Below, in pieces: positions 1 to 64,000 of a stretch of 64,000 nt of DNA (positions within the stretch are counted from its first letter, which is position 1; each line of letters opens with the position of its first letter). Source of the DNA: Selaginella moellendorffii. Taxonomy: Eukaryota; Plantae; Lycopodiophyta. Location of the stretch: contig NW_003314281.1 of the NCBI RefSeq assembly GCF_000143415.4, positions 2,132,493-2,196,492 of the forward strand. The letters run 5' to 3'. Under the pieces are notes generated by a model. The model had not been told where the DNA came from and did no database searches. It saw nothing but the letters and a program-made list of their open reading frames with translations. The position numbers and the translations under genes were made by a program.

Positions 1-109
1 ACCACATCTTGAATGGTCCAAATCTCCGCAGCTTCGTCGGCACCATCGTCGGCACCACCATCGATGATAGGATTCCAGCGTTCAGCTTGGTCGGCCATCG
101 CAACCAATT

Positions 110-500
110 CTCTGATACCAATGTTATGATCCGGCGCAAAAAGACAAAGATCTCGTTGCCCTAGACTATGCTACGCCACCTCTTGAGGTTCCTCACCACC
201 CAACCACCCCCGAGCTACCTCAAAAGCTCCACTGCGCCGCCGCTCCACTGTGAGCCCTAGGGTAGGTTAAGTCCTTTACCCTAACATGCCTTAATATACC
301 CTTGAGCCTCCCTTTGACCGACGTTGACCACGTAGTCAAAGCTGGCGCCTAACAGGGCATGACAAGCAGGTGGACGTATCTCCAGCAATAGCTGGCTAGG
401 CATTATGCTGATATATCTCTTCCTTTGACGAGCCTTTTGAAAACGAACATTCCTTTTGTGTGGACCCTTGAGTGCCAAGCTTCCTTTATATAGCTGAAGC
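110..500 (-). mobile_element. LTR retrotransposon primer-binding site (tRNA-iMet) and adjacent 5' LTR fragment
   Basis: ctctgatacca at 110-120 is the reverse complement of the PBS TGGTATCAGAG; it is followed by an LTR-type boundary (tgttatgat at 122) and a minus-strand TATA-like ctatataaag near 484-493. Distal LTR boundary not resolved. Confidence 0.6.
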
Positions 501-1760
501 GAGCCTTGACAACTGCTCCAATTCTTAAGCCACTAGACTGGAATTTGAAATTCCATGTTCAAGTTGACACTTCAGCTTTTGCTATTGGTGCTATTTTATG
601 CCTGCCAGTTAATGGTTGGGATCATCCCATCTTTTATTTGAGTAGTTAGTTATCTCTGGCTGAAAAGAATTATACAGCTAGTGAATGTGAGGGCTTGGGA
701 ATGGTGTTTGCTGTTACCAAATATTGTGACTATCTGCTGGGAAAGCCATTCCTCTTCTATCTAGATCACTAGGCACTGCACTATATCAATAAGCTTTGTC
801 AACATGGCCGAATCACTCACTAGTTGCTTTTGCTTCAAGAGTTCAAATTTGAGATCGTGTTGAAGCCTGGAAAATCTCATGTGATTCCTGATCATCTTTC
901 ACGATTACCAGGAGAACCTGCCATGGAAGGAGATTATGATGAGCTGCTCGATGCTCCTCTTTTCTTGTTGGAGGCAAGCATTTTTCTATGGGAATTCCAG
1001 ATGTGCTCTCAACTCGACCAGAAGCAGAGAACTACCAGGTTGTAGCTGTTCTAGAGTGGTATCAGGGTATCACAGAATTTCTGCTGCTGGCAGATTTCCC
1101 GATATGCTGAAGGTGGCATAGAAGAGGCTTCTTTACCAGTCACGACCTTTCACCTTGATTGCTGGCCGGCTTTATAAGGAAGGAAGAGGGTGTTCTGAGG
1201 CATTGCATTCTTCCTCATGAGGTGCAGTAGGTGATTGGCTCTTGCCATGATTCCCCCTATGGTGGGCATTAGCAACTATATAGCTTGTGCTCAAAACTGA
1301 TTATTGGTGGCCAACACTCCAGCAAGATGTAGTGAAGTTTGTGAGAAGTTGTGACCCATGCTAGCATGTTGGACGTCCTACTTGGTGAGATGCAATGCTG
1401 TTACATCCAATTACTCCAGCTCTACTTTTTGAGAAGTGGAGAATCAACTTCAATTGCCAGAATCATTATATCTTTGTCTGCACAGATCATGTGACCAAGT
1501 GGGTGGAAGTTGAGGCTTTTACCAAGGACACAATCGAGAAGGTGGCAGGATTCTCTACAAGAACATCGTCACAGGCTTCAGCTGCCTGCTTGAGCTTGTG
1601 AGTGATCAAGGTATGCATTTTATTAATGCAATCATTGTATCTCTTACAGTGAAGTATGGCATTTCCCATCAGCACTCGATGCCATATCATCCTCGAGCAA
1701 ATGGCAAAGTTGAGAGAACAAATAAGACACTATGCAACACCATGACCAAGCTTGAAGGTG
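500..1760 (+). pseudogene. Degenerate Ty3/gypsy pol fragment (RNase H and integrase)
   Basis: Translated pieces FHVQVDTSAFAIGA, LLQEFKFEIVLKPGKSHVIPDHLSRL, CTDHVTKWVEVEA, SDQGMHF, PYHPRANGKVERTNKTL; many stops and frameshifts. Confidence 0.9.
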
Positions 1761-4489
1761 AATCTTTCCCACAATACTAATATAGGAGGAGGTATAAAAG
1801 GAATCAACATGTGAATGATAAGGTAAAATAAAGTTAATTGCATCCTTACATGAAATGAAAAGCTTGTTTTATATCAAATATTTATGAAAGTGTCAAATGT
1901 CAATGACAATATCAAATGTTAGTAATTGTAAATTATCATTCTCATCTATCACCATCACTTTGTAGCACTTGTGTGTTGCCATCTCCTCCTTCAACATCTT
2001 GTAAACAATTGTATATGATATAATAGCACCGTCTAGAACAAAGTATGTTATTTACAACTAATATCATTTTATTATATATTTTTTTCTTTTAAAAGAGACA
2101 ATACTATAGTATAGTAAAGTCATTTTAGATTTTATATTCCACTATAGAGTGGCCTAAAAACTCCATATTTTGTACTAGCTAATGCAGTGTTTCCTAAAGG
2201 GATGTTGTTCCTCACCATGAAGTGATAGTGGGTATGTGTCTATAACTTGTTCTTCAATCTATTTTACATCCACATCTGCATATTTTCCAGACCCACCTTT
2301 GAGCAATTGCTACAATGCTCAAGAAAATTTTGTAAACCCATGGAGCTATTTGTCTTGTCTAAAAAAAAGTAGCATATTAGATATTGAATATAATAGCATT
2401 TTGTGCTTTTAAGTAGTCCTGCCATGTTAGGAGCAAAATCTTGCAAAAATATGTAGCATTGCTCTTGAAGCACTAAAGGCAATCCTTCTCTAGTAACAAA
2501 ATCTAAAATTTCAAATATAGAGAGCTTTAGTTTAGCTTCACTAAAGCCCCTAGCAAAAAGAGGATTTTTATATGGAAATGAAGGTGGAATGTTGGTAAAA
2601 TTTGTGATATGAAATGCTGGGGGGCCAAGTACAAGTAATAGTGACTTTCCTTCAAGCCATTTTTATACAAACTTCCAAAGATCTCAAGGAAAATAAAAAA
2701 ATTACAATAACTTTAATTTTTCTTGGTAATTTATATACTAAGTTTTAGTATAGGGAATGAGGTTTATTTATTATGACACTGACAGTATTTAGATTCTTGA
2801 AATGTCAATTTTGGAAATGAGGCTTTATAATCATAACTTTTTTGTAAACATAAGAGCTTCTAGAATTTTATATTATTGTGTTTAGACATGCTTTATCATT
2901 CTAATAAAAGCCTACTTTGCTATGCATATTTTTTTCTACATATAGCAATTTTCTAGGGAAATAGACTGCAAGGAAATATAGATCATATTATAGTGGCAAA
3001 GCACATTGGCACACTGGCACATTGCCACTTTCTTGTATAAAATTACCTTTCAATCTTGCAAATGTAGATACAGTTTATTCTTTGATATGATATTACTTTT
3101 GAGTCTTTCGAAAGATTTTGATTTCTTTTATTATTATTCACAAATAACTCCTAAAAACTCTTATTGGGAATTTACCACAAAAATATACCTTGGTCTTTTC
3201 ATATGGGAGGATTGCAATAAAGACAGGCAATAGAGTTTTTTATATGAATTAGAATATAAATTACAAATATCATGAAAAGTTTTATGGAGTAGATTTCTTG
3301 GTGCTTTCTGCCGTATTATTCATTTTTTCATTTCTTTTTCTTTAGACTGTTTTTCAGAAGTAATATGAGCATTTTTATCAATAGTGATTGTCATATGAGA
3401 AAGTTGACTCTCTTTGCATTTTTCCCTTGTTTTTTCAGAGATTTGTGTGGTTTGTGAGTGGAGGAAGTGCAAAAAGAAGTGAAGTAGTGTGCTAGAGCCC
3501 CAAAGGGGAAATGCAGCCGAAGTTGGTGAAGTTTAAGTGGTTTTGGAGCCGAGAATTTCTCGGCAATTATCTTGCATGCAGTGAAGAGTTGAGAGATGAA
3601 AATTTCAGGAAGGTTGAAGAGCTCAGTGAGGGCTTTCCAACGAGCCTAAGAGCAAAAATATTGGACGTGTGAATTAGAAGATATTTTTAGTTGAAGTTGT
3701 AAGAGTGAAGCTTGTGGAGAAGCTTCATCAGCAAAACTTTAAGTGTATAAAGATGGAATATTCCATGTAGGAATATTCTGAGCATAGCCAAGGAATATTC
3801 TGGGAGGTTCCAGAGGGGATATCCTAGAATCTTCCCAAGTGTTTAGGGGTCACAGGGGCAGTTATTAAGGAGTGGAACAAGTGCATGGAAATGGTGCAAT
3901 AGCATGGAGTCTCTCGATATCATTTGCATGCAGATTGTATCACCTCACAGTTCTTTTATTTTCCTTGCTTCCCATTTTCTTAAAATGAAAAATCTTTTGA
4001 ATGAAAGAATAGTATGTAATTATATGATAGCTGTCAAAGTAGTCAAAAAATGAAGTAGTCAAATCAAAATATGACAGCTGTAACAATAGTTATAGTAAAA
4101 TAATATAGCTTTACAAAAGATAGGTTCTTATGAACTTTGTCTTTTTCAAATGACTCAATTTAGTAGATCAGTCAAGCAATCAAGATTCTAAAGGTTAGAT
4201 TTTAGGGTTCCTTCCTCTTCTAAACCCTAGCTCTTCTCTACGGTTTTGGATTTTGAATGTAAGTCTTCCATTGGCTCTCATAATGTTACCAAAGTTCCAA
4301 GGAGATGGCTAAGAAGATGCTCAAGTCCATATTGACCAAACAAAGAGTTTTCAACACAAATCCTTTGCCTCAAGCACAATATTTCCTCATCACATAAGCA
4401 TGGACTGAATTCTTTGTGTTGGGTGGTGGTGCATCCTCTTCACAACAACACCAAGCTTAGCAGGATATGAAGGGGAAGCATGTAGATGC

Positions 4490-6219
4490 TGTAAACGACT
4501 AAATTTTCCATTCTACTTTAGTCACTTAACCACACCTCCGACCACTTGGAGGAGTCTCATTCACAACCTCCATAAGTCCAATCCAGGACTTGGGACTTGC
4601 TAGCCCCGAGAATGGCATCCATGCCACTCAACATTTGCACTTGGTCCAAGTGCTCCACGTGTCCGATCCCATGACCGACACTCAAAGGTACCACCGACAT
4701 AGCAGCCCGTTACGCTAAGGCCATGCCCAATCACCTTTGCCACACTGGTAGTCCACTACCACTTGCATCACAGTCTTGGCTCTCCAAGACTAGGCAAACC
4801 ATCCGTGAGTGGTCATCTCAGATCCACTCCTTAGCATCCTTAGGATGCCCACCGACAAGGGGAATAGCCTTCCCCAATATCCCTTGGTCACTACCCCAGA
4901 GGACTGCGCCTCTTACTCTCCACAGTCTGGGCCTTTGGGACAACATTTCGGAACACCGTGGCCTTACGCAAGCCACCTGGGTACTCTCCTCGCCTTTCGT
5001 CTTTAGGTGCTCTAGCCATGGGCTTAGAGCGAGGTTCCGTTGAGCCACGACAGGTATCCAAGTAGGTAGTGCCACCCACACTTGGACTGGGAGCATCGGC
5101 CAGTCGATCTCCCGGGGGAACTAGAGCCGGCTCTTGAACACTTCACCAAGTTACCCCACTTGTCGGTCTGTGTTCACTCTAGTCTTGGACTTCCCAGTGG
5201 GCAGCTCCTCACCCAACACTGGGTCCGGCCTTCCTGGGCCAAACTGGCCTTTCCTGGCCAAACTGGCTCCACTGCAGTCCTCCCCCTACTATACTTTTGG
5301 AGCTCACCAAACCCCCCAGGGTCTGGGAGACGAACGCTTTGGGCTTTCACCCTCTCAGGCTCCGGACTCGGACTCGGACTCGGACTCGGACTCGGACTCG
5401 GACTCGGACTCGGACTCGGACTCGGACTCGGGCTCGGGCTCGGTCTCGGCCTCGGCCTCGGTCTCGGTCTTGGTCCCGATCTCGGTCTCGGTCTCGGTCT
5501 CGGTCTCAGTCCCGGTCTCGGTCTCGACTTCGGACTCCATCTCGGACTCCATCTCGGACTCCATCTCGGGTCCATCTCGGACTCCATTTCGGGTCCATCT
5601 CGGGTCCACCTCGGACTCCATCTCGGACTCCATCTCGGACTCCATCTCGGGTCCATCTCGGACTCCACTTCGGACTCCATCTCGGGTCCACCTCGGGTCC
5701 ACCTCGGATCCACCTCGGACTCCACCTCGGGTCCATCTCGGACTCCACTTCAGACTCCAACTCGGGTCCATCTCGGACTCCACTTCGGACTCCAACTCGG
5801 GTCCATCTCGGACTCCACTTCGGACTCCAACTCGGGTCCATCTCGGACTCCACTTCGGACTCCAACTCGGGTCCATCTCGGACTCCACTTCGGACTCCAA
5901 CTCGGGTCCATCTCGGACTCCACTTCGGACTCCAACTCGGGTCCATCTCGGACTCCACTTCGGACTCCAACTCGAGTCCATCTCGGACACTTCCACGTGT
6001 CATGTGTTGGTCCTTTTGGGTCCCTTTTTGGAGCCTCGCTTTTTACTCGCTTCGTGCTCGTTCCTCGAACACTTCGTTGGGAGTTCCACTCCCGCTCTTG
6101 ACTTTTCAAGTCGGAGCTTTTGGTCCAAACGTGTTACGCTCGTTTGGCTCTCGCTTCGGCCACTACCATGTGGCGCCCTTCCAGCTCCACTTTGGGGCCT
6201 AGGGATTTTGTGTCTCACA
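4490..6219. mobile_element. Solo LTR (1730 bp) inserted in the left TIR of transposon copy 1
   Basis: TG...CA termini (tgtaaac...tctcaca) flanked by 5-bp TSD gatgc at 4485-4489 and 6220-6224; related opposite-orientation copies start at 24454 and 25527. Confidence 0.9.
5364..5987. repeat. Compound micro/minisatellite inside the solo LTR: (GGACTC)n, then ~12-mer GGACTCCATCTC, then 35-mer CTCGGGTCCATCTCGGACTCCACTTCGGACTCCAA
   Basis: About 11 hexamers at 5364-5429; 35-bp period visible at 5761, 5796, 5831, 5866, 5901, 5936. Confidence 0.95.
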
Positions 6220-6220
6220 G

Positions 6221-6244
6221 ATGCTCTATTTCGTTAAAGTGGGA
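6221..6244 (+). repeat. Left TIR of transposon copy 1
   Basis: atgctctatttcgttaaagtggga; inverse of 20342-20365 with 2 mismatches. Confidence 0.9.
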
Positions 6245-6880
6245 TTTATTCAGTAAAATGGGACTAGGTACAAATTTTCAAGTATTTGAAAATGACGTGA
6301 AATTATATGTTTTTTGTCCAGGGGCTAGACATATCTGGGGCATGGTGACTAGCGCGGTGACTTTGTGTCCAGACTGAGTCCATCTGGTTGTATAATAAAT
6401 CTTATTGTCAAGGTGAACAAGCCGAATTTGAAGCTAAAGAAGAGCGATGGCATGCGCGCACACACTATTTGTTTGTTCATTGAGCATGTGGTGAGCTTTC
6501 CAAGATGAACATCATTCCTATTAGCCAGACATATAACTTAATGGTGAGAACATTTAGATATTATTCAATGTTATCTTTTTCTAACGAATCTAATTGTGAA
6601 GGTGTAGCAAGAGGCATTGCTAGTCTGGAGAAGTCATTTAACTCATTTGACCCTTAGTGTATTTTCATAAAACTAAATAACATTCATATTATTAAGGAAT
6701 TTCTCTAGTACTTTTTTTTTATGACATAGAGGCTTGCATTTCTTTCAAAGGTGATTTAGTAAAAGGCCTGAGGGCACATGCCATTCTATTTCTCAGACCG
6801 GTATTAAGATATACTAGTGCAAAGGGAAAAAGGTATTTGGTGATCAAGTAAATGGCATGAGGGCACACGCCATTATAAGC

Positions 6881-7153
6881 CTAAGCGCTAGTGGACACCT
6901 CCTTTTTGGTACTCTCAGCGGTACTATCATCCTTCTCCGGGTCAGTTGTTTTGCTTTGGATTGTTGTCTCTGACGTTACTGGGGCGTTCTCGATAGTTGT
7001 TAATGTTGCCGTTTGTTCAGAAAAATTATCACCTGGAGTATAATACGGGGAGTTTGGAAGACTTATATATTCTACATCTTCACCTATCTCCTTCTCCGTC
7101 TCCTTTTTAGCCTCACTTACAGATTTTGTGCTTGCCATGAGAACGCTCTTCAC
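6881..7153 (-). CDS. Small S/T/E-rich ORF of unknown function inside the transposon (also at 30460-30819)
   Basis: Frame open in both copies; no recognisable domain; conservation may only reflect the recent duplication. Confidence 0.25.
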   Translation of the reverse strand: MKSVLMASTKSVSEAKKETEKEIGEDVEYISLPNSPYYTPGDNFSEQTATLTTIENAPVTSETTIQSKTTDPEKDDSTAESTKKEVSTSA

Positions 7154-7840
7154 CCTAAAATATGGAGTTCGTTATGTTATAAAAGGAAACCAACACACAC
7201 GCTGCAAGGGAATGATGGTACATAAAGCACGTAAGCCCACAATATGGGTTTATGTGCCATTAATATGGGCCACACGCCATATTATTAAATTTATGCACGT
7301 GTGATTGGTAAATGCCATCTTTGTTTTACCTCACACACTATATCAGGCCTAATGAACCATATCACATGTGCGCACATGCTATATATATGGAGAAGTATTA
7401 TGCAAGGATAGAAAAATTCAATGCATGATTGTGGAGAGCAATGGCATGAAGCCACATGCTAAATAACATTTTAGAGAAAGAATTAAAATAAAAACATGCA
7501 AACAATACTGAGTGGACCAAGACTTAGAAGTGCACAATTGAATGAGGTATTTCTAATAAATATTTCACTCACCTCATATAGGAATGGCTACCACTCTCAA
7601 ATGGCGTATCGCCTCATGCCATCACCTCGCAATTTGTTATAACAATCCGATGAATTCATATTCGGCTTGTTCACCTTGAACTTTAAGTAAGATTTGCTAG
7701 AACAACTAAGAATTTATACTTGTTATTTGTATCATCTCACCTAGGAATGGCGTAAGGCCACATGCCATCACGCCTCCTCTGATTCAGATTCAAATTGTTC
7801 ACCTTGAAATAAAATACATTAGAAACTTAGTAAAGGAATA

Positions 7841-10800
7841 TTAATGAATCTCACCTTGAACCCGGGTTATGAATGCTCTTGCTGCATCTCTTGCATGGTC
7901 TGGCAAGGTGATGGTGGCACTCTGCTTCCACATCCAACCATGCACAACATTATCCACCGATATGCTCATGCTGGGATCCCTTGGATTCAGCACCCATCTC
8001 TTTTCTAGGCAATCCTTCGTATATCCGGAACTTGGCTTGAACCACTCCACAGTTACATTGAAGGAGTTAGTTTTCGCGTCCTCCTCTGCATCAGTGATGC
8101 AGCACCCCACCCATATCATTTGTTTTTTATTATTGGGTCTGACAAGCACGACCATTCCTTTGCAGACCTGTACTGGATTGAATGCTGAATCCGGCTTCTT
8201 GTTCCTCGGCCCACAATAGTGATCCTCAACATCGTTATCTATCACTGCATTTCCAGAGGACATTGTTCCGCTACTATCTGGTGCTCTGGGTTCTGGCCAA
8301 AAGGACTCTTCCAATTCTTCATATACAACCGGCCCATTTTGGATAGCAGATATAATCTTCTCCCAGTATTCGAGCAAAGGCTTGCACCTCTAAAAATAGG
8401 ATTCTCCACCAAACACCAACCCCCTCTTCCAGAAGGCAATATGCTGTCTAATCCTGGCCACTATACTTTCCTGGTCTTTGAGTCCATCCGGGTGCATCGG
8501 CCGTGGAGAACCCTGAGGAATCATAGGTTCCCTAGTTATGGGATCTCTCTTGAAGAGTTCAATGCTGTCCACTGGCAGCCACACTGTGTCCCATTCTCTC
8601 ATCTTGTACCTCATCACTGGAGCACCGTCACGCATGCTGAAATGAAACTGAAGAGGCTTGGAGTGGCCAATCAGCGTTTCGGATCCGTCCTTGATGTAGC
8701 CTCTTACAAACCCCTTAAAGTCTGGAACCTCTGTCACAAGTGCAGCTTCAATAGTGCCTTTGATGCAATTTTGGAATTCATCGTAGAGTTGTGGGAGGGT
8801 GAGGACATTGGATCGCCGGAGGGACTCTGCTAGGTGACTGAACATGGCATCGACGTCTTCATGAGTGTGCCCAACCATGAGAAAGCCAAGTGTAACCGTT
8901 TCAAATATGCCTTTGGCAACAAGCATCACCAAGTACATGAAGACGTACATGTTTTTGTTCTCACTGCCAGCATTGTCTGTTTGGAGCAGAAGATGGGGTG
9001 GAAGGCCACATCAGCCGCAAGAACTTCCTTAAGATTCTGCTTCGTTTGGATGAGGCTGTGCATTCACCGGGCGACCAGCCTTGTCAGAATGGCATGAGGC
9101 CTCACGTGATAACCTTACAATCTGACGGCCAACATATTCACTGGGATGGCATGGGGCCCCATGCGATACTGCAAGCCTTTGCTCCTCCTCCAGCTGAACC
9201 CTGTATGGGGTTCGATCGACAAGGGCCTTATGCAAGGGTTGGCCGTTCAGCTCAGTTTGCGCACTTTGCAGAGACCTTAAGTGTTTTGCTAGGGACGCAA
9301 TCATCATGTTTGCACCCCTGCCACCCCATAGAGGTACAAAGAAGTTCCCATAGTTCTGGGCACCATGCCCATGAGCGATTATGCCAAACAGAGACACAGG
9401 CAGCTGCATGGATGAAGAGATTGCCTTGGGGGCAGGATTGAGTCGAGGTAAGCACGTCTTTTTCTGGTCCATTTTGTCGTGGATGATGCAGAGGTAAGAG
9501 TCAGGTCTCTCCATGGAGAGAATCCTGTTATGATAATATGCAGTCCTGCAGCTTCTCTGCTCGATGTTGTGGTCGAGCCGCCTTCTAACCAACGTCTCTC
9601 GCTCTTGAGCGATGCAAGAATTCTTCGACAAAGCCATTTTGATAGCAGTGCACTCGTCACACTTTGAAAAGCTGGAGTACTTTCCTATACTCACATCCCT
9701 GAACCTGTTGCTCCACAATCTACTAAATCTAGATTGGCTCAGCTTCCTGTAGCCATTACTCTAGAGTTCCCGATTCGCATCTTCCAATATGGCCCCCTTG
9801 GTATACATGGAAGGGAGAACTCGTTGGGTGTCTCGTGTTCCATCTTCCAAGAGGCGGGTTTTATGTGGTTGCTGCTCGCTACATGTCTCGACAAACCTCT
9901 TGAAGATTGCCTCTCCATATACAACATGACCCCTGGTTTTGTGAGTACCGTCGTTCCCATGGACTGCCTGTTGAACCCTTTGTTCCTCGAACTCAGTTTT
10001 GATTCTGTAGAATGTGCTTCGAGGGACTCCATAAATGATTCTCCATGCCTTCATGCAAACCAAACCCCTCTGGAAGACCATGCCCCCCAACTGATGTTCT
10101 GAAGCATCAACAGATGACTGTAATGCCTCATACACAAAATTGCGAGCTGCCTTCCAGGACAATGTCTTGTATCTTGCTCTCTCCTCTTCAATAGCATCCC
10201 AATCAGCATGTTGACAGCACCTCCTCTTGCAACAAGCAACTGTCGAGACCATTCGAACCTCCATCGCCATTTTCTGCCTTTTCGGTTCGTTGCTTAGATC
10301 CCTTTGGCTGCGCTTTAGGAAGGTGTACTTTCTTTTCCCATGAAGAGATGTTCTGCCATCAGTTGTAGTGGTGTTTGATTGTGAATCCTTCACATTCTCA
10401 AACACTAAGTGCCTCAATTTCCACCGCACAATACTTCCAATAGTCAGACTGTTTTCTTCTGTGTCAACAACCTCTAAAATCGCAACTCCAATATCATCCC
10501 AGCCCAATTCTTGATTAGCAACCGCATCTCTTGGATCGACAACTGTGGCTAAGCCCTCAACTACCACCTCCCCCTCGGGGTTGTTTAGAAACACCTTTGC
10601 CTAAATCCATGTAGCACGGTTCTTAAGATCCACGGAGGGAACATGCGTCGCACTTGCGCTGTCCCCAACATCTGCTTTCTTCTGAAGATTTTTCAAGGCA
10701 ACAACAACATTTACCCGGACGACCATCTCTCCTCGTTCAATAGCGACCACATTCCCATCGAAGACAGTCTCTACTGATACAGCAGCATTGCCTTCCCCAA

Positions 10801-10909
10801 GCCTTTCACAGTGTATAACAAAGTTCCGATCCATAGACACAAGGGTCCCTTTTGCAACTCTCTTCCCACCATTCAAAATGTAAACCTTTTCCCCAACCCT
10901 GAAGGCCAT
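7841..10909 (-). pseudogene. Sola-like DDD transposase, copy 1, four in-frame stops
   Basis: Same frame and sequence as 31050-34118; stops at 10601-10603, 9761-9763, 9029-9031 and 8390-8392. Confidence 0.88.
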
Positions 10910-11097
10910 TCTGAAAGTGCAGTAAAGAAGTTAAGACCATACAAAAAATGATTGGAGAATGGCCTAAATCATAACATACCAAACAACCTCAATAGCATGA
11001 GGCCACATGCCATTATTCAAACATGCTATTGACACCCACGTGAAATTTCGCATTCACAAAATTGGCATGAGCCCTCATGCCATTAGTGGTACCACTA

Positions 11098-11289
11098 ATG
11101 GCATGAGGCCTCACGCTATCTTTGACCCCTGCTAGCCTGTTGCTATATTCCTTTTGCCTTGCTGCAACTGTATATATTTTTGTGTGCGTGACTAGTCACC
11201 CATACAAAAATATATACAATTGCAGCAAGGCAAAAGGAATATGGCAATAGGCTAGCAGGGGCCAAAGATTGCATGAGGCCTCATGCCAT
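11098..11289. repeat. ~190-bp imperfect hairpin bounded by two copies of the 22-bp palindrome
   Basis: tttgacccctgctagcctgttgctatattccttttgccttgctgcaac...gtgactagtcac...ttgcagcaaggcaaaaggaatatggcaataggctagcaggggccaaa. Confidence 0.85.
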
Positions 11290-12399
11290 CTTGATATACA
11301 CACAGCTGCAGGTAAGTAAAAACATACATGACAATACGCTAGCCATGAAATTGCAAGGGCCCAAGATGGCATGTGGCCTCATGCCATTTCTAAATGTGGT
11401 CCTAAGCCATTCCATGGTGAACATACCAGGAAGCACAAGTGCCGAATATCAAGAGGAAGCGGTAGCCACACCAAAGACAGTGCCGCTCGCAACACCGCAA
11501 CTACTCGTAGCGCCGCTCGCAACACCGCAACTGCTCGTAGCGCCGCTCGCACAAACTGCCACTCGCATAAACTGCCGCTCGCAATGGCGCTCGCAATGCC
11601 GCAACCGCTCGTAGACGCATAAACCACAGCTCACAACGCCGCTTACACAAGCAGCGCTCACTGCGCTCAGTGGAACCAAGAACATGGCGCACAAAAATGA
11701 TAGACCTAGGAATGAGTTCGAGAATTCAAAAATAACACACGCTTGAACGTCACATCAAATCCTCTGACAAACCAGATCTTATGATTCCTTTGACAAATTT
11801 TAAACTGAGTAGCTTCTAGACTTTGCTGTCGGAGGTTGAACTTTGTCACATCATCGATCCAGCTGTGCCATGTCAGTGATTTGAACTTTGCCATGCCATG
11901 TCAGCGATCCGCGCCAAGATTATTCGCCATGTAAAGGAATAATTATGTTGTGTGTGTACGTCCATTTATGGCAATATAAGGCCACACGCCATTCAAAGAA
12001 TAATGCTAGTTGAGCATTTTTTGGTGCATTTTTGGGTTCAAAATTGCATGAGCCCACACGCTATAAAGTTTACCTGTACCAAAAATAGAAACAGCTTTAT
12101 TTACTTGGGAATTTAAGTGGTTGAGGCATTTTTAAACTTACAAACACATGCCCTACTTACATTCCTTTGGTTGCTTAAAATTCAATAATATTATAAACCC
12201 TTCTTTTTGCATTTTCAATGTTTTCAATTATGGTTTTTGATTTTCGCAGGACCAGCCTAGTAATCTATTTGCATCCCGTCATGTTTATAGCTAGCTTTCG
12301 TTTGTCCCCTTCGCTAACCTGAGATACATCTGCTCGGCATCTGCCTCTTACAGCATTTGCCCAGAAAGGGCATCTTTCTTCACGTAGCATTTGCCACAT

Positions 12400-12426
12400 G
12401 TTTAGGGTTTAGGGTTTAGGGTTTAG
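12400..12426 (+). repeat. Interstitial plant telomeric repeat (TTTAGGG)3; also at 13260-13278 and 35690-35722
   Basis: tttagggtttagggtttagggtttag, in the region between the two transposon genes. Confidence 0.9.
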
Positions 12427-14302
12427 CAATTCAGTAGCTTGATAAACATGCAAATACAAAACTTGATGCAAAATCCTTTGCTATGTCAGGACCATAAACA
12501 CACTTCAAAAGAGAGGGTCCTTTCATTTCATAACTCCTTACGTAGATCTTGGTGAAACCAGAGTTAGTGAAGTTAGTTTCTTGTGATGCCGCATCTGATT
12601 GTGATGTCCCTTTGTAGTGTCAATGGAAAGGTCAATGCACACTAAACTGTAAAATCTTGGAGCAAAATAACGGTCGGATCTATGGCAAATGCCCCTGAAA
12701 CATTGTAAGGCTCGTGTGGTCTCATGTGGTGTCCGATCGAGATGCTTTTTTGCAGGGTCATCAAGAAAGACATTGTATACCATTCTATAAAATCTAGTTG
12801 CGATCTAACGGTTGGATCTCCAGAAAACTCAAAAAAATCTCACACGTGTCAGAATATTCTAGGAATATACTCCTATGCGCCCTTAAAAATGGCATGCGGC
12901 CCCACGCCATTCAAGAGATAACGCCAGATGACGCCGAGCATTTTGTGGTGCATTTTTTGGGATCAAAATTGCATGAGCCCACACGCTTGAACGTCACATC
13001 AAATCCTTTGACAAACCAGATCTTATTATTCCTCTGACAAATTTCAAACTGAGTAGCTTCTAGACTTTGCTGTCGGAGGTTGAACTTTGTCACATCATGT
13101 CCTTGCCTCGATCCAGCTGTGCCATGTCAGTGATTCGAACTTTGCCATGCCATGTCAGCGATCCGCGCCAAGATTATTCGCCGTGTAACTGCTCGGCATC
13201 TGCCTCTTACAGCATTTGCCCAGAAAGGGCATCTTTCTTCACGCAGCATTTGCCACATGTTTAGGGTTTAGGGTTTAGCAATTCAATAGCTTGATAAACA
13301 TGCAAATACAGAACTTGATGCAAAATCGTTTGATATGTCAGGACCATAAACACATTTCAATAGAGAGGGTCCTTTCATTTCATAACTCCTTACGTAGATC
13401 TTGGTGAAACCAGAGTTAGTGAAGTTGGTTTCTTGTGATCCTGCATCTGTGATGTCCCTTTGCAGTGTCGATGGAAAGGTCAATGCACACCAAACTGTAG
13501 AATCTTGGAGCAAAATAACGGTCGGATCTATGGCAAATGCCCCTGAAACATTGTAAGGCTCGTATGGTCTCATGTGGTGTCCAATCGAGATGCTTCTTTG
13601 CAGGGTCATCAAGAAGGACATTGTATACCATTCTTTATTTAGCTGAACATCTGGCATTTTTGGAAATACAAGATGCTTTGGAATATCCAATCATGCATGG
13701 TATAAATATAGCGAGGGTATTAAATGATATCCCAATCATGATCTTTCCTTTGGATTTCGCGTGCATGCAGTCCGAGGAATGATGAGGTTGCGGATTTCTT
13801 TTGGATTTCACGTGCATGCATGCGCGCGGCGATCCAGAAATTAATGGTGGCGCCCAAGTCCGAGGAATGATGACGTGGCGGGATTACCAACCGTCGTGAC
13901 ATTTCGCGCGTGTGAGGTTAGGTTTTGCATCGTACTCGCGCTCGCACACTCGCGCTCGCATCGCACTCCCACTCGCGATCACGCTCACATTTGCGCTCAT
14001 CTACCTTCTCTACAGGTTTCTCATGTGCATCGGCATCCACTCGCGCTTGCATCACACTCGCGCTTGCATCGCGCTCGTGTGCATCGGCATCCACTTCAAG
14101 ACACACCCAGTTTGTAACTTCGCCGCCAACTCCGGCGCCCACTCCGCCACCCACACGCAGCCCACTTGGCGTCCCGGGAGATTTCAGCGCCACTCTCCAA
14201 CTGTAAGAGGCAGAGTAGCGTTGCTGCTACGATCCGCTGCACACACAGTGCACATTCACCAGCGAGTCCGGCCTCGATTGTCATGCCTCCATTCGGCTTT
14301 AA

Positions 14303-17300
14303 ATGGTAAGTCTTTTAGGCCAAGTAGAAAATGGCATGAGGCCACATGCCATTCAGTAGCAACATTGGCATGCACTGATTGGGCTCTCGAGTGCAGTCCG
14401 GTTACAGATGGCATGTAGCCTCACGCCATCTTAGGATGCAGCCTCAAGACATCTGATGCAGTGGTGAATGGCGTGTGGCCTCACGTTATTTCCAGCTGCT
14501 TGCTTTTCATCTGTCAGCTCTAATTGTTGTGCATTTCTGAACAGGCGAGGAATTGCGTTCTTCTTCCAGCCACTGTCAACGTGGATGCAGAGAAGGGGGA
14601 GGAGCTCACCAGTTGGACTTTCAGGATGGAAGGCGAGGATCTGAGGCTGTACAACACAGATGGTGGGAGAAAAGAATGCATGGGGATCCTCATCCAAGTG
14701 ACAGACACTCCATGCAGTTCCATGCAAGAATATGGACTGGCACTTGTGGTAGAGACAGCGTCCGCCTTCAAGATCCACCTTGCACATCCTAGCGGCTTCC
14801 CGGAGGGGGGCAGCGGTTATGAGGAATTCCTAGAGGGAGCTAGGGAGAGGTTGTCCAGGAGGCCCACAATTTCAAAGACGCTGCGGGTCTATGAAGATCA
14901 CATGGAATCCACGGACCTCACCTACGGCGATGTTCAAAAACTATATTCCAACATTGAGCCGTTAAGAGTGCCTCCAGTTCGCGAAGCGAAGGGGAAGGGG
15001 GTCGATCTGGAAACTACCCCGAAGCAGAAAAGGGTGGTCAAGCTCAAGCCGACGTTCGACTCTCCTGCTCCAAAAAAGAAGCTACTCGGTGATGCCATTG
15101 CCTCGGGTTCGAACACTACACCCACCAAAAAGAAGAGCCGCAAAGAGCAGAAAGAGCAAGAAGAGGCAACAAAAATCGTCGCAGATAATAGTACTTGTTA
15201 CTATTCCAACAAAGTATATACAATCGACGTGAGCCGTATCGACATCCAAAGCAAATACAACCACAGGCTAGTATCTGATGAGTGGGTGGAGAAACTGAAG
15301 CAGAAGATGCTGGCAAGTCCAGTAACACCCGACATCGCAGACGTGATCCCCTACTACCGAACAATGAAGGGCGAGACAAGGTTTCCAGACTTGATCAATA
15401 GGAAGGTGTTGGACGATCAGAACATCCGGTTCTATGCCGTCTCCGGGCAGCATTCTAGCTTGGCAATGCAAGAGATAGTTGTGGATATTATGGTGGGCGA
15501 GGAGGTGAAGAAAGTCTTCAAGACAAGAGTTGTCCGCCTGATAAAAGGCAATTCGCCCCTCCGATCTATCATATACATCTCCCACGCGCAGAATGTCAAG
15601 CAAGAAACGTGCTACAAATCGGGTCTGCACGAGACATTGGCACGAACACGGAAGCTCTGGGTTCAACTGAAGAAGCCACAAAAACCAGGACAAGGACGTG
15701 CACTAGCAACTAGCACCTGGCAGGTAAGCCTTGTTGCATGTGGCATAGCATGTGGCCTCATGCCATTTCCATTGCAGAAATTCTCGAGTCTTCTCTCGAA
15801 AACACTGGGGGTCAATGACACACTCAGCATCCATAACATTCTACTCGCGACAAAAGTTGTTTTTGACAAATGGGTAGATGTGCTGAGGAGGTACTATGAC
15901 GGGGAGTTGCTAAACTCAATGGGTGTGGAGGACGGCCGGAAGCCCAATGATTTGAAGCTCAACGCCTTGCGTTTCTCGCGGTCTCTAGACGACGACGACC
16001 TTCTGACAGTGGCTAATGCTCTTCTACATGGTGAGGTAGTCTTCAACAAGACCAAAATGACTCCCGGCCATATTGTGACATACGAGGACTTGTGCACGAC
16101 TCTGAGAGCTCTTGCGCTATTGAAGGATTGGATCTTCGAGCAAGTGGCCGTGGAGAGGGTGAGCATCGACACCACACAAGAGATGATGGAAGAGCTGGAG
16201 TTGTCAAATGAAGACATCGACGAGTACGTGAAGGGGGCCCCCAAGTTCATCGATCTGCTACGGGATGCCACGGAAAGTAAAGCTGAGAAGTTGGATCAGT
16301 ATCCAAATTTCATTAAGAGGGATGTCGACCGCCGGCTTCAGAAACAGCTCTCAGCAGAGGCCTATCGAGAACCTTACTGGGTATACGTGAATTCGGATGA
16401 GGATCAAAGGTGGAGGAGCATCGTTTCCTGCGGAGATGAGCAGGTCAAGAATATTTTTTGTGTGATGGACTTCACAAACGAGGAGATCACTCATGCAGAT
16501 GAAGTCAGCTCCATCATTGACTTAATGGTGGGACTTGCGGAGGTGGAATCTTCAGTCCACTATATAATCTACGACTCCGAATCCTATCACAAGTTCTAGA
16601 AGGCTTTGAACGAGGTGAAGGCTCGGTTGAAAGGCAAAGAGATGCAGGAGATCCATGGGATAATGGCTAAGAAGAAGATACCGACGAATGTCCGCATCTT
16701 CACACTCGCCCTTGTTATTGGTCCTGCAGTAGAGTGGGACTGGAGTGACTTCCCAGCTTCGTTCGACAAGGCCGATCGAATTGATCTAAGGGAGGTCAAT
16801 TTACCCGTGCCTGAGGAACTGAAGACGGCTATGGAGCTTTCGAATCCAGAGAAAGCTCCAGGTGCAGCATGGGAAATGCTCAGCTGGGTCTTCAACGCAA
16901 TAGCGGGTGGGTCACCTGCTTCCGACTCCAAGGGCAAATGCATTGTCGAGTACAACTGCGGCGGACTATTCTTTCGAGCCGCACTACTCAAGGGTGTCCG
17001 GTGTGTTGCGGTGACAAACTCCATTGAAGAGGTGACTTCAATGGAGCATATAATTACAGTTGCCAAAGAAAAACAGTATCTTCTCTGCGAACCTGGTGAG
17101 TACGCACTTTAAGTTTAAATGTTATCTCATAAGCTCTGTATGCAGGAGCGTGGCCACCCCCAGATGCTGAAACGGCGTTAACAGCTACTGTTGAAGATAC
17201 CCATGTTGGGCCGAGCTCACAACCTGCACAAGGTAAGGTCACGTGAGGCCTCATGCCATTTTGATTATAGATCGTTGTGAATATTCAGACACGAGGACTG

Positions 17301-19926
17301 AAAAGCACACTGGTGGCGCGTCGAAGAAGGACGAAAAGACAAGCAATAGGAAAAAAGGAGGTACAAATTATATTTGTAATGGCGTGTGGTCTCATGCCAT
17401 TCCTTGCAGGAGACACTTCTTCAAAGGCAAAACAAGCAAGCACCAGCCAAGCTCAAACTGACAATGGTCATAAAAAGCGAAAGCACGTTGGACAATCGTC
17501 GGGATCAAAGGCGTTTGATTCGAAAAGGAAGAAGGGCAACGAAAAGATGATAGGTAATGCCTCGCGGTTATGGCGTGTGTGCTCATGCCATTCATTGCAG
17601 ATCAAGGGCTGAGTGAAAGCAGCCAGTCACCACCTCCTGACTCAGATTCCTATGGCGGACTCCCCTTCCCCAATCTCAATGGAGAGGTACAATGGATGAG
17701 GGATGCTTTTCAAGTCAGGGCCACGTTTTTCTCATCTCGTCGTCTTCGAAGGGTGCAAGAACGTGCAGAAACCATGTTAAGACAGTCGGGTGAGGATTTG
17801 GTCCTAGGTCACGCACTACAACAGGCTATGGATGTCTTGTATGTTGAGATGGAGACTCGGCCAGATGATTTTCCCAAGATGGTCCTGGAAGAACAAGCCA
17901 TCCAGCCTGAGCAGCCTATGGAAGAAATGCAGGAGGGGGATGAGGAGCCAGAGAAAGATAATGAGCAGGAAGAGCAGAAGGACGAAGAGGAGGACAAAGA
18001 AGAGGAGGACGAAGAAGAGGAGGACGAAGAGGACTTGGATGGTCCTCACAATGGTGACGATCACAATAACGACGACGATGATGATGACGGCGATGGCCAG
18101 CCTGAGGTGGCCAAAGAGCAGCAGAGGAAGGTCATACAAGACAAACCATTAGGTAAATAATAGTACATCCATTCCTAACCTTTTACCATTTCTAACATTG
18201 TCCATGTAGGTCGCAAAGCAAATGGTAAGTAGAGATTATTCAGTTGAATTAAGATACAAACTCTAGCCTTTAGTGTCGAGGAAGGATAGTGCCAAGCAAG
18301 GGTCGAAACGTATGTCCAATCCTTCAGAATCAACAGTGCGCCCAAGTGATATCGGTCCTAGTTCCTCAATAGCAATTGATGGTAAATACAGTATAGTCGA
18401 TTCAATGTGCTAATGAGTTTGTTTTTAGTAGCCAGTAGGGAGGATACCATCTCAATCGAAGGGAGATATTTGGACATGCATATGGATCCGCCAGTGGACT
18501 CTACTTGCCTACAAGAGTCATCAGAGCTGGTGGAGGCTACTATCCATATCAACGCCAAGCAAGCTGACCACACTCCACTTGATGCTGCCCATACCACTGA
18601 GTCAATCTTGTCCACGTATCCAACTGACAGTGACCAGGCGCCATTGGACCCGCATGAGGCCACCCCAGCCGCCGAGCCAGTCATATCCTCATTTCCAACG
18701 GACTCAACATGTGCCCAATCGTCTGACTACGCGCCGTTGGAACCTCCCTACACCGCCCCTGCTGCCTGTTCGGTCATGTCCACTTTGCCAACGGAGGCAC
18801 CAGCTGAAATTGCGTGTGATCACACGCCATCGGAACCACCCCATGCCACTGTTGAGCCAGTTGTACCAGAGTCTACAGCTAAAATGGCATGTGCCCACAC
18901 GCCATCGGATGCGATTGACCCCACATTGCAGAGGAGAGTATTTCCGCCCTTCACGTTTCCTCGACCAAAACCCTCTCAACGACCATCGGGAGCACCATTC
19001 GCTAATATTGTAGATGGTAAAATTGACTTGTACCATTTTTTATGCTGACGCATTTCATTTCAGAGTCACGGCGAAGGTACTGTATCGTTTTTGATCTGAA
19101 CGGTGTCCTTTTCTCCCATGAGCGTGGCTCGTCCTCAAATGTCACTACACCCTCCAAAGCCTGCGGTCGCAAGTTGGTCAAAAGAGACAGATTCACATTA
19201 ATCACACGGGAGAAACTGCAGGATCTAATAATGACCATGCGACACTTAAAACAGAGGGCTGGGTTCAATTTGCAATTGGGAGTTTGGACATCCATGATGC
19301 GCCACAATGCGTTAACGTTGCTACAGATGATGCACGATCAGACGCGAGTAATATTACCATTTGACTTTCTCCTAACGCAGGAGGATTGCTTGACTATGGT
19401 CCATGTGAGGGGTAGCAAGCCCATCTTCGTCAAGCCAGAGGCTGTAGTGATGAACCGGACTGCTCGGTCAAGTGAAATCCTCATCATCGATGACTCGCCG
19501 ATTAAAACTGCAGCGAACACGCACACATATGCAGTGCACCCCATCTCTTGCAGTATGGAAACTAGGGAGAAGAAACTGTATGTTCTGGGGGACCTTGCAA
19601 AACGGCTTGGAGCGATGGTGATAGAGAACCGGCCAGTCTAGGAGGTGGCTGCAGAAATCAACCAAATGGCAGATGGAATGGTATATCAGAAGCCATTTGA
19701 TTGGACAGACACCAGTCATCATTTATGGCATGTATATTGTCTAGCCAAGCACTATCCGCATCTCCATAATCTGCTCAACCGGATGGGTTCTTCGACCACT
19801 GAACATGAGCGTGGACGTATTAGAGAAGAGATGGCATTACTATTGGGTTTAAATCCTGATAGTGTGGAGAGTGATGAAATTCCAAGATTATTATATAGGC
19901 ATTGGAGGCAAAAAATAACAGTCTGA
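14303..19926 (+). pseudogene. Spliced cargo gene, copy 1 (ParB-like, MTase-like fold, acidic tract, FCP1/NIF phosphatase); two premature stops
   Basis: Predicted GT-AG introns 14306-14544, 15724-15777, 17096-17145, 17233-17288, 17361-17409, 17554-17600, 18153-18209, 18225-18273, 18382-18428, 19017-19063 keep the frame; TGG>TAG at 16597-16599 and CAG>TAG at 19639-19641 relative to copy 2. Confidence 0.8.
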
Positions 19927-20341
19927 GATGGCATGTATTTATTTAAAAATGTAACTTATTATGGCATAGGGTTCCATGCCATTGTATTAATATTAAAACA
20001 CAATTCGTTGAGAGGATTTGCATTATACTAGAAGTGTTACAGCATGTTATTGAAAGTCTACGAAGTTGTTTTATTAATAAGAGGAAAGTAAAGATTGAAT
20101 GGGGACTTGGGCTCCACCTAGACTCGGAGCAACTGAGCCAATATTAAAAGGATGGAAAGAAATTGGACGACGATGACAAGGAGAAGAGAGAGGTGAAGCA
20201 GTGGCAGGGGGAGAAGTGATTGAGTAGACATTTCCTTGTTTAAAATAAAATGGCATGTGCCTCAATGCAGTTGAATTTTGTTATATTTATATACTATATA
20301 AAGGTTTGGAAACCTTATTTTACAAGTGGGATAATGACAAT

Positions 20342-20365
20342 TCCCACTTTAACAAAATAGAGCTT
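20342..20365 (-). repeat. Right TIR of transposon copy 1
   Basis: tcccactttaacaaaatagagctt followed by TSD gtag. Confidence 0.9.
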
Positions 20366-20509
20366 GTAGTTAGTGATGTCAACCTAGTTAGCTTCTCCTC
20401 CACTCCCAAAAACTTTTTGGATGAACACATTGGTTGCAACAATAAGGGTGATGACTTCGTTAAGGGACAATGACTATGACTTGGAGAGCTCTTTTGTAAG
20501 AGTCCAACA

Positions 20510-20589
20510 ATAGTCTAGCTAGCCTTCTCTAACATTCGGAAGTTGGGGTACACCAACTTCCAAATGTTAGAGAAGGCTAGCTGGACTAT
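20510..20589. repeat. ~80-bp near-perfect palindrome
   Basis: atagtctagctagccttctctaacattcggaagttgg-ggtaca-ccaacttccaaatgttagagaaggctagctggactat. Confidence 0.85.
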
Positions 20590-21694
20590 AGGATTATATG
20601 GTTAAGGATGACTCTATTTAGTTGAGGCTACCACAATTGTCAGCTGTCAAGGAGTTAGTATGAAAACAATCTACAACAAGTTTTGATATGTTGTGGAGTT
20701 TGTAGAGATGGATTATGGCTTTTGACCTTTATTGGATAGTCATGTGGATGTAGTGACTTCCTTAGATGCTTCCTATGTTGTGATGCATCAGTAAACTCAT
20801 GAGAAAGAAATGCTTGATCAATTGGTCCCAACACAAATGAAAGTGGCATATAAAGAATAGATTCCTCACATTGCTATTCCTTTTGAGACAACTCTAGAGC
20901 TTGAGCAACAGCCTCTCTCAATGACTCCAGGTGCTGAAGATCCACACATTCTATGGACAAGGTTGTCTCATGCTTTATAGCAACACTAATCGTACTCACT
21001 CATTAAGGATTTAAGTTTGATGTGACTAAGCCTCAATCTTCTTCAGCTTCTTTAGTTCTCTCTATAGGTGTTGAATTATTTTGAGTGTCACCAACAAGTT
21101 TCTTCTTTTCTAGCATATTTGATAAAAACTCTAGTGCACAGATGTAAACATTGTTAACAAGATTGTAGTGCATGTGATCATGGGATGAGATTTGGATACT
21201 ATGGATTCTTAGAACCTTGGGGGTTAAATGGGGATAAAATAGATACTAAGGGCTCTTTTATCAAGCAATTGCTCCTCTTTTAGTTAGCTTAATATGAGAG
21301 AAATAGAGTGCACTACATGTGGTATTGGAGCAAATAGCATAGGTTCAATTCCCATTAATTAGTGACTACTTAAAATATAATACCCTTGAGTAAAGTATAT
21401 TCCTACCTTTAAAATTGAAATTGTACATATTAGGCCTTCATGAGTATGTCTTTCATCTTGTAAAGCATTCACAGATATATCTACCGTGGGATTAGATACC
21501 TCATATAAAATAACTTAGTGAATTCAATGTAAAAATGGAAGTGTTGGTTACCCTTTGCTAAGTAGGGGCTTTTTTTGTCAATAATTAATTAAAACATTGA
21601 CATTTCTAAAGCAAAGGTGAATATAGTGCATGTGATTATGGAATGAGATTTGAATATACTATCACCATGGATCTTTGGAACCTTGGGGGATAAA

Positions 21695-23760
21695 TGTAGC
21701 GCATTTGGTTTTCACTCTTTATTCTAAAGTGATTTACCATAGGATAACCACAAAGCAAAACATAAACCCTCTATTTGCCACATGACACATGCCACGTGCC
21801 ACATGCCATGTGTTTAATAATAGTGGAGCAAAATCCAAGTTTCAAAGCCTTAGGCCACTGATGAAAGAACAGAGCTAAACTCTTAAGTATGAAGCCAAGG
21901 AGTGAAAGGAGTAGAGCACAGAACAACTCCCAAGTGTACAACTCAAGCATGCAAAACAAAGCTAAATAAAGTTTGGTATAATTTCAATATACTAGTGGCC
22001 TAATGCAAAGATATGAGTACTCTAATAAGTAGTATGGTATGGAACTTGGGCTTAAACCCAAGTCAGATGCAAAACAATGATAGGTATATAAATGGGCCTT
22101 AGGTTAGTTGGCCATGTATGATATACCTACAATCTCTACATTCCAATCTCTACATTTTATAGATATGCCAAACTACCAAATTTAAACACTTTCCATAAAT
22201 AGCTAATAGAACCGAGAGACTAACATATGAGGCACGATAGTGATGGTGCTTAGGAGACACAATAAACTATTATCTGGCAATATTAAAGGACTAATCTCAA
22301 TACGTAAAGGTTTTTGTAAAGCTAGTGGAAGATAGAGCAAAAGAGAACTAAAAGCCAAGCTGAATATGCTTAGCAAGAAATATATAGAAGGGACTGAAAA
22401 GGGAACCAACAATACTGACATCTTGCTGTCGTACAATAAGAAAGATAAATGAAAGGATTAACTAACAAGTAATTTTCGATACCCATAGTCACATTTGCGA
22501 CACTCTCTCCCCCTTAGGGAAGATCGACATCCTTGTCAATGCATACTTTAGTCTACACCACCACCAAGGAAACAACTCTAGAAAAAATTTATGATGTTCA
22601 CACTTTATGAGAAATGCACCAATTTAAATGAGTTAGGAAGCAATCTCTCTACCTAATGTAAATGCGCTATAACTCAAACACCTTCCGGTTGTTACTGCCA
22701 AAGAAATGACTAATAAAGTCAACCACCCTTGCTATTTTGGGTGTCACCCAGCTTACAAAAAATAATATACCCCTACCTATAGGAGATATAGAGAAAAATG
22801 TTAGAGGCTCTAACCCTAATGAAAAAAGAAACCAAACCTGTTAGCAAAGTTTAAATAGACCATTGTAAACAAGCAGTTAGAGTTATTTGACTTCGGGTAT
22901 CGAAAAATACTTGTTGGCCAGTCCTTACGGACACTCTTTTGTTACTGCCACAACAGTAGAAGGTCGGTACTGCTGGTTCCTTTTATAGTCTCCACCCAAG
23001 CTAGTTCAGAAACTGGTCATCACGCGTGCACTTGACCAGATGAGCATAAGGACGGAATTCCTATATGCTATTTGTCAAGCATACTTGACCTGGTTAGAGA
23101 AATTCATCCGTTGACTTGCACTTGCTAGTGTTGGGAACCCCCTCGATATTGAGTCTAGTCCCTCAATATCATTATATATCTGCCAAACACCTTGCTATCA
23201 TACCCTTTGTGTTAGTCTTATTGCAATCTTAAATGCTATTTATGGAAAGTGTTTAAATTCTATGGAATGTAGATGTCAGTGTTTACACAATGGTGTTTGT
23301 CCCGTGTCCAAATTTGCAATCTAGGGACATTCCATATTTGGTAAGTTTCAAGCTTGTCCCAGAGACTAAGTCCTGGTATTAAGGGAGGCTTGGGGTGAAA
23401 GCCCAAAGCATGTGTTCCTCAAGGGGGGGGGGGGGCGGGGGGCTGTGGGGGGTTTCAAATGTATAATAGGGATAGTGGTTGGAATGCATGTCTGACCACT
23501 TGAGACATTAGTTTGGCTTCTGCTGGGTTGTGTCGCTCCTTGTTCTGTGTCTGGTTTGGGTCCAAGCCCAAGCTCCACACTGCTCTAGTCTATGAGCTAC
23601 CCTCCTCCTTGCGTTAGGCCACCGGTATGCCAAAATTGTGCCAAACTCCGTCTGACACCATTTTGCATGTAAGTGTTGGATACGGGGAGCTGGTGCTCGT
23701 GGAATTGTACTGGACCCTCGTTTCGTAGTGCAACGGGCTTGGAGTTCGGCTCCAAATTCA
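21695..23760. mobile_element. Old decayed copies of the TGTAGCGCAC LTR family (direct ~21695-22885, inverted partial ~22890-23760)
   Basis: tgtagcgcat...gatttaccataggataa...gcagttagagttattt aligns by eye with 57798-59336; the next block matches its reverse complement. Confidence 0.7.
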
Positions 23761-24453
23761 TGTGCTCTACATTTATATAGTCACACCTTTTTAAATGGAA
23801 TAAGTTCCAAATAGAATTCCAAACAAAGATCTAAGGACCCAATGAGCTCTTCAGTATGATGCATATGTAAATCCCAACCACAAGTCTCCCAACACCAGGT
23901 TTTCAAGAAATCCTATTTATTGAAAACTTTTCTTAACCAAAAAAAGGTGGTATCTTGTTCTTAGCCCACAAGATACACTTGGATTTGTAGTTGTCTTCTG
24001 CCTCTGTAGTCTATGCCTTCAATTAATTACAACACTATTTGCTTATGAGGAAGATAATAGTGCATGTTTCACACAATTGTAAGCAATTAAAAGAAACAAC
24101 TTGAAAGACGAGTTATAGGGGTTTAAATTTAGAGAGAAAGGGCCCATAAACAAAAATGCACTCCCTTTTCAATTGGCTAAGGGTTTTATGATATTTGGGG
24201 TTAAGTGCCTATGGTATTAAGTTGGGTGACTTTTTGAGAAGTCTAGATTTAGGAGTTTAAATTTGTTATTAGAAAGGTTTTAAGTCCAACTCTATTGGTG
24301 GTTAGGGGAATCACACTACATGTTGAAATTGAGATCTAGTAGGTTCAATTTACCTTGTTTTGGGATATTTGGGGTTAAACGTCTTTGGGTTTAAGTAGTA
24401 CTGGGTTGGGTGACATCCTAGGAAGTCCAAATTCAAGAGCTTACATTTAGTAT

Positions 24454-25719
24454 TGTGAGACATAAATCTCTAAGCCCCAAAGTGGAGCAAAGAGGATGTT
24501 ATGTGGTAGTCGCTAAAGTGGGAGCCAAACGATTGTAACACGTTTGGACTAAATGTTACAACTCAAAAAATTGAGAGTGAGAGTGGAATTCCTAATAAAG
24601 TGCTTGAGAAACGAGCATGAAGCAATCAATAAGTGAGCCTCTAAAAAAGGGACACAAAAGGACTAACATATGGCACGTGGAAGTGTTGAGACCAAGTTTG
24701 AGATGGAGTTTGAGAAGGAGTTTGAGATGGAGCCCAAAGTCAAGTATGAGATGGAAATCAAGACCAGGTCCAAGATTGAGATTGAGATCGAGTCTGAGTC
24801 TAAGTCTAAAACGAGTGCCCAAGATAGGGCCCTGGAATCCATTGGAAGGAATCCAAGTGGCAAAGTTAGGCGAGGAACACTAATGTGTTGGACGCTAACG
24901 AATTGCGGAAAAGGAAGCATGTTTCCAAGGATGGATTCCGAAATGCTCCAATTTGGCAAAAGTGAAAGTTCCAAAGGAAGGAGCAGTAAGGTAGCCAAAT
25001 GATAGGGCCATAGATAGCCCTAGCACAAATTATGATAACTAGAACTTAGTGCCAAGGGTAGCACAAAATAGAAAAGAGGATGATGGTGCCTTTAATTAGA
25101 GAACTTTCTAGGATGGGGAAGTAGAGTTGCACAAAAAGTGCAAATGCAAGGTGTCAGAGACACCTAGGAAATTGACTTTGAGAAGTCAAAATTAAAAGTT
25201 CCAAAGTGCAAAAGTTATGTCAATGGGAACTGAGACTACTCGAGAATGAGTAGTGGGATTGAGATAGATAAGGTGTCTCTAACAAGTTTAGTGAGGACTA
25301 AATCAATAAAAGGGAGCAAACCACCCTAGGTGGTCGAATGAGTCTCTATTTTAGAAAGACTATGCTCCTTAGAGGATGGATAAGGCATCGTGAGCCTTCA
25401 ATGTCAAACCATAGACAAATATTGGATGAGTGCCAAGGATGGAAATGGTAACACATGTGGGTGTTACTTTACAAAATGGTTTACCGTTCGATGAGGACAT
25501 CAAACTTTGTCTATGGGTGGTGGAGTTGTGAGACACAAAACCCCTAGGCCCCAAAGTGGAGCTGAAAGGGTGCCATGTGGTAGTGGTTGAAGCGAAAGCC
25601 AAATGAGTGTAACACGTTTGGACTAAAAGCACTAACTTGAAAGGTCGAGAGCGGTGGAACTCCCAACGAAGGGCTCAAGGAACAAGTACGAAAAGAGCAA
25701 TAAATGAGTCTCTAGAAAA
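24454..25719 (-). mobile_element. Two decayed, inverted relatives of the 4490-6219 LTR (starting at 24454 and 25527)
   Basis: tgtgagacataaatctctaagccccaaagtggagc and tgtgagacacaaaacccctaggccccaaagtggagctg match the reverse complement of ~6183-6219; the second runs into the gap. Confidence 0.75.
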
Positions 25720-25819
25720 NNNNNNNNNNNNNNNNNNNNNNNNNNNNNNNNNNNNNNNNNNNNNNNNNNNNNNNNNNNNNNNNNNNNNNNNNNNNNNNNN
25801 NNNNNNNNNNNNNNNNNNN
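25720..25819. other. Assembly gap (100 N)
   Basis: Run of N; probably a placeholder length. Confidence 0.99.
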
Positions 25820-26625
25820 AGCTTTGGATACTAGAGACACTACTTGGGTGGACATACCAAGGTTTATACGGATAGTAACACACTGAGCTACTTTGCTATG
25901 CAGCCTAAGCTTACGCCGAAGTAGGCTCATTGGCAAGAGAAGCTTGTTAAATATGATATTGAAATCATATATAAACTTGGTAAAGACAATATTGTTCCGG
26001 ATGCATTGAGTCATCAAGTTTAGTTCCGGGCAATATTGGCAATCAGTTTGGACTGGTTAGAGGACGTTCGGGTTTCGTATGAAAGTGATCCATTGGCAAA
26101 GGCAATCTTGCACTATGCAGAGTTGTCGAAGCAAGACGTTGGTAGCAAAGCGACGAAAGTTGCTAGTCGAACCAATGTGAAGCTTCACTTATCAGTTCAG
26201 GATGGGCTTATATTCTATAAGCAAGAAAGATTGTATCTTCCCTCTAAGGATCTGTAGCAATTGTTTCTGCGGGAACATCATGATGTTCCAGCAGTGGGAC
26301 ATGGTGGGAAGTGAAAAACTCTGGCTTCATTGAAAAAAGGATTTTTCTGGTCTGGTATGGAAGGTGATATAGTGGATTATGTTTGTTCCTGTTTTATATG
26401 CTAACAATGTAAGCGCAAAACTGATATACAAGCTGGAAAGTTGCAGTGCATTCCAGCACTGGCATGGCCATTTCAAAGTGTGACACTTGATTTCCTCACT
26501 TGGTTGCCGAAGTCTAAGGGTTATGATACTTTGATGGTGGTTGTGGATCGGTTGTCGAAGATTGCACACTTCATTTCAACTATGGAAACAGTGAATGCAA
26601 AGCAAGTAGCAAAGCTCTTTTGCCA
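25820..26625 (+). pseudogene. Degenerate Ty3/gypsy RNase H-integrase fragment
   Basis: YDIEIIYKLGKDNIVPDALS, HHDVPAVGH zinc-finger region, WPFQSVTLDFLTWLPKSKGYDTLMVVVDRLSKIAHF. Confidence 0.88.
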
Positions 26626-27754
26626 TGTAGTGTTAGGGCATGGCTATTGAGAGAGTGAGAGAGCGAGAGAGGGAATATTTTGATCCTCAGAATATTCTCT
26701 ATCTTCCTTGCATAAAACCCTTGCCTCATAAGGGCAAGGGGGGGCATTTTGGCAGAGAGCATTGAAGCATTTCTCATGTTTGAGTGAGCATTGGGGGAGG
26801 TGCCCCTCCTTCCCCCAACAAATGGTGAACCCGGCGTGACACGCAGCACTTTCTGAGGTGTCATTTCTCTCTTTTTCTTTTGGGCCGCAGAATTTGGGAA
26901 GGAATTCCTTGTTCATTTTGCAGTGGTTTTGTTTGAAATTAAGCTTGTTGGATAGATTTGGAGCTCCTCTTTCCAGCAAGGTATGGCACTTATCAAGCCA
27001 TACAATATTTGAAGAGATACAACGTTTCTTAGCTTGGTCAGAGGAACATTTTGGGGTGTTTTCACTTTCTCTCCTGGATCCTCGGCATAATTTCTCAAGG
27101 TAGTGCATTCGGGCTTGTAGATCTGGCCTAGATCTACAAGTAGTGGTGATTCTTGGTGCTAGATTTGGCCAAATTGACGGCATACAAAAAGATTTTCTTC
27201 TTTGGCTAGATTGGGTCATCTTTGCAGCAGGAATTTGTGTTTCTCCAGGCTTTGTTTTGGTTGCCGTTTGTTTCTAGAGGTGCTCATGGTCCTAGGCTTT
27301 CCGAAAATACCAACGGCGCCTTAGTATCGATCTACATCAGTGACATGCACATGTTTTTCCACAATATTGGTGTTCTGGGCTAACTCTTCGTGGATTTCAG
27401 GGGATATTGAGGCCGTGTCTTCACAAATTCTTGTGATAAGAGGGTAGAAGATGCTGAGCACTTTCCAACGATCCCACCAATAGTCAAAATGGTGAAGGAT
27501 CAAGACTAAAGGACTCATTTTTCTCTTTTGGGCTAAACTTTGTTGGACGTTACTTGGGAACGAAGCAATCTTCAAGGAACAGGTAGGCGTAGAAACAGGA
27601 ACAGAGGGAGCAAGAACAAAGGTTGGCAGAGGAACAGGGACAGTAGGAATAGGCGCAGGGATACGAGTTGGTCTTAGAGCAAGCGCAGGAGTAGGAGTGA
27701 GAGCAGGTGGTTATCGGTTATAGGTCCCCGGCTACTGGTTACCGGTTACCGGCT

Positions 27755-28000
27755 ACTGGCTATTCCAGCGGCTACTCCAGCAGCTACTTCAACAGTTACC
27801 CCAGCGGCTACTCCAGCGGCTACTTTAGCGGTTACCCCAGCGGCTACTCCAGTGGCTACTTCAGCGGCTACGAGTCAATGGTTACTCTAGCGGCTGCTCC
27901 AGCAGCTACTCCAGCAGCTACTCCAGTGGCTACTCTAGCGGCTCCTCCAGCGGCTGCTCCAACGGCTACTCTAGTGGCTACTTCAACGGCTACTCCAGTG
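27755..28000 (+). repeat. 12-bp minisatellite (CAGCGGCTACTC)n, degenerate
   Basis: Roughly 20 tandem variants upstream of gag. Confidence 0.85.
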
Positions 28001-28149
28001 ATCACCCTACAGGTTAATGGTTATGTGTACTTGAGGCCTACATCTCCCTCCATTTCGACCCTTATTTCTCTTCGTCATAGGCATGTTGGGCAACTATGAG
28101 CAACTTGAGCACTATCCTTGACCGGGCATTTGCAGTGTTTGGGGTATTT

Positions 28150-29799
28150 GATACCAGTACAAACTAGACGTGCGAAAAATTGGCACCCTTTTACCATATC
28201 TCAAGGCCCTAAGGTACGGAGTAAACTTTCTAATATCCAAAGGCAGCTTAGGTACAACATTGCACCTTCTCGGGCCAAGTCCTCTTCATCTTCGGCAGAT
28301 TCCAGTGACTTAGATCTACGAGCTATGGCGCAGCCACCTTTAGCTCAACCTCAGCTCCATGTTCTGTAGAGGGGCAGTGATCTGCCGACCTTTTTAGGTG
28401 TTGGAACAGTCTCTCCAACATTGCATATCAGTCACTTTGATTACTACTGCACCACAAACATGATCGTCGATGATGATCGTATGTGCCACGACTTCTTGCA
28501 GTCTCTCAAAGGCAAAGCAGCAACTTGGGCAGATTCTCTCCTTCTAGAGGACTGAACAGACTTCCAGACACTGCTTACTTCTTTTAGAGAACGTTTTGTG
28601 GAAGAAAAACCCACAAATCGGCTACTTGTCGACCTTTTTTCGTTCCGGCAGGGTGCTCACAAGTCTGTTCCTGACTACATCACCCGGTTTCAAGCATATT
28701 CGAAGTAGTGTTGGGATTGCAAAGTGGTCCAAGATGAGCAACAGGGGATCACAGCATTCACAGCAAGTCTGCATGGGAACTTGCAGCAAAAACTTCTTAA
28801 GAAGACATTCAGCTCTTGTCGCGAGGCATTTTCATTTGCCTCGAAGCTGGAAAGAGAGCTTCTTGTTGACTTGGGGATTGCTAGAGTTGATTTCGACCAA
28901 GCCATCACCCCATCAGAGTCACCTTGTGCACCTGTTTGCCCATACACAACAAAGCTCGTTGCTATTGAGCATACACCTCCGGCTATTAAGAACTTTGCCA
29001 ACGAGATGCAGCAGCTGAAGGAGATCATTCTTCAGCAACAATCACACCAGGACAAACTGCTCCAGGAGCTAGTGGAGTCCAGGAAAGAGGCCACTACAGC
29101 TCCAGAACGAAGATTTAAATCCCATTGGTGCACTCACTGCGAGACGAACACACATAACACATAGCACTGCTTGAAGCTTCACCTAGAGCTTCAACCTCCA
29201 CCTTCTCAACGTGTCCAATAGCATCCCTTCGCTAATAATTCCATATCGTCTCGGGGTCTAGAGACATATCAGGAGTAGTTGGAGTGACAAGCAACCCCTT
29301 CATCAAGCAAAGGCAAGGCACCAACCTCATCGGTCAACACAATTTTGGTAGTCGAGGAACACTATAGGCAGCAGCAGCAAACCGCAGCCACTTGAGCCCA
29401 AGCGAAGAAGAAGGCAGCTGCTCAGCCTGTCACAGATCCCCCGGCGCCGATTGAGAGCGAATCTCAGTTGGCATCAGGCCCAATGATACAGAGGGTGGCT
29501 TGTAAGCTCCCCTTCAAGTCACTACTCTCTTCTCCTCTAGAAATCTCACCAACAGCTATTCCTATTTTGGAGCCGGTTCTTCAACAGCTGGTTGACACTC
29601 CCATCACCTTTTCGCACCAAGATATGTTGTGTCTTGTCCCGGGATTCGGCCAGCGTTTAGAGGAGTTTGCACGGTCAGGAACACTAGAGAGCACTCTCAA
29701 GAGGACTCCTCAAGAGGTGCACATTGTCGACATGACAAGATATAGTGGAGATCCTGGCCTATTCTTTGTCCTGGTGCAGATTGGTACTTCCCCTTATAG
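28150..29799 (+). pseudogene. Degenerate gag to protease start of a Tat-like gypsy element, interrupted at 29800 by transposon copy 2
   Basis: Gag-like segments, zinc-knuckle remnant WCTHCETNTHNT; continues at 43331; uninterrupted homologue at ~48720-50400. Confidence 0.75.
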
Positions 29800-31049
29800 A
29801 AGCTCTATTTCGTTAAAGTGGGATTTATTCAGTAAAATGGGACTAGGTACAAATTTTCAAGTATTTGAAAATGACGTGAAATTATATGTTTTTTGTCCAG
29901 GGGCTAGACATATCTGGGGCATGGTGACTAGCGCGGTGACTTTATGTCCAGACTGAGTCCATCTGGTTGTATAATAAATCTCATTGTCAAGGTGAACAAG
30001 CCGAATCTGAAGCTAAAGAAGAGCGATGGCATGCGCGCACACACTATTTGTTTGTTCATTGAGCGTGTGGTGAGCTTTCCAAGATGAACATCATTCCTAT
30101 TAGCCAGACATATAACTTAATGGTGAGAACATTTAGATATTATTCAATGTTATCTTTTTCTAACGAATCTAATTGTGAAGGTGTAGCAAGAGGCATTGCT
30201 AGTCTGGAGAAGTCATTTAACTCATTTGACCCTTAGTGTATTTTCATGAAACTAAATAACATTCATATTATTAAGGAATTTCTCTAGTACCTTTTTTTTA
30301 CGACATAGAGGCTTGCATTTCTTTCAAAGGTGATTTAGTAAAAGGCCTGAGGGCACATGCCATTCTATTTCTCAGACCGGTATTAAGATATACTAGTGCA
30401 AAGGGAAAAAGGTATTTGGTGATCAAGTAAATGGCATGAGGGCACACGCCATTATAAGCCTAAGCGCTAGTGGACACCTCCTTTTTGGTACTCTCAGCGG
30501 TACTATCATCCTTCTCCGGGTCAGTTGTTTTGCTTTGGATTGTTGTCTCTGACGTTACTGGGGCGTTCTCGATAGTTGTTAATGTTGCCGTTTGTTCAGA
30601 AAAATGATCACCTGGAGTATAGTATGGGGAGTTTGGAAGACTTATATATTCTACATCTTCACCTATCTCCTTCTCCGTCTCCTTTTCTGCCTCACTTACA
30701 GATTTTGTGCTTGCCATGAGAACGCTCTTCACCCTAAAATATGGAGTTTGTTGTGTTATAAAAGGAAACCAACACACACGCTGCAAGGGAATGATGGTAC
30801 ATAAAGCACGTAAGCCCACAATATGGGTTTATGTGCCATTAATATGGGCCACACGCCATATTATTAGATTTATGCACGTGTGATTGGTAAATGCCTATGT
30901 CACATCATCTTTGTTTTACCTCACACACTATATCAAGCCTCCTCTGATTCAGATTCGGATTGTTCACCTTGAAATAACAAGCCTCCTCTGATTCAGATTC
31001 GGATTGTTCACCTTGAAATAAAATACATTAGAAACTTTGTAAAGGAATA

Positions 31050-34000
31050 TTAATGAATCTCACCTTGAACCCGAGTTATGAATGCTCTTGCTGCATCTCT
31101 TGCATGGTCTGGCAAGGTGATGGTGGCACTCTGCTTCCGCATCCAACCATGCACAACATTATCCACCGATATGCTCATGCTGGGATCCCTTGGATTCAGC
31201 ACCCATCTCTTTTCTAGGCAATCCTTCGTATATCCGGAACTTGGCTTGAACCACTCCACAGTTACATTGAAGGAGTTAGTTTCCGCGTCCTCCTCTGCAT
31301 CAGTGATGCAGCGCCCCACCCATATCATTTGTTTTTTATTACTGGGTCTGACAAGCACGACCATTCCTTTGCAGACCTGTACTGGATTGAATGCTGAATC
31401 CGGCTTCTTGTTCCTCGGCCCACAATAGTGATCCTCAACATCGTTATCTGTCACTGCATTTCCAGAGGACATTGTTCCGCTACTATCTGGTGCTCTGGGT
31501 TCTGGCCAAAAGGACTCTTCCAATTCTTCATATACAACCGGCCCATTTTGGATAGCAGATATAATCTTCTCCCAGTATTCGAGCAAAGGCTTGCACCTCT
31601 GAAAATAGGATTCTCCACCAAACACCAACCCCCTCTTCCAGAAGGCAATATGCTGTCTAATCCCGGCCACTATACTTTCCTGGTCTTTGAGTCCATCCGG
31701 GTGCATCGGCCGTGGGGAACCCTGAGGAATCATAGGTTCCCCAGTTATGGGATCTCTCTTGAAGAGTTCAATGCCGTCCACTGGCAGCCACACTGTGTCC
31801 CATTCTCTCATCTTGTACCTCATCACTGGAGCACCGTCACACATGCTGAAATGAAACTGAAGAGGCTTGGAGTGGCCAATCAGCGTTTCGGATCCATCCC
31901 TGATGTAGCCTCTTACAAACCCCTTAAAGTCTGGAACCTCTGTCAGAAGTGCAGCTTCAACAGTGCCTTTGATGCAATTTTGGAATTCATCGTAGAGTTG
32001 TGGGAGGGTGAGGACATTGGATCGCCGGAGGGACTCTGCCAGGTGACTGAACATGGCATCGACGTCTTCATGAGTGTGCCCAACCATGAGAAAGCCAAGT
32101 GTAACCGTTTCAAATATGCCTTTGGCAACAAGCATCGCCAAGTACGCGAAGACGTACATGTTTTTGTTCTCACTGCCAGCATTGTCTGTTTGGAGCAGAA
32201 GATGGGGTGGAAGGCCACATCGGCCGCAAGAACTTCCTTGAGATTCTGCTTCGTTTGGATGAGGCTGTGCATTCACCGGGCGACCAGCCTCGTCGGAATG
32301 GCATGAGGCCTCACGTGATAACCCTACAATCTGACGGCCAACATATTCACTGGGATGGCATGGGGCCCCATGCGATACTGCAAGCCTTTGCTCCTCCTCC
32401 AGCTGAACCCTGTATGGGGTTCGATCGACAAGGGCCTTATGCAAGGGTTGGCCATTCAGCTCAGTCTGCACACTTTGCAGAGACCTTAAGTGTTTTGCTA
32501 GGGACGCAATCATCATGTTTGCACCCCTGCCACCCCATAGAGGTACAAAGAAGTTCCCATAGTTCTGGGCACCATGCCCATGAGCGATTATGCCAAACAG
32601 AGACACAGGCAGCTGCATGGATGAAGAGATTGCCTTGGGGGCAGGATTGAGTCGAGGTAAGCACGTCTTTTTCTGGTCCATTTTGTCGTGGATGATGCAG
32701 AGGTAAGAGTCAGGTCTCTCCATGGAGAGAATCCTGTTATGATAATATGCAGTCCTGCAGCTTCTCTGCTCGATGTTGTGGTCGAGCCGCCTTCTAACCA
32801 ACGTCTCTCGCTCTTGAGCGCTGCAAGAATTCTTCGACAAAGCCATTTTGATAGCAGTGCACTCGTCACACTTTGAAAAGCTGGAGTACTTTCCTATACT
32901 CACATCCCTGAACCTGTTGCTCCACAATCTACTAAATCTAGATTGGCTCAGCTTCCTGTAGCCATTACTCTAGAGTTCCCGATTCACATCTTCCAATATG
33001 GCCCCCTTGGTATACATGGAAGGGAGAACTCGTTGGGTGTCTCGTGTTCCATCTTCCAAGAGGCGGGTTTTATGTGGTTGCTGCTCGCTACATGTCTCGA
33101 CAAACCTCTTGAAGATTGCCTCTCCATATACAACATGACCCCTGGTTTTGTGCGTACCGTCGTTCCCATGGACTGCCTGTTGAACCCTTTGTTCCTCGAA
33201 CTCAGTTTTGATTCTGTAGAATGTGCTTCGAGGGACTCCATAAATGATTCTCCATGCCTTCATGCAGACCAAACCCCTCTGGAAGACCATGCCCCCCACC
33301 TGATGTTCTGAAGCATCAACAGATGACCGTAATGCCTCATACACAAAATTGCGAGTTGCCTTCCAGGACAATGTCTTGTATCTTGCTCTCTCCTCTTCAA
33401 TAGCATCCCAATCAGCATGTTGACAGCACCTCCTCTTGCAACAAGCAACTGTCGAGACCATTCGAACCTCCATCGCCATTTTCTGCCTTTTCGGTTCGTT
33501 GCTCAGATCCCTTTGGCTGCGCTTTAGGAAGGTGTACTTTCTTTTCCCATGAAGAGATGTTCTGTCATCAGTTGTAGTGGTGTTTGATTGTGAATCCTTC
33601 ACATTCTCAAACACTAAGTGCCCCAATTTCCACCGCACAATGCTTCCAATAGTCAGACTGTTTTCTTCTGTGTCAACAACCTCTAAAATCGCAACTCCAA
33701 TATCATCCCAGCCCAATTCTTGATTAGCAACCGCATCTCTTGGATCGACAACTGTGGCTAAGCCCTCAGCTACCACCTCCCCCTCGGGGTTGTTTAGAAA
33801 CACTTTTGCCTGAATCCATGTAGCACGGTTCTTAAGATCCACGGAGGGAACATGCGTCGCACTTGCGCTGTCCCCAACATCTGCTTTCTTCTGAAGATTT
33901 TTCAAGGCAACAACAACATTTACCCGGACGACCATCTCTCCTCGTTCAATAGCGACCACATTCCCATCGAAGACAGTCTCTACTGATACAGCAGCATTGC

Positions 34001-34118
34001 CTTCCCCAAGCCTTTCACAGTGTATAACAAAGTTCCGATCCATAGACACAAGGGTCCCTTTTGCAACTCTCTTCCCACCATTCAAAATGTAAACCTTTTC
34101 CCCAACCCTGAAGGCCAT
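31050..34118 (-). CDS. Sola-like DDD transposase (~1020 codons) with two N-terminal En/Spm Tnp1-like repeats; one in-frame TAG at 32970-32972
   Basis: ORFs 34118-32970 and 32927-31050 are in one frame (REL*SNGYRKLSQSRFSRLW). Motifs CCKRRCC, CMKAWRIIYGVPRSTFYR, FSKCDEC, IIHDKMDQ, LQTDNAGSENKN, FLMVGHTHEDVDAMFS give an RNase H-fold D-D-D triad of the type I associate with Sola/DUF7869-like transposases. Confidence 0.85.
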
Positions 34119-34537
34119 TCTGAAAGTGCAGAAAAGAAGTTAAGACCATACAAAAAATGATTGGAGAATGGCCTAAATCATAACATACCAAACAACCTCA
34201 ATAGCATGAGGCCACATGCCATTATTCAAACATGCTATTGACACCCACGTGAAATTTCGCATTCACAAAATTGGCATGAGCCCTCATGCCATTAGTGGTA
34301 CCACTAATGGCATGAGGCCTCACGCTATCTTTGACCCCTGCTAGCCTGTTGCTATATTCCTTTTCCCTTGCTGCAACTTAATATATTTTTGTGTGCGTGC
34401 TATTGAGGTTGTTTGGTATGTTATGATTTAGGCCATTCTCCAATCATTTTTTGTATGGTCTTAACTTCTTTTCTGCACTTTCAGAATGGCCTTCAGGGTT
34501 CGGCATAAGGAATATCAATATAGACTAGCAGGGCACA

Positions 34538-34565
34538 AAGATGGCATGAGGCCTCATGCCATCTT
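34538..34565. promoter_or_regulatory. Perfect 28-bp instance of the element-wide palindrome (AAGATGGCATGAGGCCTCATGCCATCTT); candidate protein-binding site
   Basis: Self-complementary; ~25-30 variants per transposon copy. The binding function is inference. Confidence 0.6.
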
Positions 34566-37308
34566 GATATACACACAGCTCCGGGCAAGTAAAAACATAC
34601 TTGACAATACGCTAGCACTGAAATTGCAAGGGCCCAAGATGGCATGTGGCCTCATGCCATTTCTAAATGTGGTCCTAAGCCATTCCATGGTGAACATACC
34701 AGGAAGCACAAGTGCCGAATATCAAGAGGAAGCGGTAGCCACACCAAAGACAGTGCCGCTCGCAACACCGCAACTGCTCGTAGCGCCGCTCGCACAAACT
34801 GCCACTCGCATAAACTGCCGCTCGCAATGGCGCTCGCAATGCCGCAACCGCTCGTAGACGCATAAACCACAGCCCACAACGCCGCTTACACAAGCAGCGC
34901 TCACTGCGCTCAGCGGAACCAAGAACACGGCGCACAAAAATGATAGACCTAGGAATGAGTTCGAGAATTCAAAAATAACACACGCTTGAACGTCACATCA
35001 AATCCTCTGACAAACCAGATCTTATGATTCCTCTGACAAATTTCAAACTGAGTAGCTTCTAGACTTTGCTGTCGGAGGTTGAACTTTGTCACATCATGTC
35101 CTTGCCTCGATCCAGCTGTGCCATGTCAGTGATTCGAACTTTGCCATGCCATGTCAGCGATCCGCGCCAAGATTATTCGCCGTGTAAAGGAATAATTACG
35201 CTGTGTGTGTACGTCCATTTATGGCAATATAAGGCCACACGCCATTCAAAGAATAATGCTCGACATAAGGCCACACGCCATTCAAAGAATAATGCTAGTC
35301 GAGCATTTTTTGGTGCATTTTTGGGTTCAAAATTGCATGAGCCCACACGCTATAAAGTTTACCTGTACCAAAAATAGAAACAGCTTTATTTACTTGGGAA
35401 TTTAAGTGGTTGAGGCATTTTTAAACTTACAAACACATGCCCTACTTACATTCTTTTGGTTGCTTAAAATTCAAAAATATTATAAACCTTTCTTTTTGCA
35501 TTTTCAATGTTTTCAATTATGGTTTTTGATTTTCGTAGGACCAGCCTAGTAATCTATTTGCATCCCGTCATGTTTATAGCTAGCTTTCGTTTATCCCCTT
35601 CGCTAGCCTGAGATACATCTGCTCGGCATCTGCCTCTTACAGCATTTGCCCAGAAAGGGCATCTTTCTTCACGCAGCATTTGCCACATGTTTAGGGTTTA
35701 GGGTTTAGGGTTTAGGGTTTAGCAATTCAGTAGCTTGATAAACATGCAAATACAGAACTTGATGCAAAATCCTTTGATATGTCACAATGCCCCTAGGACC
35801 ATAAACACATTTCAATAGAGAGGGTCCTTTCATTTCATAACTCCTTACGTAGATCTTGGTGAAACCAGAGTTAGTGAAGTTAGTTTCTTGTAATCCCGCA
35901 TCTGATTGTGATGTCCCTTTGCAGTTTCGATGGAAAGGTCAATGCACACCAAACTGTGAAATCTTGGAGCAAAATAACGGTCGGATCTATGGCAAATGCC
36001 CCTGAAACATTGTAAGGCTCGTGTGGTCTCATGTGGTGTCCGATTGAGATGCTTCTTTGCAGGGTCATCAAGAAAGACATTGTATACCATTCTGTAAAAT
36101 CTAGTTGCGATCTAACGGTTGGATCTCCAGAAAACTCAAAAAACTCTCGCGCGTGTCAGAATATCCTAGGAATATACTCCTATGTGCCCCTGAAAATGGC
36201 ATGCGGCCCCACGCCATTCAAGAGATAATGCCAGATGACGCCGAGAATTTTTTGGTGCATTTTTTGGGTTCAAAATTGCATGAGCCCACACGCTATAAAG
36301 TTTATCTTTGCCAAATAGAGAAAAGTTTATCTGTGTCATGTGAGGTAGTTACAGTCTTTTGTGCTCGGCATCTGCCTCTTGCAGCATTTGCACTGAAAGG
36401 GAATTTTTCTCCATTCAGCATTTGGCCCTGAAAATGGCATGCGCCCACACGCCATTCAAGGAATAACGCCACAGGACGCCTGGATTTTTGGGTTTAAAAT
36501 GTTTAGGGTTTTTTGGGTTTTTTCAAAATATTTTGGGTCCAACGTTTTTTGGGTTTCTTTGGTTCAAAATTGCATGAGCCCACACGCTATAATATTGATT
36601 TGAGAGAAAAATAGAAACAGATAGAATTTCTTTATTTAGCTGAACATCTGCCATTTTTGGAAATACAAGATGCTTTGGAATATCCAATCATGCATGGTAT
36701 AAATATAGCGAGGGTATTAAATGATATCCCAATCATGATCTTTCTTTTGGATTTCGCGTGCATGCAGTTCGAGGAATGATGACGTTGCGGATTTCTTTTG
36801 GATTTTGCGTGCTTGCATGCGCGCGGCAATCCAGAAATTAATGGTGGCGCCCAAGTCCGAGGAATGATGACGTGGCGGGATTACCAACCGTTGTGACATT
36901 TCGCGCGTGTGAGGTTAGGTTTTGCATTTTGCTTTGTACTCGCGCTCGCACACTCGCGCTCGCGCTCGCGCTCCCGCTCGCATCGCGCTCCCACTCGCGA
37001 TCACGCTCACTTCTCTACAGGTTTCTCGTGTGCATCGGCGTCCACTCGCGCTTGCATCACACTCGCGCTCGCATCGCGCTCGTGTGCATCGGCATCCACT
37101 TCAAGACACACCCAGTTTGTAACTTCGCCGCCAACTCCGCCGCCCACTCCACCACCCACACGCAGCCCACTTGGCGTCCCGGGAGATTTCAGCACCACTC
37201 TCCAACTGTAAGTGGCAGAGTAGCCTTGCTGCTACGATCCGCTGCACACACAGTGCACATTCGCCAGCGAGTCCGGCCTCGATTGTCACGGCCTCCATTC
37301 GGCTTCAA

Positions 37309-40300
37309 ATGGTAAGTCTTTTAGATGAAGTAGAAAATGGCATGAGGCCACATGCCATTCAGTAGCAACATTGGCATGCACCGATTGGGCTCTCGAGTGC
37401 AGTCCGGTTACAGATGGCATGTAGCCTCACGCCATCTTAGGATGCAGCCTCAAGACATCTGATGCAGTGGTGAATGGTGTGTGGCCTCACGTTATTTCCA
37501 GCTGCTAGCTTTTCATCTGTCAGCTCTAATTGTTGTGCATTTTTGAACAGGCGAGGAATTGCGTTCTTCTTCCAGCCACTGTCAATGTGGATGCAGAGAA
37601 GGGGGAGGAGCTCACCAGTTGGACTTTCGGGATGGAAGGCGAGGATCTGATGCTGTACAACACAGATGGTGGGAGAAAAGAATGCATGGGGATCCTCATC
37701 CAAGTGACAGACACTCCATGCAGTTCCATGCAAGAATATGGACTGGCACTTGTGGTAGAGACAGCGTCCGCCTTCAAGATCCACCTTGCACATCCTAGCA
37801 GCTTCCCGGAGGGGGGCAGCGGCTATGAGGAATTCCTAGAGGGAGCTAGGGAGAGGTTGTCCAGGAGGCCCACAATTTCAAAGACGCTGCGGGTCTATGA
37901 AGATCACATGGAATCCACGGACCTCACCTACGGCGATGTTCAAAAACTATATTCCAACATTGAGCCGTTGAGAGTGCCTCCAGTTTGCGAAGCGAAGGGG
38001 AAGGGGGTCGATCTGGAAACTACCCCGAAGCAGAAAAGGGTGGTCAAGCTCAAGCCGACGTCCGACTCTGCTGCTCCAAAAAAGAAGCTACTCGGTGATG
38101 CCATTGCCTCGGGTTCGAACACTACACCCACCAAAAAGAAGAGCCGCAAAGAGCAGAAAGAGCAAGAAGAGGCAGCAAAAATCGTCTCAGATAATAGTAC
38201 TTGTTACTATTCCAACAAAGTATATACAATCGACATGAGCCGTATCGAGATCCAAAGCAAATACAACCACAGGCTAGTATCTGATGAGTGGGTGGAGAAA
38301 CTGAAGCAGAAGATGCTGGCAAGTCCAGTAACACCCGACATCGCAGACGTGATCCCCTACTACCGAACAATGAAGGGCGAGACGAGGTTTCCAGACTTGA
38401 TCAATAGGAAGGTGTTGGACGATCAGAACATCCGGTTCTATGCCGTCTCCGGGCAGCATTCTAGCTTGGCGATGCAACAGATAGTTGTGGATATTATGGT
38501 GGGCAAGGAGGTGAAGAAAGTCTTCAAGACAAGAGTTGTCCGCCTGATAAAAGGCAACTCGCCCCTCCGATCTATCATATACATCTCCCACGCGCAGAAT
38601 GTCAAGCAAGAAACGTGCTACAAATTGGGTCTGCACGAGACATTGGCACGAACACGGAAGCTCTGGGTTCAACTGAAGAAGCCACAAAAACCAGGACAAG
38701 GACGTGCACTAGCAACTAGCGCCTGGCAGGTAAGCCTCGTTGCATGTGGCATAGCATGTGGCCTCACGCCATTTCCATTGCAAGAATTCTCGAGTCTTCT
38801 CTCGAAAACACTGGGGGTCAATGACACACTCAGCATCCATAACATTCTACTCGCGACAAAAGTTGTTTTTGACAAATGGGTAGATGTGCTAAGGAGGTAC
38901 CATGACGGGGAGTTGCTAAACTCAATGGGTGTGGAGGACGGCCGGAAGCCCAATGATTTGAAGCTCAACGCCTTGCGTTTCTCGCGGTCTCTAGACGACG
39001 ACGACCTTCTGACAGTGGCTAATGCTCTTCTACTTGGTGAGGTAGTCTTCAACAAGACCAAAATGACTCCCGGCCATATTGTGACATACGAGGACTTGTG
39101 CACGACTCTGAGAGCTCGTGCGCTATTGAAGGATTGGATCTTCGAGCAAGTGGCCGTGGCGAGGGTGAGCATCGACACCACGCAAGAGATGATGGAAGAG
39201 CTGGACTTGTCAAATGAAGACATCGACGAGTACGTGAAGGGGGCCCCCAAGTTCATCGATCTGCTGCGGGATGCCACGAAAAGTAAAGCTGAGAAGTTGG
39301 ATCAGTATCCAAATTTCATTAAGAGGGATGTCGACCGCCGGCTTCAGAAACAGCTCGACCCCGCAGCAGAGGCCTATCGAGAACCTTACCGGGTATACGT
39401 GAATTCGGATGAGGATCAAAGGTGGAGGAGCATCGTTTCCCGCGGAGATGAGCAGGTCAAGAACATCTTTTGTGTGATGGACTTCACAAACGAGGAGATC
39501 ACTCATGCAGACGAAGTCAGCTCCATCATTGACTTAATGGTGGGACTTGCGGAGGTGGAATCTTCAGTCCACTATATGATCTACGACTCCGAATCCTATC
39601 ACAAGTTCTGGAAGGCCTTGAACGAGGTGAAGGCTCGGTTGAAAGGCAAGGAGATGCGGGAGATCCATGGGATAATGGCTAAGAAGAAGATACCGATGAA
39701 TGTCCGCATCTTCACAGTCGCCCTTGTTATTGGTCCTGCAGCAGAGTGGGACTGGAGTGACTTCCCAGCTTCGTTCAACAAAGCCGATCGAATTGATCTG
39801 AGGGAGGTCAATTTACCCGTGCCTGAGGAACTGAAGACGGCTATGGAGCTTTCGAATCCAAAGAAAGCTCCAGGTGCAGCATGGGAAATGCTCAGCTGGG
39901 TCTTCAACGCAATAGCGGGTGACTCCAAGGGCAAATGCGTTGTCGAGTACAACTGCGGCGGACTATTCTTTCGAGCCGCACTACTCAAGGGTGTCCGGTG
40001 TGTTGCGGTGACAAACTCCATTGAAGAGGTGACTTCAATGGAGCATATAATTACAGTTGCCAAAGAAAAACAGTATTTTCTCTGCGAACCTGGTGAGTAC
40101 GCACTTTAAGTTTAAATGTTATCTCATAAGCTCTGTATGCAGGAGCGTGGCCACCCCCAGATGCTGAAACGGCGTTAACAGCTACTGATGTTAGGCCGAG
40201 GTCACAACCTGCACAAGGTAAGGTCACGTGAGGCCTCACGCCATTTTGATTATAGATCGTTGTGAATATTTAGACACGAGGACTGAAAAGCGCACTGGTG

Positions 40301-42899
40301 GCGCGTCGAAGAAGGACAAACAGACAAGCAATAGGAAAAAAGGAGGTACAAATTATATTTGCAATGGCGTGTGGTCTCATGCCATTCCTTGCAGGAGACA
40401 CTTCTTCAAAGGCAAAACAGGCAAGCACCAGCCAAGCTCAAACTGACAGTGGTCATAAAAAGCGAAAGCACGTTGGACAGTCGTCGGGATCAGAGGCGTT
40501 TGATTCGAAAAGGAAGAAGGGCAACGAAAAGATGATAGGTAATGCCTCGCGGTTATGGCGTGTGTGCTCATGCCATTCATTGCAGATCAAGGGCTGAGTG
40601 AAAGCAGCCAGTCACCACCTCATGACTCAGATTCCTATGGCGGACTCCCCTTCCCCAATCTCAATGGAGAGGTACAATGGATGAGGGAAGCTTTTCAAGG
40701 CAGGGCCACGTTTTTCTCATCTCGTCGTCTTCGAAGGGTGCAAGAACGTGCAGAAACCATGTTAAGACAGTCGGGTGAGGATACGGTCCTAGGTCACGCA
40801 CTAAAACAGGCTATGGATGTCTTGTATTTTGAGATGGAGACTCGGCCAGATGATTTTTCCAAGATGGTCCTGGAAAAACAAGCAATCCAGCCTGAGCAGC
40901 CTATGGAAGAAATGCAAGAGGGGGATGAGGAGCCAGAGAAAGATAATGAGCAGGAAGAGCAGAAGGACGAAGAGGAGGACGAAGAAGAGGAGGACGAAGA
41001 AGAGGAGGACGAAGAGGACTTGGATGGTCCTCACAATGGTGACGATCACAATAACGACGATGACGATGATGACGATGATGGCCAGCCTGAGGTGGCCAAA
41101 GAGCAGCGGAGGAAGGTCATACAAGACAAACCATCAGGTAAATAATAGTACATCCATTCCTAACCTTTTACCATTTCTAACATTGTCCATGTAGGTCGCA
41201 GAAGAAATGGTAAGTAGAGATTATTCAGTTGAATTAAGATACAAACTCTAGCCTTTAGTGTCGAGGAAGGATAGTGCCAAGCAAGGGTCGAAACGTATGT
41301 CCAATCCTTCAGAATCAGCAGTGCGCCCAAGTGATATCGGTCCTAGTTCCTCAATAGCAGTTGATGGTAAATACAGTATAGTCGATTCAATGTGCTAATG
41401 AGTTTGTTTTTAGTAGCACGGGAGGATACCATCTCAATCGAAGGGAGATATTTGGACATGCATATGGATCCGCCAGTGGACTCTACTTGCCTGCAAGAGT
41501 CATCAGAGCTGGTGGAGGCTACTATCCATATCAACGCCAAGCAAGCTGACCACGCTCCACTTGATGCTACCCATACCACTGAGTCAATCTTGTCCACGTA
41601 TCCAACTGACGGTGACCAGGCGCTATTGGACCCGCATGAGGCCGCCCCAGCCGCCGAGCCGGTCGTATCCTCATTTCCAACGTGTGCCCAATCGTCTGAC
41701 TACGCGCCGTTGGAACCTCCCTACACCGCCCCTGCTGCCTGTTCGGTCATGTCCACTTTGCCAACGGAGGCACCAGCTGAAATGGCGTGTGATCACACGC
41801 CATCGGAACCACCCCATGCCACTGTTGAGCCAGTTGTACCAGAGTCTACAGCTGAAATGGCATGTGCCCACACGCCATCGGATGCGATTGACCCCACATT
41901 GCAGAGGAGAGTATTTCCGCCCTTCACGTTTCCTCGACCAAAACCCTCTGAACGACCATCGGGAGCACCATTCGCTAATATTGTAGATGGTAAAATTGAC
42001 TTGTACCATTTTTTATGCTAACGCATTTCATTTCAGAGTCACGGCGAAAGTACTGTATCGTTTTTGATCTGAACGGTGTCCTTTTCTCCCATGAGCGTGG
42101 CTCGTCCTCGAATGTCACTGCACCCTCCAAAGCCTGCGGTCGCAAGTTGGTCAAAAGAGACAGATTCACATTAATCACACGGGAGAAACTGCGGGATCTA
42201 ATAATGACCATGCGACACTTAAAACAGAGGGCCGGGTTCAATTTGCAATTGGGAGTTTGGACATCCATGATGCGCCACAATGCATTAACGTTGCTACAGA
42301 TGATGCACGATCAGACGCGAGTAATATTACCATTTGACTTTCTCCTAATGCAGGAGGATTGCTTGACTATGGTCCATGTGAGGGGTAGCAAGCCCATCTT
42401 CGTCAAGGCAGAGGCTGTAGTGATGAACCGGACTGCTAGGTCAAGTGAAATCCTCATCATCGATGACTCGCCGATTAAAACTGCAGCGAACACGCACACA
42501 TATGCAGTGCACCCCATCTCTTGCAGTATGGAAACTAGGGAGAAGAAACCGTATGTTCTGGGGGACCTTGCAAAACGGCTTGAAGCGATGGTGATAGAGA
42601 ACCGGCCAGTCCAGGAGGTGGCTGCAGAAATCAACCAAATGGCAGATGGAACGGTATATCAGAAGCCATTTGATCGGACAGACACCAGTCATCATTTATG
42701 GCATGTATATTGTCTAGCCAAGCACTATCCGCATCTCCATAATCTGCTCAACCGGATGGGTTCTTCGACCACTGAACATGAGCGTGGACGTATTAGAGAA
42801 GAGATGGCATTACTATTGGGTTTAAATCCTGATAGTGTGGAGAGTGATGAAATTCCAAGATTATTGTATAGGCGTTGGAGGCAAAAAATAACAGTCTGA
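37309..42899 (+). CDS. Intact spliced cargo gene (~1630-1650 aa): ParB/Srx-like domain, degenerate N6/N4-MTase-like fold, acidic low-complexity region, FCP1/NIF HAD-phosphatase domain
   Basis: Predicted exons 37309-37311, 37551-40092 (an in-frame 54-nt intron at 38730-38783 has a mutated acceptor), 40143-40217, 40274-40345, 40395-40538, 40586-41137, 41195-41209, 41259-41366, 41414-41989, 42037-42899 = 4950 nt with no internal stop. Motifs NHRLVSDEWVEKLKQKM...FYAVSGQHSSLAM; KGKCVVEYNCGGLFFRAALLKGVRCVAV; IVFDLNGVL...GVWTS...KPIFVK...ILIIDDSPIK. Confidence 0.8.
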
Positions 42900-43330
42900 G
42901 ATGGCATGTATTTATTTAAAAATGTAACTTATTATGGCATGGGGTTCCATGCCATTGTATTAATATTAAAAGACAATTCTTTGAGAGGATTTGCATTATA
43001 CTAGAAGTGTTACAACATGTTATTGGAAGTCTACGAAGTTGTTTTATTAATAAGGGGAAAGTAAAGATTGAATGGGGACTTGGGCTCCACCTAGACTCGG
43101 AGCAACTGAGCCAATATTAAAAGGATGGAAAGAAATTGGACGACGATGACAAGGAGAAGAGAGAGGTGAAGCAGTGAGAAGTGATTGAGTAGACATTTCC
43201 TTGTTTAAAATAAAATGGCATGTGCCTCAATGCAGTTGAATTTTGTTATATTTATATACTATATAAAGGTTTGGAAACCTTATTTTACAAGTGGGATAAT
43301 GACAATTCCCACTTTAACGAAATAGAGCTT

Positions 43331-46300
43331 ATAGGATGGATGCTTTGGTTGGCTCCGGTTCTGGAAGCAATATTATCTCTCTTGAAGCTGCCCTTTCAGC
43401 ACAGACAGATCACTGAGAGCTCCTCCATTGTGCTCAAGACCTTCGCCAACCACATTGTTCCTCCAACGGGCATTTGCTGTGGTGTCAAGGTCTCAGTGCA
43501 AGGTGTTATTTCTGAGGTAAATTTCCTCGTGCTTGACTACCAACGTTTGGGAACGTCCTCTTTGAAGGACTCTATCATCCTTGGCCGCTCATGGCAAGTC
43601 ACAGCCCATTGCACCATCGACAGTGCAAGAGGCAAGATGGAAATTAGTGATGGAACCCATAGCGCCACCTTTTTCAACAACCACGGTAGAGCTCTTTCTC
43701 AGCAAGCTCAGCAGGCTCAGACTAAGATGGCCACCACACCATACTTTCCTCCTGAGCTCACAGAGGCTTTTCTCGAGTTGGCAGTGGAGTCGACCATCTA
43801 TATGATGGATGCTTTCTCATGCAATGTGATCAACATTATTGGAGGTGAGTCAGATAGCTTGAGACATCTCCCAGCTTCACTCTCTTTATTGGAGAGTAAG
43901 GCCAAGCCTCTTGCCATGCCCTCTTTATTTGATGGCGGGGCTTATAGAGTACAGGCCCCCATATCCAGCTTTTCAGAGTGTTTCTCAATAGAGGAAGGGC
44001 TCCTTGATTCATTTCTTGTATGGGACCAACTTTCTCTTATGGAGTTTGATGACACAGTCACTCCAGACTAGGTCTATCTTTCGCAAGACACAGCCGAACT
44101 CAATCCTCCTCAGCAACTATCTGAGGTGTCACACAGCCAGCGTCTTCCTACTAAAATCATTGTGGCTGATGACTTCAAGTGTCGTTTGTCATGCCTTTTG
44201 TTGGAGATGGAAGAAGACATCTAGACACACAACTGGCAGAAAGAATCAAGCCAATCGGACGTGCTGCATGCGAGTTATAGCTCTTTGAGTTCAAAATTTC
44301 CTACCGTGGAGCCCCCTGTACAAGTCCAAGTGTATTACATTGAAACTTCAACACTAGACTTGGACTGGACTTCGGTGGAGGATCTTCCTTCACTTGCAAA
44401 GTACTTGGCTACAGTCCTTGCATTGGACATTGAGCGCTCAAAGCATTAGAAGCAAAGAGAACAACAGACAATGACTTCGGATCCAACAGCAATGTTCTTA
44501 CCAGACTCGCCAGAGACAGTCTTGCCAGATGTGGTGTCCCCAGCACCTTTATTTGAAGAAGAGGGCACTCCTATGATTACGGCTTATTTTGACAGTGCTT
44601 TCTGCCCCAAAAACCAGGTTGCCGGCATTGGAGTTTGGATGATTGATTCTGCGGAGAACAAAGTAGTTGACCTCTCTATCACTTTGCCAGCAACATCAGC
44701 TAATGAAGTAGAGTACTTGGCAGCTATCAGTGCCATGAAGTTGGCCATAGATCTCAAGTTTAGGCGAGTCACTTTCGTTGGAGATGTGCAACTCATCATA
44801 CGCCAATTTACTAGAGAATACCAAGTCCACAAAGAGAACATGAAAGAGCTATGGCAGCAGGCAGTCAACTTGAAGGATGAGTTCTCTCATGTGACTTTTC
44901 AAAGTGTCCCTCGTGAAGAAAACTTTTGGGCGGACAGGTTATCACATCAAGCAATCACTATGATGCGAGAGGCAAAAGGCACATCCTGCTCTTTGGTTTC
45001 CAAGGTCAGGGAGGAATCTGAGATAGATGAGCCCCCTAAGCCCAAGGTTTCTCCTGACTCCAGGGTTCACGCTGTTTTCCTAGGTGATGCAAGGACCCGG
45101 TTTTTATTGCCACATCACTTGCTTCAACAAATGCAGTAAAGCTCTTGGATCTCCTCCACTGTTTCAAGGACATGTTTGCTTGGGACTATAGCCAGCTTCT
45201 AGGAGTTCCCATGGACACAATCATGCACAATATTGTGCTTTCAGAATCAGCCAAACCAGTTCGTCAAAAGATGCGGCGTTTCAGCCCGGCAGCTCACACA
45301 GAGATGAAGTTGGAGATTGAGTGACTTCTGGCAGCCGGCTTTATTTACCCTTTGGAGAGCTCAGAGTGGGTGGCCAATCTCATCCCTACATGCAAGGCAA
45401 ATGGAAAACTCCACCTCTGCGTCGACTTTCAAGACTTGAACAAGGCAACTGTGAAAGATCACTTTCCGACTCTATTTATCGATGCGATTGTGGATGAGAT
45501 GGCTGGACACCGTTACTTCTCTTTCATGGATGGCTTTTCAGGGTACAACCAGATCTTCATTCATCCCAATCATCGAGATCTTACGGCCTTCCAGACACCT
45601 TGGGGCGTCTTCGCTTTCAATGTCTTCCCGTTTGGCTTGTGTAACGTCGGAGCTACCTTTCAGCGCTTTATGACCCACGCGTTTCACGACTTGATTGGAG
45701 GCGCCTTGAGGGTGTATATGGATGATCTGTGCACAGCCTCTGACTCCTTTGAGGACCACTTTGTGCACTTGGAGCAGATCTTCACTTGCTGCCAACAACA
45801 TAGGTTCTCATTGAACCTGGCAAAGTGTAAATTTGGGGTGACTGAAGACTGGTTACTAGGCTTTGATGTCTCGCAGGATGGGATCAAGCCCCAGGTAGCC
45901 AAGGCTCAAGAGATTCTGGATCGGAACCCACCAACCAACGTGAAGCAACTTCGCAGCTTCCTCAGGCAAACGGGTTTCTTTCACCGTTTCCTCCACGACT
46001 ATGCTGCATGTTCACGGCCCCTGATAGCTCTACTACAACACAATATTCCATTTGTCTGGGGTGAGTCCCAGCAACAAGCCTTTGAATCACTGAAGTAGTC
46101 ACTCCGTATGGCCCCAGTACTCCAACCACTAGAACACCAACTCCCTTTTGACATTTACATCACAATGGGTACAGAGGCTTTGGAGTATGCCTTTGCCAAT
46201 GTTCACAGCCTTGCAAGCCACCACATGCAACATACTATGCCTCACATTTGTTCAAGGAGACTGAGAAGAAGTACGTGGATGCAGAACTAAACCTTCGAGT

Positions 46301-47587
46301 GAGTTCCTAGTTGCCGAAGCTGCTTCCTTTGTGGTCCCAGCAACATTATAGGACATTGCAGTTTACCTGGATTCAGGTTAGTTCCCAGTGGATTCCTCAA
46401 TAGTACAACAGAAGGCATTGGAGATCTGAGCATGGGGGTTTTGCCTTCTCGACGGACACCTTTATAGGAGGACTTATCAGGAAGTTTTGTTGTGGTGTGT
46501 GGGTGAACACGAAATCCCTGAGCTGCTTCACACTTTCCACTCTTGTGTCGGGCATTTCTCGAGATGGGTCACAATATAGCTCCTCTTACGCCATGGCTAC
46601 TTTTGGCCTTGTATTCACTAGTACAGGTTGGCCTATGCAAAGGCATGTGAGCAGTGCCAATGGTTCAACCCCCAAAGCCATGTTCCATGTCTTCCTTTCC
46701 AGCTCATTACTTCTCCGGGTCCCTTTTTCTAGTGGGGACTTGACTTTGTCGGCCCGATCAACCCACCGAGCTCAAAAGGACAGCAATACATCATTGTGGC
46801 AATGGACTATTTCACAAAATGGGTTGAGGCCACCCCTCTGTGATAGGCAGATCAACAGTCTATAGCAAAGTTTGTCTACGAGTACATCATTTGTTGATTC
46901 GGAGTCCCTGCCATTTTGGTTTTTGATCGTGGTAGCGGCTTCCTTGGACAGGTGATGCAGCATCTTCTTCAGAAGCTGCAGGTCAAGCATGTGAAGAGCA
47001 GCAGCTATTATCTTGAGTGCAATGGCCAGGCCGAGTCTAGCAACAAGATATTGAAGATAATCATCTCAAAGCTTGAGGAGGATCACCCAAGGCGTTGGCA
47101 CGAGCACTTGGTTACGGCGTTGTGGGCCTTTCGGACGTCCTTCAAGACGTCCATCTCCGCAATCCCATTCTCCCTTGTCTATGGGACAGAGGCCGTGCTT
47201 CCAGTGGAGATCCAGGTGCCATCACTCTCACTTTCACTTCGATACGTAGTAGCGATGCAACTTAGTGATGAGGACAAGCTTCATGCATGTGACTTGGAGG
47301 TTCTTGCCTTGGAAGAACAGCGACAATCCACATTGGACCATCTCCTTCGAGGCAAGCAGAAGATCAAGTTAGTCATTGATCACCAGCTGTCTGCCAAACT
47401 ATTCGAGGATGGCGATCTTGTTATACTCAAGGAGTTCACGCCACCTTCGAAGTTCTACCCTCGTTGGACCGGCCCCTACTTTGTCCAGCGACACATCGGA
47501 GGCAGAGCATATGTACTAGTTGATGCTGATGGATGTGAGCTCCCACACACTCACAACCACTCTCATCTCAAACGCTTCATCTGGTGA
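43331..47587 (+). pseudogene. Tat-like gypsy pol: protease, additional archaeal-type RNase H, RT, RNase H (partly deleted), integrase
   Basis: PR ILGRSW; aRH AYFDSA...NEVEYLA...GDVQLII...VPREENFWADRLS (~44570-44960); RT DGFSGYNQ, PFGLCN, YMDD (45352-46098); IN DRGSGF, NGQAESSNK, WTGPY (46916-47587). Confidence 0.93.
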
Positions 47588-48419
47588 GGCGTTCCTCTTC
47601 TCTTCTTTTTCTGTTTCTTTTTCTTCCTTTCTTTCACTTTACTTTCATGGCTACTTTTCTTACTTTCAGAGGGTGTTTCTCCATTGGACCATGGCCTGTA
47701 CCTTGGATTTCGTGCTCAGGCTGCATTGCCGTTTGTATGGAGGTTCCTCGCTTGGCTCAGTCTATGTTCTAGGTTCTTTGGCCCTTCCCTTACCATTACT
47801 ACATCCCACACATTCCCCTCACTCATTCCATATCATCTACACTCACATTTCCATCACCAATCACTTCCAGCAGCATTGCCCACACTTATCTCTAGATGCC
47901 CATCTTGCATCTTTCATTCTTTCACCATGATTCACATCTCCGTTTGAGGTCACATTTACACCATACCACGGGCACACATGCACCAGCAGCAATAGACACC
48001 CACCTCATTTGGATGTGCCATTTCCGAGATATCCTTACGACTATTTGCCGATGATGCATTAGCTTTTCTGGAGCGACTTTCTTCCAACCAGGTGAACCTG
48101 TTCACTCAAGGCACCTAAGTGGATCTTTAGGCAAGGCTACAGAAGCCAAAGCCACTTTCTTTCGCTCCAGCACTTAGTGGACACATGCCACCTCTCTTTA
48201 CCGGCAACCTAGCGACTATGCCGTCCTTTTCAGCTGCTGACTTCTTCAGTCCGACACATCAGACCGGCCACCTTCTCAGAGTGCCACCACCGTCTCGGCG
48301 CTCCACTATATCACTCCACCATATCGGTGCTGGAGCAGGCGCATGAATAGGAGCGAGAGCAGCGGGGGTTACCAGTTATAGGTACCCGGCTACTGGTTAC
48401 TGGTTACCGGTTACCAGCA

Positions 48420-51400
48420 TCTCAATATCGATGTACATCAGTGACATGCACATGTTTTTCCACAATATTGGCGTTCTGGGCTACCTCTTCGTGGATTTCA
48501 GGGAATATTGAGGTGGCTTCTTCCCAAATTCCTGTGATAGAGGGTAAGTCAATGGTTACGTGTGCTTAAGGCATACATCTCCTTTCCATTTCAGCCCTTA
48601 TTTATCTTTGTTGCAAGCATTTTGGGCAACTTTGAGCAACTTGAGCACTAGCCTACAATCTTCTTGCTCCTGTCAACCCAGTTGCCTTGACTGGGCATTT
48701 GCAGTGTTAAGGGTATTTGATGATGGTTCAAACTAGACGTACGACAAATTGGCACCCTTCTACCTTACCTCAAAGCCCTAAGGTACGGAGTAAACTTTCT
48801 AACATTCAAAGGCAGCTTAGGTATGACACTGCACCTTCTCAGGCCGAGTCCTCTTCATCCTCGGCAAATTCCAATGACTTAGATGTACGAGCTATGGCAC
48901 AGCCACATTTAGCTCAACCTCAACTCCATGTTTTGCAGAAGGGGAGTCATCTGCCGACCTTCTCAGGTGTTGGAACAGTCTCTCCAACATCGCATATTAG
49001 TCTCTTTGATTACTACTACACCACAAACATGATTGTCGATGATGATCATATATGCTGTGACTTCTTGCAGTCTCTTGAAGGCAAAACAGCAACTTGGGCA
49101 GATTCTCTCCTCCTAGAGGACTAGACAGACTTCCAGACACTACTTGGTTCTTTCAGAGAACGCTTTATTGAAGAAAAACCCACAAATCGGCTACATGTCG
49201 ACCTCTTTTTGTTCCAGCAGGGTGCTCACGAGTCTGTTTCTGACTACATCACCCAGTTTTGAGCATACTGGAAGCAGTGTTGGGATCGGAAAGTGGTCCA
49301 AGATTTGCAAATGGGGATCACGACATTCACAGCGGGTCTGCGTGGGAACTTGCAGCGAAACATTCTTAAGAAGACATTCAAGTTTTGTCGTGAGGCATTT
49401 TCATTTGCCACGAAGCTGGAAACAAAGCTTCCTGGGGATTGCTAGAGTTGATTTCAACCAGGCCGTCACCCTGTCAGAGTCACCTTGTGTAGCTGTTCGC
49501 CCATCCACAACAAAACCCGTCGCTATTGAGCATACACCTCCGTCTATTGAGAACTTTGCCAACGAGATATGGCAGTTGAAGGAGATCATTCTTCAGCAAC
49601 AATCACACCATGACAAATTGCTCCAAGAGCTGGTGGAGTCTAGGAAAGAGGCCACTACAACTCAGGAACGCAGATTTAAATCCTGTTGGTGCACTCACTA
49701 CGAGACGAATACACACAACATGCAACGCTGCTTCAAGCTTCACCCAAAGCTTTGGCCTCCACCTTCCCAATGTGTCCAACAACGTCCCTTTGCTAATAAT
49801 TCTACATCGTCTCGGGGTCCAGAGATATATCAGGAGTAGTTGGAGCGACAAGCAATTGAGGCAGCCCCTTCGTCAAGCAAAGGCAAGGTACCTACTTCAT
49901 CAGTCAACACGATTTTGGCAGCTCTATACAGGTAGTAGCAGCAAACTGCAGCCACTTGAGCCCAAGCGAAGAAGGCAACCACTCAGCCCGGCATCAGTTG
50001 AGAGTGAATCTCTGTCGGCACCAAATTCAGTGACATAGAAGGTGGCTTGTAAACTCCCTTTCAAGTCACTACTCTCTTCTCCTCTTAAGATCTCACCAAT
50101 AGCTACTCCTGTTTTGGAGCTGGTTCTTCAACAGCTAGTTGACACTCTCGTCACCTTTTCGCTCCGAGATATGTTGTGTCTTGTCTCGGGATTTGGCTAG
50201 CGTTTAGAGGAGTTTGCACGGTCAGGAACACTAGAGAGCACTCTCAAGGGGTGCACATTGTCGACATGACAAGATATGGTGGAGATCCTGGCCCATTCTT
50301 CGTCCTGGTGCAGACTGGTACTTCCTCTTGTAGGATGGATGCTTTGGATGACTCCGGTTCTGGAAGCAATATTTTCTCTCTTGAAGCTGCCCTTTCGGCA
50401 CAGCTATAGATTAAATGAGAGCTCCTCCATCATGCTCAAGACCTTCGCCAACCACACCGTTCCTCCAGCGGGCATTTGCTGGGGTGTTATTTCTGAGGTA
50501 GATTTCCTCGTGGTTGACTACCAACGTCTTGGAACATCCTCATTGGAGGACTCTATCATCCTTGGCCGCTCATGGCAAGTCACAACCCATTGCACCATTG
50601 ACAATGCACAAGGCAAGATGGAAATTAATGATGGAACCCATAGCGCCACCTTTCTCAACAACCATAGTAGAGCTCTTTCTCAACAAGCCCTGCAAGCTCA
50701 GACTAAGATGGCCTCCACACCACACTTCCCTTCCGAGCTCACAGAGGTTTTTCCTGAGTTGGCAGTGGAGTCGACCATCTATATGACAGATGCTTTCTCC
50801 TGCAATGCAATTGACATGGTTGGAGGTGAGTCAGATAGCCTGAGACATCTCTCAGCTTCACTCTCTTTATTTGAGAGTAAGTCCGAGCCTCTAGCCACAC
50901 CCTCTTTATTTGATGGAAGGGCTTACAGAGTACGGGCCCATCTTTCACAAGACACAGCTGAACTCAATCCTCCTCAACAACTATCTGAAGTGTCATACAG
51001 CTAGCATCTCCCTACTAAAATTGTGGTAGCTGATGACTCCAAGCATATTTTGTCATGTTGTTGCTTGGAGATGGAGGATGACATCCAGACACAGAATTTG
51101 TAGAAAGAATCAAGCCAATCAGACATGCTGTGTGCGAGTTATAGTTCTTTGAGTTCAGAATTTCCTACTGTGGAGCCCCCAGTACTCCAACCACCAGAAC
51201 GACAACTTCCTTTCAAAATTCCCATCATGACAGGTACAGAGGCTTTTGGAGTGTGCCTTTGCCAATGTTCACAGCCTGGCAAGCCACCACATGCAACATA
51301 CTATGCCTCACATTCGTTCAAGGAGACTGAAAAGAAGTACGTGGATGCGGAAAAAGAAGCGGTGGCTGTTGTTTATACCTTGGAGTGATTTTGTCACTTT

Positions 51401-52520
51401 TTCATTGGAGCCCGTATCCATTTCCATGTCTGTTTTACTGTGCTGACCTTTCTTTTATAGTGACAGATTCACAGTCCTCGTACATTATTTTGGATTGTGA
51501 CCATCCAAGAGTTCCAACCAACTTTTCACATGCGGCGGAAGTGTGTGATGGATCCGAGTGAGTTCCTGGTTGCCAAAGCTGCTTCCTTTGTGGTCCCAGC
51601 AACATTATAGGACATTGTAGTTTACCTGGATTCAGATTAATTCCCAGCAGATTCCTCACCAGTACAACAAAAGGCATTGGAGATCCGAGCACGGGGGTTT
51701 TGCCTTCTCGACGGACACCTTTATAGGAGGACTTCTCAGGAAGTTTTGCTGCAGTGTGTGGGTGAACATGAGGTTACTGAGCTCCTTTGCATTTTCCACT
51801 CTTGTGCGGGGCATTTCTCAAGACGGATCACAGCACAACTCCTCTTGCGCCATGGCTATTTTTGGCATCGGATTCACCAGGATAGCTTGGCCTATACAAA
51901 GGCATGTGAGCAGTGCCAACAGTTCAACTCTCAAAGCCATGTTCTATGTCTTCCTTTCCAGCTCATTACTTCTCCAGGTCTCTTTTACCAGTGGGGACTT
52001 GACTTCGTCGGCCCGATCAACCCACCAAGCTTAGAAGGACTGCTTGAGGTCACATTTACACCATACCATGGACACACATATATGCACCAGCAGCAAAAGA
52101 CACCACTTCATTTGGACGTGCTGTTTCCGAGATATTCTTACGACCATTTGCCGACGATGCACTAGCTTTTCTGGAGCGACTTTCTTCCGACCGGGTGAGC
52201 TTGTTCACTCAAGGCACCTAGGCAGATCTTTAGGCGAGGCCACAGAAGCCAAAGCCACTTTCTTTTGCTCCAGCACTCAATGGACACATGCTACCTCTCT
52301 TTACCAGCAACCCAGCGACAACACTGTCCTTTTCAGCTACTGACTTCTTCAGTCCGACATTTCAGAGATGGCCACCTCCTCAAACTGCCACCACCATCTC
52401 GGTGCTCCACCATATCACTCCACCATATCGGTGCTAGAGCAGGAATAGGAGTAGGAGTGAGAGCAGGTGGTTACCGGTTACAGGTACCCGGCTACTGGTT
52501 ACTAGTTACCAGTTACTGGC
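48420..52520 (+). mobile_element. Second, tandem, internally deleted copy of the same Tat-like gypsy (gag, PR, RH, partial IN)
   Basis: 48720-51180 parallels 28150-29799 plus 43331-44316; jumps to the RH region at ~51180 and to the post-IN region at ~52040 (matching 47945-48420). Confidence 0.85.
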
Positions 52521-52524
52521 TACT

Positions 52525-55500
52525 TGTAGCGCACCTTATCTCTCTCCCCTTAAGCCAACTGGAAAAGGGGCAATTGCTTGATGAGAGAGCCCTTAGTGGC
52601 TATTTTATCCCCATTTATCCCCTAAGGTTCCAAGGATCCACGGTGACAGTATATCCAAATCTCATCCCATGATCACATGCGCTACACTCACCCCCCCTTC
52701 AGAGATGTCAATGTCCTCATTGACTATTGACTAACAACCCCTACTAAGCCAAGGGGAACCAACACCTCCATTTCCACACTCAATCTACCAATCCTTCCAT
52801 TGTGTAGACCAGCTATTCCATGTGAGGCAACTAGTCATCCACCCGTACCACAGTCCCACGGTGGATACCTTCGTCCGTGGATACTCCACACAAGAGGAAG
52901 GACGTACGCATGGATGCCCAATACGTACGATTTCAAATTTAGGGGTAGGAATACCTTGCTCAAGGGTATATTATACTTTTAAGTGCCACTAATCAATGGG
53001 AATCGAACCCTCGCGTATTGAGATTGGTCCCTCAATATTGCTACATGATAGCTTACCGTGTCTGCCAAACACCCTCGCTATCATGCCCTTTGTGTTAGTC
53101 TCATTTCGGTCCCAAATGCTATTTATGGAAAGTGTCCAGATTTGCTCATTTGGCATATCTACGGAATGTAGGGATTGTCCTGAACACAATGGTGTTCATT
53201 CCATGTCCAAATTCACAATCTAGGGACATTCCATATTTAGTAAGTTTCGAGCTTGTCCCAGAGACTAACTCCTGATACTAAGGGAGGCTTGGGGTGAAAG
53301 CCCAAAGCGTGTGTTCCTCAAGGGGGGGGGGGGGCTGTGGGGGGTTCCAAATGTATAGTAGGGATAGTGGGTAGGTCGGGCATGGCCGACCAACCTGAGG
53401 CATAGTCTAGCTCCTGCTTGCGTGCCTGTCCTTGTTCTGCGTCCGGCTTGGGTCTAAGCCCAAGTTCCATTCCATGCTAGTTGGTGGAGTACCCATGTCC
53501 TCGCGTTAGGCCACCGGTATGCCGAAATAGCGCCAGACTCCGTTTGGCTCTGTTTTGCGTGCTGGTCCTGGCATTGGGATGTTGGTTGCTCTAGGACTGT
53601 TCCAAGTCGCTCCGGGCCCCTGTCCCTTCGCTCCTTGGGCTTTATGCTCGGGAGTTGCTCCGTGGTTCGGTTCCATCACTCCTTGGCTCCATGTTTGGGA
53701 GTTTGGCACCGTTCCTTCGTTCAGTGGCCCAAGGCCCTGAACCTCGGGTTCCTGTGGGCACATGGCATGGACACGTGGCATGTGACACGTGGCATTTGTC
53801 ACGTGGCACAAAGAGGGTTTAGGTTCCGCTTCGTGGTGTTATCCTATGGTAAATCACCATAGGATAAAGGGTCAAAACCACGTGCGAAGGGACAGGGGCC
53901 CGGAGCGACTTGGAACAGTCCTAGAGCAACCAACATCCCAATGCCAGGACCAGCACGCAAAACGGAGCCAAACGGAGTCTGGCGCTATTTCGGCATACCG
54001 GTGGCCTAATGCAAGGACATGGGTACTCCACCAACTAGCATGGAATGGAACTTGGGCTTAGACCCAAGCCGGACGCAGAACAAGGACAGGCACGCAAGCA
54101 GGAGCTAGACTATGCCTCAGGTTGGTCGGCCATGCCCGACCTACCCACTATCCCTACTATACATTTGGAACCCCCCACAGCCCCCCCCCCCCTTGAGGAA
54201 CACACGCTTTGGGCTTTCACCCCAAGCCTCCCTTAGTATCAGGAGTTAGTCTCTGGGACAAGCTCGAAACTTACTAAATATGGAATGTCCCTAGATTGCG
54301 AATTTGGACATGGGACGAACACCATTGTGTTCAGGACGATCTCTACATTCCGTAGATATGCCAAATGAGCAAATCTGGACACTTTCCATAAATAGCATTT
54401 GGGACCGAATTGAGACTAACACAAAGGGCATGATAGCGAGGGTGTTTGGCAGACACGGTAAGCTATCATGTAACAATATTGAGGGACCAATCTCAATACG
54501 CGAGGGTTCTTGTCAAGCCAGTGCAAGACAGAGCAAAAGAGAACTAACAAGCTGGGCCAAGTATGCTCAGCTAAATAGACACTTAGGAATTCCTTCCTTA
54601 TGCTCATCCGGCCAAGTACAGATGCAAAGTCCAGTTTACTAACACTTGAACAAGAGGGGCTAATAAAGGGAACCAGCAGTACCGACCTCCTGCCATCGTG
54701 GCAGTAAGGTAAGAGTGTCCGTAAGGACTGGTCGACAGGTAACTTTCGATACCCAAAGTCACATTCGCGACACTCTCCCCCCCTAGGGAAGATCGACGTC
54801 CTCGTCGATGCACACTCGAGTCTAGAATACTGCCAAGGAAACAACTCCAGAAAAAGTTCACGGTACTCACACTATGTGAGAAATGCACCAACTTAAATGA
54901 GTTAGGGGGCAACCTCTTTGTCTAACGCGGATGCGCTACCAGCTCAGACACCTTCCGGCCGTCACTGACAAGGAAATGACCAATGGAGTCAGCCACCCTT
55001 GCTGCTCTAGGAGTCACCCAGCTTACAAAAGTGTGATACGCCCCTGCCCGCAAGGACATAGAGAGAGAAGCCAGAGGCCCCAACCCTCCTAAGCAAAGAA
55101 ACCAAACCCGTCGGTAAGGTTTAGATAGACTACTGTAAACAGGCAGTTAGAGTTGTTTACACGGTCACGCCCTTTTAACGGAATAAGGAACATTGACAGA
55201 GAGGCGGGTTATGTGACCAGTCGACAGTAGCTACCCCATGACTAGAGATTTCACCATGCACACAAAGTGCCGAAGCCAGTCTGCCTATACTGGCCCAAAC
55301 TCAAAGATTAATAGATGGACAATATCAAAGTCAGAGACAATGATATCTTAGAAGCTTAATTATCAGTGATTATATCTTAGAGTAGAACACAAAAGTATTC
55401 TAAGCAAGTTATCATCCGATAAATCAGTATTATAGTAGATAGGAACCACCAAGATCATCATAATTTGGCAAACACAGGAATGACCATCCAACAAAATTCA

Positions 55501-57797
55501 ATAGCAAGGGTATCATCAAGAAAACTCAATGACCAAACTTAACTATCAAAGATTGCAGAACAACTTACCAAAGAAAACTCAAAGAACACAAAATATTATT
55601 GACTGACAAGCACAATGCTCGCGAATGTATCACCCGAAGGAAATAACATCCCAATCTATCAAAACTAACTCGAGCAATAGTCAACAGAACAGAATGAATG
55701 TGGCAAGACCAACAAACACTCGTTAATGCCAACTATCACACTAGCTAATCCGAATAGATCCCAGCTAACAATACCAAGGAACTTAAGTTGCTTAAGCAAG
55801 TGTTAGCAACATCCTATTGATGTCTCAAACCCAAGAGACCAATCCAAAGCAAACCACAAAGAACATGTGGTATTGCGAAAAGCCAAAAGCTATCAAAAAG
55901 AACAACTAACCACCATAAAAGATCATCAATTATCCCATCAAAAAGATATGCCAAACCATCGTCAAAGAAATAATCTACCATCCCAAAGAACGACAAATCA
56001 TTCTATACCAACAATAATCAAGCAAAATCTTTTGATAAGGACAAACAACTATCCCAGATGATAGTCAATCATCACTAATGATTGCTAGATGCAAAAACCA
56101 ACTTGAACATTGAAGCTAAAGAGCCAAAATGCCTTCCCCAACAACTTCTAACAAATGGAACAATGAACATGAAAACTCAAAGAACCAAAAGCTCAAAGAA
56201 GTTTATAGCTAAGTCTTGCCTAATAATGATCACGAGTCTCGCATGGACTAACTTCAATGCTGAAGAAAAAATCATGGTGCAACCCACAATATCCTCCTCA
56301 ACATATCTATAAGCCAAACTTTATAATGCAAAGCTAATGAAGAGCATGTCTGCATCAATCCAAAAGCTAAGCATAACGAAGCTATGCTGGACAAGTGATC
56401 ACCAAACGATCCTCCATGAATCCATCCATAGCAAGACGTAACTCACTTCATAACAAGCACAAAAAGAATCATCAATGATTGATATATCCCAATGCAAACC
56501 CAACAAGGGACCAACATCTTCAATATCAATCACTAACTCTTCATCTTTGTAGAGTTAGCATAGTCCATGACTAAATCACTTTTCAAGGAAAAGCCAAAGC
56601 TTAACCCTTACTAAATAATCTTGTCTAGAACACAACTAACTTAAATTTGTCACTCAGTTCATTTGAACGTCAACATAGTTGCTAACTAGCAAATGCACGA
56701 ATGCTAATAACACAAAGCCATAGCCAAATCATCAACACTATCTTTATCAAAACTAATGAAACTCGACATCAATCTTGCGGAGAGACATCTCATTTCACTA
56801 GAATCTCAACATCAACAATGTCAACGACAAGGCATCACTTCAATGCCATCAACACTAGAACAAAGCTAGAAGAAAGCACAAGTGAATCACCACTCAAAGC
56901 TCTCTAACAACTAAGCTAACCAAGGTCGAAAATACTTTAGTTAGTATCCGAGACCAATTTCTCAACAATACTCAGGTACAGATAACACTTCCTCAAGGAG
57001 TGAATCACCACGTCCAAGACTCCATGAATCCAACACTATGAACTAAACGCAACCAAATGATATCAACAGAGGTAGAGTCGACATGCCAACATGGAAAACC
57101 CATGTAAGTCTAACGACATGATCCTCCGCAACCCCATTCGGTAAAGCAGGCCCATCACTGATAAATCTTCATCGAGTGAAGCAAGTGTCAACAGTCCTTG
57201 ACAAAGTCTACAAGCAATCACTAGTTGCCAAGCAACTAACCATTATTTTTTTTTTCAACTTGCTTTCATGAGACCCAAACACTAAACTCACGTCATTTAG
57301 TCATACACTTGTCCAACATGAACGTGATACCTTCGGTATGAGATAAAAGTTCATTGACAAGCACAAACTAAATGACCACTCGAATCCAACTCAACTGCAA
57401 TAAGCTCACTAATGCATTTAGCCAATAGCTCTGAGCATGCCTTAAAGAGGCTAGCTATGCATGATCAACACTTAGCCGAAACTAAAGTGAAGTTCATGAG
57501 ATGAACTCATATCAGTACACAACCTCCTCATAGACCAAGCTATAGTACGGGTACCAACATCTCAACTGCAAACAACTAAGTTGGACATCACTATCCTCAG
57601 CCAAGGCGCAAAGCCATCAAGACCAAATCAAGATCAGTGAGAGCTCACTACTCTCATAGAGTCTAACGAAATGCAAAGTGCAACCTACCACCAAGCATAA
57701 CGCTACAAAAGAAAGGCACATGGGTCACCTTTCTAGAAAAGTGCAACGGCCACTTTTCTACATTAACTCCAGACTCTATCCAACTCAATTGCCTTAG
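52525..57797 (-). mobile_element. Non-coding LTR element copy A: rearranged LTR (52525-55161) and internal region cut off at 57797
   Basis: tgtagcgcac start, gtttaca end at 55161, followed by cggtcacgcccttttaa (PPT-like on the minus strand); 55162-57797 is homologous to 59337-61970. Confidence 0.8.
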
Positions 57798-60700
57798 TGT
57801 AGCGCACGTGGTTTTGACCCTTTATCCTATGGTGATTTACCATAGGATAACACCACGAAGCGGAACCTAAACCCTCTTTGTGCCACGTGACAAATGCCAC
57901 GTGTCACATGCCACGTGTCCATGCCATGTGCCCACAGGAACCCGAGGTTCAGGGCCTTGGGCCACTGAACGAAGGAACGGTGCCAAACTCCCAAACATGG
58001 AGCCAAGGAGTGATGGAACCGAACCACGGAGCAACTCCCGAGCATAAAGCCCAAGGAGCGAAGGGACAGGGGCCCGGAGCGACTTGGAACAGTCCTAGAG
58101 CAACCAACATCCCAATGCCAGGACCAGCACGCAAAACGGAGCCAAACGGAGTCTGGCGCTATTTCGGCATACCGGTGGCCTAACGCGAGGACATGGGTAC
58201 TCCACCAACTAGCATGGAATGGAACTTGGGCTTAGACCCAAGCCGGACGCAGAACAAGGACAGGCACGCAAGCAGGAGCTAGACTATGCCTCACGTTGGT
58301 CGGCCATGCCCGACCTACCCACTATCCCTACTATACATTTGGAACCCCCCACAGCCCCCCCCCCCCCTTGAGGAACACACGCTTTGGGCTTTCACCCCAA
58401 GCCTCCCTTAGTATCAGGAGTTAGTCTCTGGGACAAGCTCGAAACTTACTAAATATGGAATGTCCCTAGATTGTGAATTTGGACATGGAATGAACACCAT
58501 TGTGTTCAGGACGATCCCTACATTCCATAGATATGCCAAATGAGCAAATCTGGACACTTTCCATAAATAGCATTTGGGACCGAAATGAGACTAACACAAA
58601 GGGCATGATAGCGAGGGTGTTTGGCAGACACGGTAAGCTATCATGTAGCAATATTGAGGGACCAATCTCAATACGCGAGGGTTTTTGTCAAGCCAGTGCA
58701 AGACAGAGCAAAAGAGAACTAACAAGCCGGGCCAAGTATGCTCAGCTAAATAGACACTTAGGAATTCCTTCCTTATGCTCATCCGGCCAAGTACAGATGC
58801 AAAGTCCAGTTTACTAACACTTGAACAAGAGGGGCTAATAAAGGGAACCAGCAGTACCGACCTCCTGCCATCGTGGCAGTAAGGTAAGAGTGTCCGTAAG
58901 GACTGGTCGACAGGTAACTTTCGATACCCAAAGTCACATTCGCGACACTCTCCCCCCCTAGGGAAGATCGACGTCCTCGTCGATGCACACTCGAGTCTAG
59001 AATACCGCCAAGGAAACAACTCCAGAAAAAGTTCACGGTACTCACACTATGTGAGAAATGCACCAACTTAAATGAGTTAGGGGGCAACCTCTTTGTCTAA
59101 CGCGGATGCGCTACCAGCTCAGACACCTTCCGGCCATCACCGACAAGGAAATGACCAACGGAGTCAGCCACCCTTGCTGCTCTGGGAGTCACCCAGCTTA
59201 CAAAAGTGTGATACGCCCCTGCCTGCAAGGACATAGAGAGAGAAGCCAGAGGCCCCAACCCTCCTAAGCAAAGAAACCAAACCCGTCGGTAAGGTTTAGA
59301 TAGACTACTGTAAACAGGCAGTTAGAGTTGTTTACACGGTCACGCCCTTTTAACGGAATAAGGAACATCGACAGAGAGGCGGGTTATGTGACCAGTCGAC
59401 AGTAGCTACCCCATGACTAGAGATTTCACCATGCACACGAAGTGCCGAAGCCAGTCTGCCTATACTGGCCCAAACTCAAAGATCAATAGATGGACAATAT
59501 CAAAGTCATAGACAATGATATCTTAGAGACTTAATTATCAGTGAGTATATCTTAGATTAGAACACAAAAGTATTACAAGTAAGTTATCATCCGATAAACT
59601 AGTATTATAGTATATGAACCACCAAGATCATCAGAATTGGTAAACATAGGATTCACCATCAAACAAAATTCAATAGCAAGTATATCATCAAGTAAACTCA
59701 ATGATAAAGCTTAACTATTAAAGATTGCAGACAGAATGCCAAACAACTTACGAAAGATAACTCAAAGAACACAAAGTATTATTGACTAACAAGCACAATG
59801 CTCGCGAATGTATCACCCGAAGGAAATAACATCCCAACCTATCAGAACTAACTCAAGCAATAATCAACAGAAGAGAATGAATGTGGTAAGACCAACAAAC
59901 ACTCATTCGTGCCAACTAACACAAAAGCCAATCTGAATAGATCCCAGCCAACAATACCAAGGAACTCAAGTTGCATAAGCAAGTGTCAGCAACATCCTAC
60001 TGATGTCTCTAACCCAAGAGACCAATCCAGAGCAAATCACAAAAAATATGTGGTATTGCGAAAAGCCAAAAGCCATCAAAGAGAATAACCAACTATCATG
60101 AAAGATTGTCAATCATCCCATCAATAAAGAGATGCATAATCATTGTCAAAGAAGGAATCCACCATCCCGCAGAATGGCAAATCATTCTATATTAACAATA
60201 ATCAAGCAAAACTTGTGATAAAGATAATCAACTACCCTAGATGATAGTCAATCATCACCAATGATTGCTAGATGCAAATACTAACTTCATCGAAGCTAAC
60301 AAGCCAAAATGTCTTCCCCAACAACTTCTAACCAATGGTCCACAAGCATGAAAGCTCAAGGAACCAAAAGCTCGAAGAAACTTATAGCCAAGTCTTGCCT
60401 AACAATGATCACGAGTCTCGCATGAACTAACTTCAACGCTAAAGAAGAAATCGTGGTACAACCCACAATATCCTCCTCAACACATCTATAAGCTAAACTT
60501 CTTAGTGCAAAGCTAATGAAGAGCATGTCTGCATCAATCCAAAAGCTAAGCATAACAAAGCTATGCTCAACAAGTGATCACCAAACGATCCTCCATGAAT
60601 CCATCTATAGCAAGACGTAACTCACTTCATAACAAGCACAAGAAGAATCATCAATGATCGATATATTCCAACTCAAATCCAATAAGGATTCAAACATTCC

Positions 60701-63700
60701 AATATCAATCACTAATTCTTCTGCTTGTAGAGTTAGCATAGTCCACGACTGAATCACTTTTCAAGGAAAAGCCAAAGCTCAACCTTTACTAAATAATCTC
60801 GTCTAGAACACAACTAACTCAAACTTGTCACTCAGTTCATTTGAACGTCAACACAGTTGCTAACTAGCAAATGCACGAATGCTAATAACACAAAGTTATA
60901 GCCAAATCATCGACACTATCTTCATCAAAACTAATGAAACTCGACATCAATCTTGCGGAGAGACATCTCATTTCACTGAAATCTCAACATCAACAATGTC
61001 AACGACAAGGCATCACCTTAGTGCCACCAACACTAGAACAAAGCTAGAAGAAAGCACGAGTGTATCACCACTCAAAGCTCTCTAGCAACCAAGCTAACCA
61101 AAGTCGGAGATACTTTACTCAGTATCCGAGACCAATCTCTCAACAATACTCAGTCACAGATAACACTTCCTCAAGGAGTGAATCACCACATCCAAGACTC
61201 CATGAAATCCAACACTATAAACTAAATGCAACCAAATGATATAAACAGAGGTAGAGTCAACATACCAACATGGAAAACCATATAAGTCTAATGACACGAT
61301 CCTCCGCAACACCATCCGATAAAGCAAGCCCATCACTGCTGAATCATTATCAAGTGAAGCAAGTGTAACAGTCTTTGACAAAATCTACAAGCAATCACTA
61401 GTCGCAAAGCAACTAACAATCACTCTTTCAACTTGCCTTCACAAGACCCAAACACTAAACTCATGCCATCGAGTCATATACTTGTCCAACATGAACGTAA
61501 TACCTCATGGACGAGATAAAGGTTCATAGACAAGCACAAACTAAATGACCACTCGAATCCAACTCAACCGCGATAAACTCACCAATGCATTTAACCACTA
61601 GCTCTGAGCATGCCTTGAAGAGGCTAGCTATACATGATCAACACTAAGTCGAAACTCAAGTGAAGACCATGAGATGGACTCATGTCGGTACACAACCTCC
61701 TCATAGACCAAGCTATAGTACGGGTACCAACATCTCAACTGCAAACAACTAAGTTGGACATCACTATCCTAAGCCAAGGCGCAAAGCCACCAAGACCAAA
61801 TCAAGATCAGTGAGAGCTCACTACCCTCATAGAGTCTTACGAAATGCAAGGTGCAACCTGCCACCAAGCATAATGCTACAAAAGAAAGGCACAAGGGTCA
61901 ACTTTCTAGAAAAGTGCAATGGCCACTTTTCTACATTAACTCCAGACTCTATCCAACTCAATTGCTTTAGCCCCAAAAGTTAGCATCCCTTTTGGGCCGC
62001 ATCATACAAACTATCTACTAATGTCTAAGCTAACCGAAGTCAACTCCAACCCCTTCACTAGTTTGTATTGGCTTATGAAAACGGAATGGTTTTCGAACAA
62101 AGTGATAACAGATCAGCCATTGAAAAAGTCTAAGAAAATTTGTGGAAAATTTCCATCCTAGAGAAAGAATGACTCTCAGTCTAGGAATATAAACTTTCAA
62201 GACTCAACCAACTTCCTCCTACTAACAACTTCACATAGGTTCACCTCAACACAAATTCTCATGACCCATAGTATGCTTAAGCCTTGAACATTTTTTTTTT
62301 TTTTACCCATACTTCCGACATCCAACTCTGACATCCATAAAATGCAAATGGGACATCCAAGGTTTGATCACGAAGACCACATCTTCGGATATCCATATTG
62401 CACTAACACTCTTCTTCAACCACTTTCAAGATCCAATGTGAAGCTAAAACACTAACAAGAAAAATGACATGGAAAATCAAGCTCTAAGGAAAATTCCTCA
62501 TCACTCGAATCAACAATGCCACTTCCACTAACACAAGTGCTAGTAATGTCAATGCCTCAACCTCACATCTTCTCTATTCAACAATCAACTCCAAGTGCTA
62601 ACAGATCAACCGATGAGCTATAGCAAATGAATGCTACAACCTTTTTCCAACACCTTAGTGGGCAAACTCAAGGAAACAAGGAACCAACTTAAGCTTAGCA
62701 TAATGGACCACCATCGAGAATCCAGTCAAAGCTACTACAATGCTACTTCGTGCAAGTAGACTAGCTTCACCATCAACCACTTTGGGGTTGATCATCGTTT
62801 AACCAAGCAACTTGGTAAACACATTGCTCATTATCACATGGATATGATATGGAAATCACAATGATTTGATCATCAATTGAGGAACACCACGAGCAATGCC
62901 AATGTCATTACTTCAAAGGTTTATGTGATTATCAAGTGCCAACTTGATTCGACAAAATGCAACATAAATGCCACACTCCACCGATAGAGATTTACAACAC
63001 TGAACACCACCAACTTTTGTTCACAACACGAACAAGCTCATGCCACTCACTTTTCGACCAAACTCAAAACTTAACCCAACACCAAGCTACTCAAGGAGCA
63101 ATAGCAAGGTTCCCCGGAAAAGAATTGAGCATTGCAACCCAAGTCTTCCAATAGCAAGCCTAGACAAAATGGTATAGCGCTTCACTGCTATCCATCCCAT
63201 AACTCACCATTTGTAAGACCATCATCTCCAACATGTATCAAGATAGGGACTCTTGATTGCATGATGTGAACACGAGCAATGAGTCACCCCTCGTTGCAAA
63301 TCATCTTTCCAAGAAGAGAAGATGATTTACGTGTTTGATCCTTCGTCCCTGATGACTCTCTTTTCGGTCTCATCCTTTTGACCAAACCTCAAGCTTGCGT
63401 TCACACTGCCTTCAGTTCAATCGAAGAAAAGTTTATGAGAGAGCACGGCAACAATTACTTGAATCAATTGACTCATCTCTATAGTCTTGATTGATCCACT
63501 TGTAACCATGCCTAGGAAGGATCCACTAGCGCCGTGCTAAACAGCTACGGACCAGCCTATTTGCCACTCATAGCAAACTCAAGGAGGTTTGCTTTCACCC
63601 ATGGTACATGGAACAACTCATAGAACCACCGATAGGCTAACATTAATCCCGCCAACTCAAAGTGTAACCTCAAGTTGCTAATGCGCCTCACTCACGAGCC

Positions 63701-64000
63701 CAAGCTCAAACTCGTGCTAACGGAGCATCTCAAATCCATCCTATGAGCCCAAGAGCAAGCTCACATTGTTAGGTACAAAAGGTAACCAAAACCATACCCA
63801 AGGAACGAATGCGAACCCTTTGCACCAAACGTGTACCCACTCGGATCATCATTTTCATCTCTGCGTATGCAACGAGACTAGTTGCCCAATCTCATTGAAT
63901 AGTACTCGCTGAGACTCATGCTCCGATACCAACTATAGCGCACCTTATCTCTCTCCCCTTAATCCTATGGTGATTTACCATAGGATAACACCACGAAGCG
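57798..64000 (-). mobile_element. Non-autonomous (LARD-like) LTR retroelement copy B: 3' LTR 57798-59336, ~4.6 kb ORF-less interior, PBS 63921-63931, 5' LTR from 63934
   Basis: LTR tgtagcgcac...gtttaca; ctccgatacca is the reverse complement of tRNA-iMet PBS TGGTATCGGAG; no ORF over ~75 aa and no gag/pol motif seen inside. Confidence 0.8.
57881..57930. promoter_or_regulatory. Tandem G-box/ABRE-like cluster (TGCCACGTG x3) in the LTR
   Basis: tgccacgtgacaaatgccacgtgtcacatgccacgtgtcc; inverted copy at ~53770-53810. Confidence 0.5.

What the first reader, a model, noticed from the sequence alone, without database searches (positions are those of the whole stretch)
29800..43330. Candidate new system: giant plant DNA transposon pairing a ParB-like cargo protein with an element-wide array of parS-like palindromes
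Seen: a TIR/TSD-bounded 13.5-kb element in two copies, with divergent transposase and cargo genes. The cargo protein has a ParB/Srx-like segment (R..S.EWV..L...M then FYAVSGQHSSLAM, compare ParB GxxR and the DGQHR motif). A 22-bp palindrome is repeated from one TIR to the other. Known: bacterial ParB dimers load at palindromic parS sites and spread along DNA; Arabidopsis VANDAL transposons encode VANC proteins that bind short motifs accumulated in the element's non-coding DNA and remove silencing. Inference: this element may mark and coat its own DNA with a ParB-like protein carrying chromatin or transcription effector domains, for anti-silencing or for synapsis of distant ends. I do not know of a described family with this combination.
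Basis: partly seen in the sequence, partly recalled or inferred. Interest (0 to 1): 0.95.

Follow-up and report, generated by a model that had tools for sequence, protein, structure and literature searches.

The report
Sola1 transposon with ParB-like accessory gene
A 13.5-kb plant DNA transposon of the Sola1 superfamily carries a ParB-like accessory gene and about 27 copies of its own 22-bp palindrome; bryophyte relatives share this layout but have different palindromes, which suggests a self-recognition system like one recently reported in algae.

Summary
The element spans 29800-43330, with perfect 24-bp TIRs and a 4-bp ATAG duplication. A second copy lies at 6221-20365. Each copy has 27 instances of the 22-bp palindrome ATGGCRTG-N-GGCC-N-CAYGCCAT. 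None occurs in the other 36 kb of the window.

The transposase is Sola1-type (Pfam DUF7869; its core matches the curated Ectocarpus Sola1-1_Ec32 transposase). The divergent cargo protein does have a ParB/Srx fold: the AlphaFold model (pLDDT 78) returns only ParB, Noc, KorB, PadC and sulfiredoxin from the PDB. After that domain comes a conserved helical region, then a beta-class DNA-methylase-like domain that keeps motif I but has no DPPY motif. A NIF-type phosphatase-like domain lies downstream. It reads DxN where DxD is expected, and it is probably a separate gene.

Riccia sorocarpa relatives have the same gene layout and their own, different 22-bp palindrome arrays, confined to the element.

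The idea is not new. ParB-plus-methylase accessory genes opposite the transposase were published in 2025 for a giant brown-algal Sola1, and ParB-like proteins next to inverted-repeat arrays for red-algal Plavaka elements. This is a land-plant variant of that kind. Whether the cargo binds the palindromes is untested.

The parts
29796..29799 (.). Left target-site duplication ATAG of copy B
   Evidence: Read from sequence; identical to 43331-43334.
29800..29823 (+). Left terminal inverted repeat, AAGCTCTATTTCGTTAAAGTGGGA
   Evidence: 24/24 complementary to 43307-43330. The same terminus is seen in copy A and in L002.
30026..30452 (.). Palindrome cluster 1, 3 sites (30026, 30342, 30431), between the left TIR and the 3' end of the transposase gene
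31050..34118 (-). Sola1-type transposase gene, about 1007 codons and no intron detected, interrupted by one in-frame TAG at 32970-32972
   Evidence: ORFs. Colinear with 1055-1074-aa homologues at 37-40% identity. Stop codon.
31803..32213 (-). DUF7869 (PF25273) catalytic core, containing DNAGSENKN ... MVGHTHEDVDAMFS
   Evidence: Pfam E 1.1e-42. About half the residues are identical to the same stretch of the curated Sola1-1_Ec32 transposase (compared by eye).
32298..32376 (.). Palindrome cluster 2, 2 sites (32298, 32355), in frame inside the transposase ORF
   Evidence: The sites lie in a segment where homologue P0005 shows gaps of 6 and 21 residues, so this is a variable linker or an insertion.
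34119..37308 (.). Intergenic region between the divergent genes. It holds 11 palindromes (5 at 34201-34660, 6 at 35260-36590), internal duplications, a 113-nt inverted repeat (34094-34206 / 34398-34510) and (TTTAGGG)4 at 35690-35717
37309..40109 (+). Accessory (cargo) gene. ATG at 37309, intron 37312-37550 holding 3 palindromes (37337, 37414, 37474), then an open frame from 37551 to the stop at 40107-40109
   Evidence: ATG|GTAAGT donor and ...AACAG|GCG acceptor. 859-codon ORF. Homologues in Riccia, Selaginella and unnamed assemblies.
38172..38729 (+). ParB/Srx-fold domain (ORF residues 215-400). SGQHS at 38448-38462 sits at the GERR (GxxR) position
   Evidence: AlphaFold on the 12-row alignment A5: pLDDT 78, pTM 0.68. 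Foldseek top 50 PDB hits are all ParB/Srx superfamily, and BFVD gives the same picture.
38751..38772 (.). Single palindrome, in frame in the cargo ORF
   Evidence: Lies in a 16-residue insertion relative to Selaginella P0058. Several homologues' predicted proteins end at ...WKV at this spot, which suggests an intron there in other lineages.
38793..39329 (+). Conserved helical middle domain of unknown function
   Evidence: Alignment A6. Its profile finds nothing informative in the PDB.
39330..40106 (+). Degenerate beta-class (N6_N4) DNA-methylase-like domain, with motif I-like VVEYNCGG at 39939-39962
   Evidence: Family members hit PF01555 below threshold (L001 ORF 2.4e-4; Riccia ORF 1.7e-3). 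The top PDB hit of profile A4 is M.RsrI at motif I, E 0.06. No (D/N/S)PP(Y/F/W) motif in any of 5 members.
40223..40576 (.). Palindrome cluster, 3 sites (40223, 40364, 40555), in the spacer or short introns after the cargo stop
40395..42899 (+). Downstream same-strand ORFs encoding K/R-rich, acidic and Pro-rich segments and a NIF/FCP-like domain. Probably a third gene. Two in-frame palindromes at 41782 and 41857
   Evidence: ORFs, sequence. Riccia annotates the NIF protein as a separate gene downstream of the cargo gene.
42051..42497 (+). NIF (PF03031) phosphatase-like domain. The catalytic motif reads FDLNGV (42063-42080), that is DxN instead of DxD
   Evidence: Pfam E 6.6e-6, 26.3 bits against a cut-off of 21.8. 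Motif.
42934..43236 (.). Palindrome cluster, 2 sites (42934, 43215), near the right end
43307..43330 (-). Right terminal inverted repeat
43331..43334 (.). Right target-site duplication ATAG
6221..20365 (+). Copy A of the same element, 14,145 bp, with transposase and cargo broken into several ORFs and 27 palindromes. An extra segment at about 7351-7766 carries 3 palindromes and is absent from B

Best explanation
This is a giant DNA transposon of the Sola1 superfamily, in its autonomous form, present twice in the window.

Shown:
- It has 24-bp TIRs and a 4-bp TSD.
- The Sola1 (DUF7869) DDE transposase is on one strand.
- A divergently transcribed accessory gene on the other strand encodes a ParB/Srx-fold domain, a conserved helical domain, and a beta-class DNA-methylase-like Rossmann domain. 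That last domain keeps the SAM-site motif I but has no catalytic DPPY motif.
- A further same-strand ORF set ends in a NIF/FCP-like domain with a DxN motif.
- About 27 copies of a 22-bp palindrome are spread from end to end, at gaps of no more than about 1.9 kb. They lie mostly in non-coding DNA, and also in frame in variable linkers of both large coding regions.
- Bryophyte relatives keep the same gene layout and carry their own, different palindromes.

Inferred: the palindromes are the element's own cis sites, comparable to parS, OB or NBS sites. A dimer of the ParB-like accessory protein recognises them through two 8-bp half-sites centred 14 bp apart, and so marks the element's own DNA. The degenerate methylase-like and phosphatase-like modules would then act as binding or decoy modules on chromatin, DNA-methylation or Pol II CTD pathways. 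The outcome would be anti-silencing or help for transposition, by analogy with VANDAL VANC. Because both arginines of the ParB GERR motif are missing, CTP-driven clamp sliding as in canonical ParB is not expected.
For: - Identity as Sola1: Pfam DUF7869 at 1e-42; core motif shared with the curated Sola1-1_Ec32 transposase; 4-bp TSD as in Sola1-1_Ec32.
- ParB/Srx fold. The strand-GxxR-helix order is kept, with SGQHS at that position.
- Methylase-like domain.
- NIF domain.
- Palindromes are specific to the element: 54 sites inside the two copies and 0 in 36 kb outside.
- Only 5 of 27 sites lie in the 55% of the element that is ORF. All 5 sit in linker segments, and the three that could be compared fall where homologues have gaps.
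- Conserved syntenic module with motif turnover. Riccia L004 has transposase, divergent cargo and NIF gene, with TCTTCGGGACGCGTCCCGAAGA and TCATGGGGACGCGTCCCCATGA arrays confined to 654-13659 of a 22.9-kb locus. L005 has cargo and transposase with GCTTCGCGATGCATCGCGAAGC. L008 has CCCTATGGCCANNTGGCCATAGGG upstream of its transposase.
- The TIR sequence is unrelated to the palindrome, so the palindromes are not simply copies of the terminal transposase site.
- Independent literature reaches the same model for algal elements.
Against: - No binding data exist. The ParB/Srx N-domain is not itself the sequence-specific DNA reader in canonical ParB, and an HTH after it is not demonstrated here. The Foldseek alignments of 155-165 columns are only compatible with one.
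- There is no sequence-level membership in ParBc.
- Cargo and transposase are linked on the same element, so co-variation of the motif cannot tell which of them reads it.
- Riccia copies L006 and L007 carry palindromes but no detectable cargo within 10 kb.
- The A-versus-B comparison does not show that palindromes are more conserved than other DNA. The rates are distorted by misalignment of the repeats.
- Positions 6 and 17 of the motif are asymmetric (A21/G5 against T11/C16). A symmetric dimer does not predict that.
Confidence: 0.5

Rival explanations
1. The palindromes are binding sites for the transposase, like the subterminal repeats of En/Spm or Ac but spread through the element. The ParB-like protein does something else, for example NTPase, nuclease or DNA-modification-related work.
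For: L008 shows the array directly upstream of a transposase gene. L006 and L007 have arrays with a transposase but no detectable cargo. Many DNA transposons carry multiple transposase-binding repeats (general knowledge).
Against: The TIRs share no sequence with the palindrome, and the nearest good sites lie 100-600 bp inside the ends. Internal high-affinity transposase sites along the whole element, including inside coding sequence, would be expected to provoke abortive synapsis. The algal parallels place inverted-repeat arrays next to the ParB-like gene.
Confidence: 0.2
2. The palindromes are selfish or mutational by-products, such as a mini foldback insertion or a hairpin-forming unit that yields small RNAs or short introns. 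They serve no element-encoded protein.
For: Several sites look like insertions relative to homologues, even in frame in coding linkers. A predicted 47-nt intron (40539-40585) consists mostly of the palindrome. Copy number differs between A and B through indels.
Against: There are no copies in 36 kb outside the elements, and in the Riccia loci none beyond the element span. There are no conserved flanks and no TSD-like signature. Four diverged lineages each keep a different palindrome of the same size class. G.U-type compensation shows no consistent bias to the transcribed strand, which argues against selection on an RNA hairpin (my reading). There is no Rfam match.
Confidence: 0.12
3. The palindromes recruit a host factor, such as a transcription factor or chromatin protein. 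The accessory proteins act independently of them.
For: The Riccia core ACGCGT resembles a CGCG-box, and the dense intergenic arrays sit between divergent promoters (motif resemblance from general knowledge).
Against: The motif differs completely between related elements, even within one genome (L004 against L005 in Riccia). That is not expected for a conserved host factor.
Confidence: 0.08

Closest known systems
Sola1-1_Ec32, the giant Sola1 transposon of Ectocarpus (Genome Biol 2025, PMC12477816)
   Same: Same transposase superfamily: shared DN..ENKN ... MVGHTH...D..FS core, 4-bp TSD, termini starting AA. Giant size. The accessory gene is on the strand opposite the transposase and encodes a ParB-like domain plus a DNA-methylase domain.
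   Different: The Ectocarpus protein (1104 aa) is described as a predicted 4mC/6mA methylase, whereas here the DPPY motif is absent in all five family members checked. A NIF-like gene and an element-wide palindrome array are not mentioned for Ec32. Its TIRs are 282 bp against 24 bp here. The hosts are a brown alga and a land plant. I could not compare the accessory proteins directly, because the Ec32 accessory sequence is not in the text held.
Plavaka (EnSpm/CACTA) giant elements of red algae with PAG2 and PAG3 accessory genes (bioRxiv 10.1101/2025.02.11.637652)
   Same: ParB-like N-terminal domain on an accessory protein. Arrays of inverted repeats in the element. The explicit hypothesis that the protein binds and modifies its own transposon. 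A PF01555 methylase on a neighbouring accessory protein.
   Different: Different transposase superfamily. The ParB-like domain is fused to a 2OG oxygenase rather than a methylase-like domain. The repeats are tandem arrays next to PAG3 rather than spread from TIR to TIR. Their ParB evidence is weaker (HHpred E 0.29) than the fold match obtained here.
Bacterial and plasmid ParB-family DNA binders (ParB-parS, Noc-NBS, KorB-OB) and phage or plasmid ParB-methylase fusions
   Same: ParB/Srx fold. Palindromic sites in multiple copies on the replicon that encodes the protein. The domain order ParB-like then N6_N4 methylase is common in phages; a 'putative modification methylase' and a 'DNA methylase' appear among the BFVD hits.
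   Different: No Pfam ParBc match. The GERR arginines are missing (SGQHS), so CTP-clamp chemistry is doubtful. The setting is a eukaryotic nuclear transposon. There is no ParA partner.
VANDAL (Mutator-like) transposons with VANC anti-silencing proteins in Arabidopsis
   Same: Working analogy only: an element-encoded protein, with short motifs accumulated in the element's own non-coding DNA and motif turnover between subfamilies (general knowledge; cited).
   Different: No sequence or fold relationship. Different transposase superfamily. VANC motifs are short and not 22-bp palindromes.

Membership tests
Sola1 superfamily DNA transposon | Sola1-type DDE transposase | tested here: met
   PF25273 (DUF7869) E 1.1e-42. 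The core stretch is about half identical to the curated Sola1-1_Ec32 transposase printed in supplement 2 of PMC12477816 (compared by eye and not aligned with a tool).
Sola1 superfamily DNA transposon | 4-bp target-site duplication | tested here: inconclusive
   Copy B has ATAG on both sides. Copy A has ACAG and GTAG. Only one end is available for L002. Sola1-1_Ec32 is listed with a TSD of 4.
Sola1 superfamily DNA transposon | Terminal inverted repeats | tested here: met
   24/24 in copy B; the same termini occur in copy A and L002.
ParB/Srx superfamily | ParB/Srx N-terminal fold | tested here: met
   AlphaFold pLDDT 78. The Foldseek PDB top 50 are all Noc, ParB, PadC, Srx, KorB, SbnI, Atu1540 or Pnob8 ParB, best E 2.2e-4, probability about 1 for the top 35 and 0.63 or more for all 50. 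BFVD hits are dominated by ParB, GmrSD-N and DndB-like proteins.
ParB/Srx superfamily | Sequence-profile membership (Pfam ParBc or similar) | tested here: not met
   No Pfam or NCBIfam hit. Family profile A2 against PDB sequences finds no ParB. Among the members there is only DUF6551 at E 0.13, in one member.
ParB/Srx superfamily (canonical CTP-dependent ParB) | Arginine-rich GxxR/GERRxRA nucleotide-binding motif | tested here: not met
   The strand-loop-helix position carries SGQHS (38448-38462). The family consensus is GQH(S/T), and one member has DGQHT. The topological equivalence is inferred from the order of secondary-structure elements, not from a residue-level superposition.
ParB/Srx superfamily (canonical ParB) | Specific binding to a palindromic site, and spreading | not testable with these tools
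   Needs EMSA, DAP-seq or ChIP.
Beta-class N6_N4 DNA methyltransferase (PF01555) | Profile match above the curated threshold | tested here: not met
   Best scores are 21.6 and 18.8 bits against a cut-off of 26.7, in relatives. The window protein itself gives no hit. The family profile hits M.RsrI at E 0.06.
Beta-class N6_N4 DNA methyltransferase (PF01555) | Motif I (FxGxG-type SAM site) | tested here: met
   A (L/V)(D/E)(F/Y)xxGG motif is conserved in all five members; it aligns to VLDFFAGSG of M.RsrI. It is one residue shorter than the canonical loop.
Beta-class N6_N4 DNA methyltransferase (PF01555) | Catalytic motif IV, (D/N/S)PP(Y/F/W) | tested here: not met
   A pattern search finds none in the window protein, Riccia L004, L001, L009 or Selaginella P0058.
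NIF/FCP1/SCP-type HAD phosphatase (PF03031) | Profile match above the curated threshold | tested here: met
   26.3 bits against a cut-off of 21.8, E 6.6e-6, profile positions 1-126 of 160.
NIF/FCP1/SCP-type HAD phosphatase (PF03031) | DxDx(T/V) catalytic motif | tested here: not met
   The motif reads FDLNGV, so the second Asp is replaced by Asn. That the second Asp is required is general knowledge of HAD enzymes.
Algal giant-transposon ParB-like accessory module (Ectocarpus Sola1-1_Ec32; red-algal PAG3) | ParB-like accessory gene carried inside a giant DNA transposon, opposite the transposase, with a DNA- or chromatin-modifier-like domain | tested here: met
   Direct homology of the accessory proteins was not tested, because no algal sequence was available to the tools.
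VANDAL/VANC anti-silencing system | VANC-family protein and MULE transposase | tested here: not met
   The transposase is Sola1, not MULE, and the cargo has no VANC-related hit. Only the logic is similar.

The most novel reading that the evidence does not exclude
The ParB-like accessory protein and the element-wide palindromes form an ancient, co-evolving self-recognition pair of Sola1 transposons, kept from brown algae to land plants. The protein would act as a eukaryotic, CTP-independent counterpart of ParB-parS. It would coat the element's own DNA and use dead-enzyme modules (a methylase-like domain without DPPY and a DxN phosphatase-like domain) as decoys against host DNA-methylation or Pol II/IV/V CTD pathways. 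Pressure for even coverage would be strong enough to place binding sites in frame inside the element's own coding linkers.
Probability: 0.3. Interest if true: 0.8.

Novelty: new variant of a known kind. Interest (0 to 1): 0.6.

Why it matters
Giant DNA transposons that carry their own ParB-like DNA binder have so far been noted only in passing, in algal genome papers and without functional data. This analysis adds four things.

- The fold is shown with good confidence.
- The same module exists in land-plant Sola1 elements: the window's species and the liverwort Riccia, plus a transposase-less homologue in Selaginella.
- Each lineage keeps its own 22-bp palindrome array, confined to the element. 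That is the comparative signature expected of a protein and its site evolving together.
- The attached enzyme-like domains have lost their catalytic motifs.

If the pairing is real, it would be a second, independent case after VANDAL/VANC of a transposon that recognises and conditions its own DNA. It could be tested directly, by EMSA or DAP-seq with swapped motifs and by expression in transformable bryophytes.

Tried and rejected
- Single-sequence AlphaFold of cargo residues 201-600 failed (pLDDT 34).
- The cargo ORF has no Pfam, NCBIfam or PDB-sequence hit.
- The word-indexed homologue search with the cargo found nothing. With profile A1 it found only 3 proteins.
- Exhaustive phmmer gave only 12 weak hits. 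Two of them, P0059 (an RTX-repeat protein) and P0068, look spurious.
- Profile A2 of the ParB-like domain against PDB sequences found no ParB.
- The middle-domain profile A6 against the PDB was uninformative.
- An 8-bp, hAT-like TSD (TTATAGAA / TTATAGGA) was considered and rejected, because the TT/AA next to GAGC/GCTC recurs at other insertions and so belongs to the TIR.
- A short intron around the palindrome at 38751 was considered. No GT..AG pair keeps the reading frame, so I treat it as an in-frame insertion (my reading).
- The RNA-hairpin reading was checked through strand-specific G.U compatibility. There is no consistent bias.
- Rfam and tRNA scans were empty.
- The palindromes are not clearly more conserved than other DNA between copies A and B. 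The estimate is spoiled by misaligned repeats.
- The Yuan and Wessler superfamily paper could not be read. No paper mentions DUF7869.
- The host species could not be identified.

Full report
**What is in the window.** A self-comparison shows two copies of one element, A at 6221-20365 and B at 29800-43330. They are about 97% identical over most of their length, and their flanks are unrelated. Copy B ends in identical 24-bp inverted repeats (AAGCTCTATTTCGTTAAAGTGGGA) and is flanked by ATAG on both sides. Copy A has the same termini with one change in each, but its flanks are ACAG and GTAG. A public contig from a sequencing run (L002, Logan ERR10900155) holds an internally deleted copy. It joins the left 134 bp to the transposase gene and ends in the same ...GAGCTT. 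Because the terminal AA/TT recurs at independent insertions, it belongs to the TIR. The duplication is therefore 4 bp and not the 8 bp that copy B alone could suggest.

**The palindrome.** ATGGCATGNNNNNNCATGCCAT matches 37 times at 2 mismatches or fewer, against 0.03 expected. A looser scan (5 or fewer mismatches over 20 positions) gives 27 sites in each copy and none in the 36 kb outside them. The consensus is (a)ATGGCRTG-W-GGCC-W-CAYGCCAT(t), and nothing beyond about 2 nt of flank is conserved. The sites form clusters no more than about 1.9 kb apart, from 226 bp inside the left end to 115 bp inside the right end. Twenty-two of the 27 lie in the 45% of the element that is not ORF. The other five are in frame in linker segments. 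Two lie in the transposase where homologue P0005 has gaps of 6 and 21 residues. One lies in the cargo where the Selaginella homologue has a 16-residue gap. Two lie in a duplicated unit of a proline-rich stretch. Positions 6 and 17 alternate between CpG and TpG/CpA forms, and unequally on the two arms. I have no explanation for that. The mismatched sites do not favour G.U pairing on the transcribed strand, which argues against selection on an RNA hairpin (my reading). Rfam and tRNA scans are empty.

**The transposase.** The two minus-strand ORFs (32970-34118 and 31050-32927) are one gene of about 1007 codons, colinear with 1055-1074-residue homologues. In copy B it is interrupted by a single in-frame TAG at 32970-32972. 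The L002 copy reads through that point. Pfam places the core in DUF7869 (E 1e-42). No paper in the library mentions that name. The curated Sola1-1_Ec32 transposase, printed in a supplement of the Ectocarpus transposon paper, has the same core...DNTVAENKN...MVGHTHIQIDQIFS..., against ...DNAGSENKN...MVGHTHEDVDAMFS... here. That element is listed with a 4-bp TSD, termini AACCG/CGGTT, and best BLAST hit Repbase Sola1-1_PPa. The element is therefore a Sola1 superfamily member. Homologues occur in Riccia sorocarpa, cnidarians, molluscs, amphioxus, a sponge and a xanthophyte.

**The cargo protein.** The gene starts at ATG 37309. It has a 239-nt intron holding three palindromes, then runs open from 37551 to a stop at 40107-40109. 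No Pfam, NCBIfam or PDB-sequence match exists. An exhaustive phmmer search found a dozen weak relatives. Six of them share a roughly 180-residue domain with invariant R, P, A, F, G-Q-H, A, R, N, R and P. Adding two Riccia genes gave a 12-row alignment. With it, AlphaFold produced a confident model (pLDDT 78, pTM 0.68). The single-sequence model had failed. Foldseek against the PDB returns only ParB/Srx superfamily members in its first 50 hits: Noc, ParB, PadC, sulfiredoxin, KorB, SbnI, Atu1540 and Pnob8 ParB, best E 2e-4 with probability about 1. The viral structure library agrees, with ParB-like nucleases, the GmrSD N-domain, DndB-like proteins and ParB-methylases. Both arginines are missing in the whole family.

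**The rest of the cargo.** A conserved helical region follows, with no detectable relative. After that comes a domain ending in VVEYNCGGLFFRAALLKGVRCVAV. In relatives this reads ILDFFSGG or VLDFFSGG. It hits Pfam N6_N4_Mtase below threshold in two independent members (2.4e-4 and 1.7e-3). The family profile's best PDB match is the beta-class adenine methylase M.RsrI, exactly at motif I (E 0.06). None of five members has a (D/N/S)PP(Y/F/W) motif. This is therefore a methylase-like Rossmann domain that has most likely lost catalysis.

**The downstream ORFs.** Same-strand ORFs between 40395 and 42899 end in a NIF/FCP-type phosphatase domain that passes the Pfam threshold. Its catalytic motif reads DLNGV, that is DxN instead of DxD. 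The most plausible splice out of the cargo ORF reaches a stop after 11 codons (my reading). In Riccia the NIF protein is annotated as a separate gene. I therefore treat it as a probable third gene and not as the C-terminus of one giant protein.

**Relatives.** In Riccia sorocarpa locus L004, a DUF7869 transposase gene faces away from an 805-residue gene followed by a NIF gene. The 805-residue gene contains the same ParB-like, middle and methylase-like parts. The locus holds dozens of copies of two 22-bp palindromes, TCTTCGGGACGCGTCCCGAAGA and TCATGGGGACGCGTCCCCATGA. They lie only between 654 and 13659 of 22,912 bp. Some form 27-bp tandem arrays between the divergent genes, and some lie in transposase introns. 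Locus L005 has a cargo ORF (tblastn 1e-13 to the ParB-like domain) divergent from its transposase, and a third palindrome, GCTTCGCGATGCATCGCGAAGC. L007 shares that motif, and L006 shares the L004 motif. A plant contig, L008, carries a transposase 36% identical to the window's, with eight copies of CCCTATGGCCANNTGGCCATAGGG upstream. The gene module and the presence of an element-wide palindrome of about 22 bp are thus conserved, while the palindrome sequence changes from lineage to lineage. Selaginella has a homologue of the middle and methylase-like part among ordinary genes, with no transposase nearby.

**Comparison with what is known.** The 2025 Ectocarpus transposon paper describes, in the 21.5-kb Sola1-1_Ec32, a gene on the strand opposite the transposase that encodes a ParB-like domain plus a DNA methylase. 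It suggests such proteins bind and modify their own element, and it cites earlier reports from green and red algae. The Bostrychia preprint describes Plavaka elements whose PAG3 protein has a ParB-like N-domain (HHpred E 0.29) fused to a 2OG oxygenase, with tandem inverted-repeat arrays next to the gene, and draws the VANDAL analogy. I did not find the following in the library:
- the land-plant occurrence;
- the firm fold evidence;
- the loss of the catalytic motifs;
- the NIF-like partner gene;
- the spread of the palindromes over the whole element, including coding linkers;
- the change of motif between lineages.

**Mechanism.** The gene content, the folds, the motif distribution and the cross-lineage pattern are shown. 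That the ParB-like protein, as a dimer, reads the palindrome and marks the element is inferred, as is the idea that the degenerate enzyme-like modules interfere with or recruit host chromatin or transcription machinery. The main rival is that the transposase reads the palindromes. Linkage of the two genes on one element means the comparative data cannot separate these two readings. Only the lack of similarity between TIR and palindrome, and the algal parallels, lean towards the cargo.

**Verdict.** This is a new variant of a recently described kind, of moderate to high interest because it gives a clean, testable pairing of protein and site.

Noticed in passing
window 35690-35717 (also a degenerate copy near 36499-36515): Four perfect plant-type telomere repeats (TTTAGGG) lie inside the element's intergenic region, between the divergent genes.
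   Followed up: no
window 32298-32376, 38751-38772, 41782-41878: Five palindromes are read through in frame inside the transposase and cargo ORFs. The three that could be compared sit where homologues have gaps. Binding-site-like DNA seems to be tolerated, or selected, inside coding linkers.
   Followed up: partly
window, the 27 palindrome sites of copy B: The two arms differ at the variable position: position 6 is A in 21 sites and G in 5, while the mirror position 17 is T in 11 and C in 16. The common form ATGGCATG...CACGCCAT is therefore not a perfect palindrome. Some sites are paralogous duplicates, so the bias is only suggestive.
   Followed up: partly
window 7351-7766 (copy A only): A segment of about 420 bp downstream of the transposase gene carries three extra palindromes and is absent from copy B. 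Many indels of 26-62 bp separate the two copies in the intergenic repeat region (12996-13559), so the array changes by gain and loss of units.
   Followed up: partly
L003 (Selaginella moellendorffii GL377575.1), gene at 10001-11425: A 451-residue homologue of the cargo's middle and methylase-like parts (SELMODRAFT_409495, with a second copy on another scaffold) sits among ordinary genes (ArfGap, VQ). It has no transposase or palindromes nearby, so it may be a domesticated or relic copy.
   Followed up: partly
L001 and L009 (ENA metagenome assemblies): Cargo-like genes (ParB-like, middle and methylase-like parts in the same order) lie on contigs of 4-7 kb from unnamed organisms, without recurrent palindromes in the sequence available. 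The predicted proteins of several such homologues end at ...WKV, which points to a conserved intron site.
   Followed up: partly
L006 (Riccia sorocarpa CM100795.1), 10001-15863: Two DUF7869 transposase genes lie next to each other on the same strand. The palindromes accompany only the second one (13668-18219).
   Followed up: no
window 5524-6058 and 27731-28034: There is a 35-bp tandem array (about 13 units) directly to the left of copy A, and a 12-bp tandem array at 27.7-28.0 kb. The stretch 6022-6219 has inverted similarity to 24464-24650 and 25527-25718.
   Followed up: no
window 53005-62000 and 21160-23700: Another repeat family is present. It has 881-nt arms that are 100% complementary (53006-53886 / 57803-58683), direct repeats at about 4.17-kb spacing up to about 61 kb, and 73-89% inverted similarity to 21.1-23.7 kb. 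This is probably a different transposon with a recent duplication or foldback.
   Followed up: no
window 44471-46098: Retrotransposon fragments lie just to the right of copy B: RNase H-like RVT_3 (E 2e-17) and reverse transcriptase RVT_1 (E 8e-23).
   Followed up: no
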